Source of the DNA: Candidatus Parcubacteria bacterium
Lineage (GTDB): Bacteria; Patescibacteriota; Microgenomatia; UBA12405
NCBI GenBank assembly: GCA_023396915.1
Contig: JAEWUV010000002.1
Coordinates: forward strand, 86,087 to 150,086
Reading direction: 5' to 3'
Length of the DNA stretch: 64,000 bases
Positions within the stretch are counted from its first letter, which is position 1. Each line of letters begins with the position of its first letter. Made by a program: the position numbers and the translations under genes. The notes under the pieces are model-generated. The model saw only the letters and a program-made list of their open reading frames with translations, was not told the DNA's origin and searched no databases. Below, one piece after another: positions 1 to 64,000 of the stretch.

Positions 1-313
1 GACGACCATCAGCACGTAAAACCCGACAACAAAAGGAGTGAAAAGTTCCCGCCGTCAACTGCACAGACTTGGCAGGTAAGCCCGCAAGAAGTTTTGACAT
101 TCTATTTTTCATTTCTTCAGCGGCTTTGTTGGTAAAAGTTAAAAGAAGAATTTGGTCAGGGGTGGCTAATTTTTGTTCGATAAAATAGGCGGCGCGATGA
201 GTTAAAACACGGGTCTTACCACTACCAGCTCCGGCCAAAAGTAAAAGTGGAGAACCGATGTGAATAACGGCCTCTTTTTGTTGGGGGTTTAAACCTTCTA
301 AAATATCAGACAT
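1..313 (-). CDS. UvrD/PcrA-family ATP-dependent DNA helicase, N-terminal part (gene continues beyond the window start)
   Basis: Reverse-strand translation from the ATG at 313 reads [45 protein letters not shown]...[13 protein letters not shown]. This matches the Walker A motif and motif Ia of the UvrD/PcrA helicase N-terminus. Confidence 0.7.
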
Positions 314-322
314 GTAGATTTA

Positions 323-2650
323 CTATAGACGGTAGATACTGGTTTGACCAGACTGAAAAACAACTTTGGCACCAATTTGTTCAAATTTTTTTGGGTCTAA
401 AGTTTTATATTTTTCGTATTCTTTGGCACCGATAAAAATATATTCAACTTTATATTTTGATAAAAGATCTTTTACTTCAGACAAATTAGTTTCATCTGTT
501 TCTGAATTAAATTCAGTTTTTGGAAACTCCACAGGTAAAACAAGTCTTTGATTGGGATGAATAATCGAAGGGTTTTCTAGGTTATTAACCTTAGCAATTT
601 CAATCCATAAAAATTCATTTTTTAATTCATTTTTGGCAATATTCCAAAGACTGTCTCCTGTTTGTACAGTATAAGCTTTTTGATCTTTATTATTTTCAAT
701 ATTTTCGGTTGATGATGTTGAAAAAAAATTATAGATTTTATCAACATCTGTCTGACGGGCGGCGGGGGCATCGTAACCACCACGCCAGAGCCATTCATGG
801 ACAATCCAACCTTCGACAGTAGGCAAACCGGTAGTAGAGGAAATTTGATTAAAAGTGGTGTAGCTATCGCCTACCGCTTCTAACATAACCGGTTGACTGG
901 AAATATTTTGATTAATCCATAAGACTGCTTGGTAATTATCCGGATAAAGTTTTTCTAGATACTTTAACCCATCTAAACCTTTGTAGTTTTTTAGATCATT
1001 GTAATAGGATTTAATGGCAAAATATGGATAAAACATATGAATAAAAAAAACGGTTAGAAAGCAAAAAAAGTAAATAAACTTAATAATCTTTGATTTAAAA
1101 AGATAAGAAAATCTAATCAGAACATAACCAGAAGAGAGAGAATAAAGGATAAAAGCCTGATACACAAGTTTGAACATGGTATTGGCCCGACGATATTCAT
1201 AAATATAAATGTCTTTGATATAAATTAGTTCCGGAATAAGAATTAATAGTGAGGCAATTAAAATTAACGAAAATACAAAAAAATCAGATTTAGTAATTTT
1301 TTTTCTGAAAGGAATAGTAAGAGAAAAAGGTAGGCAGATTAACCAAAAACCACCATAAAGAATAAGCAATTGATAAAAAGGTGAATGGCCATCGGCAATT
1401 TTTATGCCCTCCATCATGGGGATGAAATTGAGGGAAAATGGATAGGAAAAAAGGTACCAAAAAGCAATCACTAATAAACCGTTGATAAAAGTTTTGGCTA
1501 AATTTCTAATATTAAATTCATTAGCATTAATTAAAAAAGAAAAGACGGCTAGAACTAAGCCATAAACAGCAAAATCCCAGGCGTTGGTCATATAACAAAT
1601 TGATAAAACAAAGCCGGAACCAACGATAAATTTCCAATTAAAAAAGTTTTTACTTTTCTCAACAGTAATAAATAGAAAGGCCAGAAATAAAATAACAATA
1701 AAAATATCATTCATGTGACCGTGAAGATCGGAAACGACAAAACTGTAAAGAGGAAATTCATGGATAGTTTTGTCATTAGTGTCCGGGTCATGACCAATAA
1801 AACGGGTAGCGTCAGGATACCAATAAGAGTTCGTTGCTTTAGAAATGGCTTTTTGATTTAAAATAAAATGATTATTGTTCTGCTGGTAATCAAGTTTGAT
1901 AATTTTATAAAGTGAGTGAAGATTGCCGCCAAAAGTAAGAAGTAAGGCAGAAATAAGACCGGCTAAAATAGCAACACGAAACCCTTTCCTAACCTTTCCC
2001 TTGACAGGGCAAGGAACTAGGTACGTTATATTGGAAACTAAGGAAAAAGCACTGACAAAAGTAAGAGAGCAAACTGTAGCGATGGACAGGTTGTATCCAA
2101 CCGAAGAAATAACAGTAGAGAGTTTGGTGATTAAGGCAAAAATTAAATGACCGAAATAGTAGTAATTGATTGTTTCGCCAGCAAACCACATGTCTTGTGG
2201 AGGTAGAAACTGAGATCTCAAAGCTGAATTAACAAATCCCCAATCCATATATTTTTCTAAGCCCTCAATATCAGGAGCAAAACCCCGAACATAAGACCAT
2301 AAAGTTAAAATCAGAAAAAAAATCAGTTCTTCAAAAATAAAAACACGATAATGTTTTTTGAAATCAGAAAAAAAACTTTTATATGTTTTATTTTTTAGCA
2401 GAAACCAAACATCAAATAAAATAAAAATGGTAATTAAAAATAAGAGTCCGGTATAGGTAAACGGAATAAGTTTAAAGACTCCGAAGATTAGGGAAAAATA
2501 AGTTAGAAGAATCAAAGAGACAGTTTTACTGAAAATATAACCTTTGTCCCAAAATTTATTAAACAGAGAAACGGTTATGGGTAAAGACAGAATTCCCAAC
2601 AAAAAAATAGTTAGCCACCAATTAAAAATGAAATGAAAATCAGAAAACAT
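323..2650 (-). CDS. DUF2298 (Chlor_Arch_YYY) polytopic membrane protein with a C-terminal LysM domain
   Basis: Many transmembrane segments. Carries the signature INYYYFGHL motif. C-terminal YTVQTGDSLWNIAK...NPSIIHPNQRLVLP matches a LysM peptidoglycan-binding domain. Confidence 0.55.
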   Translation of the reverse strand: MFSDFHFIFNWWLTIFLLGILSLPITVSLFNKFWDKGYIFSKTVSLILLTYFSLIFGVFKLIPFTYTGLLFLITIFILFDVWFLLKNKTYKSFFSDFKKHYRVFIFEELIFFLILTLWSYVRGFAPDIEGLEKYMDWGFVNSALRSQFLPPQDMWFAGETINYYYFGHLIFALITKLSTVISSVGYNLSIATVCSLTFVSAFSLVSNITYLVPCPVKGKVRKGFRVAILAGLISALLLTFGGNLHSLYKIIKLDYQQNNNHFILNQKAISKATNSYWYPDATRFIGHDPDTNDKTIHEFPLYSFVVSDLHGHMNDIFIVILFLAFLFITVEKSKNFFNWKFIVGSGFVLSICYMTNAWDFAVYGLVLAVFSFLINANEFNIRNLAKTFINGLLVIAFWYLFSYPFSLNFIPMMEGIKIADGHSPFYQLLILYGGFWLICLPFSLTIPFRKKITKSDFFVFSLILIASLLILIPELIYIKDIYIYEYRRANTMFKLVYQAFILYSLSSGYVLIRFSYLFKSKIIKFIYFFCFLTVFFIHMFYPYFAIKSYYNDLKNYKGLDGLKYLEKLYPDNYQAVLWINQNISSQPVMLEAVGDSYTTFNQISSTTGLPTVEGWIVHEWLWRGGYDAPAARQTDVDKIYNFFSTSSTENIENNKDQKAYTVQTGDSLWNIAKNELKNEFLWIEIAKVNNLENPSIIHPNQRLVLPVEFPKTEFNSETDETNLSEVKDLLSKYKVEYIFIGAKEYEKYKTLDPKKFEQIGAKVVFQSGQTSIYRL
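1981..2016 (+). repeat. Degenerate copy of the REP-like hairpin element, embedded in-frame in a coding sequence
   Basis: The core tttcccttgacagggcaagg is identical to the copies at 15381 and 63482. On the minus strand it encodes PCPVKGKVRKG within the DUF2298 protein. Confidence 0.35.
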
Positions 2651-2651
2651 A

Positions 2652-3236
2652 TTATTTTATTAGAAAAATAAAATCAAAAATTGGTTTAATAAAATTAATC
2701 ATAAAAAGGGGGAACTGAATCTGTTTAATTAAAACTCCTATTATTAGACCAATAATTATTCCTCCAAGAACATCAATCGGATAATGGAGCCCTAATATAA
2801 TTCTGGCTAAGATTAAAGGTAGGGCAATAATTAAAAACCAAAAAGGGCTAATTAAAATACCGGTATGAAGAATCAAGATGAAAAAGAAAACTGCCTTGAT
2901 GGCATGCCCGGAAGGGAAACTCCCTTTTTTATACCAGGATTTTAAAAGACCATTGGGTAATACATTGTTGTTTAGATGAAGCGGACGTTTCCAAAGTGAT
3001 TTAGTTTTTAGAACTTTTTCAACGATTTCACTAATAATAGTGGCAAAAAACAGTTGCCAAAAAATATTCGTATCTTGCTTGATTAAAAGATAGGAAATGA
3101 AAAAGAAAAAGACCCAAATGATATAGTTAATAAGGATTAAGAATTGATTACCGTATTTAGTTTGAGAAACATATTTGAAAAGATCTTTTTTTGGTTGCCA
3201 GAAAAAAATTTTTTTTAAAAGAGTATTTGATTTCAT
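2652..3236 (-). CDS. PAP2-family (type 2 phosphatidic acid phosphatase) membrane phosphatase
   Basis: All three PAP2 motifs are present: KxxxxxxRP (KSLWKRP), PSGH (FPSGHA), and SRxxxxxHxxxD (RIILGLHYPID). Multiple transmembrane helices. Confidence 0.6.
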   Translation of the reverse strand: MKSNTLLKKIFFWQPKKDLFKYVSQTKYGNQFLILINYIIWVFFFFISYLLIKQDTNIFWQLFFATIISEIVEKVLKTKSLWKRPLHLNNNVLPNGLLKSWYKKGSFPSGHAIKAVFFFILILHTGILISPFWFLIIALPLILARIILGLHYPIDVLGGIIIGLIIGVLIKQIQFPLFMINFIKPIFDFIFLIK

Positions 3237-3240
3237 AAAA

Positions 3241-4290
3241 TTAAAATAAAAGTTTGGCTAATTTGAGAATGCCTTGGCTCCAGGGAACCCGATGAGAAAT
3301 CCCCTTCTGACCCTCAAATTCTGAAAGATGATTAATATACCATTTATAATTTTCAATCAAAGCCTGTTGATTGGAATATTTTGGTTTAAAATTTAATATT
3401 TTTTGAGCTTTATTTATAGAAACAAAAGAGTCAGTAGCGGCTGTTTCATAAACCCAGGCATAAAGGGGAGATAAATGGAGAGCTTCTAAAACTTTTAATA
3501 AAAAAATAGCTGGAGCGGCGGGAATGGTAACTATTTTTTTACCAAAGCCAGCATAATCTAAGACTGATTGATAATCCTGTCGCATGGTTTTAAATTCTTT
3601 GGCTCCGATATTAAAAACATCATTAACTTTTGATTTACTTAAAGTCATAGTCGACCAAATGGCATCACAAAGGTCTTTAACGGCCAGAAGTTGATATCGA
3701 TTTTTACCATCACCTAAAAGAGGAAATCCGTGTCCGTCTTTGGCCCAGTCATAGAATAAGGCAAAGACCCCCAATCTTTCTGGACCAACAAATGATTTTG
3801 GGCGAAGAATCGAAACACATAAACCTTTTTTTCTAAAATCGCGGCAAAATTTTTCGGCTTTAATTTTTGATTCACCATAAGGGCCAACACCAACAACTTT
3901 GTCAGTTTCGTAAATCGGGTGATGTTTCGGGACCCCATAAACGGCAGTTGAAGAAATATAGACAACCCGTTTTACCTTATTTTCTAAAGCTGATTGTAAA
4001 ACATTTCTAGTACCGTCAACTTCGGTTGAAATAATATCTTCTTTTGAATACAACGGTAAAGCGGCGGCGAAGTGAAGAACAACATCGGCACCTTTCATAG
4101 CCTTGGTTAATGTTTTTTTATCACGAATATCGGCAATAAAACTGGTAATTTTTTTCTTCTCGGGATAATTAAATTCAGCAATATCATAGTTAATAACTTT
4201 TTGATTTTTTTTGAGTAAAAAGCGAACCATATTGATTCCTAAAAATCCTGATCCACCGGTAATGAAAATAGTTTGAGTTTTGTTGTTCAT
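3241..4290 (-). CDS. NAD-dependent epimerase/dehydratase (extended SDR family)
   Basis: N-terminal Rossmann motif IFITGGSGFLG. Catalytic YxxxK motif in YGESKIKAE. Length of about 350 aa fits the extended SDR family. Confidence 0.75.
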   Translation of the reverse strand: MNNKTQTIFITGGSGFLGINMVRFLLKKNQKVINYDIAEFNYPEKKKITSFIADIRDKKTLTKAMKGADVVLHFAAALPLYSKEDIISTEVDGTRNVLQSALENKVKRVVYISSTAVYGVPKHHPIYETDKVVGVGPYGESKIKAEKFCRDFRKKGLCVSILRPKSFVGPERLGVFALFYDWAKDGHGFPLLGDGKNRYQLLAVKDLCDAIWSTMTLSKSKVNDVFNIGAKEFKTMRQDYQSVLDYAGFGKKIVTIPAAPAIFLLKVLEALHLSPLYAWVYETAATDSFVSINKAQKILNFKPKYSNQQALIENYKWYINHLSEFEGQKGISHRVPWSQGILKLAKLLF

Positions 4291-6038
4291 TATTTTTTGT
4301 TGGTATTTTTAAATATTATAACCCGAGGATGATCATAAACGGTGAATGATTCGTCGGCTGATTGGTCATTAATTTCCAGACCTAAAAAGGAAGGGTTATT
4401 ATCAAATTCAGCAACTTTGATATATCCCAATTTACCGCTAAAAAGATTTTGATAGTAAGCGGCAGTACTGGTGTAGCAATAACCTGATGGAAGATTATTA
4501 CAATCAGTTAGTTTTTGAAGTGGAACATAAAGTCGATTACTGGCAATAATTAAATAGTCAGCTGAGGAAAGCTGACTGAAGATGTTGGACCATTTATCTG
4601 GTAGATTGTCAGAATTATATAAAGGAAGGTCGATTAAATTGTAATTAGTATACCCAAGTGGTAAACCATCATCCCAATGTTCTCGAAGAATAGTGCTATT
4701 AGCCGGAATATTTTGGTTGATCCAATTGGTGGCTAAAACCCGGGTATTAGGAAAATTATAAATAGTCATAAAAGCGAAAAGCCAAAAAAGGTTGAAACAT
4801 AAAAAAATAGTGATGAGGTATTTTTTAAAAGTACTTAAAATACTAGCAATAAATATCGCCAGGATAGGATAAAGAGGAAGACAATACCTCATAAACTTAA
4901 CAGCAAAACAACCAACAACTAAAAAATAGGCAATAAAAAAAGAAAAAATAATTAGCTGTGATCCTTCTGATGTTTCATTTCCTGGAGTAATTAATCCTTT
5001 TATTAATTTTTTGATAGTGATAAAAATTCCTAATAAAGCAAGTAATCCAAAAGACGGACCTAAGCCCCATAAAAAAATATTTTTAATTTGATACCAATAA
5101 GGAACAGTATGAACATATTGAAGAGTATAAGGAAAAACAAAAGCATTTTTGGTCATGGCATTTTGCTCATTAATTTGTCGCCAAAAAGTGGTGAAATCAA
5201 AAAGAGCAAAAGGTTCACAAACAATAAAGGTGATGACAGTAAAAACTATTATTAGTAGTAAATAAAAAATTATTTTTTTAAATTTAAAAAAACGATTTTT
5301 TAGCCAAAATTTAGGACTTAGAACTGAGATTAAATATTGTTTAATTTTTTTTAAAAAACTGATTTCTTGACTAAAAATTTCTTTTTTGAGACTAAGTAAA
5401 GTTTCGACTAAAAAACTAAAGAAAAATGAAATAACCAGAACTGTGGCACTGACTTTGGTAGCCAGAGCTAGGCCGAAACAAATACCGGAAATAATAGCGT
5501 TTTTGACGCTTGGTGTATGGTAAAGAATTAGTAAACGGTAAAGTGTCAGACAGATAAAAAAGGTGAGTAAAGTATCAACAGCGTAAAAATGGGAAAGTTG
5601 GATGGGAAAAACTGATAAAGCATAAATTATGGCGGCTGATAAGCTTGTTTTGTGGGAAGAAAACAATTTTTGAGTGATTTGGTAGATAAGTAAAATAGTA
5701 AAAGAATCAAAAAGGGCAGAAATTACCCGGCCAAGTAAATTAATTTTGTCGTAAGTCAGAATTTGAGGATTAAAGACAGAGAAAAAATAAGCTGAAAATT
5801 TTAAAAGATATATAGGAAGAGATCCATAGGCAAAAAATTTGGGATTAAGAGAAGAATTCGGATTAAATAAGCTAAAAAAAGAAAATTCTTTTGGAAAACT
5901 TATGTTCATAGCAACCATGGTAATTTGCCGTTCGTCAGGATGAAGATGAAAACCCTGATCCCAATTTAAATGATAAATTCGCAATATAAAGCCAATAACA
6001 AAAATCAAAAACAAAACCCACTTATTCATAATTTTCAT
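4290..6038 (-). CDS. GT-C glycosyltransferase (GT39/PMT_2/ArnT-like, polyprenyl-phosphate-sugar dependent)
   Basis: Polytopic membrane protein with the N-terminal HLHPDERQ loop motif (the DE motif of ArnT/PMT-type transferases). A large C-terminal soluble domain is present. Confidence 0.6.
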   Translation of the reverse strand: MKIMNKWVLFLIFVIGFILRIYHLNWDQGFHLHPDERQITMVAMNISFPKEFSFFSLFNPNSSLNPKFFAYGSLPIYLLKFSAYFFSVFNPQILTYDKINLLGRVISALFDSFTILLIYQITQKLFSSHKTSLSAAIIYALSVFPIQLSHFYAVDTLLTFFICLTLYRLLILYHTPSVKNAIISGICFGLALATKVSATVLVISFFFSFLVETLLSLKKEIFSQEISFLKKIKQYLISVLSPKFWLKNRFFKFKKIIFYLLLIIVFTVITFIVCEPFALFDFTTFWRQINEQNAMTKNAFVFPYTLQYVHTVPYWYQIKNIFLWGLGPSFGLLALLGIFITIKKLIKGLITPGNETSEGSQLIIFSFFIAYFLVVGCFAVKFMRYCLPLYPILAIFIASILSTFKKYLITIFLCFNLFWLFAFMTIYNFPNTRVLATNWINQNIPANSTILREHWDDGLPLGYTNYNLIDLPLYNSDNLPDKWSNIFSQLSSADYLIIASNRLYVPLQKLTDCNNLPSGYCYTSTAAYYQNLFSGKLGYIKVAEFDNNPSFLGLEINDQSADESFTVYDHPRVIIFKNTNKK

Positions 6039-7567
6039 AGATTATTATTTTTGAAAATTCTAATGGTTGGGTTGTCAAAAACCGACCAGGTTTCTTCGGC
6101 ATTTTCGGAATTTAAAAAAAGGCTATTTGATTTGGAAAAGGTTTTAATTTGAGAAAAACCTAGCTGGCCGGAAAAAAGTTTTTGATAATAATCTTGCGAC
6201 ATAGGAAATGATGGATTATTTTGATTTTTAAAAACTCGACGAGAAGGAACAAAAATATATTCGCTTTGATTGATAACTTTGGATAGCTCATCCCCTTTTT
6301 GATTTTCATCTAGGGTATAAAAATCAAAATTGGTAATATTTAGTTTGGAATTGAATAGAGGTATGTCAACAACATTGCCGCCCTCTGACAAAACATTACT
6401 ACTTATCGGAATGTTTTGATTAACCCAGTTTGTGGTCTGAATTCGGATATCGGAATTAAAATAAGTGCTAATAAAAAAATAAATGCCCGGCAGAATGCTG
6501 AAAAATATTAAAAAAACTCGGATAAATTTATTTTTGATTTCCCTAAAGAAAAATAAACTTAACAGCGGAGCAATAAAAAAAATTGGAGACATAAAACGGG
6601 TCCATTTGGAAAAAAGTTGACCCTGATAAATAAAGAAAACAAGTGAGGAAAATAAAGTAATTAATAGGTAAATGTTTTTTTTGTTTTTAAAGAAATTTTT
6701 GACAATAAAACCAAAACCAATAAAACTAAAAATAAAGATAAAAATACCATTAGTGTAGGGAAATATATTTTTAAATTGGAACAAATAAGGTAAGGTGCCA
6801 ATAAATTGACGAGTATAAAAAACAGGGATGGACCCATTAGCAACACCGATTTCATATTTCATTGAGGAAATAAATTCCCGATAATCAATCAAATTAAAGG
6901 GAGACAATATTACAGAGAAAATGAGAGCGACTAAAATTAAAAAATAAAATTTAGGGATTAAATCAGAAATTTTTTTAGGGTTTTCTAAAAAAAGAAATAA
7001 AAAAACAAAACAAATAGGAGCTAAAAAAATAAGAGCTGAAATTTTGGTGGCAATACCGATACCGGAAGTAATAGCGGCAAAAAATAAATATTTATATTGA
7101 GGGTTATCAAAAATAAGAAAAGAGAAATAAATATTTACAGCAAAAATAAAAATAAGAATTGATTCGGTGGTGCCAAAATGGGCCAACTGAATTAACCCAG
7201 GAGTAAAAATAATTAAGATAGATAAAATAGTGGCTAATTTGTTTGAATTAAATATTTTTTTGCCAATTAAATAAAAAATAAAAACCGAAATAGAAGAGAA
7301 AAAGGCTGACCAGAACCTAAGGGTTAGATTAATATTAAAGTTGTTATGTTGAGGGGTGGTAAAAAATGTAAGGTAAAGAGGGAATTGTCCGTAAGCAAAA
7401 AATTTGGGATTAAAATTTGTTGGATTTAAACGTAAAACAGCTGAGACCATATTGTTTTCATCCGGATGAAAAGCAAAACCGTTGGACCAATTAAGTTTCC
7501 AAAATCGAGTAAATAGAGTTAAAAAAAACAAGAAAATAAACAAGAAAAAGCGTTTTTTAGATGACAT
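6035..7567 (-). CDS. GT-C glycosyltransferase (GT39/PMT_2/ArnT-like), paralog of the upstream gene
   Basis: The AFHPDENNMVSAV motif follows the first transmembrane helix. Architecture parallels 4290..6038. Its stop/start overlaps the neighbour by ATGA. Confidence 0.6.
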   Translation of the reverse strand: MSSKKRFFLFIFLFFLTLFTRFWKLNWSNGFAFHPDENNMVSAVLRLNPTNFNPKFFAYGQFPLYLTFFTTPQHNNFNINLTLRFWSAFFSSISVFIFYLIGKKIFNSNKLATILSILIIFTPGLIQLAHFGTTESILIFIFAVNIYFSFLIFDNPQYKYLFFAAITSGIGIATKISALIFLAPICFVFLFLFLENPKKISDLIPKFYFLILVALIFSVILSPFNLIDYREFISSMKYEIGVANGSIPVFYTRQFIGTLPYLFQFKNIFPYTNGIFIFIFSFIGFGFIVKNFFKNKKNIYLLITLFSSLVFFIYQGQLFSKWTRFMSPIFFIAPLLSLFFFREIKNKFIRVFLIFFSILPGIYFFISTYFNSDIRIQTTNWVNQNIPISSNVLSEGGNVVDIPLFNSKLNITNFDFYTLDENQKGDELSKVINQSEYIFVPSRRVFKNQNNPSFPMSQDYYQKLFSGQLGFSQIKTFSKSNSLFLNSENAEETWSVFDNPTIRIFKNNNL

Positions 7568-8486
7568 AGACGATAGTAATCATCATCAAACCCCAAAGAA
7601 GAAGAGATAAAAGTAAAGGAATATCGGTGGCAACAACCCGTTCAGGACGCTCACCTTCTTGCATTTCGAAAATAATCTGACCATAACGCATAATGCCAAA
7701 GATTACTGGGATTAAAGTAATCATGTACCATTTTCTGTATAAGGCATTGGGGAAATTTTGAGACATAAATGAATGGATGATTCCATTAAACGAGATTGGT
7801 TCTTCCAAAAAAGTAAACATAGCATAAGCGATGAGAGTGCAGACAGCAAACATGGTGGTATAAAAATTAAGAAGATTTTTACCGTAACCGGCGAGGGCAC
7901 TTCTGGTGATGATACCGGTATTCCCGAGTTCAGTTCTCCTTTTACCGCTAGCCAAAAATAAAGAAAGGAAGACAACGGCTAGCATAATCCAAATCGGCAA
8001 ATGATAGCCGGTGGCAATTTCTCCGGCGTAGGTACGAAGAATAAAGAAAAAGGCAATTCCAATAATATCGATAATTGCCTTTTTCTTGAGAAAGAGAGAA
8101 TAGGTATATTGTAGGATGATAAAAACAAAAGAGAGCCAGAAAAATCCAGTATTAATAAATACGGCAATAGAAAGGCCGGTAAATAAAAGGATAAAAGCAA
8201 TTAGAATAGCAAATGGTTGGGAGATATCTCCGCGGGCAAGAGGACGACTTTTTTTGACAGGATGAAGCCTGTCTTTGTCAACGTCCATGACATCATTAAT
8301 TAAATAAGAAGATGAAGAAAGAAGACAAAAAACTATAAAAGCCAAAAGAGTTTTTGAAAATAAATTAATATCAAAGAGTTGTCCGTTTAAAATTAAGGCA
8401 GCAAAAATACCTAAATTTTTAATCCATTGAGCCGGACGTAAAGCCTCAAAAATAAATTTTATATTTGGTTTTGTTTCTTTGGTCAT
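7557..8486 (-). CDS. UbiA-family prenyltransferase, decaprenyl-phosphate phosphoribosyltransferase-like
   Basis: NDVMDVDKDRLHPVKKSRPLARG fits the UbiA Asp-rich motif with the HPxK...RP signature. About 8 transmembrane helices. Confidence 0.55.
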   Translation of the reverse strand: MTKETKPNIKFIFEALRPAQWIKNLGIFAALILNGQLFDINLFSKTLLAFIVFCLLSSSSYLINDVMDVDKDRLHPVKKSRPLARGDISQPFAILIAFILLFTGLSIAVFINTGFFWLSFVFIILQYTYSLFLKKKAIIDIIGIAFFFILRTYAGEIATGYHLPIWIMLAVVFLSLFLASGKRRTELGNTGIITRSALAGYGKNLLNFYTTMFAVCTLIAYAMFTFLEEPISFNGIIHSFMSQNFPNALYRKWYMITLIPVIFGIMRYGQIIFEMQEGERPERVVATDIPLLLSLLLWGLMMITIVYVI

Positions 8487-8494
8487 GTGTGATG

Positions 8495-9727
8495 TTATAT
8501 TTTTTTATAAAAGATAAAGGCAAATATAATTAGAGCTAAGGATAGCACCATAATAATACTAGTGGGGCCGGTGTTGCCTGTTTTGGGAACACCTGAAGAA
8601 GTGCTGGGAACACTGGTAGGGATACTGGTTGGCGTAGGGGTTGAGGTTGGTTTTATGGTAGGAGTAGCTGACGAAGAAGCAGTAAAAGATGTATTTGATT
8701 CTGCAGCTAAAACTATAAATTTTTTACTAATAGTATTATTATTTTCGTCAGTTAATGTGACAGTGTGTTCGCCGGGGCTTAGGTCTTGGGGCACTTCCCA
8801 ATCCCAGCTCCCATCTTCGTTTGTGGTTACAGAATCATTTATAGCCACTGGGGAATGAACTTCAATTTTAAGCTCGGATCCCGGTTGGGCAGTGCCAAAA
8901 AATTCAGGTCGCTTGGTAGACAAAGTTTCATTGTCACTAGGATTAGAAATTGTCAGAGGAGTATCAGTAGTAAAGTTATATTCATTATCCAATAAATTAG
9001 TTTGGGGTAATTCAATTTCAACAACCGGGCTTGGGGCAGAAAAATTGTTTTGTCCAATAATAATATCAGAGACTGGATTATTATGATTAGTATTGGAAAT
9101 AACTTGAGTTTGGGTTTGGTCATGGTTAATAACAACGATATTTTCTTCAGTATTTGAAGGGGGAGAAAAATAATCTGTTAATGATTCATTAAAACTGGTA
9201 GCGAGTGGAATATTCCACTCGCCAGAAGAAGTTACTAAGGATGAAAGAGGAGATGCTCCGGCAACCGAAAAATAAACAATAGCTTCGGTGGTTGGGGTTT
9301 TGTCTTGATTATAAATTCGTCCCCAAGCTAAGTTGGAGCTAGGCATTTGATTATTTGGTTTTTTGGCAGTTTTGAAATTAAAATTATCGGAAGAATATTT
9401 TTCCCCGTCACTGATAACGGAAAAAGTATAAACCTGAAATTCTTTTAAGGAAATTATTTCAAAATAATGAATCTTGCCTTTACCTTTATTATTCTCTATA
9501 GTTTGTCCAGAAAGGGAGATTGTTGAAAGACAGTCGGCTGAAGTAGTAAAAGAAATACTGGCAGAATTGTTGGTGATATTGGTTATTTGAAGGTTTATAG
9601 GGTCACAACTGCCACCAGCCCGGCTTGAGGTATTAGTCCGACGAGTGGCCAAAGAAATACCAAAATATAAGGTAAGTAAGAGTAAAATTAGACCAAAGAT
9701 AGTTGGTATTTTTTTCTCCTTTTTCAT
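8495..9727 (-). CDS. Secreted surface protein with a C-terminal sortase-type sorting signal (VPKTG, then a TM segment, then a basic tail)
   Basis: N-terminal signal peptide. A Thr/Pro/Ser-rich stalk precedes VPKTGNTGPTSIIMVLSLALIIFAFIFYKKI. Confidence 0.45.
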   Translation of the reverse strand: MKKEKKIPTIFGLILLLLTLYFGISLATRRTNTSSRAGGSCDPINLQITNITNNSASISFTTSADCLSTISLSGQTIENNKGKGKIHYFEIISLKEFQVYTFSVISDGEKYSSDNFNFKTAKKPNNQMPSSNLAWGRIYNQDKTPTTEAIVYFSVAGASPLSSLVTSSGEWNIPLATSFNESLTDYFSPPSNTEENIVVINHDQTQTQVISNTNHNNPVSDIIIGQNNFSAPSPVVEIELPQTNLLDNEYNFTTDTPLTISNPSDNETLSTKRPEFFGTAQPGSELKIEVHSPVAINDSVTTNEDGSWDWEVPQDLSPGEHTVTLTDENNNTISKKFIVLAAESNTSFTASSSATPTIKPTSTPTPTSIPTSVPSTSSGVPKTGNTGPTSIIMVLSLALIIFAFIFYKKI

Positions 9728-10005
9728 AGTTTATTAACTTTACCACTAGGGGTTGAATTAACTTCGTTATTGTTTGGGTAAAAATTAATAGAATTAGATT
9801 CGATATTTTCCGGCCTTTTTTCAATCTCTTCTATAATGTCTAAATCAAGATTTGGATTAATGGGAGTAAGTAATTTATTTGAATCAACTTCTTTGACTGG
9901 ATTGACTAAATTAAAATAACTTTTTTGAACTATACTAGAAAAAATAGTCAAAAAACTAAAGATAGAGATAAAGATAAAATAAACTGATAGTTTCTTTTTA
10001 TTCAT
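9724..10005 (-). CDS. Small signal-anchored protein, function unknown
   Basis: 93 aa with an N-terminal hydrophobic segment. Translationally coupled to its neighbours. Confidence 0.3.
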   Translation of the reverse strand: MNKKKLSVYFIFISIFSFLTIFSSIVQKSYFNLVNPVKEVDSNKLLTPINPNLDLDIIEEIEKRPENIESNSINFYPNNNEVNSTPSGKVNKL

Positions 10006-10600
10006 TATTTATCGGTAAATAAGGTAAATTAGTTGATATATCCAAGTTGATGCCGTCTGTGGTTTGATTAATAGTAATAGAGTTAATATCTATAAGACGT
10101 CGACCGTAAGTTATATTGTTAATCATATTTAAAAGACTTGAATAAGGTCCACCGAGAGAGAGATTAACGTCGTAAGAGTATTTTTGAGAGTCGGTATTTT
10201 TTTGATTAGAAAGATTATATTTGAGTTGTTTTATAGAAACATCTGATTTACGTGATATGGAAGAAAAATTTGAGGCTGTTAGATAAAATTCGGGATTAGA
10301 AGGGTAACTTGATTCTAAAATCTGAAATTTTTCCTGAGCTTGAGCATAATTACTTTGAGCAGAAACAACATTAATTATTTTTTGTTTCATCGACTTGGTT
10401 GTAAGTTCTTTTGACTTAATTTCACCAACAAGTTTAGAAATGGCGGAGGCAGTAGGAGCTATGGCGGTAATTAAAAATACAGTTACCAAAAGAAAAGTGG
10501 CGCTAATTTCGACATATTTTAAAAATTTTTTATTTTCTGCTTGACTCCGAACATATCGATAAATGGATTGATTTTTGAACCAACTAGTTTGTTCTATCAT
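9998..10600 (-). CDS. Bitopic membrane protein, PilO-like topology (tentative)
   Basis: Short cytoplasmic N-terminus, one transmembrane helix, then a coiled-coil periplasmic region. Length is about 200 aa. Confidence 0.25.
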   Translation of the reverse strand: MIEQTSWFKNQSIYRYVRSQAENKKFLKYVEISATFLLVTVFLITAIAPTASAISKLVGEIKSKELTTKSMKQKIINVVSAQSNYAQAQEKFQILESSYPSNPEFYLTASNFSSISRKSDVSIKQLKYNLSNQKNTDSQKYSYDVNLSLGGPYSSLLNMINNITYGRRLIDINSITINQTTDGINLDISTNLPYLPINNE

Positions 10601-11166
10601 ATAGTTTGAGAATTTTTAAAAACTATAGAGATGTTAACTAAATAATTATTTTCTTGCTGTTTTTTTTCAATTTGATTAATTTTAACTGTTTCTATGTTAG
10701 GGTTAAGGGTTAAATTTTTAATAAAATCGATAATTGATGTTTCATTAAAAGCGATTAAAGAAGCGGTGGCAGATATTTTTTTTAGGTCTTCTTCTTTGCC
10801 AACTGACAGATTTTTGTAAATAATATCTTTTGGAGTGCTATTGACCAAGGTGGCTATTTTTTGATCATATTGAGGGTCGTTACGATAAAAAGCCTGAATA
10901 AACTCAAGTCTTTGTTGAAAAGATTTAAATTCACTTTCAAACTCTTGAGTGCTTTCTAAGATAGCTTGTTGCTGACGAATTGTTTCTGAAAGATCAGAAT
11001 TTTTTCTGTCTAACCAAAATCTAGAGATAAAAGCTGAAACAACAATCAGTTCAGTAAAAACAATAACCCAACGGCCAACGGTAGTGAGCCATTTGATGGC
11101 TTTAGCACTAAAGGAATTAGGATTTTCCGAATCTGGCAATAAAGATAACTCCTTTTTAATAGGCAT
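10597..11166 (-). CDS. Bitopic membrane protein, PilN-like (tentative)
   Basis: The N-terminal LSLLP motif resembles the PilN INLLP motif. One transmembrane helix plus coiled coil, 189 aa. No PilM gene is adjacent. Confidence 0.3.
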   Translation of the reverse strand: MPIKKELSLLPDSENPNSFSAKAIKWLTTVGRWVIVFTELIVVSAFISRFWLDRKNSDLSETIRQQQAILESTQEFESEFKSFQQRLEFIQAFYRNDPQYDQKIATLVNSTPKDIIYKNLSVGKEEDLKKISATASLIAFNETSIIDFIKNLTLNPNIETVKINQIEKKQQENNYLVNISIVFKNSQTI

Positions 11167-11210
11167 ACATTTAAGTATATATGACTATTAGTTTAAATTA
11201 AATACTTATC

Positions 11211-12848
11211 CTATCTGATCCTATCTGAGGAGGGTTTTTTAAAAGTTAATTTGTTTTTAAATTTTAAAAAATATTTTTGATAATCCTGATACTCATCTAA
11301 TTTTAAGAATTTGACGCTATAAATATAAGAAATAATTCCAGTTAAACTGGAGGCAGAAAATACAATTGCTAAAGGAATAGTTCTGGTAGTATCAAGTAAA
11401 AATAAATCCATAAACTTGAGGCTTACCCAAGTAAAAATACCCATAAATAAAGAGGAAAGGAGTATTTTATTAACTTTTTTTAAGGTTTTTAGCCAATCAA
11501 AACCATCAACAAGTTTGATAAAGAAATAAAAAAGACCAACTGTTTGAATAAGATTTCCAATGGTTGAACTTATGGCTAAACCAATAACACCAAGCGAAGT
11601 AAAATTGATTAAAAGGAAACTAGTAATGACGTTAAAAAATAAAGAAACTAAGGAAACTTTAAAGGGAATTTTGGTATTGTGAAGTGCATAAAAAGAACGA
11701 ACTAAGATTTGAATTATAGCCTGACAAATAATAGCTGGAGTTAAAAAAGCTAAAATTCTGGCAGTGGTTAAAGTAGCTTCCCAAGGGAAGTTTTGAGAAC
11801 CAAAAAGGAGGCGGACGATGGCTAATCTTTGGACTAAAATAATAACGGTTACAGGCATAGCAATGAATAGACTTTGGGTAAGGATTTTGGCGATGGTATC
11901 ACGAAAATCCTTAAGTTCATTTCTGGCGATGTTTTTTGATAAAATTGGCAAAGAAGCCTGTCCAACAGTGGTTCCAAAGATACGGCTGGGAAGATACATT
12001 AGTTGTAAAGCCAAATTAAGCAAGGAGATAGAACCGACGGACAAACCACTGGCAAAAAATAAAGTAACGGTATTTTCAATTTCACCTAATCCAAGGGATA
12101 AACTACGAGGGATCATCAATCTAAAAACTTCTCTGACTTCTTTGAGTTTGGTGGTAATAATTAATTCATACTTAAATCCCTGACGTTTAACTACCGGAAT
12201 TTGGATGGCCAAATGGAAAAAAGCGCCGACAACAGCTCCGTAGACCACTCCGTAAATACCAAAAATCGGGGCTAGAGTAAAAATACTTAAGATGATAAAA
12301 AGGTTATAAACGATGGGAGAAAGGGCTGGAATTATAAAAATTTGGTTAACTTGCAAAATAGCAGTAATAAAATTACTGATTAAGAAAAAAATCTGAGCAA
12401 TAAGTAAAATTCTGGTTAAATTGACCATTAAATCTAACTGCTCTGGATTAAAACCAGCGGCGATTAAGTTATTTAGGGGTCGGGTAAAAATTAAAACAAT
12501 AATGGCGGCGACAGCAAATATTAAAAACAGAAGATTGATGACGCTAGAGGCAATTTTGTAAGCTTTTTTGGGATCTTTTTGTAGGCTCGCTGAAAATACC
12601 GGGATAAAAGAAGCGGATAAAGCACCGGTAACTAAAAGTTTAAAAATTAAATCGGGAAGGCGAAAAGCGGCATTGTAAACATCGAGCTGGGCGGTACAAC
12701 ATTTAAAAAAGGCAGCGTATAAAAAACGACTTCTGAGAAAACCTAAAATAGCAGATAATCCGAAAGTTACGGCTAAAACAATAGATGCTGACAAGATGGT
12801 ATGTTGTTTTCTTTGGGTGAAAGATTGGATTTTTTGGCTCAGCATCAT
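11211..12848 (-). CDS. murJ: Lipid II flippase MurJ (MviN)
   Basis: 545-aa polytopic protein. The N-terminus (LSASIVLAVTFGLSAILGFLRSRFLYAAFF...YNAAFRLPDLIFKLLVTGALSASFIPVF) aligns with the MurJ consensus. Confidence 0.8.
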   Translation of the reverse strand: MMLSQKIQSFTQRKQHTILSASIVLAVTFGLSAILGFLRSRFLYAAFFKCCTAQLDVYNAAFRLPDLIFKLLVTGALSASFIPVFSASLQKDPKKAYKIASSVINLLFLIFAVAAIIVLIFTRPLNNLIAAGFNPEQLDLMVNLTRILLIAQIFFLISNFITAILQVNQIFIIPALSPIVYNLFIILSIFTLAPIFGIYGVVYGAVVGAFFHLAIQIPVVKRQGFKYELIITTKLKEVREVFRLMIPRSLSLGLGEIENTVTLFFASGLSVGSISLLNLALQLMYLPSRIFGTTVGQASLPILSKNIARNELKDFRDTIAKILTQSLFIAMPVTVIILVQRLAIVRLLFGSQNFPWEATLTTARILAFLTPAIICQAIIQILVRSFYALHNTKIPFKVSLVSLFFNVITSFLLINFTSLGVIGLAISSTIGNLIQTVGLFYFFIKLVDGFDWLKTLKKVNKILLSSLFMGIFTWVSLKFMDLFLLDTTRTIPLAIVFSASSLTGIISYIYSVKFLKLDEYQDYQKYFLKFKNKLTFKKPSSDRIR

Positions 12849-12865
12849 ACGTGTATTATAAATTC

Positions 12866-12894
12866 TTGTAAATGATTGGTATATAGGATAGAAT
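12866..12894 (+). promoter_or_regulatory. Candidate sigma70-type promoter (TTGTAA, 17-nt spacer, TAGAAT) for rpsT, giving a near-leaderless transcript
   Basis: The -35 box lies at 12866-12871 and the -10 box at 12889-12894, with a 17-nt spacer. The rpsT ATG at 12902 is only 7 nt downstream. Confidence 0.35.
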
Positions 12895-12901
12895 ATCTCT
12901 C

Positions 12902-13192
12902 ATGCCAATAAGTTTATCTGCAAAAAAATCACTAAGAAAGTCTGTTAAAAATAACAGGAAGAATGTTTTATTTAAAACAAAACTAAAATTGACGGTTAAA
13001 AAATTTTTAGCCAAACCGTCGGCTGATGTTTTGAAGAATGTATATTCTCTTTTGGATAAAGCCGTAAAAAATGGTATTTATCATAAAAATAAAGTTGCCA
13101 GATTAAAGTCTAACTACTCTAAAAAAGTTAAAGGGGATGCCCAAACTGTCAAAAAAACTACTGCAAAAAAGGTCACAAAAAAAAGTAAATAA
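12902..13192 (+). CDS. rpsT: 30S ribosomal protein S20
   Basis: Begins SAKKSLRKSVKNNRKN, contains GIYHKNKVARLKS, and is lysine-rich. This is the typical bS20 pattern. Confidence 0.8.
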   Translation: MPISLSAKKSLRKSVKNNRKNVLFKTKLKLTVKKFLAKPSADVLKNVYSLLDKAVKNGIYHKNKVARLKSNYSKKVKGDAQTVKKTTAKKVTKKSK

Positions 13193-13226
13193 GGGTAAAT
13201 TTTGAACTTCTGGGTTAAAATCTGTT

Positions 13227-14657
13227 ATGGACAAATTTTTTATAACGACTCCGATTTATTACATTAATGATATCCCCCATATTGGGCATACCTGTACCAC
13301 AGTGGCGGCCGACATTGTGGCCAGAACCCATAAAATATTAAATGAAGAAGTGTTTTTTTTGACAGGAACAGACGAACATGGCCAAAAAGTAGCCGAATCG
13401 GCGGCTGAACAAAATTTAAAACCAATTGATTATTGCGACAAAATTTCACCCAGATTTAAGGAAGCTTGGGAAAATTTAAACATTAATTTTGACTATTTTA
13501 TAAGGACAACTGACCCAAATCATGAAAAAGTAGTACAGGAATTATTGCAAAAAATTTATGACAATGGAGATGCTTACAAAGATAAATACGAAGGACTTTA
13601 TTGTGTTGGTTGTGAAAAGTTTTTGACTGAAAGTGAGTTAGTAGATGGACATTGCCCCCTACACCCACCGGAAAAAACAGTAAAAAAATCAGAGGAAAAT
13701 TGGTTTTTTAGATTAAGTAAGTATGTTCCAAAATTGATTGAATTAATTGAAAATAATGAAACTAATTATATTTTCCCCGAGGGTAAAAGATCGGAAATCT
13801 TGGCTAAATTAAAAGCAGGAGTAAGAGATATTTCATTGTCACGGGAAAACGTGGAATGGGGAATTTCTGTCCCTTGGGATCCTAAACAAACAGTTTATGT
13901 TTGGTTTGATGCTTTAATTAATTATTACAGTGCGACACAATTTGTAGAAGGTAAAAAAGATTTTTGGCCGGCTAATGTTCATTTAATTGGAAAAGAAATT
14001 TTGTGGTTTCATACCGTGATTTGGCAAGCAATGTTGTTGTCGGCCGGATTTAGCGTGGATCAACTTCCTAAAAAAGTTTATATCCATAGTTTTTATATGA
14101 TTGATGGCCAAAAGATGTCAAAATCTTTGGGTAACGTAATTTCCCCAGGTCAATTAATAGAACTTTTTGGAGTAGACGGAGCGAGATATTTAATCGCCCG
14201 ATCTTTTCCAAACGAAAATGATAGTGATGTGGGAATCGAAAGATTTAAAGAAAAATATAATGCCGATTTGGCCAATAATTTGGGGAATTTAGTATCGAGA
14301 GTATGTAAATTGGCAGAGAACCAAACCCCTCAGTCCCTCGATAAACTCGGGACAGCTCCCCTTGATGAAGGGGAGCCATTCTTTAAATTGATCAATCAAT
14401 TTAAATTTGATGAAGCTTTTGGATGGGTGTTTTCAGAATTTGTTGATAAAACCAACAATTATTTAAACCAAGAAACTCCATGGAAGCTAGAAAAAAATGA
14501 TCCAAAAAGAAAAGAAGTTTTACTGACGTGTATTGCTAATTTGCAAAAGGCAGGATTTTATTTACAGGCGGTAATGCCAGAAACCGCTCAAAAAATATTA
14601 GATTGTTTTAATGGTGAAATTAAACCGCTAGAAAAGCCATTGTTTCCGAGGATTTAG
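13227..14657 (+). CDS. metG: Methionyl-tRNA synthetase (short form)
   Basis: Class I aminoacyl-tRNA synthetase HIGH motif (PHIGHTCT) and KMSKS motif (GQKMSKSLGN). A CxxC...CP zinc knuckle is also present. Confidence 0.9.
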   Translation: MDKFFITTPIYYINDIPHIGHTCTTVAADIVARTHKILNEEVFFLTGTDEHGQKVAESAAEQNLKPIDYCDKISPRFKEAWENLNINFDYFIRTTDPNHEKVVQELLQKIYDNGDAYKDKYEGLYCVGCEKFLTESELVDGHCPLHPPEKTVKKSEENWFFRLSKYVPKLIELIENNETNYIFPEGKRSEILAKLKAGVRDISLSRENVEWGISVPWDPKQTVYVWFDALINYYSATQFVEGKKDFWPANVHLIGKEILWFHTVIWQAMLLSAGFSVDQLPKKVYIHSFYMIDGQKMSKSLGNVISPGQLIELFGVDGARYLIARSFPNENDSDVGIERFKEKYNADLANNLGNLVSRVCKLAENQTPQSLDKLGTAPLDEGEPFFKLINQFKFDEAFGWVFSEFVDKTNNYLNQETPWKLEKNDPKRKEVLLTCIANLQKAGFYLQAVMPETAQKILDCFNGEIKPLEKPLFPRI

Positions 14658-14658
14658 A

Positions 14659-15387
14659 ATGATTGATACACATGCTCATCTGTCCAGCCGGTTTAGTGAG
14701 GAGATAAAAATAGAGGGATTGGATTATGTAGTTTTGTCGGCTAGTTGTCTGCAAGATTCAAAAGACAATTTGGAATTAGCCAAAACTAATAAAAAATTAT
14801 TGCCGGCAATTGGAATTCATCCACAAGAAATTAATGATAGTTTTATCGATTTAGAAAAATTGTTTGACGATAGAGTAGTAGCGATTGGAGAGTGCGGTTT
14901 GGAATTTACTGATGAAGTCAATGAAGGTGATAAGAAAAAACAAGGTGAACTTTTTAAAAAACAAATAGAATTGGCTCAAAAAGTTGATAGACCACTGATT
15001 GTTCATAGCCGACAGGCCAGTGATGAAATGTTGGAAATATTAGGGAATTATAAAAATTTGTCCGGAGTAATTCATTGTTACACCGGGGGTAAAAAAAGAA
15101 TAAAAAAATATTTAGATTTACCTGGAGTGTGGTATTTCGGAATTGACGGGAATTTGACTTATGAACCGGGGCTGGAAGAAGTGGTTAAAAATATACCAAA
15201 AGATAGACTAGTTTTAGAAACTGACTCCCCTTTTCTGACACCGATTCCTCACAGAGGAGAAAAAAATTATCCGGAATATGTAAAATATGTTTATCAAAAA
15301 GTAGCCGAAATCTGGCAAATGAGTTTTGAATCAACCGAAACAATTATCGACGAAAACGCAAAAAGATTATTTAGAATAAAACCCTAA
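14659..15387 (+). CDS. tatD: TatD-family metal-dependent deoxyribonuclease/hydrolase
   Basis: N-terminal MIDTHAHL plus the conserved GECGLE, HSR and LETDSP blocks. Confidence 0.85.
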   Translation: MIDTHAHLSSRFSEEIKIEGLDYVVLSASCLQDSKDNLELAKTNKKLLPAIGIHPQEINDSFIDLEKLFDDRVVAIGECGLEFTDEVNEGDKKKQGELFKKQIELAQKVDRPLIVHSRQASDEMLEILGNYKNLSGVIHCYTGGKKRIKKYLDLPGVWYFGIDGNLTYEPGLEEVVKNIPKDRLVLETDSPFLTPIPHRGEKNYPEYVKYVYQKVAEIWQMSFESTETIIDENAKRLFRIKP

Positions 15388-15422
15388 CCCTTCCCTTTCC
15401 CTTGACAGGGCAAGGGTAAAAG
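15381..15422 (+). repeat. REP-like hairpin element, copy A (accctaaccc head followed by a cccttg-acaggg-caaggg stem-loop)
   Basis: Nearly identical to 63482..63523. It sits between the convergent genes tatD (+) and 15439..15678 (-) and contributes the tatD stop codon. Confidence 0.5.
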
Positions 15423-15438
15423 CCAATTAGCCTAATTT

Positions 15439-15678
15439 TTACAAGTATTCCTGGATTATGGATTCGAGTTCGGAGGAGCTCGGATATCTGTCGACAAAAA
15501 CTACTTCATTATCAATAAGAAGAACAGTCCGGCCTTGAACACCCATGCTGTAAACACGAGACATATCATGGATATATTCAGGATCGTATTCAATTTGAAG
15601 ACGCTTACAAACAGTTTCGATATTGGTAAATAGTTTTTTCCCCTCTGGAGTTCCTCTGTCAAAAAGTTGAATGCGCAT
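15439..15678 (-). CDS. Small thioredoxin-fold-like protein lacking the CxxC motif (tentative)
   Basis: 79 aa. The pattern MRIQLFDRGTPEGKKLF...VLLIDNEVVF mirrors Thioredoxin_3-type proteins (MKIEVFGTGCPKCKKL...PALVIDG), but both cysteines and the cis-Pro are replaced. Confidence 0.3.
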   Translation of the reverse strand: MRIQLFDRGTPEGKKLFTNIETVCKRLQIEYDPEYIHDMSRVYSMGVQGRTVLLIDNEVVFVDRYPSSSELESIIQEYL

Positions 15679-15694
15679 AAATTATTTTAATAAA

Positions 15695-15892
15695 TTAAAA
15701 ATCAAAATCGCCATATCTACGGAATAACTCATTTGACTCCCGAGCCATTCTCGATATCTCTTCATCTGTCAATCCAAAATACGGTTTATCTAAATCTGCA
15801 ACTGTATATATGCCTTGTGCATTTTGAGGTTTTGTTTCTGTTGGTTGTTGATTGGTATCAATAGCGCCTGGTTTACTTTCTGGATTACTCAT
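15695..15892 (-). CDS. Hypothetical small protein
   Basis: 65-aa ORF in an operon position between folD and the thioredoxin-like gene. No recognisable motif. Confidence 0.3.
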   Translation of the reverse strand: MSNPESKPGAIDTNQQPTETKPQNAQGIYTVADLDKPYFGLTDEEISRMARESNELFRRYGDFDF

Positions 15893-15909
15893 AAGTTATT
15901 TTAACAAAT

Positions 15910-16743
15910 TTATTTTTTGGTGAGTTGGACGGTGTTGAATAACAACGAGGCGACGGTCATGGGACCGACACCACCGGGGACAGGTGTGATGTAACTAACT
16001 TTGTCTTTGATAGCTTCGAAATTGAAATCACCGGTAGTTTTGCCGGTAACAGGGTCGGCAGCATAGCCGACATCAATTATGACAGCATCTTTTTTGACAA
16101 ATTCAGGGCCTAAAAATTTTGGTTTACCAATGGCAGAAATCAGAATATCAGCTTGAGATGTGATTTGAGAAAGATTTTGAGTGTGGGAATGACAAATGGT
16201 AACAGTACAGTTTTTGGCTAAAAGTCGGGCAAAAAGAGGGAGACTAACATCGGGACTACGACCAATTATTACCGCATTTTTACCGTCTAAATCAATATTA
16301 TATTCTTCGATTAATTTAATCACCCCTAAGGCAGTAGCGGCAGTAATTCCAGTTGATTTTTTTTGAAAAAGTAAACCTAAATTTGTCGGGCTGAGACCAT
16401 CGGCATCTTTGTTAGGGTCAATGGCAGAAAGAACGGTAAGAGTATCAATTTGGGACGGAAGAGGAAGTTGGACCATAAGTCCGGTTATTTGATTGTCTTG
16501 GTTAAGTTTTTGAATAAGAGAAACAACATCCTGGGTTGATGAATTTTCGGGTAATCGATGAATTTGGCCGCTGATGCCAATGGATTCAGCTTTTTTCTGT
16601 TTCATTTCGACATACTTAACACTGGGAAGATATTCCCCTACCAAAACAATATCCAGTCTTGGGTCAAGATTTAAAGAATTGATTTCTTGTTTAAGAGAAT
16701 CAAGGATTTTTTCGGAAAGTTTTTTGCCGTCTAATGTAGTCAT
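15910..16743 (-). CDS. folD: Bifunctional methylenetetrahydrofolate dehydrogenase / methenyltetrahydrofolate cyclohydrolase
   Basis: Contains VIIGRSPDVSLPLFARLLAKNCTVTICHSHT and PVPGGVGPMTVA, both characteristic FolD blocks. Confidence 0.9.
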   Translation of the reverse strand: MTTLDGKKLSEKILDSLKQEINSLNLDPRLDIVLVGEYLPSVKYVEMKQKKAESIGISGQIHRLPENSSTQDVVSLIQKLNQDNQITGLMVQLPLPSQIDTLTVLSAIDPNKDADGLSPTNLGLLFQKKSTGITAATALGVIKLIEEYNIDLDGKNAVIIGRSPDVSLPLFARLLAKNCTVTICHSHTQNLSQITSQADILISAIGKPKFLGPEFVKKDAVIIDVGYAADPVTGKTTGDFNFEAIKDKVSYITPVPGGVGPMTVASLLFNTVQLTKK

Positions 16744-16769
16744 AATTTAGTATACACAATCTCCCCTAG

Positions 16770-16789
16770 CCCCTCTTTCACAAGAGGGG
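16770..16789 (-). terminator. Hairpin (8-bp stem CCCCTCTT/AAGAGGGG, 4-nt loop) between map and folD; possible terminator or attenuator
   Basis: Perfect inverted repeat read directly from the sequence. No strong T-tract follows, so its function is uncertain. Confidence 0.3.
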
Positions 16790-16805
16790 GACAGAAAGTA
16801 ATTTG

Positions 16806-17561
16806 TTAAATAGTTAAAATTTCATGGCCAGTTTTAGTAATTAAAACTGTATGTTCAAATTGGGCTGAAAGAGAATGGTCAAAAGTGCGGATAGTCCAAG
16901 AATCGTTTTGATCAAGAGTAACTCGATGATCAGACGAGGCGTTAATCATTGGCTCGACGGTAAAAATCATACCAGGTTTTAAGACAACCTTTTCTTTGGG
17001 ATAATCAAAGTGGTAAACAAATGGGTCTTCGTGAAATTTAATACCGACGCCGTGACCACCAAGTTCCCGGACAACACTAAAACCAAATTTTTTAACGTAA
17101 GGTTCTATGACTTTACCAACACAGTCGTTTAGGGTTCGGCCCGGTTTAAGATAGTCGATGGCTAAATGCATGGACTTTTTAGTAATATCAATTAGTTTTT
17201 GGGCTCCGACGGAAATTTTGCCAACAGGAAAAGTGGCTGAAGTGTCGCCATAAAAACCATTAAAAATGGTAGTTATATCCAGATTGATGATATCCCCTTC
17301 TTTTAATATTTCTTTTTTTGAAGGAATACCATGACAAACAACGTCATTTATAGAAGTACAGATACTTTTGGGAAAACCACCATAGTTTAGAGGGGCCGGA
17401 ATAGCATGATGATCAATAACAAATTTGTGAGCTAATTCATTCAATTTTTGGGTAGAAATACCCGGCTTAACAAAGGCGGATAGATAATTCAGAGTTTCGG
17501 CGGCCAATTTTGATGATGCTCTGATTCCCTCAATCTGTTGGGGAGTTTTGATAATAATCAC
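16806..17561 (-). CDS. map: Methionine aminopeptidase type I (probable GTG start)
   Basis: MetAP-I conserved metal-binding residue context (DITTIFNGFYGD, HGVGIKFHE). Length 251 aa. The first codon reads GTG. Confidence 0.9.
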   Translation of the reverse strand: MIIIKTPQQIEGIRASSKLAAETLNYLSAFVKPGISTQKLNELAHKFVIDHHAIPAPLNYGGFPKSICTSINDVVCHGIPSKKEILKEGDIINLDITTIFNGFYGDTSATFPVGKISVGAQKLIDITKKSMHLAIDYLKPGRTLNDCVGKVIEPYVKKFGFSVVRELGGHGVGIKFHEDPFVYHFDYPKEKVVLKPGMIFTVEPMINASSDHRVTLDQNDSWTIRTFDHSLSAQFEHTVLITKTGHEILTI

Positions 17562-17592
17562 TCTTTAATTATACCTCAAGATAAACGAATTT

Positions 17593-18363
17593 GTGATAAG
17601 ATTGGGAGGTATGCAAAATACGTCATGGGAAAAATCAAGTAAATGGTACAAAAAAATTGTGGGTGATGAAGGCCATTATTTTCACCAAGCGGTAATTTTT
17701 CCAAAAATAAAAGAGTTAATTGATGTTGGTAAGGTTGGGTCTGTTTTGGATTTGGCTTGTGGTCAAGGAATATTTGAAAGACAAATAAATAAAGATTCAG
17801 ATTATGTGGGGGTAGATATTTCTAGAAGTTTGATAGAAGAGGCAAAGAATAAAAGTCAAAATTCAAGGCATATTTTTTTGACTGCTGATGTCAGTAAAAA
17901 ACTTCCTCTGAAGGAAAATTATTTTGATTTGGTAACAATAATTTTGGCGTTACAAAATATAAAAGACATTGACGGCGTCGTCAAAAATGCATCGATTCAT
18001 CTTAAAAATGGAGGTGAATTTTTAATAATTCTTAATCACCCGATTTTTAGAATTCCAAGGCAAAGTTCTTGGGGAGTTGATGAAAAAAATAAAATACAAT
18101 ACAGACGGGTTGATAAATACATGAGCGAGATGGAGATTCCGATTTTTACCAATCCGGGAAGATATGAACAATCAGAGAAAACTTGGTCATTTCATCACCC
18201 TTTATCAAAATACAGCGAAAGCCTGTTTAAAAATGATTTTGTAATTGAGAGAATTGATGAATGGGTGTCGGATAAAAAAAGTACTGGTGGTAGGGCAAAA
18301 ATGGAAAATAGAGCCAGAGAAGAAATACCGATGTTTATGGCGATACTGGCAAAGAAGGTTTAG
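17593..18363 (+). CDS. Class I SAM-dependent methyltransferase
   Basis: Motif I VLDLACGQGIFE and the methyltransferase type 11 fold pattern. Confidence 0.7.
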   Translation: MIRLGGMQNTSWEKSSKWYKKIVGDEGHYFHQAVIFPKIKELIDVGKVGSVLDLACGQGIFERQINKDSDYVGVDISRSLIEEAKNKSQNSRHIFLTADVSKKLPLKENYFDLVTIILALQNIKDIDGVVKNASIHLKNGGEFLIILNHPIFRIPRQSSWGVDEKNKIQYRRVDKYMSEMEIPIFTNPGRYEQSEKTWSFHHPLSKYSESLFKNDFVIERIDEWVSDKKSTGGRAKMENRAREEIPMFMAILAKKV

Positions 18364-18782
18364 TTATTTTCTTTGACAAAAATGTGGCAATGCCAAATTT
18401 CAAAAACTGATTTAGCACACTCGGCATTTTCAAACCAAAGGTAATCATTTTTTGGAAATTTTAGGTTAATTTGTTTTTCAACTTCATCATCACTTAATTT
18501 ACCTTGACGACTCCATAAACAATAATGAGTAATTTTTTCTGGAATAAATTTGAGTAAATTACCATAAGGAAACTGGTTTCTAGAAATAGATATGTCTTGG
18601 TTAGAAAAAGTGGCAATCAAAACCTTTAGACGAGTGTCTTTGTCGACTAACTCTTGATATTTTTGATAAAAAAGTTGATTGTCAGGGAAACGAAAATTGT
18701 CAGATTGGGTTGATTTAATAAAATTAATTTTTGATTTTAAATCTTGCCAAGTCTTTGGAAAATTATCTTCGGAAACAATCAT
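18360..18782 (-). CDS. Hypothetical protein
   Basis: 140-aa ORF immediately downstream of the OFOR genes. No confident family assignment. Confidence 0.3.
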   Translation of the reverse strand: MIVSEDNFPKTWQDLKSKINFIKSTQSDNFRFPDNQLFYQKYQELVDKDTRLKVLIATFSNQDISISRNQFPYGNLLKFIPEKITHYCLWSRQGKLSDDEVEKQINLKFPKNDYLWFENAECAKSVFEIWHCHIFVKENN

Positions 18783-18783
18783 T

Positions 18784-19404
18784 TTATGATTTTAATTGTT
18801 TACCAAAAGCAACACACTCTTGGATGTCGTCAACTAAGGCAAAGCCGGGAAATTCAAAAGCTCTTTTTATGGTGTCAGTAAGCTTAGGAACATCTTTGGC
18901 ATCGACGCTTTCAACAAATACTTTTGGATTAATTGTTTTAATTAATTCAACCGGATGAATAGGTTCGTTTATATTTCCAGTTGGAGTTGATTTGGTGTGG
19001 GCACCTTTTGGAGTAGTAGGGCTGGTCTGTCCGGTGGTTAAACTGTATAAAAAATTATTAGAAACGATAACTTTGATAGGGATATTAGCCCTGGCGGCAG
19101 CAACTAAATGATTAAGTCCCTCACCATAGATTCCGCCATCGCCCCCAATAACAGCAACTGTTAATTTTGGATTAGCTAATTTTACTCCCATGGCAGTGGC
19201 TACTGATCGACCATGAAGAGTATGAACTCCATAAGTTTTCAAAAAATCGGCCATATTACCGGCACAACCAATGTCATAATTCATGACCAAAGTATTTGGG
19301 TTAATTTTTAGATCGGTGAAGACTTTTTGGAGGGTGGCGAAAACCAAATAGTTATGACAACCAGGACACCAAGTAGGGGTGATATTTGAGCGATAGTTAT
19401 ACAT
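18784..19404 (-). CDS. 2-oxoacid:ferredoxin oxidoreductase, beta (TPP-binding) subunit, short form
   Basis: CPGC...GCAGN...GGDGG thiamine-diphosphate binding motifs. Directly follows the alpha subunit. Confidence 0.75.
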   Translation of the reverse strand: MYNYRSNITPTWCPGCHNYLVFATLQKVFTDLKINPNTLVMNYDIGCAGNMADFLKTYGVHTLHGRSVATAMGVKLANPKLTVAVIGGDGGIYGEGLNHLVAAARANIPIKVIVSNNFLYSLTTGQTSPTTPKGAHTKSTPTGNINEPIHPVELIKTINPKVFVESVDAKDVPKLTDTIKRAFEFPGFALVDDIQECVAFGKQLKS

Positions 19405-19406
19405 AA

Positions 19407-21113
19407 TTATTTTTCTAAAAACTTAATAATTTCTTCGGGAAAGAAAGGACGACCATCATTTTTAGTAAAAATTTTTGTTGGATTGAATTCGAATTGAGAT
19501 TTTAATAAAGTTGTCATCTGGCTAGTGCCGTTATTTTCAATAACAATAATTTCTTTGAACGGTTTTATTATATTTTGAATATCAGGGTTAATTGGCCAAA
19601 GAGTTCTTAGTTGTAAAAAAGCAAAATCTGTTTTGTTTTTTAGATTTTTTAAAGCCTCGAGGATAGCACCTTTTGGAGAACCCCAGGAAACAATTAATTT
19701 TTTAGCTTTTTTGTCACCAAAAAAATTAGCTTTTGGAGCAAGTCTTATGGCCATTTCATTTTTTAGCTGACGTTTGGCAAACATTTTATCGGCGGCCTTG
19801 GCATCTTCAATAGCAAAACCGTATTCGTTATGCTCGTAACTATTGGCTAAAAATTGACCATTAGAAACACCCGGTAAAGTCCTAGGTGAAATTCCGTTTG
19901 AAGTAAATTTGTAGCGTTTAAAATCTTTTCCTGGTTTAGTGTCAATATCACCATTTTCTATTTTTACCTTTATATCAGACAAATCTTCCAGACTTCCACC
20001 TGATTCACTTAGGAGTTTATCGCTAACAATAATTACCGGGGTTTGAAGTTTGGCGGCTAAGTTTAAGGATTGGAAACCTGCTTCAAAAGATTCCTGTAAA
20101 TCACCCGGGGCAATAACCACTTTAGGAAATTCACCATGACCGGAATAAATAGCATGCATTAAATCACCCTGAGCCGTCCAGGTGGGTAAACCGGTAGCCG
20201 GTCCTGGTCGAGAAACCAGATAAAATACTAAGCCAATTTCACTAACACCACAAAAGCTAACAGCTTCGTTCATCAGAGCAAAGCCACCACCAGAAGTACC
20301 AACGGCAGTACGAGCCCCAGCAAAAGCGGCACCAGCACCTAAATTAGCAACTCCAATTTCATCTTCGGCATGAATTACTTTTAAGTTTGGTAAATTTTCT
20401 TGTTTAGCGGCTAAAAAGTGAAGAGCGCCAGTGGCTGGAGTCATAGGATAAGCGGCGTAAAAATTACCACCACCGGCCAAAAACCCCCAACCAAAGCTTT
20501 CATTACCATCGTATAATTCAACTTTTCTTTTTAGATTAGTTTTACATTTTAAATTAAGTTTGAATTTGGAAAAATTACTTTCGGCATAATTGTAACCGGC
20601 TTGAATAGCTTTAGCATTGAAATCACTTAATTTACAATAAAAACCACAAACAATTGTTTTAGATAAATTAATATCAAGCCCAAACAGGTAAATGGCGACC
20701 CCTAAACTGATGCTGTTAGTCACCAAGGGGCTACCGACTTCGCCGGATAAAGTTTTAAGAGGTAAATTTAAAAAAGTTCCCCTTTTAACCTCTTTTTTAT
20801 TAATTTCCTCGTCAGAAAAAATTAAAGTTTTTTGAGTAAATTCTTCAAAATGCTGTTGCCAATGACCGGGGTTTATAGAAAAAAACATGTCAATTTCTTT
20901 GTGAGCGGCAAAAACTTTGTCTAAAGAAAAAGTGATTTGATAAGTATTGTGACCACCACGAACTAGTGACGGATATTCACTATAATCGACTAAATTAAAA
21001 CCATGAGCAATTAAAATTTTGGAAAAAAGTTGGCCAATGGATTTGATCCCGGTTCCCGCAGGACCAGCAATTTTGATAGTGTAAGAATTTTGGGCCATAG
21101 GTTTATTGTACAC
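19407..21113 (-). CDS. 2-oxoacid:ferredoxin oxidoreductase, fused gamma-alpha subunit
   Basis: An N-terminal gamma-like domain (IKIAGPAGTGIKSIG) precedes an alpha domain (FLAGGGNFYAAYPMTPATG). 568 aa. Confidence 0.75.
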   Translation of the reverse strand: MYNKPMAQNSYTIKIAGPAGTGIKSIGQLFSKILIAHGFNLVDYSEYPSLVRGGHNTYQITFSLDKVFAAHKEIDMFFSINPGHWQQHFEEFTQKTLIFSDEEINKKEVKRGTFLNLPLKTLSGEVGSPLVTNSISLGVAIYLFGLDINLSKTIVCGFYCKLSDFNAKAIQAGYNYAESNFSKFKLNLKCKTNLKRKVELYDGNESFGWGFLAGGGNFYAAYPMTPATGALHFLAAKQENLPNLKVIHAEDEIGVANLGAGAAFAGARTAVGTSGGGFALMNEAVSFCGVSEIGLVFYLVSRPGPATGLPTWTAQGDLMHAIYSGHGEFPKVVIAPGDLQESFEAGFQSLNLAAKLQTPVIIVSDKLLSESGGSLEDLSDIKVKIENGDIDTKPGKDFKRYKFTSNGISPRTLPGVSNGQFLANSYEHNEYGFAIEDAKAADKMFAKRQLKNEMAIRLAPKANFFGDKKAKKLIVSWGSPKGAILEALKNLKNKTDFAFLQLRTLWPINPDIQNIIKPFKEIIVIENNGTSQMTTLLKSQFEFNPTKIFTKNDGRPFFPEEIIKFLEK

Positions 21114-21146
21114 GTTTTAGTCAACTAGAGAAATCTTAAAATTGGC

Positions 21147-21887
21147 TTAATCGGATTTTTTGCGGTTATATTTGCGGCCAGTAAGGGCTTTGGATAAGGC
21201 TTCTCGATAAGCAATTTTGGGCAAGCTTTCTTTATTCTTTTCTAGATAATCTAAGACTTCTTTTTTGTGAAAAGTGGTTAAAGAACGAAGTAACCAAGAA
21301 ACGGCTTTGGTGATTAAAATATCGGTCTCCATTTTTAGATTTTCGATGTTGGCAAAAGCTAATTTTGCCAGACGTGAATCATCCGATTTGCTAACTGATT
21401 TAGTTAATAAAACTAGACTAGCCCGGCGTTTATTAATGTTACTGCTTTTATTAAATTCTTTTAAAATTTTCTGCCATGATAGCCAGTTGTTTAAAACGTT
21501 TTCGGCAGTAAAAATTGACTGGCAGAGAACATCGTCTTCCGCCCAACCATGGGTATGATTTAACCATAAATCTAAATTTTTGGGGTCAAAATTTTTTAAA
21601 GTTTCAGGTGAAAGGGATAAAATCATTGGTCCAACAACAATCTCAGTGTAACTCTCCCCTTTTTGATAAAGGGAATTAAGGAGTTGAATAATTTCATCGG
21701 AATTTAAATTATTTTCTTTGACAATTTTTTTGGCTAAATCCTTGATCTGTTTAGTACTAAATCCATGATAAGGCTTGTTGGTACCAATATATCTTTGACT
21801 AAAAGCAATATTTTCTGGTGTGGAGGCAGATTTTATTTTGGAAATTTCTTTTAAAAGATATAAGTGATGTGGATTTTTGACTGACAT
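21147..21887 (-). CDS. DNA alkylation repair protein (AlkD/AlkC-like HEAT-repeat glycosylase family)
   Basis: All-helical 246-aa protein with a W..DD...Q and RRASLVLL pattern resembling the DNA_alkylation family. Confidence 0.5.
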   Translation of the reverse strand: MSVKNPHHLYLLKEISKIKSASTPENIAFSQRYIGTNKPYHGFSTKQIKDLAKKIVKENNLNSDEIIQLLNSLYQKGESYTEIVVGPMILSLSPETLKNFDPKNLDLWLNHTHGWAEDDVLCQSIFTAENVLNNWLSWQKILKEFNKSSNINKRRASLVLLTKSVSKSDDSRLAKLAFANIENLKMETDILITKAVSWLLRSLTTFHKKEVLDYLEKNKESLPKIAYREALSKALTGRKYNRKKSD

Positions 21888-21899
21888 AATCTTATTATA

Positions 21900-23000
21900 T
21901 TATCTTCGGGAGATTTTGTGTTTGAAAGTTACGGGGGTTAAAAAGGATAATATCTCTCCAACCCAAAAATAATTAGAAAGTAAACTAATATCACAACCAT
22001 ATTTTTTGAGCATTAAATAATCGATAGAAAAACTTAACAAAGAAACTGTAAAAGGAATTAGAGTTGTAAATTTAGTTGAATATCTGACAAAGAAAAAGTT
22101 AATAACCAAAGCGATGATAAATAATATTGGCAACCAACAACCGTTGTGAATGTCAGTTGTACCTAAAATTTGGCCGGAAGGAGTGGAAATATTTTCGTTA
22201 ATATCAGTTTTGGGAAGCTGAAAATTAATAGTTGGGACTGGTAGATTAAAACGCTTAGTTTCTGAATAAGAAAAATTTTTTTTGGCTTCGTTGGTAGTAT
22301 TTGTAGTAAAAGTGTTTGTATTGGTGTTATTACTGGAATTATTAGTGTTATTGGTAGTAGATGAACTGTTTTTGTTGATGTTAGTAACAGTAATAGTTTT
22401 TCTGGAAATATTTCCAGCCGGGTCAGTGGCGATAAATTCAAAAGAACCATTTTGGGTAAAAGTGTAGGAGGAAAAATTTAAAACACCTTCATTAGTTGAA
22501 GCAACGACGGTGATATTTTGATCTGTCGGATTTAGGTTATATGGTTTTATGGTAATAACTGGAGGAGTAGTGTCAACAACGGTAATAACATTGGTTAACG
22601 TCAGCGATTTGGCAATAGCCCCACCGGTGCAATTTTCATTAGAAAAAGCTTTAAGAGTAATGTTGTAAGTCCCCTCGTCTGACGGCGAAAGAAAATCAAA
22701 AATATTTTGGTGAAAATCACTAGAAAAAAAATTAGCAGTATCAACACAAACAGAATTTTGACCGGAGAAAGTGTATTGGGTAGAAGACCAATTGGCAGTG
22801 TCGTTGGAGTCTGAATTATCAAACCAAGTAGAAACATTAATAGTGGCCTTAATACTTTGTTGGGGTTCGACAGTAACAGAAAAATTATTATCAAACATAG
22901 CGCCGGTTACCCAAGTGCTGGCAAAAGCGGGGGTTTTTAGGGGTAGAAAAAATAGGGCAATAAAAACACAAAACCAGTTTCTAAAAATACGAAAGCTCAT
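21900..23000 (-). CDS. Secreted/membrane protein with an Asn/Thr-rich low-complexity region and C-terminal TM segments
   Basis: Signal peptide, an NTNNSSNNTNTNTFTTNTTN tract, and hydrophobic C-terminal helices. Confidence 0.35.
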   Translation of the reverse strand: MSFRIFRNWFCVFIALFFLPLKTPAFASTWVTGAMFDNNFSVTVEPQQSIKATINVSTWFDNSDSNDTANWSSTQYTFSGQNSVCVDTANFFSSDFHQNIFDFLSPSDEGTYNITLKAFSNENCTGGAIAKSLTLTNVITVVDTTPPVITIKPYNLNPTDQNITVVASTNEGVLNFSSYTFTQNGSFEFIATDPAGNISRKTITVTNINKNSSSTTNNTNNSSNNTNTNTFTTNTTNEAKKNFSYSETKRFNLPVPTINFQLPKTDINENISTPSGQILGTTDIHNGCWLPILFIIALVINFFFVRYSTKFTTLIPFTVSLLSFSIDYLMLKKYGCDISLLSNYFWVGEILSFLTPVTFKHKISRR

Positions 23001-23256
23001 TTGGGCAGGGCAAAAACAAAAACTTTTTTAAGTATAGAGACTTTAAAAAAAGATTACAATTGGCTGAAAAATACTTAATATTTACTAATGGTATGAGGGT
23101 GACTAGCATCAGGTTTCGCTTGTTTCGCTTCTTGAGAGACTTTTGTTTGTTCTGGAGTCACAGGAGGACGACTTGGATAATTTTTATCTCCATGATTAAA
23201 AGGAGGGGTTAAATGGATAGGCTTGGTGCTTTCTATTGACATATTTTATTTAAAAA

Positions 23257-23583
23257 CTAATCAAAAGTATAAATTATTTTTTCAAAATTTATGATTTTGT
23301 TATTTTTGTCCACTTTAATCCCCTCTTTTTTATAGAGTTTGTCGCGCCATTTGTTGTGTTTTGGATCAAACCAAATTTTGCCGTTGCTGTAAACAATTCG
23401 ATGAAAGGGAATTTTATCAACATCAGGAGATTTGGATAAAATAGTGGTGATCATCCGCGACATCATAGGATGTCCGCCAGCCGCCGCACATAAAAATCCA
23501 TAAGTGGTTACCTTGCCCTCTGGAATTTGCAGTGCTAATTCCCAGACTTTTTGGGTGAAAGAAGAAGGAGATTTTTGAGCCAT
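23257..23583 (-). CDS. Alkyltransferase-like protein (ATL): MGMT DNA-binding domain with the active-site Cys replaced (PFHRIV)
   Basis: TQKVWELALQIPEGKVTTYGFL and ...KIPFHRIV align to MGMT C-terminal motifs (PCHRV). The nucleophilic Cys is Phe, and the 108-aa length is typical of ATLs. Confidence 0.6.
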   Translation of the reverse strand: MAQKSPSSFTQKVWELALQIPEGKVTTYGFLCAAAGGHPMMSRMITTILSKSPDVDKIPFHRIVYSNGKIWFDPKHNKWRDKLYKKEGIKVDKNNKIINFEKIIYTFD

Positions 23584-23584
23584 T

Positions 23585-24145
23585 TTAAATTTTAAAATAT
23601 TTATCTTTCTCCCAATTTATAACATTATTTTTAATATATTGTTTAATGGTGGAATACTGTTTTTGGTCTTTGACAATAATATCGTGATAACGAGGTTGCC
23701 AAGCAAAAAAGACGGTTTTAGGATTGATTTGACGGGTAACAGCTGACTTGAACTGTTTTATAACTAAAGGAATAGTTTGAGTAGAACGAATAGCTATTCG
23801 GTGATAAAAATAATTATTGTATCTTTTAGTTAGAGACGCATCATGATGCGTCTCTACAGGGTTAAATGAAGTTGATTCAAGATTTAAAAGTAGGTGGATA
23901 TGATTAGGCATAATTACGAATTCACGAATGAAAATATTTTTGAAATGTTTAAGGATGTCAGTAAGACATTGATTAGCGATTAGTCCCATTTTGGATAATT
24001 CCATTTGTTTATTAATTATTTTGCCAAAGAAATTATTGTGTTGATAAGTACAAATGGTGATGAAGTAAATGCCTGAAGTTGAATAATTGTGATTTTTTAG
24101 ACGAGGAGAAGATAGGCGATATTTGGAGGCAAATTTATTTTCCAC
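23585..24145 (-). CDS. RAYT (REP-associated tyrosine transposase) / IS200-like Y1 HUH transposase family protein, single-domain
   Basis: HUH motif (VIMPNHIHLLL). C-terminal AWQPRYHDIIVKD...IKQYIKNN matches the catalytic Tyr region of the IS200/RAYT family. 186 aa. Confidence 0.65.
   Translation of the reverse strand: MENKFASKYRLSSPRLKNHNYSTSGIYFITICTYQHNNFFGKIINKQMELSKMGLIANQCLTDILKHFKNIFIREFVIMPNHIHLLLNLESTSFNPVETHHDASLTKRYNNYFYHRIAIRSTQTIPLVIKQFKSAVTRQINPKTVFFAWQPRYHDIIVKDQKQYSTIKQYIKNNVINWEKDKYFKI
23831..23856. repeat. Perfect 26-bp palindrome tagagacgcatcatgatgcgtctcta inside the transposase CDS
   Basis: The reverse complement is identical to the forward sequence. It is in-frame and encodes ETHHDASL within 23585..24145. 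Confidence 0.9.
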
Positions 24146-25307
24146 TTTTCTTTTCTATAAAATACTTCTTACCTTTTAATTTATCCGGCAATAGGGATTC
24201 TTTGGAATACATTTCGTAACCTTTGCCATAACCAACTTCTTTCATCAATTTGGTGGGGGCGTTGCGAAGACTCATTGGTATTGGCAGATTGCCGTGAAGT
24301 TGGACATCGGCAAGAGCGGACATATAAGCATCATAAGCAGAACGATTTTTGGGAGATTTAGCCAGATAGACTACTCCATGAGCCAAAGTTTCTCGACATT
24401 CTGGCAGGCCTAAAAGTTCAACACTTTTAAAAACTTCATTGGCCAACATTAAGGCAGAGGAATTAGCAATACCAATATCTTCGGAGGCAAAAACCACCAT
24501 ACGACGGGCAATAAATTTGGGATCTTCGCCACTTTCAATCATTCGAGCTAGATAATAAAGAGCGGCATCGACATTGCTGGCTCGCATACTTTTTATAAAT
24601 GCCGAAATTGTGTTGTAGTGTTCCTCGCCTTTTTTGTCGAAACGCAAAAATTTATTTTGAAGAGTATTGATTAGATTTTCTTTGGTTAAAGAGTTGTAAA
24701 GAGTAAAAGAATTATCAATCATGGTCAGAGCCTGACGAGCATCGCCATTGGCCATTTTGATAAGCCAGTCTTTGGCGTCTTTGGTAATTTTTGTTTTTAA
24801 GACTTTGGCAGCCCGAGAAATAACTTCATCAATTTCATCGTCGGTTAATTCATTTAAAATGAATACCCGGCAACGAGAAAGAAGTGGAGAAATGACCTCA
24901 AAACTGGGGTTTTCGGTGGTGGCACCAATGAGAGTTAGGACGCCGGATTCGACGTAAGGAAGTAGAAAATCCTGTTGGGCTTTGTTGAAACGATGAATTT
25001 CGTCTAAAAATAATATTTTTTTGTAAAGACCAGGATTGGTAGTATCTCCAACAATTTTTTTGATATCAGCTTTGCCGGCAGAAACTGCTGAAAGTTCGTG
25101 GATTTCAGCGCCAGTTTCTTTGGCAATAATTTTGGCTAAAGTAGTTTTGCCGACTCCGGGAGGACCCCAAAAAATCATGGAAAAAATTTGGTGATTTTCG
25201 ATGGCTAGACGAAGTGGTTTACCGGGACCAACTAAATGTGTTTGGCCAATAAATTCGTCTAGATTTTTGGGGCGGAGTAATGAGGCTAAGGGTTGAGTTA
25301 GTGTCAT
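24135..25307 (-). CDS. rarA: Replication-associated recombination protein A (AAA+ ATPase RarA/MgsA)
   Basis: Walker [10 protein letters not shown]. Conserved RarA blocks [15 protein letters not shown] and a C-terminal MgsA domain. Confidence 0.85.
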
Positions 25308-25380
25308 AAATTAACTTTGGGTAATATTCGGGTCTTGGACTCAGTATAAACCTGATGGAAAGAATGGTCAATCGGAAAGA

Positions 25381-26070
25381 TTAGAGATGTTTGATAATTA
25401 GCAAAGGGACGTAAACATCTTTTTGGCAAGATAGGACAAATTCAACAGCATCAACGACGGATTCTACCGGTAAAGCAATAGAGTGGTCGATAGGGATTTC
25501 TTTTTTGAAATTGGTATCCATAAGACCGGGACACAAGCTGATTACTTTGATGCCATAGGGTGAAAGGTCAAGTTGAAGAGATTCAGTAAAACCCTGACAA
25601 GCATATTTAGAAGCATGATAAACAGTATTAAGAGCTTTGGGATAATGACCGGCGGTAGAGTTTACATTTAAAATAGTCCCCTCTTTTTGTTTTTTCATAT
25701 GAGGAATGACGTATTTACACAGATTCATTTGACCAACCACATTAACGTCAATTACTTGTTTGAATTTAACCGGATCATTATCGTCAATTTCACCCTCGAT
25801 ATAGATACCGGCATTATTGATTAAATAATCAATTTTTTGGTATTTATCGATAATAAAATCAACGGCTTTTTTGACTGACTCGTGATTGGCAACATCACAG
25901 AAGTGATAATCACAATTAAATTCTTTGGCGGTGGCAGCGGCTGCAGTTTCGTCAAAATCGAGGATAATAATTTGATAATCTTTGGAAAGGCGAGCAACAA
26001 TGGCACGACCTAAACCATTGGCCCCGCCAGTAATACATATAATTTTTTTATCCATGACTGATTTTAACAA
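25381..26070 (-). CDS. Short-chain dehydrogenase/reductase (classical SDR)
   Basis: TGGANGLGRAI cofactor motif, NNAG, and the YHASKYA catalytic YxxxK motif. Confidence 0.7.
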   Translation of the reverse strand: MLKSVMDKKIICITGGANGLGRAIVARLSKDYQIIILDFDETAAAATAKEFNCDYHFCDVANHESVKKAVDFIIDKYQKIDYLINNAGIYIEGEIDDNDPVKFKQVIDVNVVGQMNLCKYVIPHMKKQKEGTILNVNSTAGHYPKALNTVYHASKYACQGFTESLQLDLSPYGIKVISLCPGLMDTNFKKEIPIDHSIALPVESVVDAVEFVLSCQKDVYVPLLIIKHL

Positions 26071-26112
26071 AATTTATACTAATTTTATTTTATGATTTAA
26101 TAAAGGGTAATT

Positions 26113-27462
26113 ATGATTTGGACAATTTTGCTATTTACTATAATTTTAAGACTGGTTGGGGCTGATCAATCAATGTGGTTAGATGAGGCGATTTCGGCAA
26201 ATGTAGCTAAATTACCGATAGATCAAATTGTAAGTAATTTTTCAGTGGGTGATTTTCACCCGCCAGTTTATTATTGGTTTTTGAATTTATGGGTAAAGTT
26301 TTTTGGAAGTACAGTGGTGGCGATGAGATTAAGTTCAGTATTTTTTTCAATAATTACAGTTTTGGGAGTTTATAAAATTGGGGGAAAATTAAAAGATAAG
26401 AAAGTGGCTTTGTGGGCGGCATGGTTTGTGGCGATAAACCCGCTTTTAATTTACTATGGGCAGGAACTAAGAATGTATGCCATGGCAACCATGTGGTTGG
26501 TATGGGCGGTTTATTACTGGATAAAAATAATAAAAGACAAGAAAAAATCGGTTAAAAGCTGGGTTTTATTTAATAGCTTTTGTTTACTGGCTTTTGTGAC
26601 TTTTTACGCTTCGGCATTTTTGATTGGAGCAATGATACTTTACTTTTTGGTTAAAAAAGAATGGAAAAACTTTGTAAAAAGTATTTTGGGGATAGGAATA
26701 GCAATAATAATAATTTCTCCCCTGTTACTAGGACAGCTAAAAATGTCGGCTGAGGCTTTGAAATTGGTAACTAATTGGAGTTTAGTTTTGGGTAAAGTTA
26801 ATTTAAAAAATTTATTGTTAATCCCGCTAAAATTTTCAGTCGGAAGAATAAGTTGGTATCCTAAAAATGCTTACTATATAGTTGCTGGTTTATGGACTTT
26901 TTTTGTTTGGTTAGTGGTTTTAAGAAATTTTAAAAAAGAAAAAGAATTGGTTTGGTTAATGGTTATTCCGCTAGTTTTGGGAATAGTATTTTCTTTTAAA
27001 TCGCCAATGGTACAGTATTTTCGATTTTTATATTTAGTACCTATTTTGGGGATACTTTTGGCAAAAGAAAGAATGAATTTAATAAAAATATTATTATCTG
27101 TCGGCTTTTTAGGTTTTAGTCTATTTTATTCGTTAAACCCAGTCATGCATCGGGAGGATTGGAGGTCTTTGGCTAATCAGTTGGTTAGTTCGTCAGTCCA
27201 TCAGATTTATATGGTGAAATCGTTTGAAGATCCAATTAAATTTTATAATCCAGATATTAATATATTAGATATCAGAGATAAAATATCAGAGAACAATGTT
27301 TGGGTGGTACCTTATGGAGAAGTGATTCACGGGGTGAATCATAATAAAATTTTGGAAGATGAAGGATATAGATTGGAAAAACAAATTAACTTTAGGGAAA
27401 ATATTTTAGAGGAATGGCAAAAATGTAGCGACAAGGATTTTAAGGGGGCTATTTGTATTTAA
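26113..27462 (+). CDS. GT-C glycosyltransferase (GT39/PMT_2-like)
   Basis: Polytopic membrane protein with the WLDEAISANVAK N-terminal loop motif. Confidence 0.55.
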   Translation: MIWTILLFTIILRLVGADQSMWLDEAISANVAKLPIDQIVSNFSVGDFHPPVYYWFLNLWVKFFGSTVVAMRLSSVFFSIITVLGVYKIGGKLKDKKVALWAAWFVAINPLLIYYGQELRMYAMATMWLVWAVYYWIKIIKDKKKSVKSWVLFNSFCLLAFVTFYASAFLIGAMILYFLVKKEWKNFVKSILGIGIAIIIISPLLLGQLKMSAEALKLVTNWSLVLGKVNLKNLLLIPLKFSVGRISWYPKNAYYIVAGLWTFFVWLVVLRNFKKEKELVWLMVIPLVLGIVFSFKSPMVQYFRFLYLVPILGILLAKERMNLIKILLSVGFLGFSLFYSLNPVMHREDWRSLANQLVSSSVHQIYMVKSFEDPIKFYNPDINILDIRDKISENNVWVVPYGEVIHGVNHNKILEDEGYRLEKQINFRENILEEWQKCSDKDFKGAICI

Positions 27463-27524
27463 CCAAAAAAACATTAAAAAAGAAATGCCTTTAATTTATT
27501 TTAAAAGAGTTTAAAATTGTTTTC

Positions 27525-29183
27525 ATGAAGTATATTTTTATTACTGGGGGTGTGGTGAGTGGTTTGGGAAAAGGAGTAGTTTCAGCCTCGATAGGATTAT
27601 TATTAAAGTCATCTGGATTTAAAGTAAATCATGTAAAAATTGATCCTTATTTGAATATTGATGCCGGGACAATGAGGCCGGCAGAACACGGAGAAACTTT
27701 TGTGACTACCGACGGTGGAGAAATAGACCAAGATTTGGGAAATTATGAAAGATTTTTGAATCAGAGTTTTTTAAAGGATAATAATATAACTTCGGGGAAG
27801 GTTTATAAAAGAATTATTGAAGATGAAAGAGCTTTTAAATATGAAGGGCGAGATGTGGAAATGATTCCTGATGTACCAAATGAAGTAAAGCGAAGATTTT
27901 ATGAAATGGAAAAAGGATACGATTTTATGGTTGTTGAGATTGGTGGAACTACCGGTGATATTGAAAATTTGCCTTTTTTGTATGCAGCCAGAGAAGTAGG
28001 ACGTGAAAGAGAAACGATGTATGTGATGGTGTCTTATGTGCCTTTTTTGAGAAATGTAGGGGAATTAAAAACCAAACCAACCCAGCATGCAATTTCTGAA
28101 TTGAGATCAACCGGAATCATGCCGGACATCTTGATTACCAGAAGTGAAACCGGGATAGATGAACCGCGATTAGAAACTTTGGAAAAGAGGTGTTTTTTGA
28201 AGGATAATTCTATTTTTGATGATCCAGATTGCTCATCGATATATCGAGTACCGATGATATTGGAATCTCAGGGTTTGATGGACAGGATCAGAAAACATTT
28301 TGAAATAAAAAATCATAAAACTGATTTGTCTGCTTGGACAAAAATGGTGAATAAAATGGAAAAAGCCAAAAAAGAAGTGACAATAGCTTTGGTGGGGAAA
28401 TATGTAAAATCAGGACAGAGTAATCATAGAGATGTGTATGTGTCAGTCTTAGAGGCAATTAAACAAGCAAGTATAGAAAGTGATGTAAAGATTAAAATTG
28501 AGCCGATAGATTCAACTGATTTTAATCCGGAAGATTTAAAGAAATATGATGGAATAATTGCTCCACAAGGTTGGGGTAGCCGAGGAGTTGAAGGAATTAT
28601 AAAAGCGATACAAGTAGCCCGCGAGAATAACATCCCCTATTTGGGTTTGTGTTTTGGAATGCAAATGGCAGTGATAGAGTTTTCTAGAAACGTATTAAAT
28701 TTCAAAAATGCTAATTCGACAGAAGTTGATTCAAAAACCAAATATCCGGTAATTCATATAATGCCAGATCAGGCAGAATATCTGAGAAATAAACAATACG
28801 GAGGAACAATTAGGCTTGGTTCTTGGCCATGCAAATTAACGGAAGGAAGTAAATTAGCTGAGGTTTATAAGAAATACGGTAAAGACAAAGACGCTCCTTG
28901 GTACAAGGAAGATAATTTTAATACCAAAGATAAAAAAGGGGTGGTTTTTGAGAGACACCGTCACCGTTATGAGGTTAATAGTGAATACAGAGAGCAAATG
29001 CAAAAGGCCGGTTTGGTAATTGCCGGGACTTCACCTGATGGTAAATTAGTAGAGGCAGTGGAGTTAAAAAATCATCCATTTTTTGTGGGAACACAATTTC
29101 ATCCAGAATATATTTCCAGGCCCTTAAGACCTCATCCGATATTTATGGCTTTTGTAGAAGCGGTTAAAAAGAATAAAAAATAA
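27525..29183 (+). CDS. pyrG: CTP synthase
   Basis: N-terminal KYIFITGGVVSGLGKG. C-terminal glutamine amidotransferase domain with GLCFGMQ. Confidence 0.9.
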   Translation: MKYIFITGGVVSGLGKGVVSASIGLLLKSSGFKVNHVKIDPYLNIDAGTMRPAEHGETFVTTDGGEIDQDLGNYERFLNQSFLKDNNITSGKVYKRIIEDERAFKYEGRDVEMIPDVPNEVKRRFYEMEKGYDFMVVEIGGTTGDIENLPFLYAAREVGRERETMYVMVSYVPFLRNVGELKTKPTQHAISELRSTGIMPDILITRSETGIDEPRLETLEKRCFLKDNSIFDDPDCSSIYRVPMILESQGLMDRIRKHFEIKNHKTDLSAWTKMVNKMEKAKKEVTIALVGKYVKSGQSNHRDVYVSVLEAIKQASIESDVKIKIEPIDSTDFNPEDLKKYDGIIAPQGWGSRGVEGIIKAIQVARENNIPYLGLCFGMQMAVIEFSRNVLNFKNANSTEVDSKTKYPVIHIMPDQAEYLRNKQYGGTIRLGSWPCKLTEGSKLAEVYKKYGKDKDAPWYKEDNFNTKDKKGVVFERHRHRYEVNSEYREQMQKAGLVIAGTSPDGKLVEAVELKNHPFFVGTQFHPEYISRPLRPHPIFMAFVEAVKKNKK

Positions 29184-29187
29184 GTGT

Positions 29188-29490
29188 TTATTTCTTTTTC
29201 TTGTCTGAATTATCGAGTTTGAGGATTTTGGAAGCAAAGTAAACAACCAAGGCAATAATTATAAAATCAATTAAGCTGCTAATAAAACTACCAATAAGGA
29301 TTTTGGTCGAACCAATTTGAAAATAAATCTGGCTTAAATCCCCTACTTTCCCTAACAAAAGACCAATTAGAGGATTAATAATGTCGGCAACTAAAGCAGC
29401 AACTAACTTGGTTACGGCTGTACCCATGACAACACCAATAGCTAAACCAATGACTCCATGAGATTGAATAAATTTAATAAAACCTTTCAT
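29188..29490 (-). CDS. mscL: Large-conductance mechanosensitive channel
   Basis: 100 aa. MKGFIKFIQSHGVIGLAIGVVMGTAV...LVADIINPLIG matches the MscL TM1 consensus. Confidence 0.8.
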   Translation of the reverse strand: MKGFIKFIQSHGVIGLAIGVVMGTAVTKLVAALVADIINPLIGLLLGKVGDLSQIYFQIGSTKILIGSFISSLIDFIIIALVVYFASKILKLDNSDKKKK

Positions 29491-29516
29491 AACTAGATTA
29501 TAATAGACAAAGTTAT

Positions 29517-30260
29517 ATGATTAAAGAGTTTGTATCAAAATTGGATAGAAGTGTGGCTAAATATGGTTTGGTGGAAGCAATTAAAAAATTACTTTTAAGT
29601 TATGGGGCAAAAGTGGTGGTAGAAAGCAATGATGAAATTGATGAGATATTAACTAATGGGTCCGGGGTGTTAGTGGCAAGCCATCCGGCAGAATTTGATG
29701 TACCGGTAATATTAGCGGCGATAAAAAACAGGAAAGATGTTTTTTTGGTTATTAATTCTCATTTTATGAAACTGATACCTAATTTAGACCAGTATTTAAT
29801 TCCGGTATATGTTTACAACAAATCAAGGTCACATTTTTTTGGTAGATTAACAACAAAAATATTTAATACTTTTCATAGGATAGAAAAAATGTCGATTGAG
29901 GAAGGGCGTAAGAAGAATATTAAAAGTATAAAATTGGCTGCTGATAAAATTAATAGTGGAGGATTGGTGATAATTTTTCCTGATGGAGGAGTAGGGGGAA
30001 AATGGTTTAATGGTGTTGGACATTTAATTCATGGAGTGAAGAATATAAAAAATAGCTTTGTTTTAAGGGTTAATATAAAGGGAACTTCTAATTGGAATTG
30101 GCTAAGATTAATACCAATAATGAATAAATTTTTGCCTGAGTTTAGGGTTAGTTTTGCTAAACCATTAAAGATGAATTTGATTAAAAAAGAAGAACCGGGA
30201 AAAACAACAAAATATTTGGAAAAGAAGTATCGGGAATGGTCAAAATCAATTAATTACTAG
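29517..30260 (+). CDS. Putative lysophospholipid acyltransferase-family (PlsC-like) protein
   Basis: An HxxxxD motif (SHPAEFD) and an FPEG-like motif (IFPDGGVGG). Assignment is tentative. Confidence 0.4.
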   Translation: MIKEFVSKLDRSVAKYGLVEAIKKLLLSYGAKVVVESNDEIDEILTNGSGVLVASHPAEFDVPVILAAIKNRKDVFLVINSHFMKLIPNLDQYLIPVYVYNKSRSHFFGRLTTKIFNTFHRIEKMSIEEGRKKNIKSIKLAADKINSGGLVIIFPDGGVGGKWFNGVGHLIHGVKNIKNSFVLRVNIKGTSNWNWLRLIPIMNKFLPEFRVSFAKPLKMNLIKKEEPGKTTKYLEKKYREWSKSINY

Positions 30261-30266
30261 ATTTTG

Positions 30267-31307
30267 TTAATAGATAAACATAGCATCACCAAAACTAAAG
30301 AAACGGTATTTTTTATCGACAGCCTCTTGATAGGCTTTAAAAATTCTGTCTTTGCCGGCAAAGGCAGAAACTAACATCAAAAGACTAGACTCGGGTAGAT
30401 GGAAATTGGTAATTAGAGCATCGACAAATTTAAATTGGTAGGGAGGATAAATAAAAATTTGAGTAGAATTTTGACCAGCAATAATTTGGTGACTTTTATC
30501 AATAGCTGATTCAAGGGTGCGGACGGAGGTGGTACCAACTGCAATAATTCGTTTGCCATCTTTTTTGGCTTGGTTTAGACGTTTAGCAACATTTTGTTTA
30601 ATTTCATAAAATTCAGAATGTAATCTTTTAGATTCAATATTTTCAGGTCTAAGATTTTGAAAAGTACCTAAGCCCACATGAAGAGTTATATATTCAATTT
30701 GGACGCCTTTTTGTTTTAGTTTGGCTAAAAGACTTTTGGTAAAGTGAAGTCCGGCAGTCGGAGCAGCGGCTGAACCGGTTTTTTGGGGATTAGCGTAAAC
30801 AGTTTGATATTCAGATCTAATTTCTTTTTCGGTTTGAACGGAATGAATATAAGGAGGAATGGGAGTATGGCCAATTTTGTCTAAAATCTGGAAAAATTGA
30901 TTATTTTTAAAATTAAATTTAATCTCGATTTGGCCAGTTTTTGGGTCACTTTTTAAAACTTTTCCCGTTAATTGGTGAGGAAAAAATAATTTTTGTCCAA
31001 CTTTGGGGCGAGGCTTAGAAATGGCTAGCCAAGTATTGCCGGTAAGTTGGTGAAGTAAAAGAATTTCGATTTCTCCCCCACTTTCTTTTTTACCAAAAAG
31101 ACGGGCAGGAAAAACTTTGCTTTGATTTAAAACTAGAACATCATTTGGCCCAAGTACGTCTAAAATATCGTAGAAATGCAAATGATTAATTTCTCCGGTT
31201 TTTTTGTTTAAAGTTAAAAGACGACAATGATCGCGTCTAGAGCTCGGCTTGTTGGCAATGAGAGATTGTGGTAGTAAATAGAAATAATCTTTTATATTTA
31301 AAGACAC
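30267..31307 (-). CDS. queA: S-adenosylmethionine:tRNA ribosyltransferase-isomerase
   Basis: The N-terminus (DYFYLLPQSLIANKPSSRRDHCRLL) and internal blocks (GHTPIPPYI, TAGLHFT) match QueA. Confidence 0.85.
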   Translation of the reverse strand: MSLNIKDYFYLLPQSLIANKPSSRRDHCRLLTLNKKTGEINHLHFYDILDVLGPNDVLVLNQSKVFPARLFGKKESGGEIEILLLHQLTGNTWLAISKPRPKVGQKLFFPHQLTGKVLKSDPKTGQIEIKFNFKNNQFFQILDKIGHTPIPPYIHSVQTEKEIRSEYQTVYANPQKTGSAAAPTAGLHFTKSLLAKLKQKGVQIEYITLHVGLGTFQNLRPENIESKRLHSEFYEIKQNVAKRLNQAKKDGKRIIAVGTTSVRTLESAIDKSHQIIAGQNSTQIFIYPPYQFKFVDALITNFHLPESSLLMLVSAFAGKDRIFKAYQEAVDKKYRFFSFGDAMFIY

Positions 31308-31326
31308 CCCGATATTTTACCAAAAG

Positions 31327-31800
31327 TTAGTTTAAAATCATGATGGAATAATTGAGGAAAGTGGCAAAACTTACCCAAGCCAGATAAGGCCAAAGCAAAA
31401 TTGAAGCTGATTTTTTGTATTGCCAAAACCTAATTATAGTCATAAGAATAGCCAACCAGAGAATTAAAATTTCGTAAAAAGCGAGCGTAGGTGAACGAAG
31501 ACCAAAAAATAAAACCGACCAAAAGAAATTAAGAATTAATTGGACCCAAAACCAAAATAAATTATTTTTATGATTCCAAACTAAATAAAGAGCGATACCC
31601 ATTAATAAAAATAATAAAGTCCAGACCGGGCCAAAAACCCAAGACGGTGGGTTGAAAGAAGATTTAATAACATCGGTAACGTACCAAGTTTTAACTGAGG
31701 TGGCAGTAAAGAAACTGCCCAAGATACCAATACCTTCGGTAATTAAAATACACAATAAAAATTTACCTAAATTAAATTTTGTTTTATTTTTTGATTTCAT
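31327..31800 (-). CDS. TspO/MBR family tryptophan-rich membrane protein
   Basis: Five transmembrane helices. NPPSWVFGPVWTLLF is the TspO signature. Confidence 0.75.
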   Translation of the reverse strand: MKSKNKTKFNLGKFLLCILITEGIGILGSFFTATSVKTWYVTDVIKSSFNPPSWVFGPVWTLLFLLMGIALYLVWNHKNNLFWFWVQLILNFFWSVLFFGLRSPTLAFYEILILWLAILMTIIRFWQYKKSASILLWPYLAWVSFATFLNYSIMILN

Positions 31801-31814
31801 AATTTAATATTACC

Positions 31815-32303
31815 TTATTTTTCTAAAACCATAATATTTTTATCATCTACTGATGAGATGATTTTGAACCCGAATTTCTCGTAAGTATGGATAGCAGAAA
31901 AATTATCTTGGCTGGTTTCTAACCAAAATCCAGTAATTTTAGATTCTTTTTGATTTTTCAAAAGGTCGTTAAAAGTAATTTTCATAAATTCTTGGGCAAG
32001 ACCCTGGCCTCGGGCTGAACCGTAAATTCTGATGGCAAAAGTAAAATTAGCTTTGATATTGTTAATTGGAGCTTGTTTTTGGCCAAACCAAATGATGCCG
32101 AGTAAATTTTTTTGAGAGTCGCAAAGGGAGTAAATTATTCTTCCCTGCTGTTGCCATTGATGAAAAGAATTTCTGTTGGCAAAACGAAGTGCGTCGGAGG
32201 TAAATTTTTGAATATCAGAATCGGTTTGGCTATATTCAATTAACTGGTCAATTTGACAATCAAGAATCCCTTCGTGGATAAAGACATCCTGATTAATCTT
32301 CAT
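31815..32303 (-). CDS. GNAT-family N-acetyltransferase
   Basis: 162 aa with a GNAT motif A-like RGQGLAQEF and a C-terminal YEKFGF. Confidence 0.6.
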   Translation of the reverse strand: MKINQDVFIHEGILDCQIDQLIEYSQTDSDIQKFTSDALRFANRNSFHQWQQQGRIIYSLCDSQKNLLGIIWFGQKQAPINNIKANFTFAIRIYGSARGQGLAQEFMKITFNDLLKNQKESKITGFWLETSQDNFSAIHTYEKFGFKIISSVDDKNIMVLEK

Positions 32304-32304
32304 T

Positions 32305-33567
32305 TTATTTACCGGTGGTAATAATTATGTCAAATTCGGAAGACTCGGTTAAACTAGTCTCTAAAACTTTTGATGGATAGTCATCCTCTAAAGATTTTTT
32401 GACTAAATCAACAACACTAGTGGGGACAGATTTTTTAGCTTCAATTTGGGTTTGACTAAAGTCATAATTGGCCGCGTTACCAACTGATTCGATACTAAAA
32501 TCATTTTTAGTTAGTAAATCACTAACTTTGCTGGCTTCCCCGGCAGTGCCAGTACCGTTTAAAATTTGAATTTTAAAATCTGAAATGGCTTTGGTAGGTA
32601 TTGGAGTGAGAGTAGGAGTAATCGATTCAACTTGGGATTTTTGATTGTTGTTGGTATTTTGGTGAACGACAATAAAAACAAAAATAGACAAAAGAAGAAT
32701 TAGAGGAATAATAAACATAATTTTGGGTAAAAACGACGATTTTGTATCGCTCTTTTGGATTTCTAGACGGGTTGTGTTGGCGTCAGGGCCACGTAACTCG
32801 CTGGAATAAATAATTCCTTTGAGAGGATTGATGTTGGTGTATTCCGGATGTAAATTACCAAATTCAAATTGGTTAAAAGCAACATCTCCCGTGGGTGAAA
32901 AAAGTATTTGTTGGGGCAATATTTGGAAACGTTGTTTGGCGTATTCAAAAACTTTATCAATGTCAATTTGGGATATTTTTTTGGTTAAGACAGAAGAAAA
33001 AATTGGGGTTTGATTAAAAGATAAAAGTAAAAGGTCTTGGTAATTTAGAAAAACCAACTTGTTTTTGGGAAGAAAACGACAGATGGTAGTAGAAAAGCTT
33101 TCTAATAATTTAATTTTCATTCGGGATTTTTGAACTGCGGTACGGAAAGTTGTAAAGAATTCAGCAGAGACAAAAATTACCTGAACTAAATTAAGATGGT
33201 TATACTTGGCAACGATTTTATAATCCCAAATTGTTTGAGATAAATCTTGCGAAACTGTCGGTTGAATTTTTGACTGGATTTGATTTTTTGATTTTGAATC
33301 TTTTGGAGAAAGTAAAAGACTGGAGACGGTAATAAAATGATCTGATAAAATAATACGAACTTTTGCAGAAAAATTAGATTTGATTTGAGATAAAGTAGCG
33401 GCAAGTGTTTCTGGCGTCCAAGTGAGTTCCCCAATTTTTTGGTATTTTTTAAAAATTTCGATGGTGTTTTTTGAAATATAAAGCAGATACATAATTCCAT
33501 TATAAACTAAAGGAAACTTAAAATTCAAAAATTTAAAGTAAGTTGTCGACAGGATCTTTAAGGCCAA
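32305..33567 (-). CDS. Membrane protein with a cytoplasmic N-domain, one TM helix and an extracellular LytR_C domain (true start probably internal)
   Basis: C-terminal IQILNGTGTAGEASKVSDLL...NAANYDFSQTQIE resembles the LytR_C domain. A TM helix lies at FIIPLILLLSIFVFIVV. The 5-prime end overlaps the next ORF by 35 nt. Confidence 0.4.
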   Translation of the reverse strand: MALKILSTTYFKFLNFKFPLVYNGIMYLLYISKNTIEIFKKYQKIGELTWTPETLAATLSQIKSNFSAKVRIILSDHFITVSSLLLSPKDSKSKNQIQSKIQPTVSQDLSQTIWDYKIVAKYNHLNLVQVIFVSAEFFTTFRTAVQKSRMKIKLLESFSTTICRFLPKNKLVFLNYQDLLLLSFNQTPIFSSVLTKKISQIDIDKVFEYAKQRFQILPQQILFSPTGDVAFNQFEFGNLHPEYTNINPLKGIIYSSELRGPDANTTRLEIQKSDTKSSFLPKIMFIIPLILLLSIFVFIVVHQNTNNNQKSQVESITPTLTPIPTKAISDFKIQILNGTGTAGEASKVSDLLTKNDFSIESVGNAANYDFSQTQIEAKKSVPTSVVDLVKKSLEDDYPSKVLETSLTESSEFDIIITTGK

Positions 33568-34231
33568 GAGTAGAAAGGTAACTGCATGTTTGACTTACAG
33601 TATGACCATCTTTGATATTAAGATAATCTTTTGAATCAAAGTCTATAGAACCAACATAACTTTTAAGATAACACCTTGCTTTATTATCACGATAAAGTTT
33701 AAATCCAATACCAGCTACGCGAGGTGAAAATTGAAGTTTTTCATCTTGGAAATTAATTCGACTTGTAGAAAAATCGATATAATACCCAACTATGGAAAGT
33801 ATTTTATCCGCTTCTATTTTTTGACCAGTCTGATATTCAGAAAAAGGAGCAATAGATATTTGGCATTCGTCAACTGTTTCACTGTTGGAAAAATCGAGTG
33901 AAGGAGAACCATCTTTTAAAAGTTGGTGCCTGTTTATAGCCCCCTCTGGGGCTAGTTTTATAATATAAAGACCTCTTTTTTGATCATAATATTCTGTTCG
34001 AACTGCGTAGAATTTTAGTCCGTCTTCTGATGGGTCATGCTCTTGAATTGATGCTTCAATGATACCTAAGGCATCTTCAAATCTTTCAACCTCAGGATTA
34101 TGAATAGTGTTTTTTCTACTAAATTCATAGTGGGTAATAGTAAGCCCTGTATTAAGAATAGATTTAAGATGTGGATTAATATCTGGACTAGCTTCTGGCC
34201 TCAATACAACCTCACTGGTTTTTTGTTCCAT
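33533..34231 (-). CDS. Hypothetical protein, paralog B of a two-member family flanking an HD hydrolase
   Basis: Shares LAPE, LYRDNKARCYLKS and YLSTLG blocks with 35101..35793. Confidence 0.35.
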   Translation of the reverse strand: MEQKTSEVVLRPEASPDINPHLKSILNTGLTITHYEFSRKNTIHNPEVERFEDALGIIEASIQEHDPSEDGLKFYAVRTEYYDQKRGLYIIKLAPEGAINRHQLLKDGSPSLDFSNSETVDECQISIAPFSEYQTGQKIEADKILSIVGYYIDFSTSRINFQDEKLQFSPRVAGIGFKLYRDNKARCYLKSYVGSIDFDSKDYLNIKDGHTVSQTCSYLSTLGLKDPVDNLL

Positions 34232-34265
34232 AATTGTTTAATTATAACTGTAACAAATATATTAA

Positions 34266-35081
34266 TCAGATTCTATACTCTTTGATAAGACCTTTTTCGG
34301 TTTTTTGATTGATGTAGGCGTGAACATCGAGATATTTTTCAATACCCGAACCAACGATTTTATTTTTTAAAAGTTCATCAAGTTGAAATATTCCAGCTGA
34401 ATTGTTTAATAAAATATCTATTTGGATTGGCTTGACAGTTCCCTTTTTAATATTAACTTTGTCAATGGCGGCGGCAGAAACTGAATAAATATCTAATTTT
34501 TCCTGTTGGTAGACGATGCGGGATCGGCCTTCGCTCATATCAAGGGCATCGGCAACCCGGACAATACCAGCTTCTAAAGTCAGTGGTCTGCCGTCGCTTC
34601 GATGACTGATAATAGCATGCAAAATTTCAGAAATAACAATAGTTTTTTCTTCCACTGGTAAAAAGTCGACCATTTGATGGAGTAAATTATTGGCCAAAAA
34701 GAGACTAAACATTTCATGATCTTTGCGGTTGATGGTCATGCCTAAATCGTGAAGAACACTGGCAAAAAATACAACCAACTCGGCATGATGGGACGACAAT
34801 TTATAGTCTTTGGTAATCGACATCTCTACGTCTGAGTCAATCAACATTCTAAGGAATTTAACGGCAATATTGGCAACTATTTGAAAATGGATTGGGCCAT
34901 GGTCGCTCATACCGAGTCGGTCAACAGCATTAACATTGATAATTCTCCAAAGAGTAGCAATTTCTTGGTTATTGTTGATATTGTCAATAGCTTTTCCTAA
35001 TAAAGAATTGCCGTTAGTGGGGACGTGGATTTTGTTTACTTTCTTGGGTATTTGGATACTTTGTTTCATAGTGAAAAGCAC
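34266..35081 (-). CDS. HD-domain phosphohydrolase
   Basis: His...HD...His...Asp metal-binding pattern: HGPIHFQ, VLHDLG, ISHRSD, VADALD. Confidence 0.55.
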   Translation of the reverse strand: MLFTMKQSIQIPKKVNKIHVPTNGNSLLGKAIDNINNNQEIATLWRIINVNAVDRLGMSDHGPIHFQIVANIAVKFLRMLIDSDVEMSITKDYKLSSHHAELVVFFASVLHDLGMTINRKDHEMFSLFLANNLLHQMVDFLPVEEKTIVISEILHAIISHRSDGRPLTLEAGIVRVADALDMSEGRSRIVYQQEKLDIYSVSAAAIDKVNIKKGTVKPIQIDILLNNSAGIFQLDELLKNKIVGSGIEKYLDVHAYINQKTEKGLIKEYRI

Positions 35082-35100
35082 TTTCTATACTGATACTGTA

Positions 35101-35793
35101 TCATAAATGGCTAGGTTGTTGTTTATCAGGAGTTTGAATTGGGAGAGTTGATAAATATTTAATAGCTTTTCTAATTTCAATACTTCCCTTTTTGGGTTTA
35201 CCTTCTCCATTCTTTCCACCAATAGAAATCTCTTCTGATTGGAAAAAATCATCCTTTGATCTAAGGCAGAAGGAGCACCTAGCACTATTATCTTCTTTAA
35301 AAAGTTGAATTCTAAGATTTACAGTTTCTTGGGATGAAATTCTTGCTGGGGAATATAATGGTTGACCATCTGAAGTTTTACAGATACGAAGTGGTTTTTC
35401 TAGAGTGAGGTCATATTGGGAAAAGGTTACTATGAAGGCTTTTTTATTGGGCTTTGTTCCTTCTAAGCGGTTGACCTTTATTGATGACTTATGGATTACT
35501 TTATCTGCTTCCATTTTAACTTTAACAGGGTAGGCTTTATCGTCGACATCTTCTTCTGGAGCTAAGTTAAAAAGATAACAACAGTTTTTAAAATCTGAAA
35601 AGTGCTGATAAAGGTAATAGGAGGATTGGGCTTTAATAACTGACTGGAGCTGTTTTAGCTGGGGGGATATTTCTCCGAAATAAGGGATGACCATATTCAG
35701 GATATCGACAAGTCGGAAATCAATTATTTTTGCGCTTGTCTCCTTTGGAGGGGGCGACAAAATTTCTCTGGAGTTCATATTTATCTGGACCAA
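35101..35793 (-). CDS. Hypothetical protein, paralog A (related to 33533..34231)
   Basis: Shares LAPE, LFKEDNSARCSFCLRS and YLSTLP blocks with paralog B. Confidence 0.35.
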   Translation of the reverse strand: MVQINMNSREILSPPPKETSAKIIDFRLVDILNMVIPYFGEISPQLKQLQSVIKAQSSYYLYQHFSDFKNCCYLFNLAPEEDVDDKAYPVKVKMEADKVIHKSSIKVNRLEGTKPNKKAFIVTFSQYDLTLEKPLRICKTSDGQPLYSPARISSQETVNLRIQLFKEDNSARCSFCLRSKDDFFQSEEISIGGKNGEGKPKKGSIEIRKAIKYLSTLPIQTPDKQQPSHL

Positions 35794-35858
35794 ATTGGCG
35801 GATGTTAGTATATAACAAAAAAAATTTTACTCAAGATAGTAAACAAAAAATCATATAT

Positions 35859-35887
35859 TTTGTAATTTGCCTAAAAACGGGATATAA
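35859..35887 (+). promoter_or_regulatory. Candidate sigma70 promoter (TTGTAA, 17-nt spacer, TATAAT) for the GH130/GT4 operon
   Basis: The -35 box lies at 35859-35864 and the -10 box at 35882-35887, with an exact 17-nt spacer. The ATG at 35902 leaves a very short leader. Confidence 0.4.
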
Positions 35888-35901
35888 TTGAACTTGGTTT
35901 T

Positions 35902-36918
35902 ATGATTAAGGTAAGTAAAGGTGAAATAATACTGGAGAGTAGACCAGATAAAAAATTTGAAAATGAAGGAGTTTTGAATCCTGCATGTATTGATGTTGGT
36001 GGAGTCACTCATATGTTTTATAGGGCCGTAAGTAAGGGTAATTTTTCTACAATAGGTTATTGTCAAATTAAGAATGGTAAAGTAATTTTTAGAGCTGAAG
36101 AACCAATATTAGTTCCTGAATATCAATATGAAAAACATGGAGTAGAAGATCCAAGGGTGACTTTTTTGGATGGTAAGTATTATATGATGTATACCGCTTA
36201 TGATGGGAGAAGTGCTGTAGTAGCTTATGCTGTAAGTAATGACTTAAAAAATTGGGTTAAAAAGGGTTTGATTAGTCCTCAGATGAGCTATGATGAGGCG
36301 GAAGATATTTTTAGAGACTCGGGTGTAAATGAAGGGTATAAGTTTTTTGAAGAGATGTTTAGGTATACAAGATCAGATAAGGTTAAGTTATGGGAAAAAG
36401 ACACAATGTTGTTACCTAAAAAAATTAATGATAAATATGTATTGATTCATAGAGTGATGCCGGGAATACAAATATGTTATTTTGATGATTTTGAGCAACT
36501 TTTAACCCAACAGTTTTGGAAAAATTATTTGAAAACGTTGGCAAAATGGGTAATAATGGAACCTAAGTTTGATTATGAGAAGGCTTATATTGGTGGTGGT
36601 TGCATCCCGTTGGAAACAGATGAAGGTTGGTTGATGATTTTTCATGGAGTAAAAATAGAAAATGAAATAAAAACCTATTCGGCTTCAGCGGCTTTGCTGG
36701 ATAAAAATAACCCTCAAAAAGTAATTGGAAGACTTTCATATCCCCTATTTTATCCGGAAGAAAAGTGGGAGATTGAGGGAGCAGTTAATAATGTGGTTTT
36801 CCCCACTGGTCTGTCCCGTAATGGGGATGAATTAAGTATTTTTTATGGAGCAGCTGATGATGTTGTTGGGGTGAGAAAAGTTGTTTTGTCAGAGTTGCTA
36901 AAGGAATTATTGAAATGA
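35902..36918 (+). CDS. GH130-family glycoside hydrolase/phosphorylase (DUF377-type beta-mannoside phosphorylase-like)
   Basis: GVLNPACIDVGG...HGVEDPRVTFLDGKYYMMYTAYDG follows the GH130 beta-propeller pattern. Confidence 0.55.
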   Translation: MIKVSKGEIILESRPDKKFENEGVLNPACIDVGGVTHMFYRAVSKGNFSTIGYCQIKNGKVIFRAEEPILVPEYQYEKHGVEDPRVTFLDGKYYMMYTAYDGRSAVVAYAVSNDLKNWVKKGLISPQMSYDEAEDIFRDSGVNEGYKFFEEMFRYTRSDKVKLWEKDTMLLPKKINDKYVLIHRVMPGIQICYFDDFEQLLTQQFWKNYLKTLAKWVIMEPKFDYEKAYIGGGCIPLETDEGWLMIFHGVKIENEIKTYSASAALLDKNNPQKVIGRLSYPLFYPEEKWEIEGAVNNVVFPTGLSRNGDELSIFYGAADDVVGVRKVVLSELLKELLK

Positions 36919-38096
36919 AGAAAAGAAAAGCTATTAAAGTAATTTATGTTTCAACATATATTCCACAGAAATGTGGTGTTGCTACTTTCACTAAAGATGT
37001 AACCAGTGCCATTAATTTAATTAATCCAAAGGCATTGGCTGAAATAATGGCAGTAGTGAAAAAAGATGAAAGCTATGATTTTCCTTGGGAAGTGAAATAT
37101 CAAATTGAAAAAGATAATAAAAAATCCTATATAAGAGCGGCTAGTTATATTAATAAATCCAGCTGCGATTTGGTTTTAATAGAACATGAGTTTGGGATTT
37201 TTGGGGGCGATTGTGGTAATTACTTACTTGATTTTTTGAAGGCAGTTAAAAAACCAAAAGTGATGACCTGCCATACTTTGATTGAAGATAAAAATTCATG
37301 TTGGGGAAAAACATTTTCAGAATTGATAAAAGAGGTTGATGGATTAACGGTGATGACTAAATATAGTGCCAGAAAATTAGCAAAATTATATAATTTTAAT
37401 TCCAAAAGAATAGCAATTATCCCTCATGGAACTCCGGATATAGAGTATGGGTTAAATACTAAACATAAAAAAAAGAAAGGGGTTTCAGAGAGATTAGTTT
37501 TGGGGAATATTAACCTGTTATCGGAAAATAAAGGGATTAATTATACAGTTGAAGCAGTGGCAGAGATTGCCAAAGTTTATCCTGATGTCCTATACCTTAT
37601 AATCGGTCAGACTCATCCTAACATTTTAAAAAAGGAAGGAGAAAAATATCGAGATGCACTTAAAAGAAAAATTAAAAAACTCGGAATACAAAAGAACGTA
37701 AAATTTATTAATAGATATGTATCTTTGGAAGAATTGATTGAATGGTTAAAGATAATTGATATTTATATAACTCCTTATTTGGATAAACAACAATCTTCGT
37801 CCGGAGCTTTGGCTTATGCTGTCGGTGCGGGTAAAATTTGTATTTCGACAGGTTATTTTTATGCCAAAGAGATATTAGCCAACGGAAGAGGAATAATTAT
37901 TCCTTTTAAAAATTCAAAGGCGATTGCTAATGAAGTGATAAAGGTTTGGAAAAACGAGAATAAAAGAAAAAAAATGCAAGAGAAGGCTTATGCCTATGGT
38001 AGATTTATGACTTGGCCGAGTGTGGCCTTGCAACATTTAGACTTTTTTACTGAGATTATAAAAAAATATGGAAGTAAAAAGTCAAAAACAGATTAA
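36915..38096 (+). CDS. GT4-family (GT-B) glycosyltransferase
   Basis: 393 aa. The C-terminal half carries the GT4 pattern (Glycos_transf_1-like) including the E...E region. Confidence 0.6.
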   Translation: MKKRKAIKVIYVSTYIPQKCGVATFTKDVTSAINLINPKALAEIMAVVKKDESYDFPWEVKYQIEKDNKKSYIRAASYINKSSCDLVLIEHEFGIFGGDCGNYLLDFLKAVKKPKVMTCHTLIEDKNSCWGKTFSELIKEVDGLTVMTKYSARKLAKLYNFNSKRIAIIPHGTPDIEYGLNTKHKKKKGVSERLVLGNINLLSENKGINYTVEAVAEIAKVYPDVLYLIIGQTHPNILKKEGEKYRDALKRKIKKLGIQKNVKFINRYVSLEELIEWLKIIDIYITPYLDKQQSSSGALAYAVGAGKICISTGYFYAKEILANGRGIIIPFKNSKAIANEVIKVWKNENKRKKMQEKAYAYGRFMTWPSVALQHLDFFTEIIKKYGSKKSKTD

Positions 38097-39072
38097 ATAT
38101 CTGTTAAAAATAACCGATAATATCGGTTTAGTTGAACACTGTGAAGGAGCTATTTTAAATTATAAAGAAGGTTGGTGCGTGGATGACAATGCCAGGGCTT
38201 TGCAGATTTGCTTAAGATATAAATTGAAAAAATTAGAAAAAGTTAAATCTATTTATTTTAAATTTGTTAAATCGGCCTGGAGAGAAGAAAAGTTATTTAA
38301 CGATTTGAACGCAGATTTAACTTGGCAGGAAAAATTTTTAATAAACGGAGAGCATTGTGGAAGGGTTTTGTTTGCATTGGGAGAATCAATAAAAAGCGGA
38401 TACAGGATAAGTGAGGCAAAAAAACTTTTTGATGATATTTATGAATTGGTCAAAATAAATAGGACTGATTTTTTACGAGTGGTATCAGAAATAATTTTAG
38501 GACTACAGTTTTACAAAAGTGAGGAAATTTCATTTTGGGCAGATAAATTAATAAGCCAATATAGAAAAGAAAGTAACGAAAATTGGCATTGGTTTGAAGA
38601 CAAAATTTCTTATGATAACGGTATTCCCCCATTAGCTTTGTTGACGGCTTATCAAAAAACAAATAATAAAAAATATTTAAAAATCGGATTAGAATCATTG
38701 AATTTTTTAACAAAACAAATTTTTGATGAAGAAAAAAAATATTTTTCTTTTGTGGGGAATAAAGGGTGGTTAACAAAATCCGGGGTAAAAGCAAAATTTG
38801 ATCAACAACCAATTGAGGTAGGGTCAATGGTTGAAGCTTACCTAATGGCTTATGAAATAACAGGTAAGAGAAAATATAAAATATTGGCAGAAAAAGCTTT
38901 TGAGTGGTTTTTGGGTAAAAATATATTATCTAAAAATATGATAGATAAAAAAAGTGGTGGTATTTATGACGGTTTAAATGAAGACGGAAAAATTAATCCA
39001 AATCAAGGGGCAGAGTCGGTTTTGTCATATTTGATAGCAGCAAAAGAGTTGGAAAAATTTTTTTTAAATTAA
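38068..39072 (+). CDS. Hypothetical protein, possibly an (alpha/alpha)6-barrel glycoside hydrolase-like protein
   Basis: Translationally coupled to the GT4 gene. The GWCVDDNARAL block is suggestive, but no family could be confirmed. Confidence 0.3.
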   Translation: MEVKSQKQIKYLLKITDNIGLVEHCEGAILNYKEGWCVDDNARALQICLRYKLKKLEKVKSIYFKFVKSAWREEKLFNDLNADLTWQEKFLINGEHCGRVLFALGESIKSGYRISEAKKLFDDIYELVKINRTDFLRVVSEIILGLQFYKSEEISFWADKLISQYRKESNENWHWFEDKISYDNGIPPLALLTAYQKTNNKKYLKIGLESLNFLTKQIFDEEKKYFSFVGNKGWLTKSGVKAKFDQQPIEVGSMVEAYLMAYEITGKRKYKILAEKAFEWFLGKNILSKNMIDKKSGGIYDGLNEDGKINPNQGAESVLSYLIAAKELEKFFLN

Positions 39073-39605
39073 GCCGTTATTTGTTGGTGGGTTTGGAAGT
39101 TCTCTTGAATTAAAGCAGGAAAAACATTAGCGACAAAATCTGGAGTTATTCTTTTTGAAAAACAAACTGAAATAACAGATTGACGGGCTAAATCTTGGTT
39201 AGAAATTTCAGGGTCTGATTTGTGAATTAATCCTCGAGCAATTTCTTGAGTTAAATCTATTAAATATTCCCTCCTGTCATATTTACTATCAGTTTCGTCT
39301 ATTAATGTTCCGATTTTCCCAGGATTAAATAAAATAACCCCTAATTTGGGTTGGTAAAAAGATCCAAGATTCGGATGTTCTTGAAAAAAAATAGGAGATT
39401 TATATAGGGGTAAACCGTGTGATTCGGCGACAAATCTAAGTTTGTGATAATAATCTAAAAGCTGCTGGTCATAACTGGTATAAGAATTTTCAAATAGTGA
39501 GTTTAAATCAGGTAAACCAAATTTATTCCTCAAATTCTCATGTTCAGAAATTAATTTCTGACAAGTGTCGACGATCTGATCTTGATTGGATGGGGTTTCT
39601 GGCAT
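39069..39605 (-). CDS. Hypothetical protein
   Basis: 178-aa ORF with no recognisable motif. Confidence 0.3.
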   Translation of the reverse strand: MPETPSNQDQIVDTCQKLISEHENLRNKFGLPDLNSLFENSYTSYDQQLLDYYHKLRFVAESHGLPLYKSPIFFQEHPNLGSFYQPKLGVILFNPGKIGTLIDETDSKYDRREYLIDLTQEIARGLIHKSDPEISNQDLARQSVISVCFSKRITPDFVANVFPALIQENFQTHQQITA

Positions 39606-39618
39606 GATTATTTATAAT

Positions 39619-40137
39619 CTATTCTGAATTTAAAATAAAGCCGTGGGATTGGCCGAATTGAACAAAACCGTCAATATTTAATTTATTTTTTGAGAGAGTA
39701 CAGTCAATAAAATTAATCCCGTAAATTTGAGAATTAGTGAAATCGGAATTAGCAATGGAACATTTATTGAAAGAACTTTTGGTTAAATCGGAATTTAAAA
39801 AGGAAACTTGTTCAAGTAAACAAAAATCAAAAAGAGATTCGGTTAAATTGCAATTTTCAAAAATACTTTTAGATAAATTAAATTTTTTCTTTTGCCCCGG
39901 ATTTTTAAATTGATGGAAAGTAGTTAGATTCATTAGAGTATTGATGAATTTAGATTGTTTTAGATTAATATTAGAAAAATCAGTGCCGCTAAAACAACAA
40001 CCGTCAAAAACGCAGTTATCGAAAGAAGTAAAATCAAAGACTGCCTGGCTAAAATTACAACCGGAAAAATGACATTTGGTAAAAGAAGAAAATTTTAAAT
40101 TTTTGCCTGAAAAATCTTGTCCGGAATAGCTAGTCAT
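39619..40137 (-). CDS. Pentapeptide-repeat protein
   Basis: Tandem A(D/N)LxF-like pentapeptides: CHFSGCNFSQAVFDFTSFDNCVFDGCCFSGTDFSNINL. Confidence 0.7.
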   Translation of the reverse strand: MTSYSGQDFSGKNLKFSSFTKCHFSGCNFSQAVFDFTSFDNCVFDGCCFSGTDFSNINLKQSKFINTLMNLTTFHQFKNPGQKKKFNLSKSIFENCNLTESLFDFCLLEQVSFLNSDLTKSSFNKCSIANSDFTNSQIYGINFIDCTLSKNKLNIDGFVQFGQSHGFILNSE

Positions 40138-40143
40138 AATTTA

Positions 40144-41031
40144 TTACGCCATTACTAAAAACCCAATACTGATTATGGACAAGATAATACCAAGTAGTAA
40201 ACGCAGCCAATGTTTATGCCAATTGATTTCCTTAAAAATGAAAACCCCAATTAAAATAGTCCAAACGGCATTAAATTGAATGACAGTGAAAGCAATTGAT
40301 GCCGGAATTAAATGATTAGAAATAATTGAGGTTAGCGATGCAAAAAAATAAAGTAAACCACCTAGCACCCCCAGCCAATTGTCTTTCTTTTTAATCTGAG
40401 TCAATTCTTTTAAGGAGTGATCTTTGAATAAAATAAATATTAATGCTGAAATAAAAACAAAAGATGAAAAATAAAGTTGTTGTGCCTGGGTTCCGAGACC
40501 ATCGTTAATGGCTATTTTTTGTAACATAGCATTGACGCCAAACAAACAAGCCCCAGTGACAGCTAGCCAAATACTTTTTTTATCAATTTGATTTTCCTCA
40601 GATTTTTTAATGGTAAAAAGATAAGCGGAAAAAGTTATAGTGATAACTGCTGCAACTACAAATTCGACTTTTGTTTGTGCCCATTCTCCGAGAACTATTA
40701 AAGATAAAAGAGCTCCAATTGGTCCTTGAAGATTTTTCCATTGGTTCGATCTGGATAAACCAATTCGATCAATGGCTGTGACAAAAAGAACCCCTCCAAT
40801 CATCCAATTTATTCCATTAATAATGGGATAAATAATAGCTGGATGAAATAAATTATCGAAATTACCAGAAATTAGACCATTAATAATATATGAAATTAGT
40901 GATGCGATAGTAAAACCAAGACCAACGAATAACATATAGTTTGATGGTTTGGCTTTTGAGAGTTTCTTAGGGATGATGTATAAACTGAAGAAGACGGAAC
41001 ATAATAAGGCAATAAGGATACCGGTACTCAT
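40144..41031 (-). CDS. Ten-TM permease (DMT/EamA-like superfamily, tentative)
   Basis: 295 aa with about 10 hydrophobic helices arranged as two 5-TM halves. Confidence 0.3.
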   Translation of the reverse strand: MSTGILIALLCSVFFSLYIIPKKLSKAKPSNYMLFVGLGFTIASLISYIINGLISGNFDNLFHPAIIYPIINGINWMIGGVLFVTAIDRIGLSRSNQWKNLQGPIGALLSLIVLGEWAQTKVEFVVAAVITITFSAYLFTIKKSEENQIDKKSIWLAVTGACLFGVNAMLQKIAINDGLGTQAQQLYFSSFVFISALIFILFKDHSLKELTQIKKKDNWLGVLGGLLYFFASLTSIISNHLIPASIAFTVIQFNAVWTILIGVFIFKEINWHKHWLRLLLGIILSIISIGFLVMA

Positions 41032-41056
41032 GCCTGTATTATATCAGTCTGTTGTA

Positions 41057-41506
41057 CTATATCTCACCGATGGAAATATCAAGAATAGTGACAGATTGAT
41101 CATTAACTGAAACTTGAGAATTTTTCTTTTGATTTAATATGGCTTGACCAATAGGGCTTTCAATGGATATCCAACCAGGGTTTAGATTAGAATCGTTTTT
41201 ACCAACTAAAGTAATTTCCATTTCCCGACCATCAGATTCAAACTTTATTTTGACACGACTTCCAAAAACAACCGTGTCTGTTTGAGTTGGGGCAAATTGG
41301 ACCTGAGAAGTTTCTAAATCTTTTTTGATTTCAGCAATTTGAGAGGAAAGAACCTGGGCTCGTTCGCCAAGGAAAATATAAGCAGAGTTTTCTTTTAAAT
41401 CCCCTTCTTCGGCGGCTTTGCCACGGTCTTCGAGGGTACGACTATATTCCGCATTAAGTGCTTGAAATTTTTCTTCTAATTTTTGTTTACCTAGTTTTGT
41501 AATCAT
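41057..41506 (-). CDS. greA: Transcription elongation factor GreA
   Basis: 149 aa. An N-terminal coiled coil containing GDLKENSAY precedes a C-terminal FKBP-like domain. Confidence 0.8.
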   Translation of the reverse strand: MITKLGKQKLEEKFQALNAEYSRTLEDRGKAAEEGDLKENSAYIFLGERAQVLSSQIAEIKKDLETSQVQFAPTQTDTVVFGSRVKIKFESDGREMEITLVGKNDSNLNPGWISIESPIGQAILNQKKNSQVSVNDQSVTILDISIGEI

Positions 41507-41539
41507 GAAGCTTTTATCTTATCAAATTAAAATATATTA

Positions 41540-42064
41540 TCAATACAAATCAGGATTTTTGAAAGGAATTAGGGCCATAACAACTGCTTGTTCGTAATAG
41601 GAAGTGCGAGTAACGACATCGTCTGTAAGAATGCCAACAGCACCATTTGATTGTTTAGAATTTTTACGATTAAAAACAATATCGTCGGCTTCACCTAATT
41701 CTTTCCCTTGATTAACTAAGTCAATAATTTTTTTTGGCAGATAGAAAGAAGCGGTACGGCTTTTACTTAGTTTATGTTTTGATTTGATCACCACCCAAGC
41801 AAAAGTTTCCATTTCTTTGCCGATTTTTTTTGAGCCACCTTCAATACCAACATAATAATCGGCGTTGGTAATTTTGCTTAAATTCATCACTCTGTTTTTG
41901 GCACCAGCTAGGGTTTCTTTCTCACCTAATGGCTGTATAGGAACATCGGAAGGAACAGAAAACCCTTGAAACTTAAATGATTGGTTTGGAAAAATTTTAG
42001 TAAAAGCCAGCTTAGTTGATTCGATTTTTACCGGATTTTTGGAGGCAACAGCAACAATTAACAT
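41540..42064 (-). CDS. Inosine/xanthosine triphosphatase (YjjX/NTPase_I-T family)
   Basis: VASKNPVKIESTKLAF...PIQPLGEKETLAGAKNRV...VGIEGG aligns with E. coli YjjX. Confidence 0.7.
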   Translation of the reverse strand: MLIVAVASKNPVKIESTKLAFTKIFPNQSFKFQGFSVPSDVPIQPLGEKETLAGAKNRVMNLSKITNADYYVGIEGGSKKIGKEMETFAWVVIKSKHKLSKSRTASFYLPKKIIDLVNQGKELGEADDIVFNRKNSKQSNGAVGILTDDVVTRTSYYEQAVVMALIPFKNPDLY

Positions 42065-42822
42065 TAATCAATTTGGTAACTAAGATTAACGGTAATTTTT
42101 ACTTCTTCACTACCGGTTTGAATGTTAGTGGAAGCGGATTGTTCCATAGTTCCAGCACCTTTTAGGTCATAAGCAACTGGACGGACAAAATTACTGTCAT
42201 TTGAACTTTCATAATAGCCAATAATTCGGCCTAATTTAAATCCAGCGGCTTTGGCAGCTGTTTCGGCCTTTTTAGTAGCTTGGGCGATAGCGTCCTCTCT
42301 GGCACTTTCTTCGGCGGCATCACGGTTATCAACATCAAGAGTAATATCACTAACTTGGTTAGCCCCGTTGCTGGTAGCCGAGTCAATAACATCATTAATT
42401 TTGTCGAGGTCAGTAATTTTGACTTTTAGTTGAGTACTGGCAGAATAACCGGAGATTTTTTGGGTGCCACCGGACCAGTCATAATTTGGATTAATGTAAT
42501 AGTTGGTAGTTTGAACGTCTTTTGAATCAACATTAAGGGTTTTAAGACCGGCAATAATTTTGTTCATCACTTCATTCATTTGAGACTGAGCTTGCTTGAC
42601 AGTTGAGGCGTTTTTTTGGATACCGACGTTGACATAGGCAATGTCGGGCTTGATAGAAACTGTACCTTCACCAGTAACGGTGAAAATGTCTGATTTGTTG
42701 GTAACGGTACTGTTGACGGAAAAAGGTAACGGGTTGCCGAATTTAGAATAGACCGAAGCAACTAAGAAGAAAAAAATGATAACTAAAAAAGCCGGGGTTA
42801 TTTTTTTTGATAAATCTTTCAT
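42064..42822 (-). CDS. SIMPL (DUF541) domain periplasmic protein
   Basis: Signal anchor followed by TVTGEGTVSIKPDIAYVNVGI...AQSQMNEVMNKII, the SIMPL pattern. Confidence 0.7.
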   Translation of the reverse strand: MKDLSKKITPAFLVIIFFFLVASVYSKFGNPLPFSVNSTVTNKSDIFTVTGEGTVSIKPDIAYVNVGIQKNASTVKQAQSQMNEVMNKIIAGLKTLNVDSKDVQTTNYYINPNYDWSGGTQKISGYSASTQLKVKITDLDKINDVIDSATSNGANQVSDITLDVDNRDAAEESAREDAIAQATKKAETAAKAAGFKLGRIIGYYESSNDSNFVRPVAYDLKGAGTMEQSASTNIQTGSEEVKITVNLSYQID

Positions 42823-42841
42823 AAATTAATTATACATAAAA

Positions 42842-44032
42842 TCAGTCTTCTAATGATTCTTGAGTTATGGGAGAAAAAAGAAAAACACTTAGAGGTAAAA
42901 GGCTGACAAGTAATAATGCTAAAGATAATGATCTGTCGGCAGTAAATCCAATAATCGGGTTAAGTAAAACTAGCGAAAAACGTCTAAACATGGAAATTGA
43001 TGAAAGGATGGTGGCGCGACGATTTGAAGGAATGAATTTATTCATATAGGCGGACATTAAATCTATTCTGGTAAGACCAAAGCCCCCGGAAAAAATTAAA
43101 AAGAGAATAATGGTTAATAAACTAGGATGGATGGCAACTAAAAGAAAGAAAAGGGCAACGATTATAGCAGTAAACTTAAGGTAATTTTTGGTTGAGCCAA
43201 ATAATTTTTCCAGCCGATGAAAGTTGGCTGAAATTAAAATCTCTGAACCAACAAGTAGGGCATGAAAGAGACCAAAATAAGCTATTGGCGTATTGATACT
43301 AGTAAATAAAGGTTGATAAAGCCAAATAACAAAGTAGCCAGCAGAAGTAACTAAAATGGCATCGATGGTTAAAAGTTTTAAAACACGATGATTTTTGAAA
43401 TATTTAAAACCTTCCTTGACTATCAATAGATAACGCTTTGATTCTGAGGTTGATTCTTGAACCTTGGTTTCACGGAAACTAAAAGCAACAATAGTGGCGA
43501 CCAGAAAAGCTATGGCACTTAGATACATTGGGGCATTAAGACTAATTTTACTGGCGACTATAGAACCTAATGGGGCAGAAACAAATAAACCAAAAAGATT
43601 AAAAGCATTAGCTCGGCCGGTAATTTTTTTAATTTCATCTTCCCTACCTAATTCTTTTAGAGAATCAAAAAGAAGGGCGTTGTCGGCTCCAGACATTAGA
43701 GCCAAAGAGGTTGCCAAAATAAATTCCCCAACAAGGAAAACATAAAAATTAGGAATTGATCCATAAATAAGATAACCAATACCCCCAATTATGGCTCCCA
43801 AAATAAGAGAAATTCGACGACCAAAAAAATCAGCAATAGCACCAGTAGGAACTTCTAAAAGGAAGATCCAAAGCATAAACCATGATTGAAGTAATTGGAC
43901 TTGAGTAAGTGAGATATTCCCCCATTGAGTAAAAAATGGAACTAAAACAGCCGAAATTAAAGTAAAGTCACGAAAAAATGAAAAAAGGTAATATTTATTG
44001 ATGTTACCAGCAACACTGGATGACTTGCGCAT
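42842..44032 (-). CDS. MFS transporter
   Basis: 12 transmembrane helices. The GAIADFFGRR motif lies in loop 2-3. Confidence 0.7.
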   Translation of the reverse strand: MRKSSSVAGNINKYYLFSFFRDFTLISAVLVPFFTQWGNISLTQVQLLQSWFMLWIFLLEVPTGAIADFFGRRISLILGAIIGGIGYLIYGSIPNFYVFLVGEFILATSLALMSGADNALLFDSLKELGREDEIKKITGRANAFNLFGLFVSAPLGSIVASKISLNAPMYLSAIAFLVATIVAFSFRETKVQESTSESKRYLLIVKEGFKYFKNHRVLKLLTIDAILVTSAGYFVIWLYQPLFTSINTPIAYFGLFHALLVGSEILISANFHRLEKLFGSTKNYLKFTAIIVALFFLLVAIHPSLLTIILFLIFSGGFGLTRIDLMSAYMNKFIPSNRRATILSSISMFRRFSLVLLNPIIGFTADRSLSLALLLVSLLPLSVFLFSPITQESLED

Positions 44033-44246
44033 AATAAATTATACTCGCTTTTACTAAACTAGTGGATTTTACCGGAACGGAAACTGAGCCAGAAAATAAG
44101 CCAACTAAAAAGGATATTTATAACAATGATAGTAAGAACGGGTAAATTTTTGTCGATGAAACACATAATAGTGCTACCAATCCAAACACAGGCGATGACA
44201 GCAGAAGCATAAGGATATTTTAAAAACAAAACCCAAGATGATTCTT

Positions 44247-45722
44247 TCATACTGAAAACTCCCATTTTTGCATAACTCGATTATAAAGCCCGGGGTCGGA
44301 ATAACGCAAACGGTCGAACCAACAAGCTAGAGCATGAAAACTCTCGTCGATAGTTTCGTTATCATAATCGGCAGATGCCTGAGAGGTTTGACTAATATTA
44401 ACTTGATTTAAAGCACGTTCCCAAGAGCGACGAAGAAGTTGCATATCTAAATTTAAAAGACGAGTAATTTTCATAAAAACCTGAGTTCCACGAATAAACC
44501 CTGGAGCTTCGAAAGAAACTTTAAGAGCTAAACGATTATCTTTATTAACTACCTGGTTAAAAATTTTTAACATATTAAAATCGTCCATCATGGAGATGAC
44601 ACTGGGATCGGTCTGTTGTTGTTTAATGGTTTGGGCAGCGCTATTACCAATTTCTTCAAGTATTTTAGTAACCGTATCTTGTTTACCTAAAAACGAACTA
44701 ACGGTTTGAATTGATTTGGTTAGATATGGAGCATAATAAGAAACCATAGCTTTACAAATTTTTTCCGGATAAAAATCTCCTTTATAGACATTAATGTATT
44801 GGGAAACTAATTGAACTAACTCCGATTGGTGTTTTGAGACTAAAGAATTAATACCAAAATCAATTAGAGCAACTCGATTGTTAGGTAAAAGGTAGATATT
44901 ACCCGGATGTGGGTCACCGTGACTGCCACCATTTTGGAGACTACCAACAAGCATTTCAGTAGCTAATTCTTCCATCACGAGCTCGAGACTGGTATTTAAT
45001 TCAGCTAAAACATAATCTGATTTGTTTTGTGCGTCTACAGAAAAGATTTTGGTTAGTGGGATACCATTTATTTTTTCTTGAACAATCAAATGTTTGGTAC
45101 AAAAATTCTCGTATGTTTTGGGAATATAAATAATTGGGTGATTAACCATTTTTTTGTAAAAAGTTAAGGCATTTTTGACTTCGTGTGAATAGTCTGTTTC
45201 TTCTAATGTTAATTTTTTGAAATCGTTAAAAACGGAAATAAAATCAATTATCTGATTGGCGGTCGGGAGAGAAACTAATTTGACTACCCAACTAAGAAGA
45301 GTGAGATCAAAACGAAGATAACGAACAACACTAGGACGAAGAACTTTGAGAACTACTGGTTGATTATCTAAAGTGGCCGAATAAACCTGGGCAAAAGATC
45401 CAGAGGCAAAAGGTGAACTTGAGTCAAGTTTAATTTGTTCTGATTTAGAACCAAGTTCTTGGTTTAAAAAATTATTAATATTAAGACTTTCAAAAGCACT
45501 GTGATCATAGACAGAAAGAATTTCTTCTAATTTTTTTTGGTCTTCAACTTTAAAATTATCTTGATTTAAAACTAAAAGTTGAAGAAATTTTATATAAATT
45601 CCACCTAAGTGATTAAAACGTTTAAAAAGCCATTTTGAGGCTTTGTTTTTGTTGAAAATAAAAAGGATTGAATAAACTAAGATTGTGTCAAAAAGATATA
45701 AAGATCTAGTAAATTTAGACAT
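44247..45722 (-). CDS. ABC1/UbiB-family atypical protein kinase
   Basis: HGDPHPGNIYLL...ALIDFGI catalytic and DFG-like region. Lys-containing VLKVLRP. Confidence 0.65.
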   Translation of the reverse strand: MSKFTRSLYLFDTILVYSILFIFNKNKASKWLFKRFNHLGGIYIKFLQLLVLNQDNFKVEDQKKLEEILSVYDHSAFESLNINNFLNQELGSKSEQIKLDSSSPFASGSFAQVYSATLDNQPVVLKVLRPSVVRYLRFDLTLLSWVVKLVSLPTANQIIDFISVFNDFKKLTLEETDYSHEVKNALTFYKKMVNHPIIYIPKTYENFCTKHLIVQEKINGIPLTKIFSVDAQNKSDYVLAELNTSLELVMEELATEMLVGSLQNGGSHGDPHPGNIYLLPNNRVALIDFGINSLVSKHQSELVQLVSQYINVYKGDFYPEKICKAMVSYYAPYLTKSIQTVSSFLGKQDTVTKILEEIGNSAAQTIKQQQTDPSVISMMDDFNMLKIFNQVVNKDNRLALKVSFEAPGFIRGTQVFMKITRLLNLDMQLLRRSWERALNQVNISQTSQASADYDNETIDESFHALACWFDRLRYSDPGLYNRVMQKWEFSV

Positions 45723-45929
45723 TAATTATTTTTAAAACCGATGAGGTAAAGAACAAAAGTGTTAACTACAGCCAAAATATAAAGAAGAAAGTGTTGGTCT
45801 ACATTGACCAACGGCATAACGATAATAATAACCATCCAAATGAGCAGTATAGCCAAAACAGTAAAAAGGTATCTCACAACCTGAGTATAACTTAAATGTG
45901 GTTAATTTTAAAGAAAACGAACAGGGTAT

Positions 45930-46322
45930 TTATTCTATACCGTAGCGCCAGAAAATGGCGGTGAGATTAGTTCCTCCGCTAACTAAATTAATGGCTTTTT
46001 TTAGTTCGTATTGACTAATAGTTTCATTAAGAGGTTCACGATCTGGGATATTACCGGTATAAAAACTTTTTAAAACAGAAAGACTGTCGGGGTTACCTAG
46101 CTGGCCTAAGGCCCAAATAGCTGAGTTTCTGGATGAAAAACTACGAGTTTCATCTTGAAGAAGTTTAGCGAGAGCCTGGTTACAAGTACCGCCATAATCA
46201 AGTTTGGCTTGACGACATTTATCTTTGACATCGTAACCAATCCAAGTACAAGTAATAACAAAAAATAAAGCAAATAAACTAAATCCGATAGTTAATCCAT
46301 ATAAAAATATTTTTTTAATCAT
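45930..46322 (-). CDS. Signal-anchored protein with a HEAT/PBS-lyase-like repeat
   Basis: N-terminal TM helix. The AIWALGQLGNPDSLSVLKSF pattern resembles a HEAT-type repeat. Confidence 0.3.
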   Translation of the reverse strand: MIKKIFLYGLTIGFSLFALFFVITCTWIGYDVKDKCRQAKLDYGGTCNQALAKLLQDETRSFSSRNSAIWALGQLGNPDSLSVLKSFYTGNIPDREPLNETISQYELKKAINLVSGGTNLTAIFWRYGIE

Positions 46323-46333
46323 TTTAGTTTTAA

Positions 46334-46522
46334 TTAATAAATAAAGATGTCTTCGATTTTTGTTTTAAAAAGTCTGGCAATTTTAAAAGCCAGGGTGATT
46401 GAAGGTAAATATTTACCACTTTCAATAGCGTTAATTGTTTGACGACTAACGTCAAGTTTGTTGGCAAGATTTTCTTGGGTCAGGGAATGCTTGATGCGAT
46501 AAGCTTTTAAATTATTTTTCAT
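46334..46522 (-). CDS. XRE-family helix-turn-helix transcriptional regulator
   Basis: 62 aa. LTQENLANKLDVSRQTINAIESGK matches the HTH_XRE consensus. Confidence 0.75.
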   Translation of the reverse strand: MKNNLKAYRIKHSLTQENLANKLDVSRQTINAIESGKYLPSITLAFKIARLFKTKIEDIFIY

Positions 46523-46928
46523 TATTGCCCCCAGATTTTCGATTAAAAAAGAAATAAGCCAAGCTGTATAAAATAACTAAAGAAATTGAAAGATAGGCAA
46601 AAATTGTTCCAATTGATTCGACATATAAAAACTCACCTTTGCTAAAAACAGACCATCTTGTAGAAAGAGGAAGAAGCATAACAAAAGAACCAATGGATAA
46701 GGTAGACACAAGAATGGTAAAAGTAAAATCAACAGCCTGACGACGAACAGCCACTTGACGCTCGTCAGAAAGACTCTGATTGGAATGAAGTAGGGCCATA
46801 AAAAGAATAGCGGTTAAGACACTAATGACGGACAAAAAATAAATTTTTAAAAACAAGGACAAAGAAAAAATAATAAAAAGGAAAATCAAAGTCCCCTTTT
46901 TTAGTTGATGATATTTTTTTATGGTCAT
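46512..46928 (-). CDS. Small multi-TM membrane protein co-transcribed with the XRE regulator
   Basis: 138 aa with 3-4 transmembrane helices. Overlaps the regulator start. Confidence 0.4.
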   Translation of the reverse strand: MTIKKYHQLKKGTLIFLFIIFSLSLFLKIYFLSVISVLTAILFMALLHSNQSLSDERQVAVRRQAVDFTFTILVSTLSIGSFVMLLPLSTRWSVFSKGEFLYVESIGTIFAYLSISLVILYSLAYFFFNRKSGGNNEK

Positions 46929-46936
46929 AAGAGAAG

Positions 46937-46954
46937 TGTAAAGTAGACTTTACA
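46937..46954. promoter_or_regulatory. Candidate operator: inverted repeat TGTAAAGT-ag-ACTTTACA, with an extra GACTTTACA half-site at 46967-46975
   Basis: Perfect 8-bp inverted repeat 9 nt upstream of the XRE operon start (46928), in the divergent pyrF/XRE promoter region. Confidence 0.4.
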
Positions 46955-46996
46955 ATATGTCAAGTTGACTTTACAAAAATTAATTTTATTAGTTGC

Positions 46997-47764
46997 TTGA
47001 GTAAAAGAGAATGCTATACTGGGGTTAATATGATTCAATTTAACCAAGCTAAAGATAGAATAATTATTCCGGTAGATACCAGTGATTTGGATTCTGCAAT
47101 TGAAAAAGTAAAGTTGCTTAAACCATATGTAGGGATGTTTAAATTTGGTTTGGAATTGTTAAATACTATGTTGGCGGGAGTCGTCTCTGGCGATGAAAGT
47201 GTGGCAGAAAAAGTGAAAACTTTGTTTAAAGAGACTGAAGGACAATTATTTTGGGATGGAAAATGGGATGATATCCCCAATACTGTGGGAAAAGCATCGG
47301 CGGCGGCAAAGATGGTTAACCCAAAGATGGTTGATGTCCATGTTTCATCTGGTGCCGGGGCAATAACCGAAGCAGTCAATGCTAACCCAGATACGATTGT
47401 TTTGGGAGTAACTGTGTTAACTAGTATTACCGACGAGGAAAGTATGGTTATTTTTGGAAAAAACGCCAAAGAGAAAGTAGTAGATTTTGCCAAAATGGCA
47501 ATAGCGGCTGGAGCTAAAGGAGTTGTTTGTTCACCACAAGAGTTGGCTTTGTTGTCAGAATTTCCTGACTTAATTAAAGTAACCCCAGGAGTTAGACCTG
47601 AATGGGCGGCAGTTAATGACCAAAAAAGAGTCATGACTCCGTCAGAAGCGGTAAAGAGCGGGGCTGATTATTTAGTTATCGGCAGACCAATTACCGAGTA
47701 TCCGGACGAACAAGGCGGACCGGTGGCAGGAGCTAAAAAGGTTGCCGAAGAAATAGGAGAATAA
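46997..47764 (+). CDS. pyrF: Orotidine 5'-phosphate decarboxylase
   Basis: LFWDGKWDDIPNTV (the Asp-Lys-Asp active-site block) and VDVHVSSG match the OMP decarboxylase consensus. Confidence 0.7.
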   Translation: MSKRECYTGVNMIQFNQAKDRIIIPVDTSDLDSAIEKVKLLKPYVGMFKFGLELLNTMLAGVVSGDESVAEKVKTLFKETEGQLFWDGKWDDIPNTVGKASAAAKMVNPKMVDVHVSSGAGAITEAVNANPDTIVLGVTVLTSITDEESMVIFGKNAKEKVVDFAKMAIAAGAKGVVCSPQELALLSEFPDLIKVTPGVRPEWAAVNDQKRVMTPSEAVKSGADYLVIGRPITEYPDEQGGPVAGAKKVAEEIGE

Positions 47765-47766
47765 AT

Positions 47767-48456
47767 ATGACAGATGCATATCAAATATTAAAAGACTGCG
47801 ATGCTTTGTACGAATCACCAAAGGATGAGGATGGAAAATATTTAGGACCATTAGTAGCGTATGCCGGGTTGGATGAAAAGGGAAGAAATTTTGTCGGTTT
47901 TCATTATGTAAATATTGCCCAAGCAGAGCAAGATTATTTATCTCGGATTGAATTATCAAAAATGATGGCAGAAAAAATTACCCAAGTTGTGGGTAAACCA
48001 GACAGGTTAATTGCCGCTCCGATGGGAGGAATTATTTTTTCGGCTAGTACGGCAAATGTTTTGGAAACTAAAGTATCTTTTTTTGAAAAGAAATTTATCA
48101 GATTAAATGACCCAGAGAAAAATATTAGAGAGGAGTATGAATTAGTTTATAAAAGACATAATTTAAATCCGGGTGAAAAGGTAATTATTTTTGAAGATTT
48201 ATGTAATAATTTTTCGACAACTCAAAAAATGATTGAGATGTTGAAAGAAATGGGAGCTGAAGTGGTAGGAATTGCCTGTATTTTTAACCGATCAGATAAG
48301 GAAGAATTTATGGGGATACCAGTAATAGCAGTAATGCACACACCGATTCCTGAATACAGACAGGATGATCCAGTAGTCAAAGATATGTTGGAAGCTGGAA
48401 ATATCGTACTATCAGCCAAAAAAGAATGGGCACGACTTAAAGCAGCGATGAAATAA
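47767..48456 (+). CDS. pyrE: Orotate phosphoribosyltransferase-like type I PRTase
   Basis: PRPP-binding motif VIIFEDLCNNFSTT. Immediately follows pyrF with a 2-nt gap. Confidence 0.55.
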   Translation: MTDAYQILKDCDALYESPKDEDGKYLGPLVAYAGLDEKGRNFVGFHYVNIAQAEQDYLSRIELSKMMAEKITQVVGKPDRLIAAPMGGIIFSASTANVLETKVSFFEKKFIRLNDPEKNIREEYELVYKRHNLNPGEKVIIFEDLCNNFSTTQKMIEMLKEMGAEVVGIACIFNRSDKEEFMGIPVIAVMHTPIPEYRQDDPVVKDMLEAGNIVLSAKKEWARLKAAMK

Positions 48457-48469
48457 ATTTAGATTAAAT

Positions 48470-49231
48470 TTATTTTTTCTTGATTATCGGTTGAATATTT
48501 TTACCAAAACCCTCAAGAGCTTTTAGGGCTTCGATGGGTACCATGTAAACGACAGTGTTTGACTGATCAGAAGACATATCGTTTATGGATTGAAGAGTAC
48601 GGAGATGTAAAGCACCCGGAGTACTGCTAAGTTGTTTGGCGGCTTTGGAAATATTTTGAGAAGCGGCCAATTCCCCTTCGGAGTTGATAATAACGGCCCG
48701 TTTTTCCCGTTCGGCTTCGGCTTGCTTACCAATGGTCCGTTCCATTTCCGGAGGTAAACTAACGTCTTTGAGCTCGACATTATTAACTTTTAAACCCCAT
48801 TCATCAGTTTCTTTGTCAACAATTTCCCGGATTCTTTCGGCAATTTTATCACGACTGGAAAGAAGCTCATCTAAGGTAACTTCACCAACAATATTACGCA
48901 TGGTGGTTTGGGCGTATTGAGAAATGGCGTAGCGGAAGTCTTCAACTTCAATAACGGCTTTGGAAACGTCACTGACTTTGTAGTATATAACAGCGTTAAC
49001 TTTGACGGAAACATTGTCGCGAGTAATGGCATTTTGATCAGGGACATCAACAGCTTTGACCCGAACATCGACTTTTTGGCAACTTTGAAAAATTGGGAAA
49101 ATTAAACGCCAACCAGGTTCTAGGATTGAACTAAACTTTCCTAGGGTAAACTTGACTCCCCTTTCGTATTGATTAATTTGACGAATAGAAATAAGAAGGA
49201 TGAAAGCAATAAAAGGTAAAAGTCCCCACAT
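48470..49231 (-). CDS. SPFH/Band-7 (stomatin-like) membrane protein
   Basis: N-terminal TM helix then the SPFH domain (YERGVKFTLGKF...VDVRV...DNVSVKVNAVIYYKV). Confidence 0.8.
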   Translation of the reverse strand: MWGLLPFIAFILLISIRQINQYERGVKFTLGKFSSILEPGWRLIFPIFQSCQKVDVRVKAVDVPDQNAITRDNVSVKVNAVIYYKVSDVSKAVIEVEDFRYAISQYAQTTMRNIVGEVTLDELLSSRDKIAERIREIVDKETDEWGLKVNNVELKDVSLPPEMERTIGKQAEAEREKRAVIINSEGELAASQNISKAAKQLSSTPGALHLRTLQSINDMSSDQSNTVVYMVPIEALKALEGFGKNIQPIIKKK

Positions 49232-49276
49232 AATTTTTTAATAAACTAATATAGTTTGATTATAGACCTAAACGAG

Positions 49277-49885
49277 TTATTTGTTCAAAAAATAGTCAAT
49301 CTGATTTCTAGGAATACCAATTTTGAAAAGACGATCTTTTATTTCTGCTTGTGAAAGGTTTTGATTGGTCCATTGTTTTTTGACTTGAGCGATAAATTCT
49401 CGGTATTCATGAGGGAAGAGTACCCATGAGGTGGTGGAAAAAGCATAAAAATCGGGGGTGAATTTTGATCGGGGTTTGTAACAAACTGAAGCGGTAGAAA
49501 TTTTTTTAGCGCCGAGAAGTTCAAGATATTCTTTGGCCTTGAGAATAGTTTCTCCGGAATCGATAACATCATCAAAAATTAAAATATTTTCGTCTTCGAT
49601 TGAGTCACTTAGAGGTTGAGTGATTTTGATTTTGCCACATTCGTTAATATTGCTATAAGAAACAAGTCTGGTTGAAGAAAGATTAGGAACATCTAAAAGA
49701 TCGACCATGGTTCTGGCCCAAGTCCAACCACCTTTGGCAAGAGCAACTACACGATCGAATTTTCTGCCAGAATCAACAATCTCTTTGCCTAGTAAAAAAA
49801 TGAGCTCACCCATTTGTTCCCAATTAGGAGCCACGTAACTAATACCGTCAAATTTTGTTTCTTTTAAGTTTAAAGGGTCTTTCAT
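49277..49885 (-). CDS. Type I phosphoribosyltransferase (purine PRTase-like)
   Basis: PRPP-binding loop ILIFDDVIDSGETI. Paralog of 53249..53866. Confidence 0.6.
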   Translation of the reverse strand: MKDPLNLKETKFDGISYVAPNWEQMGELIFLLGKEIVDSGRKFDRVVALAKGGWTWARTMVDLLDVPNLSSTRLVSYSNINECGKIKITQPLSDSIEDENILIFDDVIDSGETILKAKEYLELLGAKKISTASVCYKPRSKFTPDFYAFSTTSWVLFPHEYREFIAQVKKQWTNQNLSQAEIKDRLFKIGIPRNQIDYFLNK

Positions 49886-50024
49886 TCTTTATTATACTTA
49901 AAGTTAGGGGAAAATTAAATGAGGGAAAAATAACAAAATCCCTTTCCGCTTCGCGGCTTTTCCCTTTGACAAAAGGGGAACTTTAAAAAACGGAAAAGTT
50001 TTAATATTTAGAGTAAAATTCGGT

Positions 50025-50267
50025 ATGAAAGAACTAAAAATCGGTGGAGTTTATAAACATTATAAAGGCACAAAAGTTAAAGTATTGGGGCAAGCTTTAC
50101 ATAGTGAAACCATGGAGCCAATGGTGATTTATCTTCATTTGGAAGATGGGGTTATTTGGGTAAGACCGAAGAAAATGTTTTTAGAGACGATAACCCTAGA
50201 TAGAAAAAGAGTAAAAAGGTTTAAACTAATTAACCAAAAAATGTTGGTTAAACCAAATAAACATTAA
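50025..50267 (+). CDS. DUF1653-family protein
   Basis: GGVYKHYKGTKVKVLG...VIYLHLEDGVIWVRP matches the DUF1653 signature (RHYKG...W.RP). Confidence 0.6.
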   Translation: MKELKIGGVYKHYKGTKVKVLGQALHSETMEPMVIYLHLEDGVIWVRPKKMFLETITLDRKRVKRFKLINQKMLVKPNKH

Positions 50268-50539
50268 AGATTGAGTAGGGTCAGGACTTTGAAGAGTAGA
50301 AATGCCGGCCAGAAAATAGATTTGAATATGCCAACAATAACGGCGGTAAAAGTGGTGGCACCTTGGAGGAAATAAAATAGGGCTCCAAAAATTCCTAAAC
50401 CATAAATAGCCGAAGAGTCTTTGCCATGATGGCAATCGCAACCATGTTTATGGTGGTGTTTACCATGACTAAAAATTTCTTCTGAGCAACAAGTTTCTTT
50501 TTTGTTTAGTTTTTCTTTTATCATGAATAATTTTAACAT
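50264..50539 (-). CDS. Small membrane protein with a His/Cys-rich N-terminal metal-binding-like segment
   Basis: CCSEEIFSHGKHHHKHGCDCHHGKD followed by two TM helices. Its start overlaps the glmS stop. Confidence 0.35.
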   Translation of the reverse strand: MLKLFMIKEKLNKKETCCSEEIFSHGKHHHKHGCDCHHGKDSSAIYGLGIFGALFYFLQGATTFTAVIVGIFKSIFWPAFLLFKVLTLLNL

Positions 50540-52276
50540 TTATTTAACGGTAACACTTTTGGCGAGATTCCTGGGTTTATCCGGATCTAGTCCCTTGTGT
50601 TGGCTAAGATAATAAGCTAAAAGTTGGGCAGTAATAACAGTAGAAATAGCGGTAGAAATACCCAGATCGGCAACGGTTAATTGATCATCAAAAACAGAAT
50701 TCTTTTTTGGAGAAATACCAATTACCCAAGCCCCACGAGATTTGACTTCGGTAGCACTGGAAACAATATCGTCAAAATGTTCGTCATTGGGAGCAATAAC
50801 AATACACGGAGTGCCTGACTCGATTAGGGCAATCGGGCCGTGTTTTAATTCACTAGCAAAAACACTTTCGGAGTGAATATAGGAAACCTCTTTAATTTTG
50901 AGAGAAGTTTCGTGACCAATGGGTAAAAAGTTGCCCCGGCTAATCACAAAAATATGTTCTTTTTGGGAAAGTTTTTTGGCTAAATTATTAATTTTTTGTT
51001 GATATTGATCAGCAAAAATATTTTTAATATCATGAACCAGTGGCGTTAAACCTTCTCCTAAAGCCTTCAAAAATAGAGCAATTTGGGCAGTAAATGTTTT
51101 GGTAGAAAGAACACATTTTTCCGGCCCACAAGGCAAGATTTGGCAAATGTCAGCTAGGCGATGAAGAGTTGAGTATGGAGTATTAATAATGGAGGCAATA
51201 GTAACTTTTTTCTTTTTAACTGAGTTAACTAAGTTGATAACATCAATGGTTTCCCCAGACTGAGAAAAAACTACCAATAAACTTTTTTTGGTTAAAAATT
51301 GGTCGTAAGGATTAATCTCGGAAGCGGAAAAAGAAAAAACAGGTTTGTTAATTTTTTCACTTACTAGAAGCGCATTAAAATAGGCAGCAAAATAAGAAGA
51401 GCCACAGCCGGCAAAAAAGACATGGTCAGCTTTTTTGGCTTTTTTGATAATTTGATTAACAGCGCTGTTAAGATTTTCCTGTTGGATTCTGTTAATAATA
51501 TCTAATTGTTGGTGTATTTCTTTGCTTAAGTAATTAGGATAACCATCAAGTCCGGTACCATTTTGAGATGAGGAGATAGTTTTAATATCATATTTGATCA
51601 GCTTATTTTTTTGAATATCAAAAAGTTTGACAGACTCTGGTGAGATCACAGCCATTTGGTTATCTTCTAAAAAGATAAATTTATCTGTAAGATCAGCTAA
51701 AGCATTCATGTCAGAAGCAATGAAATTTTCTTTGTCACCAAAACCAACAACCAAAGGAGAACCATTTTTGGCAACAATTAACTGATTATCATCATGTTTG
51801 ATAACAGCGATAGCATTTAGACCCTGAAGATCTAAAAATGCCAATCTGACAGACTCCTTAAAATCATTTTTTTTGTTATATTCCTCAACTAACTGGACAA
51901 TAACCTCACTATCGGTTTCAGTAATAAATTTATGGCCTTGGTTTTTTAATTGACTTTTAAGCTGTTGATAATTTTCGACGATACCGTTGTGAACCAAAGC
52001 AATCTTTTTATCAGAGCTAAAATGAGGATGGCAATTACAAAGCGTTATACCACCGTGGGTAGCCCATCGAGTATGACCAATAGAAATAGAAGATTCCGGG
52101 ATATTTTGGGGTTTGCCGGTAATTTTGCCTAAATGTTTTTCGTTAATTAAACTTTTGGGGGTATCAACAACTATACCCCAACTATCGTAACCCCGATATT
52201 CAAGGCTTTTAAGACCATTAAAAACTAAATTACTATTATGTTTTCGTAAACCAGTGAAACCAAAAATTCCGCACAT
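50540..52276 (-). CDS. glmS: Glutamine--fructose-6-phosphate aminotransferase (isomerising)
   Basis: MCGIFGF N-terminal nucleophile. Two SIS domains. Strong AAGGAG Shine-Dalgarno sequence 5 nt upstream of the ATG. Confidence 0.9.
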   Translation of the reverse strand: MCGIFGFTGLRKHNSNLVFNGLKSLEYRGYDSWGIVVDTPKSLINEKHLGKITGKPQNIPESSISIGHTRWATHGGITLCNCHPHFSSDKKIALVHNGIVENYQQLKSQLKNQGHKFITETDSEVIVQLVEEYNKKNDFKESVRLAFLDLQGLNAIAVIKHDDNQLIVAKNGSPLVVGFGDKENFIASDMNALADLTDKFIFLEDNQMAVISPESVKLFDIQKNKLIKYDIKTISSSQNGTGLDGYPNYLSKEIHQQLDIINRIQQENLNSAVNQIIKKAKKADHVFFAGCGSSYFAAYFNALLVSEKINKPVFSFSASEINPYDQFLTKKSLLVVFSQSGETIDVINLVNSVKKKKVTIASIINTPYSTLHRLADICQILPCGPEKCVLSTKTFTAQIALFLKALGEGLTPLVHDIKNIFADQYQQKINNLAKKLSQKEHIFVISRGNFLPIGHETSLKIKEVSYIHSESVFASELKHGPIALIESGTPCIVIAPNDEHFDDIVSSATEVKSRGAWVIGISPKKNSVFDDQLTVADLGISTAISTVITAQLLAYYLSQHKGLDPDKPRNLAKSVTVK

Positions 52277-52535
52277 AAAAACTCCTTTTAGGACTATAAG
52301 CCCTTAATGAACTTTTAAATGGGATGGTCATCAGAGCAAATTTTTCTTTTCAAAAAATTTTTTAGGTTGTCTGATACAACCTGAGGGTACCCGCAGATGG
52401 TTCGAATTCCCCCTTCCTCGTATCCCCGACTTGTCGGGGCCACACGCTTATATTGTTAATAAAGACAACATCCTTAAACAAGTGTATCAAAATAGCAAAA
52501 TTAAGTCTAATTAAGGTGGTAAAATTGCCTATCCA

Positions 52536-53252
52536 ATGAAAGATAATTTTTTAGAACAAATACTAAAATCAATTAAAATAACCGGCAGTTATATTCAAAT
52601 TGATGAATTAAAATTCCGAGTTAAAAAAATGGTGGGACAAGGCTATCATAAGCAGGTTTTTGAAATTGATGACGGAGAGAATAATAAGGTAATTAAAATT
52701 ATAAGAAAAGAGGCTGAAAAAATAGAAAGTGCATTGCTGTCTTTTCAACAGGCAATTGAAAACCAAAAAATATTAGATGACTTTGGGGTAAATTATGCCA
52801 AGATTGTTAGCTTTGATAAAAAAGGGCCGCCGTATCGTTTTTTAATACAAGAAAAAATTGCTGAAAATGGTATTAGCGCGGTTGAATTAATTAAGAAAAA
52901 GTTATTAAAGGAAAATGATATTTCTCAGATGGCAAAAGTAATTAATAAATTGGAAATTGGGAGAAAATGGCAAATAGATACCAGTCCGTTTAATTGGTTT
53001 AGAGTGAAAGACAAAATGATTTATACCGGGGGGTCAGTTTATGAGTATGATGAAAATTGGAGTTTTAAAAAAGTTGGTTTATGGCAATGGTTAAATTTGG
53101 AATTTATAGCCAAGACAAATAAACAGGCAACTAAAATTCCATCAAAGTTCGATTCACAAAAGTTGTCTAAGGAATGGGTAAATTTAGAAACAAAAGAAGT
53201 AAAATGGTGGAAGAAATATTTGAACTCTACTATTCAGCCTAAAGGAAATTAA
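52536..53252 (+). CDS. Hypothetical protein, possibly with a kinase-like fold
   Basis: A Gly-rich loop VGQGYHKQVF followed by VIKII resembles a protein-kinase ATP-binding lobe. Weak evidence. Confidence 0.25.
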   Translation: MKDNFLEQILKSIKITGSYIQIDELKFRVKKMVGQGYHKQVFEIDDGENNKVIKIIRKEAEKIESALLSFQQAIENQKILDDFGVNYAKIVSFDKKGPPYRFLIQEKIAENGISAVELIKKKLLKENDISQMAKVINKLEIGRKWQIDTSPFNWFRVKDKMIYTGGSVYEYDENWSFKKVGLWQWLNLEFIAKTNKQATKIPSKFDSQKLSKEWVNLETKEVKWWKKYLNSTIQPKGN

Positions 53253-53866
53253 GGAGTTGTTAAGTATTTATCTATATACCAACTTGGTAAGCCGATATCT
53301 GACAGACGTTGTTGATATTCTTTGTAAGGAATACCGGTCTTATGCCATTTTTTGGTAACATCTTTGATGAATTCAGCTCTTTCACCAGGAAAAACTATCC
53401 AAGCATTATCGGGAATTTCTTGGGCAAAATAGTCGGGTTTTAGGGTTGATTTTCTTTTGGTATAAATAGTGGCAATATCAACACTACGGGCGCCAAGAGA
53501 AAGTAAATATTCTTTTGATTTTACAAGTGTAGTGCCACTATCGGCAATATCGTCTAAGACAAGAACTGACTCCCCTTCTATTGGATCAGTCAGAGGTTTG
53601 GTAATTCTGGCCTCGCCTCTTTCTCCGACCCCACTGTAAGAGGCAATGGTGGTACCGGAAAATTTTGATATGCCGGTACAATCAAGAACTTGTCGGGCGA
53701 AAGCTAATCCACCCCGAGGGAGATAAATTAGCCGATCATAAACTTTGCCTGAATCTTTGATTTGTTGAGATAAATCAAAAGCCAATTTCCCTATAAAATT
53801 TTCATTCGGAGCGATGTAAGTACAACCATCAATAGTTACTTTTTGAGGAGCTAGTATTAAATCCAC
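53249..53866 (-). CDS. Type I phosphoribosyltransferase (paralog of 49277..49885)
   Basis: PRPP loop VLVLDDIADSGTTL. Collinear similarity to the other PRTase. Confidence 0.6.
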   Translation of the reverse strand: MDLILAPQKVTIDGCTYIAPNENFIGKLAFDLSQQIKDSGKVYDRLIYLPRGGLAFARQVLDCTGISKFSGTTIASYSGVGERGEARITKPLTDPIEGESVLVLDDIADSGTTLVKSKEYLLSLGARSVDIATIYTKRKSTLKPDYFAQEIPDNAWIVFPGERAEFIKDVTKKWHKTGIPYKEYQQRLSDIGLPSWYIDKYLTTP

Positions 53867-53889
53867 TTGAGTTAATTAAAAATTAAAAT

Positions 53890-54561
53890 TTATCGGTTGA
53901 ATAGATTTACTAACCAACCAAATAAACCGTTAATTTTATTCTCTTGATTTATTTTTTCTTCCAAAGAAGTATTTTGATAGGTTAATAAATCAATAGTTGC
54001 TTGAATTTGATTTAAATCCCCTGAATTTTTGGTTTGAGTTTTTAACTCTTCAAGTTGTTGAATTAAAAGCCTGTTTTGCTCTCTTTGTTGCTCCATTTCT
54101 TTGACAGCTTTTTTGTCCGAACCGACAAAAAACTTAGAAACAGCACTTTGGGAGGCTAGTTGAGAAAGATTTAATTTAATGTGATCTTGAATTTTTTCCT
54201 GATTTTGGGCGATATCACGAACTTGTTGGCCAATACCACCTTTGGCACCAACAGTATCAATCAATTGATGAACCTGATCAGAGACTTTTTGAAAACTATC
54301 ATCAAGATTTTGATTAAGTTGCTCACTTTCTTGGGTTTGGACAGAAAGTTGTTGTTCCTCGCCGGCATTTTTGGTTTGAACTTGATTTTGGTTTTTAACT
54401 TGATTACCCGTGGGAGTGATTGTTTGAGTTTGAGTACGGGTTTGGGTGGTGGTAACACTGTTTGTTTTGTTTGCTTGTTGAGGCGGATTATCAGAATTCT
54501 TGGCAAAGGCAGGGGTAGTAAAAATTAACAATAAAAAAGAGATAACTAAATAAACTTTCAT
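53890..54561 (-). CDS. Secreted Gln-rich coiled-coil protein
   Basis: Signal peptide MKVYLVISFLLLIFTTPAFA. Q/T-rich repeats and heptad-like segments. Confidence 0.35.
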   Translation of the reverse strand: MKVYLVISFLLLIFTTPAFAKNSDNPPQQANKTNSVTTTQTRTQTQTITPTGNQVKNQNQVQTKNAGEEQQLSVQTQESEQLNQNLDDSFQKVSDQVHQLIDTVGAKGGIGQQVRDIAQNQEKIQDHIKLNLSQLASQSAVSKFFVGSDKKAVKEMEQQREQNRLLIQQLEELKTQTKNSGDLNQIQATIDLLTYQNTSLEEKINQENKINGLFGWLVNLFNR

Positions 54562-54612
54562 CCTTGTTTAAACGAATAAGTCTTTAAGTGTATGATTTTT
54601 TGGGCACTAAAG

Positions 54613-56091
54613 TCAAATTTGAATAGTTTTGGTAGGAGAAATCCGGTCAAGAAAATAGCGATCATGAGAAGTAATTAAAAGAGTACCGGGATAAGAAATT
54701 AGAGCTAATTCGAGAGCTTCACGCGAAGGAATATCTAGATAATTTGTTGGCTCGTCAAGAATAATAAAATTAGCACCAGAGGCCATAATAGTAATTAAAG
54801 ATAATTTTGATTTTTGGCCACTGCTTAATTTGTTAACTTCGGTAGCCAGGTCATCTTCGGTAAAAAGAAATCTTTTGGCTAAACGATAAGCGCTGGTACG
54901 ATCAATTTTTGATTGAGTTATTAAATAATCTAATAAACTTGAGGAAAAATTAATTTGGTGGTGTTCTTGGGGTAAATAACCAATATCAACATGGTTACCA
55001 ATCTGGACGTTACCTTTGTCAGGTTTTATTTGACCTAAAATAGTTTTGATAAGAGTTGATTTACCGGAACCATTGGAGCCAGCAAAAGCAATTCGGTCAT
55101 GACGATTAATAACCAAAGAAAAATTTTTAATAATGTCTTGATGGTTAAAGCCGACTGAAATGTTGTCTAAATAAACGACGGCTTGACTACTTTCTTGTTT
55201 GGGTTGAAAAATAACTGATAATTCAGGAATAGATTGGGGTTTTTCGACCCCTGATTCATTTAATTCTTTGGTCAACATTTTTTCGGTAGATTTAGCCCGA
55301 GAGGCGGAGGCAGCAGCTTGTTTGCGAATTTTAAAATCAGCGCCAGAAGTGTTTACTTCACGTTGCTGAGTTTTATTTTTGACAACTCGAATAAGCTCTT
55401 GAAGACGAGCCACTTTTTTCTCTTGAACTATAAAATTTCTTTGTTGAGAATCTAATTCAATTTGTTTTTGATGTTTGTAAAAAGAATAATTACCACCATA
55501 AGTTTTGACCTGGCCATTATCTAATTCAAAAATTGTAGTGGTAATATTGTCTAAAAATCGGCGATCATGAGAGACGACTAAAAAGGCACCTGGATAATTT
55601 TTAAGGTAATTTTCTAGCCATTGAATGGATTGAATATCTAAATGATTAGTGGGTTCATCGAGAAGTAAAATGTCGGGTTGTTGAATTAAAATTCTGGCTA
55701 AATAAACCTTAGTTTTTTGACCAGCAGAAAGTTGACCAAAAAGTTTAGTGGCAATATCCCCTATTTTTAGGTCATTAAGAGCAATATAAATTTGATAAAT
55801 TTCGGTTTCATCGAGTAATAAAGATTTAATTAAATTATCAATGACTGAAAGTTGATCATCAAAATCAGTAACCTGCGGAATAAAACCAACAGAAAAATTT
55901 TTGGGGACTTTGATAACTTGACCATGATCGGGAAATTCTTGAGCCGCCAGAATTTTTAGAAGAGTGGTTTTACCACTGCCGTTTTGGCCAATAAGACCGA
56001 TATGTTGGCCGTCAGTAATAGTGAAATTAATATCATTAAGAATAATTCGGTCAAAATATTCTTTGATAATAGAGTTTGATTGAAGTTGCAT
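54613..56091 (-). CDS. ABC-F family ATPase (two tandem ABC domains, no TM domain); start taken at the internal Met MQLQS
   Basis: Two Walker A motifs (GQNGSGKTT, GSNGSGKST) and two LSGGQ-like signatures (LSAGQK, LSSGQK). The longer ORF would read through a terminator hairpin. Confidence 0.7.
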   Translation of the reverse strand: MQLQSNSIIKEYFDRIILNDINFTITDGQHIGLIGQNGSGKTTLLKILAAQEFPDHGQVIKVPKNFSVGFIPQVTDFDDQLSVIDNLIKSLLLDETEIYQIYIALNDLKIGDIATKLFGQLSAGQKTKVYLARILIQQPDILLLDEPTNHLDIQSIQWLENYLKNYPGAFLVVSHDRRFLDNITTTIFELDNGQVKTYGGNYSFYKHQKQIELDSQQRNFIVQEKKVARLQELIRVVKNKTQQREVNTSGADFKIRKQAAASASRAKSTEKMLTKELNESGVEKPQSIPELSVIFQPKQESSQAVVYLDNISVGFNHQDIIKNFSLVINRHDRIAFAGSNGSGKSTLIKTILGQIKPDKGNVQIGNHVDIGYLPQEHHQINFSSSLLDYLITQSKIDRTSAYRLAKRFLFTEDDLATEVNKLSSGQKSKLSLITIMASGANFIILDEPTNYLDIPSREALELALISYPGTLLITSHDRYFLDRISPTKTIQI

Positions 56092-56114
56092 AAAAAAAGC
56101 CGGGTTTAACCGGC
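56092..56114 (-). terminator. Rho-independent terminator-like hairpin (GCCGG-TTAAAC-CCGGC followed by T7) directly abutting the ABC-F start
   Basis: 5-bp GC stem, 6-nt loop, and a run of 7 T on the minus strand. It lies downstream of the desulfoferrodoxin gene. Confidence 0.45.
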
Positions 56115-56230
56115 GTTTAGATTTAATGAAAAAATAATTAAAGCAAAACACCAGTTCTCCCAAAAAAAATGGGAGTAATTGGTTTGAGTGTTTTACATTA
56201 ACTTCACGAGATTATTATAGCAAAAATAGG

Positions 56231-56611
56231 TTATTTTGTTTGCCAGAGGCCGTGAACGTTGCAATAAGCTCGGGCGGAAACACTTTCAGCCATAATCGCA
56301 TCAAAAACGGCTTCCGGAGCGTCACCGGGCTTTAAGAATTTTTTATAGACTTTATCGTCGGCGGTTAATTCAATCCATTCAATATAATGAGCATCTTCCA
56401 TAGGATGTGGAATAGAACCAACCTTGACAGTGATTTTTCCTTCGGATTTTTCGATTACGGGAAGATGTTTTTCTTGGCCTTCGTCTTCACTTTTGGAATT
56501 CATTAATTCCATTGGCTGACCACAACAGACCAGTTGCCCGACTCCGGTATGTAAAACTTCAACGATATTGCCACAAATTGGACAGCGATAGATTTGGTGT
56601 TTTGTTGTCAT
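56231..56611 (-). CDS. dfx: Desulfoferrodoxin (2Fe superoxide reductase)
   Basis: Starting at MTTKHQ the product is 126 aa. N-terminal desulforedoxin motif CPICGN...CCG. C-terminal SOR centre [14 protein letters not shown]...CNVHGLW. Confidence 0.75.
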
Positions 56612-56664
56612 AGACTCATTATGAACTAAATTAACTTCTAAGTCCAGAGAGGGGCAAATTGGTT

Positions 56665-57141
56665 TTAAAGAATTCCTAACATCCAATTGGTTAACAATCT
56701 GATAAGTCCGGGCCCGAAAGTAACTAATATTATTATTCCAATTGAATATAAAAATTTTTTCCAACCTTTGAAATTAATATTTATTTCGTATAACCAAGAT
56801 ATAGAACAAAAACAAATATAAATTGGTAAAAATAAAAGACTAAGAAAAAATGATCCTAGAAGAAGTATAAAAAAGATTGAAGCCCAAGTGATGGGAGTAG
56901 TATTAAAAAAGAAAATTACATCAGAAATTTCAGCCCAAATAAACCAAAAACCCTGATATACAAATATTAGGAAAATTGGGACGGTTAAAAAAATTCTCGG
57001 ATGCCAACTAAAATACCATTTCCACATGGTTGGTGGTTTTTTAATTTCTACTAAATCAATCGCATTATCTATTTTAATGCCACAAAATGGACAAAATTTA
57101 CTTTCTTCTTTTATTTCTTTACCGCAGTCATTACAAAACAT
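56665..57141 (-). CDS. Zinc-ribbon (CxxC...CxxC) N-terminal domain membrane protein
   Basis: [21 protein letters not shown] followed by 4 TM helices. Confidence 0.4.
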
Positions 57142-57159
57142 AGTTTTTATAAATCACAA

Positions 57160-57645
57160 CTAAATCAATTGATAAATTTGTTTTAGGGCTGATTTTGCTC
57201 TAATTAAATAGATTAATTCAAGAATAAAAAGAAGACCAATTATCTTGACATCTCCTTCGGAATAAATCATGTTTATCAAATTTATAAAAATAATAAAAAT
57301 AATTGTGGTAAGTAAAATATTTAAATCTTTCATCTTTAGCCCAGTAACCTTTTTGGCTTTCTTACCGAATTTAATTAAAATAAGACTGATTGTTATTAAG
57401 TAGATGCAATCAATAGCCATAAAACCAATACTGTTACCCTCTTCTGTACCTGAAAATACAACATATAACGTGCTAAAAAATAAGTTAAACCAACCTAGAG
57501 CTTCTGCTGTTGATCCGGCATTTTTAATTTTTTTATAGCTTGGATTATTTTCATCTAATGTTTTTTCTTTTGTAATTTTTTCACCACAAAAATTACAAAA
57601 TTTAATACCATTTTTTATTTCTTTTTTACAATTTGGACAAATCAT
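57160..57645 (-). CDS. Zinc-ribbon N-terminal domain membrane protein
   Basis: MICPNCKKEIKNGIKFCNFCG followed by TM helices. Confidence 0.4.
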   Translation of the reverse strand: MICPNCKKEIKNGIKFCNFCGEKITKEKTLDENNPSYKKIKNAGSTAEALGWFNLFFSTLYVVFSGTEEGNSIGFMAIDCIYLITISLILIKFGKKAKKVTGLKMKDLNILLTTIIFIIFINLINMIYSEGDVKIIGLLFILELIYLIRAKSALKQIYQLI

Positions 57646-57658
57646 TTTTTTATTTTAA

Positions 57659-58321
57659 TTAATATTTTTCGGCGCTATAAATTTCAGATTTCCAATAAAA
57701 ATCTCCTGAGGTGTTATAGGGAGTTTCAATATAAAAATTGATGAAGGTTGAGTCTCCTGGTCCTAAATAATCACTTAAAACCACATATCTAGTATCTTGG
57801 GCTACTGTGTCTTCTTTGTTTTTATAAAAATTGACCCTGCCAATTATATTGCTGGCAACAATTGATCCATAATTATGTAAGGTCGCCTCGTACCTAGGAT
57901 TAATGGAATAACCATCGTTACCATACATACTTTCATCGCTAAGGCGTAAAAAACTTAATTCCGAGTTAGAAAAATATTGGTCAGAATTAGTCTGGTCTGT
58001 GGCAGAAGAGTTTGGTGAACTATTATCAGAATTGGAAGAGTCGAGGGCAATTAATATAAAAATTAGAAGAAAAAATATACAAATAATGATTACAATATTT
58101 CTAAAAGTATGGCTTCTTTCTTTTTTGGATTTAAAAATAACATCGTCTAAATCAGTGTCTTTTAATTTTTGGTAAATACTAGTAGAAATAGATTTATTGT
58201 CTTGTTTCGATTCGGCATGATGTTCTACTGTTTTGTGTTTTTCGGGTAATTTATATCCACATTCCTGACAATAGAGACTGTCCGGGGTATTTTTTGATGA
58301 ACAGTTGGGACAAGTTTTCAT
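57659..58321 (-). CDS. Zinc-ribbon N-terminal domain bitopic membrane protein with an extracytoplasmic domain
   Basis: MKTCPNCSSKNTPDSLYCQECG, one TM helix, and a 120-aa C-terminal domain. Confidence 0.4.
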   Translation of the reverse strand: MKTCPNCSSKNTPDSLYCQECGYKLPEKHKTVEHHAESKQDNKSISTSIYQKLKDTDLDDVIFKSKKERSHTFRNIVIIICIFFLLIFILIALDSSNSDNSSPNSSATDQTNSDQYFSNSELSFLRLSDESMYGNDGYSINPRYEATLHNYGSIVASNIIGRVNFYKNKEDTVAQDTRYVVLSDYLGPGDSTFINFYIETPYNTSGDFYWKSEIYSAEKY

Positions 58322-58326
58322 TTTTT

Positions 58327-59088
58327 TTAATTTAATTCAAAAGTTTCATTCCAGTAATTGATTATACCTCTGACTCGATTGGCACTGGTCGGATGATTAA
58401 TCAATAATTCACTGGATTTGACTAATTTAGAATCGGCTTTTTTTAGTTGTGGAAGATATCCTTCTATGTTGAAATTTTTAAATAATTTTCCCCCGAGTGA
58501 AAGTTTAATGATGGCAGAAATAGCAGAATCAATGTCTTTGTTTAAAAGTAAACCACATCGATCGCAAGTATATTCAGCTTTTCTAAGCCAAAAACCAAAT
58601 AAAAAATTACTAAACATATTATTTCGACCCAGAGGATTTATAAGGGTAGTAATTTTAGTGTGACCGGTTTTAAAATGACCTAGTTCATGACCAATTACAA
58701 AAGTTAATTCCTTAAGAGATAACTGTTCTACTAAGGCTGAAGTTAAGATTACGGTGCAAGTATTAAAACCGAGGGTATAGGCGTTTAAATAAGGATCTTG
58801 GGTAATATATAGATTAGCTCTGTTAATCCCAAGATTAGCGGCATATTTTTGAAAAATTTCAAAAATATCAGAAAATTGATTTTTATGAATTCTAATAGAA
58901 TTTCCAATTTGTTGAGCTTGGTTAAGTTTTATATAAATAAGACCAAATATAACTAGAAAAACAAAAACCCAAAGATTAAGTTCAAAAAAAATGTAACTTA
59001 ATATAAGTGTTAGAACAATTCCTACAAATAAGGCAAAGGTTTCACCTTTAGTTTTATACATCCAAACTTCTATTTCTTTATCTTCCAT
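58327..59088 (-). CDS. M48-family zinc metalloprotease (HtpX-like)
   Basis: HExxH motif in VIGHELGHFKTGH. N-terminal TM helices. Confidence 0.75.
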   Translation of the reverse strand: MEDKEIEVWMYKTKGETFALFVGIVLTLILSYIFFELNLWVFVFLVIFGLIYIKLNQAQQIGNSIRIHKNQFSDIFEIFQKYAANLGINRANLYITQDPYLNAYTLGFNTCTVILTSALVEQLSLKELTFVIGHELGHFKTGHTKITTLINPLGRNNMFSNFLFGFWLRKAEYTCDRCGLLLNKDIDSAISAIIKLSLGGKLFKNFNIEGYLPQLKKADSKLVKSSELLINHPTSANRVRGIINYWNETFELN

Positions 59089-59211
59089 AGTTTTGTTATT
59101 GACTGAATATGCTGATTATATTCTTTCTGGATTGTTTAGTTAAGAGATTAATTTATCGGGTTGAAATTAAAAAATTGTAGTGTAAGATGAGAAAGGGTAA
59201 AAAATGACCAT

Positions 59212-60276
59212 ATGAAATGTAAGCTAATTTTTAAAGATGGTACTGAATTTTTAGGTAAGAGTTTTGGGTTCAATTGTTCAACAGCAGGTGAAATTGTATT
59301 TTCTACCGGAATGATAGGTTATCCTGAAAGTTTGACTGATCCGTCGTTTAAGGGACAAATATTGGTATTAACTTATCCAATAATTGGTAATTATGGTGTG
59401 TTTGATAAAAAAGGCTGGGAGTCGAATAAAATACAAGTTTCCGGGTTAATAGTTTCTGACTACATTGATACCCCATCACATTTTGAAAGCCAAATGACTT
59501 TGGCCGAATGGTTGAAAAAAGAAAAAATTCCGGCTTTGGAAATTAAAGACACCCGAGCTTTGACCCAAAAAATCAGAGACGAGGGAAATAGTTTAGTAAA
59601 AATGGTGATTGATAAAGATGTTAATTTTTATGATCCAAACAAAGTTAATTTGGTGGAAGAAGTGGTTGGTAAAAAAGTAATTACTGAGGGTAAAGGGTCT
59701 CCTACGCTAAGGCTACGGACGACTGAAAAAAGAAAGAAAGTACTGTTGATTGATTGCGGGGTAAAAGAAAATATTAAAAGAGAATTGTTGAAAAGAAATT
59801 TAACAGTAACAAGTGTGCCATGGGATTATGATATTTTTGAAAATAATATGGAGTTTGATGGAGTAGTAGTTTCGAGTGGTCCAGGGGACCCTAAAATGGC
59901 GGATAAAACAATTGAAACAGTAAAGAAGTTAATAAACAAACAAGTGCCAATTTTTGGAATTTGTTTGGGTAACCAAATATTAGCCTTGGCAGCTGGTGGA
60001 GACACTTATAAATTAAAATTGGGACACAGAGGACAAAATCAGCCGGCGAAATTAGTTGGAACTCCGAAGTGTTTTATGACAACTCAAAATCATGGTTTTG
60101 CTATTGGTAAAATTCCCAAAGGTTTTAAGGAATGGTTTGTTAATGCTAACGACGGAACTAACGAGGGAATAATTCATGAAAAATTACCTTTTATGTCGGT
60201 GCAATTTCATCCCGAATCATCTCCGGGAACATGGGATACAGAATGGTTATTTGATTTCTTTTTGAAAAATTTATGA
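59212..60276 (+). CDS. carA: Carbamoyl-phosphate synthase small (glutaminase) subunit
   Basis: CPSase_sm N-domain. Class I glutamine amidotransferase catalytic Cys in GICLGNQ, with HGFA and HPE motifs. Confidence 0.9.
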   Translation: MKCKLIFKDGTEFLGKSFGFNCSTAGEIVFSTGMIGYPESLTDPSFKGQILVLTYPIIGNYGVFDKKGWESNKIQVSGLIVSDYIDTPSHFESQMTLAEWLKKEKIPALEIKDTRALTQKIRDEGNSLVKMVIDKDVNFYDPNKVNLVEEVVGKKVITEGKGSPTLRLRTTEKRKKVLLIDCGVKENIKRELLKRNLTVTSVPWDYDIFENNMEFDGVVVSSGPGDPKMADKTIETVKKLINKQVPIFGICLGNQILALAAGGDTYKLKLGHRGQNQPAKLVGTPKCFMTTQNHGFAIGKIPKGFKEWFVNANDGTNEGIIHEKLPFMSVQFHPESSPGTWDTEWLFDFFLKNL

Positions 60277-63200
60277 AAAAAATTAAAAAAGTAATAATTT
60301 TGGGGTCCGGAGCGCTAAAAATCGGTGAAGCAGGAGAATTCGATTATTCCGGTTCACAGGCAATAAAAGCTTTAAAAGAGGAAGGAGTTAAAACAATTTT
60401 AATAAATCCAAATATAGCCACCATTCAAACCTCTGATTTTTTGGCGGACAAAGTATATTTTTTACCAGTAAACACCCATTTTGTAGAAGAGGTAATTAAA
60501 AAAGAAAAACCTGACGGAATTTTATTGTCATTTGGAGGGCAAACGGCGCTTAACTGTGGAATTGATTTGTATAAAGAAGGAATTTTGGAAAAGTACGGAG
60601 TAGAAGTTTTGGGGACTCCAATTTCGGCAATTGTTTTGTCAGAAGATAGAAGTAAATTTGCAAAACATTTACAAAAGATTGGCGAGCCGATACCAGCAAG
60701 TATGACGGTAAAATCGGTACATCAAATAAAGGATGTCGAAAAAAATATTGGTTTCCCGGTGATGGTAAGAGCGGCTTATACTTTGGGGGGTCAAAAATCA
60801 GGAGTGGCTCACAATCAAAAAGAATTGGAAACAATAGTAACAGAGGCTTTGGTATTTGCACCACAAGTATTGATCGAAAAATATCTGTATCACTTTAAAG
60901 AATTGGAGTATGAAATAGTCAGAGATAAAAATGATAATTGTGTGGCAGTGTGTAATATGGAAAATTTTGATCCGATGGGAGTACATACGGGAGAATCGAT
61001 AGTAACTGCACCAAGTCAGACTTTGACTAACGCTGAACATCAGATGCTAAGACAGTCGGCCATTAATATCGTCAGAAGTTTGGGTGTTGTAGGTGAATGT
61101 AATGTCCAATTTGCCCTAAATCCGGATAAAAGAGAATTTTATGTAATTGAATTAAATGCCAGATTATCACGATCATCGGCACTAGCTTCGAAAGCAACCG
61201 GATATCCCCTAGCCTATGTGGCAGCAAAATTAATTTTGGGAAAAAATATTACTGAAATTCAAAATCAGGTAACCAAAATTACTCAATCATGCTTCGAACC
61301 GGCTTTGGATTATATTGTGGTTAAAATTCCCAGATGGGATTTGAATAAATTTAAGGGGGCAATAGACAAAATTGATTCGAGTATGAAGTCGGTTGGCGAA
61401 GTTATGGCGATTGGTAGAAGTTTTGAAGAAGCGATTCAAAAAGCGGTGAGAATGTTGGAGTTGGGAGCGAGTGGAGTAACCAGTGATAAATTTAAAAATT
61501 TGGACAAAAAAGAACTTTTGGAAAGAATTACTAATGCCAATACCACCCGTTTGTTTGCCATCACAGAAGCGTTGAGTCGGGGAATTTCAGTTGATTTAAT
61601 TTATAAATTGAGCGGGGTGGATGAATGGTTTTTGAATGGATTAAAAAGAATTGTTGAGATAGAAAAAGAGTTGAATAAAACTAAAAAATTAGATAAAGAA
61701 TCTTTGACTAGATATAAACAAAACGGATTGTCTGACAAAAGAATTGGCCAATTAATTGGTAAAACAGAATTAGAGGTAAGAAAAATTAGAAAAGAATTGG
61801 GAGTAGTACCAAGTGTACTACAAATTGATACTTTGGCGGGAGAATTTCCGGCTCAGACTAATTATTTGTATATTACTTACAATGCCAGTCATCACGATGT
61901 AAAACCTTTGGGAAAAACTGGGGTGATGGTATTAGGGTCAGGACCATACAGAATCGGGTCATCGGTAGAGTTTGATTGGAGCTGTGTCAATACGGCATTG
62001 TCACTAAAAGATCATAAGAAAAAATCAATTATTGTTAACTGCAATCCAGAGACAGTATCAACTGATTATGATATTTCCGAAAGACTTTATTTTGAAGAAT
62101 TAACATTTGAAAGAATTGCCGACATTTATGATTTTGAGACTTCCTTTGGGGTAGTAATTTCAGTCGGAGGACAAACTCCAAATAATCTGGCAGAAGGATT
62201 AGATAATTATGGAGCACCAATTTTGGGAACTAAAGCCAAAGATATTGACGGAGCTGAAGACAGAAATAAATTTTCGGCATTGTTGGATAAATTGGAAATT
62301 GAACAGCCGGAATGGGACAGTTTTTCTGATTTGAAATCAGCTTTGAAATTTGCCAATAAAGTCGGTTATCCGGTGTTGGTCAGACCTTCTTATGTGCTTT
62401 CGGGAAGTGCCATGAGTGTCAGTTACAACGACGATGATTTAAAAGATTTATTGAACAAAACAGCTGAAGTAAATAAGGAACATCAGGTAACTATTTCTAA
62501 ATTTATTTCTGAGGCAAAGGAAATTGAATTTGACGGAGTGGCCCAAAAAGGAGAGATTCAAGTGTTTGCTATATCTGAACATATTGAAAATGCCGGCGTT
62601 CATTCAGGAGATGCATCAATTATTTACCCAGCGGTAACTATGTATCTGCATACTGAAAAACAAATAATCGAGGCAGCAAAACGAATGGTAAAAGCATTGA
62701 ATATTACCGGACCGTTTAATATCCAATTCATGGCCAAAGAAAATAATATTTTTGTAATTGAATTAAATATCAGAGCCTCAAGAACTTTCCCGTTTATTTC
62801 AAAAGCGACCGGAATTAATTTTATAAAAGTAGCAGTTGATAGTTTTTTTGGGGTGAGTAAAAAACATGAAGTAGAATATCCGAATCAAGTGTTGGTGAAA
62901 GTTCCACAATTTTCTTTTTCCAGACTTAAAGGAGCCGATCCGGTATTAAGAGTAGAAATGGCATCAACCGGAGAGGTAGCTTGTTTTGGAGAAGATGCAG
63001 AAGATGCCTATTTAAAGGCAATTTATTCGACAGGAATGAAAATGGACAAAAAGGCGGTTTTGTTGAGTTTGGGGGGTGATATTAATAAAGAAAGATTTTT
63101 GGAGTCAGTGTGGAGATTAAAAAAATTGGGATTTGCCATATATGCCACTGACGGGACTTGCCAATATTTAAAGAAAAACGGATTTAAAACAAAGTTAGTT

Positions 63201-63479
63201 TACAAAGTCCATGACGGTAAAAGCCCAAATGTAGTTGATGTGATTGAATCGAAAAAAATTTCTTTGGTAATTAATTTGAGTAAAAAAAGAATTGACAGTG
63301 TTAAAAATTACAAAGACTATATAACTGATGGTTATTTAATCCGTCGAGCGACAGTGGATAATAATATTCCATTGTTTACCGACTTGGGGTCAGCCAGATT
63401 TTTCGTCAGAGCATTGGAGAAATATAAAATCGATCAGGTAAGCACTAAATCTTGGGACGAGTATGTGAAGATGAAATAA
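60273..63479 (+). CDS. carB: Carbamoyl-phosphate synthase large subunit
   Basis: 1068 aa. Duplicated ATP-grasp halves, an oligomerisation domain and a C-terminal MGS-like domain. Confidence 0.9.
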   Translation: MKKIKKVIILGSGALKIGEAGEFDYSGSQAIKALKEEGVKTILINPNIATIQTSDFLADKVYFLPVNTHFVEEVIKKEKPDGILLSFGGQTALNCGIDLYKEGILEKYGVEVLGTPISAIVLSEDRSKFAKHLQKIGEPIPASMTVKSVHQIKDVEKNIGFPVMVRAAYTLGGQKSGVAHNQKELETIVTEALVFAPQVLIEKYLYHFKELEYEIVRDKNDNCVAVCNMENFDPMGVHTGESIVTAPSQTLTNAEHQMLRQSAINIVRSLGVVGECNVQFALNPDKREFYVIELNARLSRSSALASKATGYPLAYVAAKLILGKNITEIQNQVTKITQSCFEPALDYIVVKIPRWDLNKFKGAIDKIDSSMKSVGEVMAIGRSFEEAIQKAVRMLELGASGVTSDKFKNLDKKELLERITNANTTRLFAITEALSRGISVDLIYKLSGVDEWFLNGLKRIVEIEKELNKTKKLDKESLTRYKQNGLSDKRIGQLIGKTELEVRKIRKELGVVPSVLQIDTLAGEFPAQTNYLYITYNASHHDVKPLGKTGVMVLGSGPYRIGSSVEFDWSCVNTALSLKDHKKKSIIVNCNPETVSTDYDISERLYFEELTFERIADIYDFETSFGVVISVGGQTPNNLAEGLDNYGAPILGTKAKDIDGAEDRNKFSALLDKLEIEQPEWDSFSDLKSALKFANKVGYPVLVRPSYVLSGSAMSVSYNDDDLKDLLNKTAEVNKEHQVTISKFISEAKEIEFDGVAQKGEIQVFAISEHIENAGVHSGDASIIYPAVTMYLHTEKQIIEAAKRMVKALNITGPFNIQFMAKENNIFVIELNIRASRTFPFISKATGINFIKVAVDSFFGVSKKHEVEYPNQVLVKVPQFSFSRLKGADPVLRVEMASTGEVACFGEDAEDAYLKAIYSTGMKMDKKAVLLSLGGDINKERFLESVWRLKKLGFAIYATDGTCQYLKKNGFKTKLVYKVHDGKSPNVVDVIESKKISLVINLSKKRIDSVKNYKDYITDGYLIRRATVDNNIPLFTDLGSARFFVRALEKYKIDQVSTKSWDEYVKMK

Positions 63480-63481
63480 AA

Positions 63482-63523
63482 ACCCTAACCCTCCCCTTTC
63501 CCTTGACAGGGCAAGGGTAAAAC
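63482..63523 (+). repeat. REP-like hairpin element, copy B
   Basis: accctaaccctcccctttcccttgacagggcaagggtaaaac is near-identical to copy A. It lies between the convergent carB (+) and SufB/D (-) genes. Confidence 0.5.
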
Positions 63524-63592
63524 AAAACTTCAAAAAGATATGTCATACTGTGAAGGGTGTAACTTTTGATAAATTTTTGTTAGAATTTTGAC

Positions 63593-64000
63593 TTATTTAG
63601 ACAGCATTCCCTGGAGTAAAATTTCTTCGGCTTCTTTTGGTGATTTGGCTTTGGCCATTAAGGTTTCCAGTTTTTTATTGTCTAGACCACCAAGACTGGC
63701 TTCGTGAGTAAGACGGGCAGTTGGATTTAAAACTTCAGCATTTGGATAAGCTTTGACACGACCATTACCTAAGAGAATTTCTTGGCAATCGATGTGTCCC
63801 CGAGTGTCAGCGGCCCGGGCAGAAATAGTGTTAAAAATTTCAATTTGAGAATTGTCTAAGGCGGCAACTCTGGATTTGAGTAAGGCTTTGGAAGCTTTGC
63901 CGGCTAAAATAACACTTTCTTTTATAATAACTTTGTCGTTTGAAAAAGCTTTGAGACGACTTTCTATTTCAACGGTAGCATTTTCATCAGCCAAAATATC
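63593..64000 (-). CDS. Fe-S cluster assembly protein SufB/SufD family, C-terminal part (gene continues beyond the window end)
   Basis: C-terminal THEASLGGLDNKKLETLMAKAKSPKEAEEILLQGML matches the SufB/D C-terminus (HEASVGKIDEEQLFYLMSRGI..EEA..MIV.GF). Confidence 0.65.
   Translation of the reverse strand, partial: DILADENATVEIESRLKAFSNDKVIIKESVILAGKASKALLKSRVAALDNSQIEIFNTISARAADTRGHIDCQEILLGNGRVKAYPNAEVLNPTARLTHEASLGGLDNKKLETLMAKAKSPKEAEEILLQGMLSK

Follow-up and report, generated by a model that had tools for sequence, protein, structure and literature searches.

What do eleven genes packed tightly on one strand of a CPR bacterial genome do, and do they act as one machine? Within the window (the whole 64,000-nucleotide stretch of DNA analysed here), this run of cell-envelope genes had been read as a single transcription unit dedicated to a surface glycoconjugate or protein glycosylation. 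All eleven collinear minus-strand genes were recovered (Table 1), overlapping or abutting, with junctions of −11 to +8 nt and one 44-nt gap, and profile matches bore out the assignments to MurJ, PilO, UbiA, PMT/PMT_2 (twice), Epimerase, PAP2 and DUF2298 with LysM. In order of transcription, the junctions, read off the sequence, were +44 (MurJ/PilN, the widest of the array), −4 (PilN/PilO, ATGA), −8 (PilO/sm93), −4 (sm93/VPKTG protein, ATGA), +8 (VPKTG protein/UbiA), −11 (UbiA/GT-C1), −4 (GT-C1/GT-C2, ATGA), −1 (GT-C2/SDR, TAATG), +4 (SDR/PAP2) and +1 (PAP2/DUF2298). Eight of the 10 were ≤4 nt; elsewhere in the window this held for 12 of 41 same-strand junctions (Fisher p = 0.008, Mann–Whitney p = 0.004); because co-directional runs of 7–10 genes are commonplace in this genome, it is this tightness, not collinearity, that lies above background. 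Nor does the run stop at position 323, as had been proposed: pcrA follows and then, after 45 nt, guaA, and because these unrelated genes sit so near, close spacing in this genome is no proof of common function. Terminator-like signals in the array region were not above chance, and the best sigma-70-like promoter match, at the murJ start, is weak evidence because the total of promoter-like sites in the region did not exceed the shuffled expectation.

Table 1. Features of the array and its borders (window coordinates).
Feature	Position	Strand	Basis or remarks
pcrA/uvrD, 5′ end	1–313	−	ATG at 313–311, 9 nt past the DUF2298 stop; outside the module
Eleven-gene run	323–12848	−	All predicted open reading frames found in place
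DUF2298/Chlor_Arch_YYY protein with LysM, third GT-C-fold enzyme	323–2650	−	Pfam and modelling
PAP2 lipid phosphatase	2652–3236	−	PF01569, 2e-16
Extended SDR, GalE-like NAD-dependent epimerase/dehydratase	3241–4290	−	PF01370, 5.9e-40
GT-C2 ('A type')	4290–6038	−	PMT_2, 3.7e-13; part of variable cassette
GT-C1, GT-C-fold glycosyltransferase	6035–7567	−	PMT/PMT_2-type Pfam match
Putative polyprenyl-phosphate 5-phosphoribosyltransferase, UbiA superfamily, Rv3806c/DPPRS type	7557–8486	−	PDB and NCBIfam matches
Surface protein, 410 aa	8495–9727	−	Signal/anchor, Big_13 Ig-like domain, stalk, VPKTG-type sorting signal
sm93, small membrane-anchored protein	9724–10005	−	Conserved partner of PilN/PilO; overlaps both neighbours
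PilO-like bitopic protein, 200 aa	9998–10600	−	PF04350, 26.4 bits (cut-off 22)
PilN-like bitopic protein, 189 aa	10597–11166	−	N-terminal KKELSLLP, one TM, coiled coil, C-terminal domain
murJ, MOP-family lipid II flippase, first gene of run	11211–12848	−	PF03023, 4e-77
Best sigma-70-like promoter match of region	12844–12872	−	TTTACA-17-TATGAT, 10/12 matches; overlaps murJ start
rpsT	12902–13192	+	Divergent from murJ

Synteny, whose absence would have told against the original reading, proved strongly conserved: about 70 species-level Shapirobacteria-like CPR genomes share the gene order, although the PilO-like and VPKTG proteins fall to 26–40% identity. Tight coupling was confined to blocks, namely murJ; pilN–pilO–sm93–surface protein; UbiA–GT-C1–(GT-C2); a variable cassette; and PAP2–DUF2298. 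The common strand, the very tight junctions, the order held despite divergence and the lack of terminator-like signals above chance would suit a single dedicated operon in which MurJ, PilN/PilO and the glycan enzymes glycosylate and anchor the VPKTG protein as one machine, but we regard this as unlikely. murJ adjoins pilN in all relatives, yet in the sister clade, and in remoter lineages too, it is inverted and divergent, with rpsT in between; those remoter lineages further have two separate operons, one with UbiA and one comprising rpsT–pilN–pilO–sm93–surface protein, 6–9 kb apart, with groES/EL and lepA between them; opposite-strand genes lie inside the cassette, before PAP2–DUF2298, in 31 of 54 close relatives; one locus (L089) carries UbiA–GT-C1–SDR–GT-C2 without PilN/PilO within 10 kb; and the window's own run continues into pcrA and guaA. 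Because of this block coupling, these opposite-strand insertions, the murJ inversion and the separated units, the array appears to be neither one indivisible operon nor the dedicated transcription unit originally predicted. We think it probable that the array was assembled from three conserved envelope blocks, brought tightly together within a single CPR clade: murJ (block a); the orphan pair pilN–pilO with sm93 and a wall-anchored-type surface protein (block b); and UbiA, PAP2, an accessory SDR and three GT-C-fold enzymes (block c). Its biochemical core, on balance, would be lipid-linked pentofuranose glycosylation by block (c), with the pentose placed on an acceptor outside the cell.

For block (a), the family assignment is strong (TIGR01695 equivalog, 263.9 bits; cut-off, 235.55), and nothing ties lipid II flipping mechanistically to the other array genes, contrary to its proposed role in the module; the rpsT–murJ adjacency looks like a retained neighbourhood. 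In block (b), the PilN-like protein (TM segment at residues 29–47) itself had no family match at the default threshold, and its assignment was upheld through its orthologues, 36 of 38 of which matched PF05137 (best, 1.5e-7). Their nearly invariant SLLP motif resembles the PilM-binding INLLP motif, and the profile built from them aligned in register to PilN of Myxococcus (3jc8), though without significance (E = 0.29). The profile of PilO-like orthologues matched Myxococcus PilO (3jc8; E = 1.2e-5), and the two families share weak profile–profile similarity. Judged by sequence, the homology and bitopic topology shared with the type IV pilus (T4P) PilM–PilN–PilO subcomplex are real and the pair is an orphan: PilM, pilins, T4P ATPases, PilB and PilC are absent from the 64-kb window, and among about 70 relatives no pilM or other T4P gene lies beside pilN–pilO, which is always preceded by murJ or rpsT and always followed by sm93 and the surface protein. 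In Saccharibacteria, PilM/N/O lie inside complete T4P loci (PMC11623550). The sm93 product, without Pfam or NCBIfam match, is small, as predicted, and apparently not secreted, having a single N-terminal hydrophobic segment without an evident cleavage site; orthologues in 67 loci share this anchor and a P-x-NPNLD...IEKR motif, and in remote lineages sm93 likewise comes after PilO.

The predicted sorting-type signal of the surface protein was also present, with VPKTG at residues 380–384 (window 8576–8590) ahead of a hydrophobic stretch and a YKKI tail; just before the signal runs a stalk that is 60% Ser/Thr/Pro. The Ig-like domain scored 29.9 bits to Big_13; the N-terminal domain may be FN3-like, judged by eye. 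Most of the 67 orthologues retain [VILM]P.[TS]G, a TM segment and a K/R tail, and in some species the motif is degenerate (LYQSG or LIKSG). Motif, helix, basic tail and a Ser/Thr/Pro-rich wall-spanning stalk are shared with Gram-positive sortase-anchored LPXTG (glyco)proteins; unlike in those, the motif is VPKTG or IPKTG, the TIGR01167 LPXTG_anchor score is just below cut-off (15.6 versus 15.9 bits; 10 of 36 orthologues matched) and no sortase was found in the window or fetched flanks. The signal is thus borderline LPXTG-like.

The key to reading the module is the 'UbiA' protein, whose sequence suggests a phosphoribosyl (pentofuranose) donor pathway. Its best PDB match was Mycobacterium tuberculosis Rv3806c (8j8j, 9.5e-39; true prenyltransferases, 1e-7), and its top NCBIfam matches were the DPPRS models (NF008978, 202 bits, below the equivalog cut-off of 207). 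The NDxxDxxxD motif is NDVMDVDKD (residues 64–72), and the PRPP site shares 10 of its 12 residues with that of Rv3806c (R17/R22, K23/K28, Y61/Y70, N64/N73, D68/D77, K78/K87, R81/R90, Q126/Q135, Y129/Y138 and K134/K143), all ten being invariant throughout the clade. Of these, Rv3806c K28, Y70, N73 and Q135 are phosphoribose-specific and not conserved in true prenyltransferases (PMC10994848). The protein is under strong constraint, being 63–90% identical over about 90 species. Some source annotations name homologues '4-hydroxybenzoate polyprenyltransferase' and Pfam labels the GT-Cs PMT/PMT_2, as would befit a quinone or lipid prenyltransferase beside PMT/ArnT-type enzymes using polyprenyl-P-mannose or another hexose, with no pentofuranose involved; that is very improbable, given that the match to Rv3806c is 30 orders of magnitude better than that to any prenyltransferase, that the phosphoribose-binding residues are conserved, that true 4-HB prenyltransferase models give just 20–37 bits and that no GT2-type polyprenyl-P-hexose synthase occurs in the window array. 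We assign the protein as a predicted polyprenyl-phosphate phosphoribosyltransferase of the Rv3806c type, which, by homology and active-site residues, would transfer ribose-5-phosphate from PRPP to polyprenyl phosphate at the cytoplasmic face. The lipid-linked glycan and GT-C pathway of the original prediction is therefore well supported, although the pentofuranose nature of 'UbiA' and 'epimerase' had been missed.

The 5′-phosphate would then be removed, most simply by PAP2, whose motifs are intact (K-x6-RP, PSGH, R-x5-H-x3-D). In M. tuberculosis the PAP2 enzyme Rv3807c, beside Rv3806c, performs exactly this dephosphorylation (PMC11127046), and the array holds no other phosphatase. However, PAP2 is coupled to DUF2298 (always directly upstream in relatives; median spacing, 4 nt), not to UbiA, from which opposite-strand genes part the pair in many relatives and beside which no PAP2 lies in remoter lineages, so the 5′-phosphatase role is weakly grounded. 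Its best NCBIfam matches, far under cut-off, were undecaprenyl-diphosphate phosphatases. PAP2 is a candidate for either a polyprenyl-P-ribose-5-P phosphatase or a polyprenyl-PP recycler; that it forms a separate pair with an OST- or ligase-like DUF2298 protein, which would move a polyprenyl-diphosphate-linked glycan en bloc while PAP2 recycles the polyprenyl diphosphate and the 5′-phosphate is removed otherwise, is a tentative alternative.

In the pentofuranose pathway that we favour, the cytoplasmic GalE-like SDR (TGGSGFLG, 11–18; SST, 113–115; YGESK, 138–142; no signal peptide) is proposed to epimerize the lipid-linked ribofuranose to a xylo- or arabino-pentofuranose in this genome. This step is deduced from precedent and from cassette-like co-occurrence with one GT-C type; the SDR, generic by sequence and distant from every solved enzyme (best match, 1.4e-17), might instead have a nucleotide sugar as its substrate. 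Window-type SDRs (>60% identity) occurred in eight genome-set loci, every time with an A-type GT-C2, and also in L089; A-type GT-C2 (>48% identity) occurred in only 12 genome-set loci, always with an SDR or DUF362 gene, DUF362 replacing the SDR in four. The remaining loci carry a 'B type' GT-C2, 30–35% identical to that of the window, and other cassettes hold FkbM or SAM methyltransferases, extra GT-Cs or a GT4. GT-C2 and the SDR thus appear from these comparisons to be a swappable cassette present in a minority of relatives, and the hypervariable segment from GT-C1 to PAP2 would diversify the glycan between species.

The donor would next cross the membrane via a flippase (no small EmrE-, ArnE- or GtrA-type gene is in the array), and GT-C1, GT-C2 and the DUF2298 protein would transfer pentofuranosyl residues to an acceptor outside. 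GT-C1, which always overlaps UbiA in relatives (by 11–26 nt), and GT-C2 keep the acidic motif HPDE after TM1 (residues 33–36 of GT-C2), and modelling gives DUF2298 a GT-C fold, with LysM (about 533–673) inside its C-terminal extracytoplasmic domain. The fold is shown by these comparisons; donor and acceptor are inferred, and because the top fold-search matches mix protein-, lipid- and glycan-modifying enzymes, fold likeness is no guide to either. The original prediction made the VPKTG protein a plausible GT-C target; it is a reasonable candidate because of its stalk and its position directly upstream of UbiA. Further hints at a protein acceptor are the 8-nt VPKTG/UbiA spacing, a second stalked surface-protein gene inserted exactly there in 35 of 68 relatives, and the Pfam PMT matches and structural neighbours AglB/Pmt4, which are protein-glycosylating enzymes.

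With the same donor chemistry, the GT-Cs may, with a probability that we put somewhat short of even, have as their product not glycosylated surface proteins but a wall polysaccharide or lipoglycan (an arabinan-like glycan or a secondary cell-wall polymer) that they assemble or modify. Characterized UbiA-type systems all modify glycans, bar Pseudomonas pilin arabinosylation (PMC11127046); in 54 of 63 remoter loci the gene just ahead of UbiA encodes a Glycos_transf_4 (WecA/MraY-like) protein, in a primer-plus-polymer arrangement whose upstream genes encode a GT-C and a membrane protein of 497 aa, and this context, apart from the surface-protein operon, favours a polysaccharide; three or four GT-Cs with cassette GT4 and methyltransferases suggest a complex glycan; and LysM binds peptidoglycan. 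However, genes for a priming transferase, a polymerase or an LCP ligase are missing from the window array, UbiA lies right beside surface-protein genes in both sister clades, and LysM occurs in a minority of DUF2298 orthologues. The leading acceptor candidates are the Ser/Thr/Pro stalks of the surface proteins whose genes lie just upstream, with a wall polysaccharide about equally likely.

By analogy, block (c) seems related to two known pathways. In the three-component systems (Citrobacter youngae O1/O2 ORF15–ORF14–ORF12, optional ORF13; Kelly et al., PNAS 2024, PMC11127046), a UbiA-type synthase, phosphatase, flippase and GT-C add extracellular pentofuranose, and an optional GalE-like SDR by itself turns Ribf to Xylf. 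Shared with these are a PRPP-derived donor, the need for a phosphatase step, GT-C transfer outside the membrane and an optional cytoplasmic SDR (TGxxGxxG, YxxxK) gained or lost as a cassette; unlike them, the array has a separate PAP2 candidate (theirs is a fused HAD domain), no small EmrE/ArnE-like flippase gene, three GT-Cs (PMT_2 and DUF2298 types) versus one GT136 enzyme, no O-antigen backbone locus in a monoderm-type CPR host, and linkage to PilN/PilO-like and LPXTG-like surface-protein genes. With the mycobacterial decaprenyl-phospho-arabinose pathway it shares the Rv3806c-type synthase and PRPP-site residues, a PAP2 within the locus and several GT-Cs (there Emb/Aft) that would use lipid-linked pentofuranose outside the membrane; it differs in having a single extended SDR, in some species only, versus the DprE1 (FAD)/DprE2 pair (none seen here), in GT-Cs without sequence similarity to Emb/Aft (PDB profile searches empty) and in lacking galactan or WecA genes. 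A third parallel is Pseudomonas aeruginosa group IV pilin O-arabinofuranosylation, in which the GT-C TfpW, with DPPRS/DprE homologues, reportedly O-glycosylates Ser/Thr residues of a filament protein on the cell surface from a polyprenyl-P-pentofuranose donor (PMC11127046): there, too, a pentofuranose pathway is genetically linked to type IV pilus genes, whereas the acceptor candidate here carries an Ig-like domain and an LPXTG-like signal and is no pilin. If the pentofuranose reading is true, an ultra-small CPR bacterium would make five-carbon sugars on lipid carriers, much as tuberculosis bacteria do in building their cell wall.

Homology and active-site conservation mark the UbiA-family protein of the array as a predicted polyprenyl-phosphate phosphoribosyltransferase of the Mycobacterium tuberculosis Rv3806c type, and not as a generic prenyltransferase. 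Its best PDB match was Rv3806c (E = 9.5 × 10−39, compared with ~1 × 10−7 for prenyltransferases), and its top NCBIfam matches were models of the same phosphoribosyltransferase type (DPPRS; 202.4 bits against NF008978, 5 bits below the curated cut-off of 207). The NDxxDxxxD Mg/diphosphate motif (NDVMDVDKD, residues 64–72) and the R..E motif of the second loop (GKRRTE, residues 181–186) are both invariant in 17 homologues. Comparing the PRPP site through the PDB-search alignment and the binding residues listed in the Rv3806c structure paper (R22, K28, Y70, N73, D77, K87, R90, Q135, Y138, K143, Y157 and K208; PMC10994848), we found 10 of the 12 contacting residues to be identical, and these to be invariant in the clade; the other two are Y157, which becomes F148 (a tolerated Tyr-to-Phe change, found in mycobacteria too), and K208, which becomes S196 with R195 alongside. 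The synthase retains 63–90% identity across ~90 species, and the clade's UbiA proteins fall in a single 50%-identity cluster, with the nearest outside representatives 52, 49 and 45% identical.

All eleven ORFs of the predicted collinear minus-strand series are present, and their junctions overlap or abut as had been described (three junctions overlap as ATGA, three more by 8, 11 or 1 nt, three are separated by 1, 4 or 8 nt, and murJ lies 44 nt from the PilN-like gene). Spacing this tight is over-represented in the array, where 8 of the 10 junctions are 4 nt or less, relative to the rest of the window, where this holds for 12 of 41 same-strand junctions (Fisher P = 0.008). Collinearity by itself tells little, because runs of 7–10 co-directional genes are normal in the window (GC ~33%) and the run goes on past the array into pcrA, 9 nt downstream, and then guaA. 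Counts of consensus promoters and terminators in the array region were at chance level, with which internal promoters stay compatible; the top promoter-like site of the region lies at the murJ start, and no RNA family was matched in an Rfam search of window positions 1–13,400. The closest relatives of the window proteins come from Candidatus Shapirobacteria, Woesebacteria and other Microgenomates-group CPR bacteria.

Three of the array's proteins are GT-C-fold transferases, a fold visible for GT-C1 (the first GT-C, next to UbiA) and for the DUF2298 protein by structure prediction only, as searches of their sequence profiles against all PDB chains returned no matches. The GT-C1 gene overlaps that of the synthase in 66 of 66 loci, and its confident model (pLDDT 86.6) has AglB, Pmt4, ALG12, ArnT, Pmt2 and STT3B as best structural matches, with AftA, AftB and AftD lower in the list. 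For the DUF2298 protein, a member of TIGR03662 (Chlor_Arch_YYY), the model is of moderate confidence (pLDDT 73.9), all of the top 20 structural matches are GT-C enzymes, and the architecture is that of the GT-C fold (multiple transmembrane helices, with an extracytoplasmic loop following the first). A profile–profile match between DUF2298 and GT-C1 spanned 35 columns only, in the C-terminal domain, and was set aside as evidence. None of the array GT-Cs was placed in the Emb/Aft arabinofuranosyltransferase families.

The resulting gene set resembles both the mycobacterial decaprenyl-phospho-arabinose (DPA) pathway, with its UbiA-type synthase, PAP2 and GT-Cs, and the pentofuranose systems that Kelly et al. 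2024 describe as three-component. In these, ribofuranose is added outside the cell through a UbiA-type synthase with phosphatase, flippase and GT-C partners, and switching the donor to xylofuranose takes only an optional GalE-like SDR (PMC11127046). The gene set differs from the mycobacterial pathway in having no DprE1/DprE2 epimerase pair: no FAD oxidase, the DprE1 type, was found in the array or among ~45 scanned window ORFs. It differs from the three-component systems in having no small flippase, which there is a 4-TM EmrE/ArnE-like protein (PMC11127046); positions 323–12,848 contain no unassigned multi-TM ORF that could be an EmrE/ArnE- or GtrA-like flippase, leaving MurJ as the sole transporter. 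As originally predicted, the murJ product is a MurJ, exceeding the lipid II flippase equivalog cut-off; since it does so, and since the published flippase differs, we did not adopt it as a 'MATE-family flippase' of a three-component system, and it would be the sole candidate in the array for the flippase step.

The most likely function of the array is the synthesis, optional epimerization, flipping and GT-C transfer of a lipid-linked pentofuranose. The UbiA-family synthase would make a polyprenyl-phosphate ribofuranose from PRPP, the SDR would optionally epimerize it, the donor would be flipped across the membrane and the GT-Cs would transfer its sugar to an extracytoplasmic acceptor. By analogy with the known systems, the substrate of the SDR (GalE-type TGxxGxxG and YxxxK motifs, no signal peptide, cassette-like presence and absence) may be the lipid-linked pentofuranose. 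A candidate 5′-phosphatase of lipid-linked ribose is the PAP2 protein, whose catalytic motifs are intact; the array has no HAD/PRP phosphatase domain. PAP2 may equally well serve to recycle polyprenyl diphosphate: across relatives, the spacing couples PAP2 to DUF2298, its constant partner, and not to UbiA.

Scanning species-representative genomes with the UbiA alignment gave 80 loci, onto which the window proteins were mapped. Essentially every covered locus keeps the order rpsT ←/murJ–pilN–pilO–sm93–surface protein–UbiA–GT-C1–second GT-C–[variable]–PAP2–DUF2298 (–pcrA), with the PilO-like and surface proteins down to 26–40% identity. Tight coupling is conserved among pilN, pilO, sm93 and the surface protein gene, which overlap, and between PAP2 and DUF2298 (median spacing 4 nt). 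The variable segment between GT-C1 and PAP2 (the cassette) carries the window-type SDR in 8 loci, each time with the window type of the second GT-C (A-type GT-C2), and a DUF362 gene replaces the SDR in four other A-type loci, suggesting, from its position, that DUF362 might be an analogous, non-homologous stand-in for the putative epimerase step. Elsewhere the cassettes contain FkbM or SAM methyltransferases or additional GT-Cs, and in 30 loci an opposite-strand GT4 glycosyltransferase; through such variation the cassette would generate glycan diversity between species. Altogether, the array is interrupted by an opposite-strand gene in 31 of 54 loci, where PAP2–DUF2298 must be transcribed separately. 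In two relatives the cassette includes genes for a DeoC-like aldolase, for a PD-(D/E)XK nuclease and for an RNase H-like protein, perhaps as a mobile or foreign insertion. Among the record titles of L003–L082, many contigs with this CPR locus are labelled 'uncultured Gammaproteobacteria bacterium' and one 'Candidatus Methanoperedens sp.'; these labels look wrong.

Coordinates of the array, of other features in the window and of example features in the loci of relatives (L-numbers).
Feature	Record	Positions	Strand	Protein length (aa)
Eleven-gene array, murJ to DUF2298	window	323-12848	−	
ORF with no Pfam or NCBIfam match	window	21900-23000		366
ORF with partial IS200-like Y1 transposase match	window	23585-24145		
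Divergent pair, classical SDR and fourth GT-C	window	25381-27462		
Classical SDR (adh_short) of this pair	window	25381-26070		229
Protein with C-terminal LytR_C domain	window	32305-33567		420
GH130, GT4 and GH88/C5-epimerase-like trio	window	35902-39072	+	
Second surface-protein family, example	L026	8956-9993		
FAD amine-oxidase-like gene, sister clade	L083	8764-9975		403-417
FAD amine-oxidase-like gene, sister clade	L085	1813-3066		403-417
tatD-to-UbiA operon, remoter lineages, example	L146	4852-10912		
DUF362 gene at SDR position	L005	10650-11723		351-364
DUF362 gene at SDR position	L056	15815-16870		351-364
DUF362 gene at SDR position	L066	12781-13839		351-364
DUF362 gene at SDR position	L081	14067-15161		351-364
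Cassette with aldolase, nuclease and RNase H-like genes	L062	16698-19738		
Cassette with aldolase, nuclease and RNase H-like genes	L077	15834-18814		

Beyond the close relatives, we scanned metagenomes with a three-sequence alignment of the nearest UbiA representatives, followed by HMM mapping. A sister clade keeps the pilN–pilO–surface proteins–UbiA–GT-C1–GT-C2 order, with murJ on the opposite strand and a 102-aa ORF (probably rpsT, by position) between murJ and pilN. Directly upstream of UbiA, this clade has an FAD amine-oxidase-like gene, which overlaps the UbiA start in L083; its product is a possible flavin oxidase of lipid-linked ribose, with a DprE1-like role and a different fold family. 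In the remoter lineages (63 loci), UbiA is the last gene of an operon comprising tatD, a 497-aa membrane protein, a PMT_2 GT-C, a small multi-TM protein and a WecA/MraY-like Glycos_transf_4 (kept in 27–54 of the 63), and the rpsT–pilN–pilO–sm93–surface protein unit lies 6–9 kb off, past groES/EL, lepA and a divergent murJ. Pfam gave no match for the 497-aa protein, whose DADS and QERRW motifs resemble those of a processive GT2 synthase; the multi-TM protein (117 aa) is a candidate flippase. One further locus (L089) has UbiA–GT-C1–SDR–GT-C2, with PilN/PilO not nearby. From these arrangements, the neighbourhood is old and conserved, its units are separable, and the window array represents their compaction in one clade. 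The shared strand, the short spacers and the gene order of close relatives agree with the original prediction of a single transcription unit; co-directional contiguity is not conserved, being broken by the opposite-strand cassette genes, the sister-clade inversion of murJ and the separate operons of remoter lineages.

The PilN- and PilO-like labels of two array proteins were borne out as homology to both families. The window's PilN-like protein has no Pfam match at the default threshold and its family profile reached a PDB PilN at E = 0.29, insufficient alone; homology was settled by a per-member Pfam scan, in which 36 of 38 orthologues matched PF05137. The family's N-terminus, KKE[IL]SLLP, is nearly invariant and resembles the PilM-binding motif. 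The PilO-like protein scores above the PF04350 cut-off, and its family profile matches Myxococcus PilO (3jc8; E = 1.2 × 10−5); sm93, encoded next, is small, membrane-anchored and of no known family. Six-frame motif scans and Pfam found no pilM, pilB, pilC, pilT or prepilin motif in the 64-kb window, and no type IV pilus machinery genes adjoin the pair in ~70 relatives. A local pilus or sortase context was rejected, as six-frame sortase, prepilin and PilB scans were empty and Pfam on 25 further window ORFs revealed no such genes: these comprised housekeeping genes only, plus a GT-C/divergent classical SDR pair and a GH130/GT4 cluster. Judged by sequence, the pair is truly related to the pilus alignment proteins, in a non-pilus setting.

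As for the further window genes, the SDR of the divergent pair had no specific DprE2 match among the best 25 of 224 matching families, and its partner is a fourth GT-C (449 aa, PMT_2, weak archaeal Agl23 match); the two could be a further lipid-sugar tailoring pair. Another small set of glycan-handling genes is the overlapping-end trio, which encodes a mannoside phosphorylase-like GH130, a GT4 glycosyltransferase and a protein that weakly matches GH88 and C5-epimerase. The transposase match covers the C-terminal part only, and its ORF lies beside a MgsA/RarA AAA+ gene.

The surface protein of the array (410 aa) has an Ig-like domain, a stalk that is 60% Ser/Thr/Pro (TPTIKPTSTPTPTSIPTSVPSTSSG) and then VPKTG, a hydrophobic helix and YKKI, with [VILM]P.[TS]G, helix and basic tail kept in most orthologues. 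Against the TIGR01167 LPXTG-anchor model, which no other sorting-signal model bettered, it scored 15.6 bits (cut-off 15.9), and 10 of 36 orthologues match; no TLxTC-type sortase motif was found in the 64-kb window or in the examined flanks. Between the gene for this protein and UbiA, 35 of 68 loci have another gene for a stalked surface protein, with a C-terminal LPxAG-type signal. Neither Pfam nor NCBIfam matches this second family (L024–L081). Past the anchor it conserves the N-terminal segment 'LV.QNQD.R..A', and its C-terminus runs from 'GPSPTRI.LP.[AS]G..FP' into a helix that closes with LLGFLILL and has no basic tail; the family may use a distinct sorting signal.

Whether these stalked surface proteins or a polysaccharide would accept the pentofuranose is about evenly balanced. 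A protein acceptor is favoured by the abutment of the stalked surface-protein genes on UbiA, by the PMT-, AglB- and Pmt4-like structural neighbours of GT-C1 and by the precedent of Pseudomonas pilin, and a polysaccharide by the WecA-like operon setting in remoter lineages, by the number of transferases and by the LysM insertion in DUF2298, although the latter occurs in only ~14 of 120 homologues. In the LytR_C protein of the window, that C-terminal domain alone was detected; the protein may be a diverged wall-polymer ligase of the LCP type, a possibility relevant to a polysaccharide acceptor.

CPR bacteria are uncultured, metabolically minimal epibionts whose surface chemistry is, to our knowledge, essentially undescribed, and the lipid-linked pentofuranose pathway has so far been tied to mycobacterial arabinan, some O antigens and Pseudomonas pilin. 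Within the literature library searched, we found no paper linking CPR bacteria to this pathway and no prior description of the features listed next. Neither the single families nor the logic of the pathway is new. What is new is that the pathway occurs, very highly conserved, in CPR bacteria; that it combines PAP2 with three GT-Cs and lacks DprE1/E2 and a small flippase; that DUF2298 gains a model-based assignment to the GT-Cs and a pathway context; that DUF362 swaps with the SDR; and that orphan PilN/PilO and LPXTG-like proteins are linked to it.

The fullest reading, improbable when all of its parts are taken together, is that Microgenomates-type CPR bacteria coat wall-anchored surface proteins, or the wall, with species-variable pentofuranose (Rib/Xyl/Ara) glycans via a DPR-type lipid pathway. 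If so, DUF2298/Chlor_Arch_YYY would be a new family of polyprenyl-phosphate-pentose-dependent GT-C transferases. The work of the DprE1/DprE2 epimerase pair would be done by one NAD-dependent SDR or, in some other species, by a DUF362 protein, and the orphan PilN–PilO–sm93 complex would be a membrane scaffold coupling surface-protein export and anchoring to glycosylation, and would not serve a pilus.

Apart from that reading, the analysis offers testable functions for the DUF2298/YYY family as a GT-C enzyme, for a one-enzyme pentofuranose epimerase and for a recurrent non-pilus setting of PilN/PilO homologues. The lipid-linked pentofuranose pathway to which it points ranks among the best-conserved envelope features of a whole CPR clade, and a conserved synthase beside a hypervariable tailoring cassette is the pattern expected of a surface glycan under diversifying selection by hosts or phages. 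Should the pathway be confirmed, these organisms might be labelled or enriched by way of their pentofuranose epitopes.

Follow-up and report, generated by a model that had tools for sequence, protein, structure and literature searches.

We propose that a run of minus-strand genes in a Shapirobacteria (CPR) genome encodes a pathway for a polyprenyl-phosphate-pentofuranose donor, which serves extracytoplasmic glycosylation by GT-C enzymes. From the sequence comparisons reported here, we give this reading a probability of about 0.7. In kind, it most likely belongs with the mycobacterial DPR/DPA pathway and with the pentofuranose systems of the 'three-component' type described by Kelly et al. 2024. 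Coordinates refer to the window, i.e. the whole 64,000-nucleotide stretch of DNA that was analysed.

Organisation and conservation of the gene run

An ORF check of the window found all six minus-strand ORFs reported by the first-pass annotation, and their assignments (UbiA, two GT-C transferases, SDR, PAP2, and DUF2298 with LysM) were upheld by Pfam and NCBIfam profiles. From UbiA to DUF2298, the five junctions measure -11, -4, -1, +4 and +1 nt, a spacing that indicates tight packing or translational coupling of the six genes. The packing is real, but the six genes had been placed within 2652-8486, and the DUF2298/LysM gene lies outside this range, at 323-2650. Upstream of UbiA, the tight same-strand run goes on with genes for a surface protein, three bitopic proteins and MurJ, and the transcription unit probably extends to position 12848. 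Scans for promoters and terminators gave nothing above chance.

The locus was compared with 78 related loci, in which UbiA identity ranges from 63 to 85%. The order surface protein, UbiA, GT-C 1, GT-C 2, cassette, PAP2, DUF2298 was found in nearly all of them. The segment between GT-C 1 and PAP2 behaves as a swappable cassette, which differs even between close relatives and resembles a serotype-like variable region. Other cassettes carry GT4 and methyltransferase genes, implying a glycan more complex than a single pentose. The linkage initially put forward thus holds across the 78 loci for UbiA, GT-C, PAP2 and DUF2298, but not for the SDR, which was found in ~11 of 56 related loci and is absent in the closest relatives of the window. 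The SDR is an optional gene of the variable cassette, not a core one.

Could the grouping be incidental, the result of unrelated envelope genes being crowded into a genome that is small and dense? CPR genomes are indeed gene-dense, and the promoter and terminator scans are compatible with this idea. However, gene order stays fixed over the 78 loci while cassette content turns over, and the same functional combination recurs in unrelated phyla, with non-homologous phosphatases. Synteny effectively refutes this explanation, which we consider extremely improbable.

The UbiA protein is a predicted phosphoribosyltransferase

The UbiA-family protein (7557-8486, 309 aa; PF01040) is, judging from its profile scores and residues, a polyprenyl-phosphate 5-phosphoribosyltransferase (PPPRS/DPPRS-like) and not a prenyltransferase of the quinone or heme type. 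The top NCBIfam model is decaprenyl-phosphate phosphoribosyltransferase NF008978, with 202.4 bits, just below the equivalog cut-off of 207 bits. Scores against DPPRS models range from 161 to 202 bits and those against quinone, heme and chlorophyll UbiA models stay under 60 bits, so that DPPRS models score 3 to 4 times higher than any prenyltransferase model. The protein therefore groups with the DPPR synthases, as the first reading of its motif NDVMDVDKDRLHPVKKSRP (residues 64-82) had suggested.

The top PDB match is Rv3806c (8j8j, E 9.5e-39). Among 14 functional residues of Rv3806c that were checked, 12 are identical (R22, K28, Y70, N73, D74, D77, D81, K87, R90, Q135, Y138 and K143), and these 12 are nearly invariant across 73 related sequences; the two departures are Y157 to F and K208 to S. 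The phosphoribose-specific residues K28, Y70, N73 and Q135 are thus kept, together with the pyrophosphate-binding K/R cluster. According to the paper on the Rv3806c structure, these phosphoribose sites do not occur in ordinary UbiA enzymes (PMC10994848). PRPP-using enzymes are encoded elsewhere in the window, hence the organism has PRPP. NCBI annotation already labels homologues as DPPR synthase, adjoining GT39 genes, in many taxa.

The PAP2 protein is a candidate 5'-phosphatase

The predicted PAP2 lipid phosphatase (2652-3236, 194 aa) scores 60.3 bits with PF01569. Its three catalytic motifs, noticed at the outset, are all present: KTKSLWKRP (77-85), PSGH (108-111) and ARIILGLHYPID (144-155), the third opening with AR, not SR. 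All three are kept in 55 of 56 orthologues, and in nearly all loci the gene immediately precedes DUF2298. By its sequence, the protein is a candidate 5'-phosphatase of polyprenyl-P-ribose-5-P. It had been presented as the counterpart of mycobacterial Rv3807c; this was too strong, as the protein aligns only weakly with an Rv3807c orthologue from Rhodococcus (35% over 51 aa), which would make it a relative at the family level only. Its top named NCBIfam models are undecaprenyl-diphosphate phosphatases (~34 bits, far under cut-off), so that it could recycle the lipid carrier instead.

Three GT-C proteins

GT-C glycosyltransferase 1 (6035-7567, 510 aa) matches Pfam PMT (43.9 bits) and PMT_2 (41.7 bits), and GT-C glycosyltransferase 2 (4290-6038, 582 aa) matches PMT_2 (50.4 bits), all above the gathering score. 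Both carry an HPDE motif after TM1, located in a loop in GT-C 1. The latter has ~10 hydrophobic segments and a C-terminal soluble domain of 144 aa, and gave no PDB match at the sequence level. It is a conserved core member, with an orthologue (44-68% identity) directly after UbiA in nearly all loci. GT-C 2 is variable: alleles with 45% identity or more to that of the window ('type A') occur in just 8 of 53 loci, the other 45 alleles being 25-38% identical. In the 8 type A loci, the neighbour is an SDR gene in 6 and a DUF362 gene in 2, and none has GT4; SDR presence is associated with the GT-C 2 allele type (Fisher p = 3e-5).

The third protein, DUF2298 / Chlor_Arch_YYY (323-2650, 775 aa), is another conserved core member (PF10060 315 bits, TIGR03662 475.7 bits). 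It adopts a GT-C fold, with a likeness to AftA, AftD and AftB, and also to oligosaccharyltransferases. Its LysM insert (33.4 bits), carried by only a subset of orthologues, hints at the cell wall. The three GT-C proteins have no detectable similarity among themselves or to the partners seen elsewhere.

These data bear on an alternative in which the donor for the GT-C enzymes is a polyprenyl-P-hexose or polyprenyl-PP-oligosaccharide synthesised elsewhere, PAP2 being a carrier-recycling polyprenyl-diphosphate phosphatase and UbiA having a different role, e.g. prenylating another acceptor. The named PAP2 matches, the mannosyltransferase families PMT and PMT_2 matched by the GT-C proteins, the oligosaccharyltransferase-like fold of DUF2298, and the MurJ and GT4 genes present near, in the locus of the window or in related ones, are in its favour. 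Nevertheless, the PAP2 matches fall far under their cut-offs, and neither a GT2-type polyprenyl-P-hexose synthase nor an initiating phosphoglycosyltransferase was found in the cluster or in the scanned cassette families. UbiA retains the PRPP-specific residues of Rv3806c, the partner of Rv3807c, and its DPPRS scores exceed those of every prenyltransferase model. We judge this alternative improbable, and keep the pentofuranose pathway.

The SDR: an epimerase within the pathway?

The extended SDR (3241-4290, 349 aa) scores 137.6 bits with PF01370, and has the motifs GGSGFLG (12-18) and YGESK (138-142). The residues S113, Y138 and K142 are present, and the dehydratase D-E pair is absent. The closest fold to its model (pLDDT 88) is the UDP-glucose 4-epimerase 4zrn (TM 0.76/0.85), and no similarity to a DprE2 homologue was detectable. 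The SDR is GalE-like, not DprE2-like, and the likeness to DprE2 considered at first was not borne out. No signal peptide was found in the protein. A conserved hydrophobic helix (253-271) is followed by a conserved C-terminal tail.

Relatives of this SDR (33-68% identity) have DPPRS-like UbiA genes close by in Zambryskibacteria, haloarchaea, Streptomyces, Nonomuraea and rhizobia. In Zambryskibacteria, another CPR class, a 68%-identical SDR lies directly behind a HAD-UbiA fusion. Fifteen relatives are plasmid-borne (33-47% identity), and all 7 whose position was checked are within ~0.2-6 kb of a DPPRS-like UbiA; the Rhizobium CCGE531 plasmid is among these. A single SDR acting as epimerase has a precedent in ORF13 of Citrobacter youngae O2 (PMC11127046). 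Given this precedent and the linkage in distant lineages, the SDR is a plausible candidate epimerase of polyprenyl-P-ribofuranose, in line with what had been suggested. No evidence favours arabinose in particular: DprE1 and DprE2 are missing, and the sole characterised single-SDR case yields xylofuranose (PMC11127046).

Another possibility is that the core pathway holds with the SDR outside of it, as a nucleotide-sugar epimerase or reductase for another sugar of the same glycan; the GT-C donor would then be plain polyprenyl-P-ribofuranose. The SDR is nearest, in fold and sequence, to UDP-sugar 4-epimerases and dTDP-glucose dehydratases, most related loci do without it, and UbiA is lacking in the neighbourhood of its close orthologues in Roseiflexus, WWE3 and Anaerolineae; moreover, the Leloir GT4 genes of other cassettes need nucleotide sugars. 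Yet type A cassettes with the SDR have no Leloir glycosyltransferase to use such a sugar, and the hydrophobic helix and tail are missing from the aligned soluble homologues. With the repeated proximity to UbiA in CPR, haloarchaea, actinomycetes and rhizobia, and the ORF13 precedent, this makes an SDR outside the pathway unlikely, though a more serious contender than the alternative based on hexose donors.

Upstream genes: a candidate acceptor and a candidate flippase

The surface protein (8495-9727, 410 aa, minus strand) starts with a TM or signal segment and contains a Big_13 Ig-like domain (29.9 bits). Its C-terminal part has a stalk rich in Thr, Pro and Ser, the motif VPKTG, a TM segment and a KK tail; of 65 orthologues, 40 showed a [VI]PxTG-like motif. 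In essentially all loci that reach far enough upstream, an orthologue is encoded between the bitopic proteins and UbiA, usually as the immediate upstream neighbour of UbiA. We infer that this protein is a candidate glycosylation acceptor. Further upstream, three overlapping minus-strand genes (9724-11166) with conserved synteny encode small membrane proteins of 93, 200 and 189 aa with one TM segment each, the middle one being PilO-like (PF04350, 26.4 bits). The first gene of the co-oriented run encodes MurJ, a MOP-superfamily flippase (11211-12848, minus strand; PF03023 260.1 bits; TIGR01695 263.9 bits, above the cut-off of 235.55 bits); the gene is syntenic wherever the locus reaches far enough upstream.

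Proposed pathway

At the cytoplasmic face, UbiA would move ribose-5-phosphate from PRPP onto polyprenyl phosphate, a step strongly indicated by the family scores and the conserved PRPP-binding residues. PAP2 would then strip the 5'-phosphate to give polyprenyl-P-ribofuranose, as we infer from its conserved linkage and from the precedent of Rv3807c, to which it is related at the family level. In SDR-bearing genomes, including that of the window, the cytoplasmic NAD-dependent GalE-like SDR may epimerise the lipid-linked ribose, either at C3 as ORF13 does, giving Xylf, or at C2, giving Araf; the sequence fits either. In characterised integral-membrane PAP2 enzymes, however, the active site faces outward, which would place dephosphorylation after flipping, beyond the reach of a cytoplasmic SDR. 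The lipid-linked donor would be flipped, with MurJ, at the head of the run, as the only candidate; the cluster holds no dedicated flippase gene. Outside the membrane, the pentose would be transferred by GT-C 1, the cassette-specific GT-C 2 and DUF2298, the likeliest acceptors being the surface protein, on its Thr/Pro-rich stalk, and/or a polymer of the wall.

Comparison with known systems

Like the mycobacterial decaprenyl-phospho-arabinose pathway (Rv3806c, Rv3807c, DprE1/DprE2, Emb/Aft), the cluster has a DPPRS-type UbiA that stands alone and keeps the PRPP-binding residues, a phosphatase of the PAP2 family as a separate protein, and several GT-C transferases, one of which, DUF2298, has the Aft-like fold. 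In contrast, there is no GtrA-like Rv3789, the PAP2 protein is not demonstrably orthologous to Rv3807c, and the SDR is of the extended GalE-like type. A DprE1-like FAD oxidase, already reported missing, was found neither among the scanned window ORFs of ~150 aa or more nor among the ten commonest variable-cassette gene families of 56 related loci, and no DprE2-type classical SDR was found in the cluster, the window or the scanned related cassettes.

In Pseudomonas aeruginosa, group IV pilin arabinosylation involves TfpW and the PsPA7 D-Araf biosynthesis operon (PMC11127046). There, a GT-C enzyme draws on a lipid-linked pentofuranose derived from PPPRS to O-glycosylate Ser/Thr of a surface protein encoded beside it, as may also be the case in the window. 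In contrast, the TfpW system employs DprE1/DprE2 homologues, and its acceptor is a type IV pilin, whereas the neighbouring protein in the window combines an Ig domain with a Thr/Pro stalk and a sortase-like signal.

A parallel is offered by Kelly et al. (PNAS 2024), who defined a three-component logic, which they call widespread, with a UbiA-type synthase, phosphatase, flippase and GT-C enzyme, and with a single SDR epimerase as an option (PMC11127046). In Citrobacter youngae O1/O2, ORF15 (PPPRS and phosphatase), a MATE flippase, ORF12 (GT-C) and ORF13 (single SDR epimerase) were shown experimentally (PMC11127046). The window differs in having a separate PAP2 instead of a fused HAD phosphatase domain, MurJ nearby instead of a MATE or SMR flippase, and three GT-C proteins of other families (PMT-like, DUF2298). 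Its host is a monoderm-like CPR bacterium, in which a protein or wall polymer, not O antigen, is the probable acceptor. Shared features are a UbiA-type polyprenyl-phosphoribose synthase acting on PRPP, followed by 5'-phosphate removal, an optional single GalE-like SDR altering the pentose (ORF13 being compared by its description), sugar transfer by GT-C outside the membrane, and diversification of the glycan by epimerase gain or loss. Furthermore, the Rhizobium CCGE531 plasmid, a candidate system in their list (PMC11127046), carries an SDR relative 33.5% identical to that of the window. The cluster had been taken at first to imply an undescribed system; this fails because the same logic was published in 2024 (PMC11127046), and NCBI already names the homologues. 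It is most likely a new example of that kind of pathway, in which the CPR host, the DUF2298 protein with its GT-C fold, the hypervariable cassette and the candidate acceptor protein are new.

Organisation of the gene run

Eleven co-oriented ORFs occupy minus-strand positions 12848 to 323; a single gap measures 44 nt, and the other junctions either overlap or leave at most 8 nt. In order of transcription, they encode MurJ (11211-12848; TIGR01695, 263.9 bits for a cut-off of 235.55), three single-pass membrane proteins, one of them weakly PilO-like (9724-11166), a surface protein of 410 aa (8495-9727), UbiA (7557-8486), two PMT-like GT-C proteins, GT-C 1 (6035-7567) and GT-C 2 (4290-6038), an extended SDR (3241-4290), a PAP2 protein (2652-3236) and a DUF2298/TIGR03662 protein with a LysM insert (323-2650). 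The first-pass annotation had placed six genes, UbiA to DUF2298, between 2652 and 8486. Its gene list and motifs were correct, except that the sixth gene, DUF2298, lies beyond this range, and the gene unit probably starts further upstream than was proposed. Promoter and terminator scans of the run gave results no better than shuffled sequence, so that the operon limits are drawn from spacing and strand only.

MurJ and the three overlapping single-pass-protein genes (9724-12848) form a block whose synteny with the glycosylation genes is kept in every related locus. The weak PilO match raised the possibility of a type IV pilus accessory cluster (cf. TfpW); this was set aside, as the match is a single one, pilin and PilM are missing, and the head gene is MurJ.

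UbiA belongs to the phosphoribosyltransferase branch

Model scores and ligand conservation place the UbiA protein, by computation, in the DPPR/PPPR synthase subfamily (DPPRS, Rv3806c type), and the corresponding enzyme activity is predicted. The NCBIfam DPPRS models gave 202.4 bits (NF008978), 172.8 (NF008977) and 161.0 (NF008976), against 57.6 bits for the best non-DPPRS prenyltransferase model; the top score, that of NF008978, is 4.6 bits short of the equivalog cut-off. The closest solved relative found by PDB sequence search is Rv3806c of M. tuberculosis (E 9.5e-39). UbiA therefore does not group with the quinone and heme enzymes, in agreement with its initial description as DPPRS-like.

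The Rv3806c structure paper names the ligands of Mg, ribose, 5′-phosphate and pyrophosphate, and the phosphoribose sites are not common to ordinary UbiA enzymes (PMC10994848). We compared R22, K28, Y70, N73, D77, K87, R90, Q135, Y138, K143, Y157 and K208, and found 10 of these 12 ligands identical in the window UbiA. The two exceptions are Y157, changed to F as in some mycobacteria, and K208, changed to S with the neighbouring R207 retained. D74 and D81 of the Rv3806c acidic motif are kept as well. Among 73 related sequences, R22, K28, Y70, N73, D74, D77, D81, K87, R90, Q135, Y138 and K143 are invariant or nearly so. An exhaustive search with UbiA yielded 1,062 clusters (50% identity) at E ≤1e-30, meaning that the subfamily is large.

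Elsewhere in the window, three phosphoribosyltransferase-domain proteins (47767-48456, 49277-49885 and 53249-53866) are accompanied by OMP decarboxylase and carbamoyl-phosphate synthase (46997-47764 and 59212-63479). PRPP-dependent nucleotide synthesis is thus kept, which implies that PRPP is available.

Phosphatase, flippase, transferases and acceptor

In PAP2 the three catalytic motifs are intact, and so they are in 55 of 56 orthologues; its gene shares with UbiA one co-oriented cluster maintained in nearly all loci. PAP2 would act as the 5′-phosphatase of the pathway. Its likeness to the Rhodococcus Rv3807c orthologue is at the family level (35% over 51 aa), and the best named NCBIfam models, undecaprenyl-diphosphate phosphatases, are far below cut-off. 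No MATE, SMR, EamA or GtrA gene was found in 323-12848; the only flippase-type gene there is MurJ, above the TIGR01695 cut-off, and it would be the candidate flippase.

The GT-C proteins have about 9-11 hydrophobic segments and C-terminal soluble domains of 144-235 aa. Both PMT-like proteins show about 9-10 such segments, HPDE after TM1 and a C-terminal soluble domain, and in DUF2298 residue D35 is invariant. The multi-TM core, the acidic residue in the first outside loop and the C-terminal soluble domain bear out the GT-C fold first proposed. PDB sequence searches with the two PMT-like proteins gave no match; those with DUF2298 gave matches through the LysM domain only, hence the use of a fold search for this protein. 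A minority of the DUF2298 orthologues carry LysM. Literature searches returned no relevant report on DUF2298 function.

In the surface protein (8495-9727), an Ig-like Big_13 domain is combined with a stalk rich in Thr, Pro and Ser; a VPKTG motif, a TM segment at the C-terminus and a KK tail are also present. This neighbour is a putative acceptor of the glycan, an assignment that we hold to be doubtful. Across the protein and its orthologues in the UbiA-bearing related loci (L001-L076), the Thr/Pro-rich stalk is conserved and accompanied by a [VI]PxTG-like motif, a TM segment and a basic tail, features that resemble a sorting signal for sortase. Among the window ORFs scanned, no sortase gene was detected.

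The extended SDR and its association with UbiA

The SDR (3241-4290) is of the extended type, with GGSGFLG and S113/Y138/K142 present; the D-E pair of 4,6-dehydratases and a signal peptide are absent. Its predicted structure (pLDDT 88) has UDP-glucose 4-epimerases as closest folds. Of the two comparisons proposed at the outset, with UDP-sugar epimerases and with DprE2, the first showed a GalE-like fold, and in the second BLAST gave no match with a DprE2 homologue from Chondrinema. A hydrophobic helix (residues 253-271) and a C-terminal HRVPWxQGxLxLAK-like tail would suit an enzyme that acts at the membrane surface; residues 247-292 are left out of the best PDB sequence alignment.

Relatives of this SDR are unusually conserved, with 66-69% identity in Chloroflexota and other CPR lineages. 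In Zambryskibacteria, a 68%-identical orthologue comes immediately after a HAD-UbiA fusion, an architecture like that of Citrobacter youngae ORF15. In Roseiflexus (L079:10001-13751), a 66%-identical orthologue immediately precedes genes for a wall-polymer ligase of the LCP family and MurJ, and UbiA is absent from the surrounding 10 kb; the SDR family may thus serve wall polymers in a role not always tied to a synthase gene. No related neighbours were found for the WWE3 and Anaerolineae orthologues.

When plasmids were searched by tblastn with the SDR, the 15 best matches were full length and 33-47% identical. Seven of these could be positioned, via UbiA matches or annotation, and all seven are situated ~0.2-6 kb from a DPPRS-like UbiA: two in Natronococcus, and one each in Halostagnicola, Streptomyces SAT1, Nonomuraea, Rhizobium CCGE531 and S. 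fredii NGR234. The phosphatases in these loci are PHP, EEP or HAD proteins, and their GT-C partners also differ from those of the window. The proximity to UbiA indicates that the SDR subfamily travels with the synthase across domains, which supports a role of the SDR on the lipid-linked pentose. We slightly favour the reading that the SDR acts on this lipid-linked pentose, its exact substrate and the position of epimerisation being putative.

The Rhizobium locus holds two different extended SDRs, one of which resembles the window SDR. On the symbiotic plasmids of Rhizobium CCGE531 and S. fredii NGR234 (L091 and L094), the conserved locus is beside nodS and encodes HAD-UbiA, the two extended SDRs, a GMC oxidoreductase, an SMR transporter and a 658-aa membrane protein with no Pfam domain. 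For the "hypothetical" neighbours of HAD-UbiA in Vibrio and a sphingomonad, neither a BLAST match with the SDR nor a Pfam domain was found, and a distant blastn search of E. coli genomes with the Vibrio HAD-UbiA gene gave no match.

The UbiA-linked SDR subfamily is present in the window, Zambryskibacteria, haloarchaea, Streptomyces, Nonomuraea and rhizobia. Its members could be one-enzyme NAD-dependent 2′-epimerases, turning polyprenyl-P-ribose into polyprenyl-P-D-arabinofuranose without DprE1/DprE2; CPR and haloarchaea would then carry D-Araf glycans, and DUF2298 would be a pentofuranosyltransferase family not assigned before. We consider this combination improbable; if true, it would represent a D-Araf route unrelated to the tuberculosis drug target.

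A conserved core and a variable cassette

A genome scan detected 78 related loci (UbiA identity 63-85%), the synteny of which was mapped by tblastn with all eleven window proteins. The order is near-universal: MurJ, three small proteins, surface protein, UbiA, GT-C 1, GT-C 2, a variable 0-5 kb, PAP2 and DUF2298. The gene linkage inferred from the window alone is therefore conserved for the core genes. It does not extend to the SDR, an orthologue of which (61-85% identity) was found in just 8 loci, and a distant SDR (~25% identity) in 4 further ones. Among the nearest relatives by UbiA identity (L001, L002 and L005, 79-85%), L002 and L005 are without SDR, and L001 is uninformative as it ends at UbiA.

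In 31 loci the variable stretch carries, on the opposite strand, GT4 glycosyltransferases; SAM-dependent methyltransferases of the FkbM type and others, additional PMT_2 proteins and the SDR also belong to its gene types. Two allele classes of GT-C 2 were distinguished. Eight loci carry type A (at least 45% identity to the window), next to which the SDR is found 6 times, DUF362 twice and GT4 never; 45 carry type B (below 45%), with an SDR orthologue in 2 and GT4 in 31 (Fisher's test, p = 3e-5, without phylogenetic correction). In the two loci with DUF362 at the SDR position (L003:10650-11723 and L073:4884-5939), a protein of ~355 aa replaces the SDR beside the type A GT-C 2, and may be an alternative modifying enzyme. 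Type A loci are spread over the range of UbiA identity, hence the cassette is exchanged independently of the core, like serotype-determining regions.

The records of many related contigs (L001, L002, L004, L005, L026 and others) bear labels like "uncultured Gammaproteobacteria" or "Candidatus Methanoperedens". The genes on these contigs, together with an identity of 65-85% with the window, mark them as Shapirobacteria-like, so that mislabelling or wrong binning is probable.

Other loci of the window

At 25381-27462, the gene of a classical SDR on the minus strand (229 aa, adh_short 180 bits) lies next to, and diverges from, a plus-strand gene for a further PMT_2 GT-C protein of 449 aa with weak likeness to Agl23; this is a possible second lipid-linked glycosylation locus. 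The SDR (25381-26070) was considered as a DprE2 candidate; all of its 25 best matches in NCBIfam belong to generic SDR families, and none is a DprE2 model. Three plus-strand genes lie at 35902-39072: one for a protein like GH130 mannoside phosphorylases, one for a GT4 glycosyltransferase and one whose product matches GH88 and C5-epimerase weakly. A 186-aa ORF with a partial IS200-like (Y1 transposase) match is present at 23585-24145.

Significance and comparison with known systems

We estimate at roughly 70% the probability that the overall pathway, a lipid-linked pentose surface glycosylation, is correct. The observation of the first-pass annotation was confirmed in part and its interpretation is supported in part. 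Microgenomates and Shapirobacteria are ultrasmall and thought to live attached to host cells; to our knowledge, nothing is known experimentally of their envelope glycans. The pentofuranose-donor core, the adjoining Thr/Pro-rich surface protein and the relative-specific cassette together suggest surface-glycan variation under diversifying selection, perhaps by hosts or phages. The cluster offers a first testable functional context for DUF2298/TIGR03662, annotated "function unknown", and likewise one for the SDR subfamily that accompanies DPPRS genes in bacteria and archaea. Its value is for these two families and for CPR envelope biology, and not for any new pathway logic.

The same logic has indeed been shown experimentally in Citrobacter youngae (Kelly et al., PNAS 2024, PMC11127046), so that the system cannot be called undescribed, as had been proposed. 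There, ORF15 unites a UbiA-type polyprenyl-phosphoribose synthase and a HAD phosphatase in one fusion protein, and ORF13, a lone GalE-like SDR, suffices to turn the Ribf donor into Xylf; a MATE flippase exports the donor, and ORF12 is a GT-C transferase, founder of family GT136; Araf systems use DprE1/DprE2 homologues (PMC11127046). Literature searches found no relevant report of such a system in Patescibacteria.

As in the systems of Kelly et al., a predicted synthase and a putative 5′-phosphatase are encoded together in the window, and a GT-C fold transferase is in the locus. The candidate phosphatase is however PAP2 and not HAD, and the window is without the dedicated MATE or SMR/GtrA flippase. 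The single SDR is Citrobacter-style, and the separate PAP2 mycobacterial-style. Features of the ORF13 type are found in the window SDR, which is predicted cytoplasmic, GalE-like, endowed with TGxxGxxG/YxxxK-type motifs and encoded with a PPPRS. Whereas the DprE1/DprE2 epimerase consists of a FAD oxidase and a classical short SDR, the window SDR is of the extended type. The initial remark that a DprE1-type FAD oxidase is lacking holds for the cluster, the scanned window ORFs and the scanned cassette families, and no DprE2 was found among the latter.

The Rhizobium CCGE531 plasmid, among the systems listed by Kelly et al. (PMC11127046), was also recovered here by tblastn with the SDR. The same combinations recur on annotated plasmids: a Lactococcus plasmid encodes a 533-aa hypothetical protein, DPPRS, HAD, GtrA and LCP, a Chondrinema plasmid DPPRS, a FAD oxidoreductase, a short SDR and GT39, and a Legionella plasmid DPPRS and GT39, while a Rhodococcus plasmid has the mycobacterial arrangement. 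From the logic of Kelly et al. and these annotated plasmid loci, we conclude that the window belongs to an already known kind of system.

Follow-up and report, generated by a model that had tools for sequence, protein, structure and literature searches.

The 64,000-nucleotide stretch analyzed here (the window) contains two near-identical short palindromes in gaps between convergent genes, a third, degenerate copy and a gene for a RAYT-type transposase. The original prediction read them as a REP/RAYT system, with the palindromes placed where bidirectional terminators are expected. This raises the question of what these repeats are and whether the transposase is their partner. The 20-mer TTTCCCTTGACAGGGCAAGG had three exact matches in the window, at positions 1995, 15396 and 63497, all on the plus strand, with none expected by chance and none found across 100 dinucleotide-preserving shuffles of the window. 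A repeat finder recognized this element, hereafter the CCCT element, as the sole genuine repeat family, and looser patterns across the window returned no further copies. Both near-identical sequences were present where predicted and in the same orientation, although their limits moved from 15381..15422 to 15379-15416 (copy 1, plus strand) and from 63482..63523 to 63480-63517 (copy 2, plus strand); the two copies differ by one base. The degenerate third copy, first placed at 1981..2016, was located at 1979-2015 (copy 3, plus strand); its head is degenerate (AAACCCTTTCCTAACC) and its inner hairpin is intact. This corresponds to three copies in 73.5 kb (the window and 9.5 kb beyond it) of a metagenomic scaffold of 906,714 bp. 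All three are singlets, and no inverted pairs with a short spacer, as in REPINs, were found in the window. The GC skew of the plus strand was positive throughout the window, and three copies are too few to judge a replication-strand bias.

The element is 38 bases long and is composed of AAACCC, a C-tract head and the hairpin CCCTT-T-CCCT-TGAC-AGGG-C-AAGGG. The stem-loop initially described as CCCTTG-ACAGGG-CAAGGG does exist, but the actual hairpin is longer, a T.C mismatch dividing its outer stem (CCCTT/AAGGG) from its inner one (CCCT/AGGG) and the loop TGAC closing the structure, for a total of 9-10 bp. Its predicted stability ranges from -7 to -8.4 kcal/mol as DNA and from -13 to -15 kcal/mol as RNA. 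In copy 1, the head reads AAACCC-TAA-CCC-TT-CCC-TTT, the outer stem pairs 15393-15397 with 15412-15416, the inner stem pairs 15399-15402 with 15407-15410, the loop covers 15403-15406 and the mismatch is T15398.C15411. The corresponding stems of copy 2 are 63494-63498/63513-63517 and 63500-63503/63508-63511. The head is C-rich and free of G, and the opposite strand reads as a G3N2-3 x4 quadruplex-type motif.

The convergent neighbors of the two full copies were as predicted, namely tatD and a minus-strand gene for a 79-aa thioredoxin-like protein for copy 1, and carB (identity confirmed) and a SufBD-family gene for copy 2. The head of copy 1 overlaps the end of tatD, whose stop codon is the TAA of the element (15385-15387). 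Copy 2 lies directly 3' of the stop codon of carB (63477-63479), and the SufBD-family gene ends 75 nt away from it. As read from the sequence, the TatD protein ends in ...RIKP* and would end in ...RI* at a TAA without the 38 nt of copy 1. The third copy is not extragenic. It lies antisense and in frame inside an ORF for a DUF2298/LysM membrane protein (323..2650, minus strand), where its 13 codons encode VPCPVKGKVRKGF in a variable loop. Compared with homologues that are 74-78% identical, this protein has a net gain of six residues in addition to replaced ones. A look for empty orthologous sites of copies 1 and 2 found no orthologous junction among the loci compared.

Several ordinary identities were considered for the element and rejected. 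The TTGACA of the loop region resembles a promoter -35 box, but a plausible -10 box at 16-18 nt was found for 11 of 104 hairpins, which is approximately the AT-rich background, and for none of the window copies. The expectation of a bidirectional intrinsic terminator did not hold either, as the hairpin lacks a downstream U-tract on both strands (TAAAA comes next on the plus strand, and AAGGGTTAGGG precedes TTTT on the minus strand) and a terminator scan was negative at both full elements. No tRNA or tmRNA (TGGCGAGC-like motif) was found next to the elements. A search with Rfam 15 around copy 1 gave only noise (E up to 10), and over the whole window the glmS ribozyme alone reached the threshold. 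A 19-mer of the element had no match in viral contigs, which speaks against a phage origin. A strict requirement for a G-quadruplex or an i-motif was also rejected, since the D-type and B'-type variants described below do not have four C3 tracts.

We then looked at the distribution of the element beyond the window. An exact scan using one genome per species retrieved 48 loci, of which 45 belong to low-GC Shapirobacteria-type metagenome-assembled genomes (MAGs); the other three (Bradyrhizobium, Chitinophaga and Lachnospiraceae) do not have the head and were considered chance matches. The 45 loci come from MAGs labeled Shapirobacteria, Patescibacteria or "uncultured Gammaproteobacteria", the last label being probably wrong, and the proteins of the window themselves have their nearest relatives in Candidatus Shapirobacteria. 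Each related MAG has 1-10 exact copies of the 20-mer, plus variants. The family therefore extends well past the window, and the part of the original prediction that described dispersed, REP-like hairpin repeats was borne out. The consensus of the 45 loci is AAACCC-TAA/TAT/TTT-CCC(C)-N-CCC(C)-TTT-CCCTTGACAGGG-CAAGGG(G). A hidden Markov model (HMM) built from the copies revealed further variants, including type B (...CCCTTCCCTTGACAGGGCAGGG), type D (TCCTTCCCTTGACAGGGCAGGAC), type B' (AAACCCCTCAGT-[variable hairpin]-CCAGCTCCCCTTGACAGGGGAGC) and copies with a nested 24-nt hairpin. The constants of the family are the fixed 5' end AAACCC, C-tracts with variable spacers, the hairpin top CCC-TTGACA-GGG and the T.C mismatch.

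Across 49 distinct aligned copies, pairing in the stem was 91%, and the loop was invariant in all 49. Two-sided changes were observed at three pairs of the stem (UA to CG 13 times, CG to UA three times, and AU, CG or UA at the foot), although these counts are inflated by kinship among the copies. The stem types CCCTT/AAGGG, CCCC../..GGGG, TCCT/AGGA and GCTC/GAGC are mutually compensatory. Overall, the family occurs in three forms: the singlet of about 38 nt, a tail-to-tail inverted doublet of about 100 nt and a gene-bracketing unit of about 520-560 bp. Inverted doublets were found in relatives at seven loci (L021, L043, L028, L023, L029, L019 and L014), and they fold as one closed structure.

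The 45 loci fall into approximately 10-12 distinct neighborhoods. Since many of these loci are at orthologous positions in different species, most copies must be old. For 26 of the 49 exact copies, an upstream gene on the same strand has its stop codon close by, with the head at -9 to +12 nt from it, and in the copies of the -9 class the element's own TAA terminates the gene, as in tatD. In unidirectional gene pairs, with orthologues collapsed, we counted about 12 sense and 6 antisense copies in our own tally; several of the antisense copies are doublet halves, the partner half being sense. These context statistics come mostly from loci that were retrieved because they contain the element, and they carry the corresponding ascertainment bias.

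The element was also found in frame in conserved genes and absent from their close homologues, as in the DUF2298 gene of the window and in tsaE, pyrG and pheT. One loop of TsaE contains an A-type element in frame at loci L033 and L018 (KTLTPxPFPLTGQGE) and a B-type element at L037, while the same loop has no element at L048 and L015, although these proteins are closer to that of L033 (78-87% identical). In pyrG, an in-frame inverted doublet adds about 28 residues to the glutamine amidotransferase domain, just before ERHRHRYEV, and pheT contains another in-frame copy, in antisense. The linker of a Sua5-TsaE fusion is likewise an element-like sequence. Hence, orthologous sites have gained or lost the element, and it can be translated. 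We found no target-site duplication, defined target sequence or conserved flank at the filled and empty TsaE sites or at other junctions.

When the ORFs in the vicinity of the elements were clustered, a family of small proteins (approximately 135 aa) emerged that match Pfam DUF559 (E ~1e-28) and PDB entry 3HRL (E 2e-12). Inverted copies of the element bracket the genes of these proteins, with the heads outward and the hairpins inward, at L009/L045 (and L134-139), L028, L034 (with a frameshift in the gene) and L046; a variant repeat does so at L016. On both sides the element is complete and has a hairpin of its own, and the end of the DUF559 ORF falls within the element (...PALSREGMGKGF*). At L014, a site orthologous to L009/L045, the two arms are fused as one 64-nt palindrome with no gene. 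One identical DUF559 protein, P0194, always occurred in one context. Two additional CPR contexts (L132 and L140-143) were retrieved by the protein alone and are thus unbiased as to the element. There, inverted repeats of about 55 nt (AAAACCCTCCGTCTC-[variable hairpin]-CCACCTCCCTTGACAGGGAGG) surround DUF559 genes whose products are only 47% identical to those of the first set, and the CCCTTGACAGGG hairpin is shared. In total, the repeat-DUF559-repeat arrangement was found in at least six Shapirobacteria/CPR contexts.

Similar arrangements were observed in other bacteria. In Nitrospirota, GACCTCCCCTGACCCCTCCTTGSCAAGGAGGGG flanks a DUF559 gene on both sides. In Vibrio, a DUF559 gene is flanked by AACCCCTCCCTAACCCTCCCCTT-AGAA-AGGGGAGGGG, with a second repeat type at the stop codon, and analogous C-tract hairpins flank a DUF559 gene in an unclassified bacterium. 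The orientations of the flanking repeats differ in Vibrio and Nitrospirota. Neither the window nor the 9.5 kb beyond it contains a DUF559 gene. To our knowledge, no PD-(D/E)XK protein of the Vsr-like type acts as a transposase, and we found no description of DUF559 tied to dispersed hairpin repeats in the literature searched. DUF559 is enriched among predicted inversion targets, that is, genes flanked by inverted repeats (PMC9881135), and a survey of the PD-(D/E)XK superfamily grouped VSR, DUF559 and the homing endonuclease 3R3P/I-Bth0305I together (PMC3424549).

The transposase gene at 23585..24145 (minus strand) was correctly recognized as encoding a RAYT/TnpA_REP-type HUH-Y1 protein. The ORF is real (186 aa, with a GTG start), and its motifs H82-I-H84, W149 and Y170...N174 are intact and invariant in 31 homologues; a catalytic Y with an N four residues on is a criterion for TnpA_REP proteins (PMC6006769). 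It scored 30.4 bits against Pfam Y1_Tnp, above the cutoff of 23, and 48 bits against NCBIfam REP_Tyr_transpos, below the cutoff of 80. The gene is packed between a MgsA/RarA-type gene and a MGMT-like gene and lacks intergenic flanks. A tblastn self-hit led to a perfect palindrome of its own, GTAGAGACGCATCATGATGCGTCTCTA, at 23831-23857 (minus strand), in frame in the RAYT gene. This is a GTAG REP of the "double-foot" type, one of its feet having decayed to TTAG. Its position coincides with a hypervariable insert in the alignment of the RAYT family, where peptides such as VETHHDASL, VETRHGASLQ and CRDVLQNVST are translations of palindromes of this kind. We surveyed Shapirobacteria loci with RAYT homologues, which are common in this group, together with 80 metagenome loci carrying distant relatives. 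In many taxa, the palindrome GTAGAGACG[CT]-N8-[AG]CGTCTCTAC was found within RAYT homologues as well as upstream and downstream of them (109 matches, among them those at the Shapirobacteria loci L129-L131 and in the gene of the window), and solo GTAG palindromes were present in Shapirobacteria loci L026, L028, L029, L032 and L040. Quentin et al. (2018, PMC6006769) described a subclass 2.4 of TnpA_REP whose gene is flanked by double-foot GT[AG]G...C[TC]AC REPs; these can also be inserted in frame in the gene, between HuH and Y. The window RAYT and its internal palindrome match this subclass, an already described REP system that is separate from the CCCT element, although the window gene has only the internal REP and no flanking ones.

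Taking these data together, we consider it reasonably probable that the window sequences are solo and non-autonomous members of a selfish repeat family that is associated with DUF559 and extends across Candidatus Shapirobacteria. The singlets would be MITE- or REP-like derivatives of a DUF559 cassette that spread within these genomes and were occasionally lost. They would land with the head mostly a few bases from a gene end and would sometimes be tolerated in frame in surface loops of proteins. The DUF559 nuclease may recognize and nick the hairpin, and thereby mobilize or maintain the repeats, with the conserved loop and perhaps also the T.C mismatch as the recognition determinant; its role for the CCCT element would be analogous to that of RAYTs for REPs. 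The copies in the window are probably passive, inert passengers with side effects, which would be a stop codon and a 3' hairpin for tatD (copy 1), a 3' hairpin behind carB (copy 2) and 13 codons of the DUF2298 gene (copy 3). On the other hand, no transposition event was observed, most copies are old and at orthologous positions, P0194 occurs in one context only, the copy number is modest and target-site duplications were not found at the junctions compared. A broader proposal, which we make only tentatively, is that small DUF559 endonucleases could represent a second, RAYT-independent class of repeat-associated nucleases in CPR, Vibrio and Nitrospirota, with genes bracketed by C-tract-plus-hairpin repeats, that creates and maintains dispersed families of these repeats; the window copies would then form one of these families, coding insertions included.

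The pairing proposed in the original prediction, in which the CCCT elements are REPs mobilized by the RAYT at 23585..24145, now appears very unlikely. That the gene for a RAYT whose HUH and Y motifs are intact lies 8 kb from copy 1, in a group where its homologues are common, speaks in its favor, as does the resemblance of the elements to REPs, which are also short, imperfect palindromes found mostly at gene 3' ends. One contig (CAZOQV010000001.1) even has both a RAYT homologue and a CCCT element, though far apart. However, the GTAG/GTGG or CGTC tag at the hairpin foot that is used as a criterion for REPs (PMC3733652, PMC6006769) was absent from all 49 aligned copies, and the RAYT family is consistently associated with a different palindrome, in the pattern published for subclass 2.4. 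Moreover, no CCCT element was found beside any RAYT homologue examined, neither in 582 kb around the 80 distant relatives nor in 44 kb around the Shapirobacteria RAYTs, and no RAYT homologue was found in approximately 330 kb around CCCT elements. Because elements and RAYTs are not adjacent, the window RAYT has no intergenic flanks and this RAYT has its own cognate palindrome, the REP/RAYT pairing is unsupported. A different possibility is that the element is a selected cis-acting signal of the host, either a binding site for a protein on DNA or RNA or a 3'-end RNA hairpin; the latter could stabilize mRNA or serve, through the C-rich head that has no G, as a non-canonical terminator, possibly of the Rho type. 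Such a role would fit the abutment of the head on stop codons in sense orientation in about half of the copies, their retention at orthologous positions across species, the invariant loop with its covarying stem and the quadruplex-type motif on the other strand. We nevertheless judge it unlikely, given the lack of a U-tract and the negative terminator scan, the copies inserted in either orientation inside housekeeping coding sequences and an orientation bias of only about 12 to 6 once orthologous loci are collapsed. Some copies also come after a canonical terminator (L001/L012/L044), close relatives differ in the presence of the element at one site, inverted copies bracket a nuclease gene, and a strict need for a G-quadruplex is at odds with the CC instead of CCC tracts of some variants.

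The association between the element and DUF559 could also be reversed, with the DUF559 gene being a free-standing, homing-type endonuclease gene that invades or targets pre-existing palindromic repeats, the repeats themselves spreading by other means or not at all. Vsr-like nucleases do include a homing endonuclease family (3R3P/I-Bth0305I, PMC3424549), and both the fused palindrome with no gene at L014, compared with L009/L045, and the single context of the identical DUF559 protein would fit such a case. But both flanks of the gene are complete elements with their own hairpins rather than the halves of one split palindrome, and DUF559 proteins that are only 47% identical and in unrelated contexts have the same hairpin in their flanking repeats. 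This explanation also leaves the arrival of singlets in coding loops unaccounted for, and we regard it as improbable.

Compared with known systems, the CCCT family under our preferred reading of a DUF559-associated selfish repeat shares several properties with the REPs and REPINs of Escherichia coli, Pseudomonas and Stenotrophomonas and their RAYTs. Both are short (20-40 nt), imperfect palindromes with hairpin potential, located mostly at gene 3' ends, occurring as singlets and inverted doublets, occasionally intragenic and long conserved, and in both, inverted copies bracket the gene of a small single-domain nuclease. The CCCT element differs from REPs by its lack of a GTAG/GTGG/CGTC tag, its long C-tract head 5' of the hairpin and its low copy number as far as counted (three in 73.5 kb here and 1-10 exact copies per related MAG), where REPs have tens to hundreds per genome. 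In addition, the bracketed gene encodes a DUF559 PD-(D/E)XK nuclease instead of an HUH-Y1 protein, and the RAYT of the same genome has a different cognate REP and is not flanked by CCCT copies. The family also resembles MITEs that arose from autonomous elements through internal deletion, such as Correia/NEMIS and the IS200/IS605-derived PATEs, in its series from full unit to gene-less doublet to solo end, all non-autonomous. In contrast to MITEs, the singlets have one end only and thus no terminal inverted repeats, no target-site duplication was found, and the putative enzyme is outside the known transposase classes. The bracketed genes match Vsr-like/DUF559 endonucleases (PDB 3HRL, Vsr, I-Bth0305I), for which a repeat association is undescribed in the literature searched.

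A parallel for the coding insertions is provided by the Rickettsia palindromic elements (RPEs), which were reportedly described by Ogata and colleagues in 2000. Intragenic REPs are also known (Di Nocera et al., 2013, PMC3733652). As in these cases, palindromes are found in frame in housekeeping genes of a reduced genome, where they add short peptides to tolerated loops, and some repeat ends give stop codons to the flanking ORFs. Unlike RPEs, the CCCT element belongs to another sequence family and lineage, its singlets are shorter than most RPEs and its repeats bracket a nuclease gene. We regard the CCCT family as a new form of short, palindromic and probably mobile repeats, found in a CPR lineage and entering coding sequences as RPEs do, and we found no description of selfish repeats of this kind in CPR/Patescibacteria in the literature searched. 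The genomes of CPR/Patescibacteria are tiny and tightly packed, and persistent selfish repeats are unexpected in them. Yet this family writes into essential genes (tsaE, pyrG, pheT and the gene of the DUF2298 membrane protein) and supplies stop codons. Given these in-gene copies and stop codons, it shapes protein sequences in a reduced genome, as RPEs do in Rickettsia. The association with DUF559, if functional, would be new. If the partnership is true, it would assign a role to a domain of unknown function that is very widespread and add one more nuclease class to the few enzymes that maintain bacterial repeat families. As for the RAYT with its internal REP, it is of an already known kind, and a RAYT and a palindromic repeat that are neighbors need not be a cognate pair: here, the RAYT carries its own REP in its coding sequence.

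Sequences of the CCCT hairpin element type were also found within genes. In the Shapirobacteria-type genomes of comparison loci L018, L033, L048, L015, and L037, Sua5/YrdC and TsaE form a single fused ORF (L018:4231-5355, minus strand; L033:4669-5928, plus strand), and the linker between the two parts in L018, KKPFGTSYHLSLDRTQVK, itself resembles the element and contains a nested hairpin (L018:4639-4686). The CTP synthase gene pyrG of L023 (5640-7364, minus strand) contains an in-frame inverted doublet, which translates as NPNPTLSLDRARVFDLPCQGEVAEGRRG just ahead of ERHRHRYEV, a conserved motif in the amidotransferase domain. Some element copies (L047:161-228; L026:4075-4133; L003:546-603) bear a nested insertion of approximately 24 nt, TACCCTCTYCGGGGTATCTATGGA, between head and hairpin. 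This insertion is a hairpin in its own right, which suggests that it is either another small element or a stem that is optional.

Repeats composed of a C-tract plus a hairpin, in the style of the window element, flank small DUF559 genes in distant phyla, namely in Vibrio hyugaensis (L144:1240-2140), in a Nitrospirota locus (L133:2850-3480), and at L145:1816-1975. The Vibrio repeat includes CCCTAACCCTCCCC.

The RAYT ORF of the window (23585..24145, minus strand) carries in frame a perfect GTAG-tagged palindrome (23831-23857, minus strand). A comparison of 31 homologues revealed that this position is a hypervariable insert composed of translated palindromes. The same 27-mer recurs, identical, at L026:1807-1834. 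There, a solo GTAG palindrome sits between the inverted sequences ATCATTGCGAGGAGC... and ...GGTTCGCAATGATG (L026:1740-1900), which may represent another repeat type.

One conserved element site is adjoined by tandem arrays of up to seven small paralogous genes (L012:1320-4367; also L001, L024, and L044), and the genes of these arrays bear an N-terminal methylation motif (type IV pilin-like).

Many of the MAG records compared (L001, L002, L004-L007, L009, L012-L015, L018, L019, L026, L027, L030, L032, L033, L038, L039, L043, L046, and L048) are titled "uncultured Gammaproteobacteria bacterium." This label is probably generic or wrong, since these MAGs have a GC content of 29-42% and match Shapirobacteria loci in gene order, with proteins 63-87% identical to theirs.

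In the window itself, a glmS ribozyme/riboswitch (52329-52459, minus strand; Rfam RF00234, 52.9 bits) lies immediately upstream of ORF 50540..52276 (minus strand), whose Pfam domains, GATase and SIS, are consistent with a glmS identity. The GC skew of the plus strand is positive throughout the window (1-64000; +0.10 to +0.23) and its AT skew is mostly positive, yet the majority of long ORFs are on the minus strand. Hence C and T are enriched on the coding strand, an unusual pattern.
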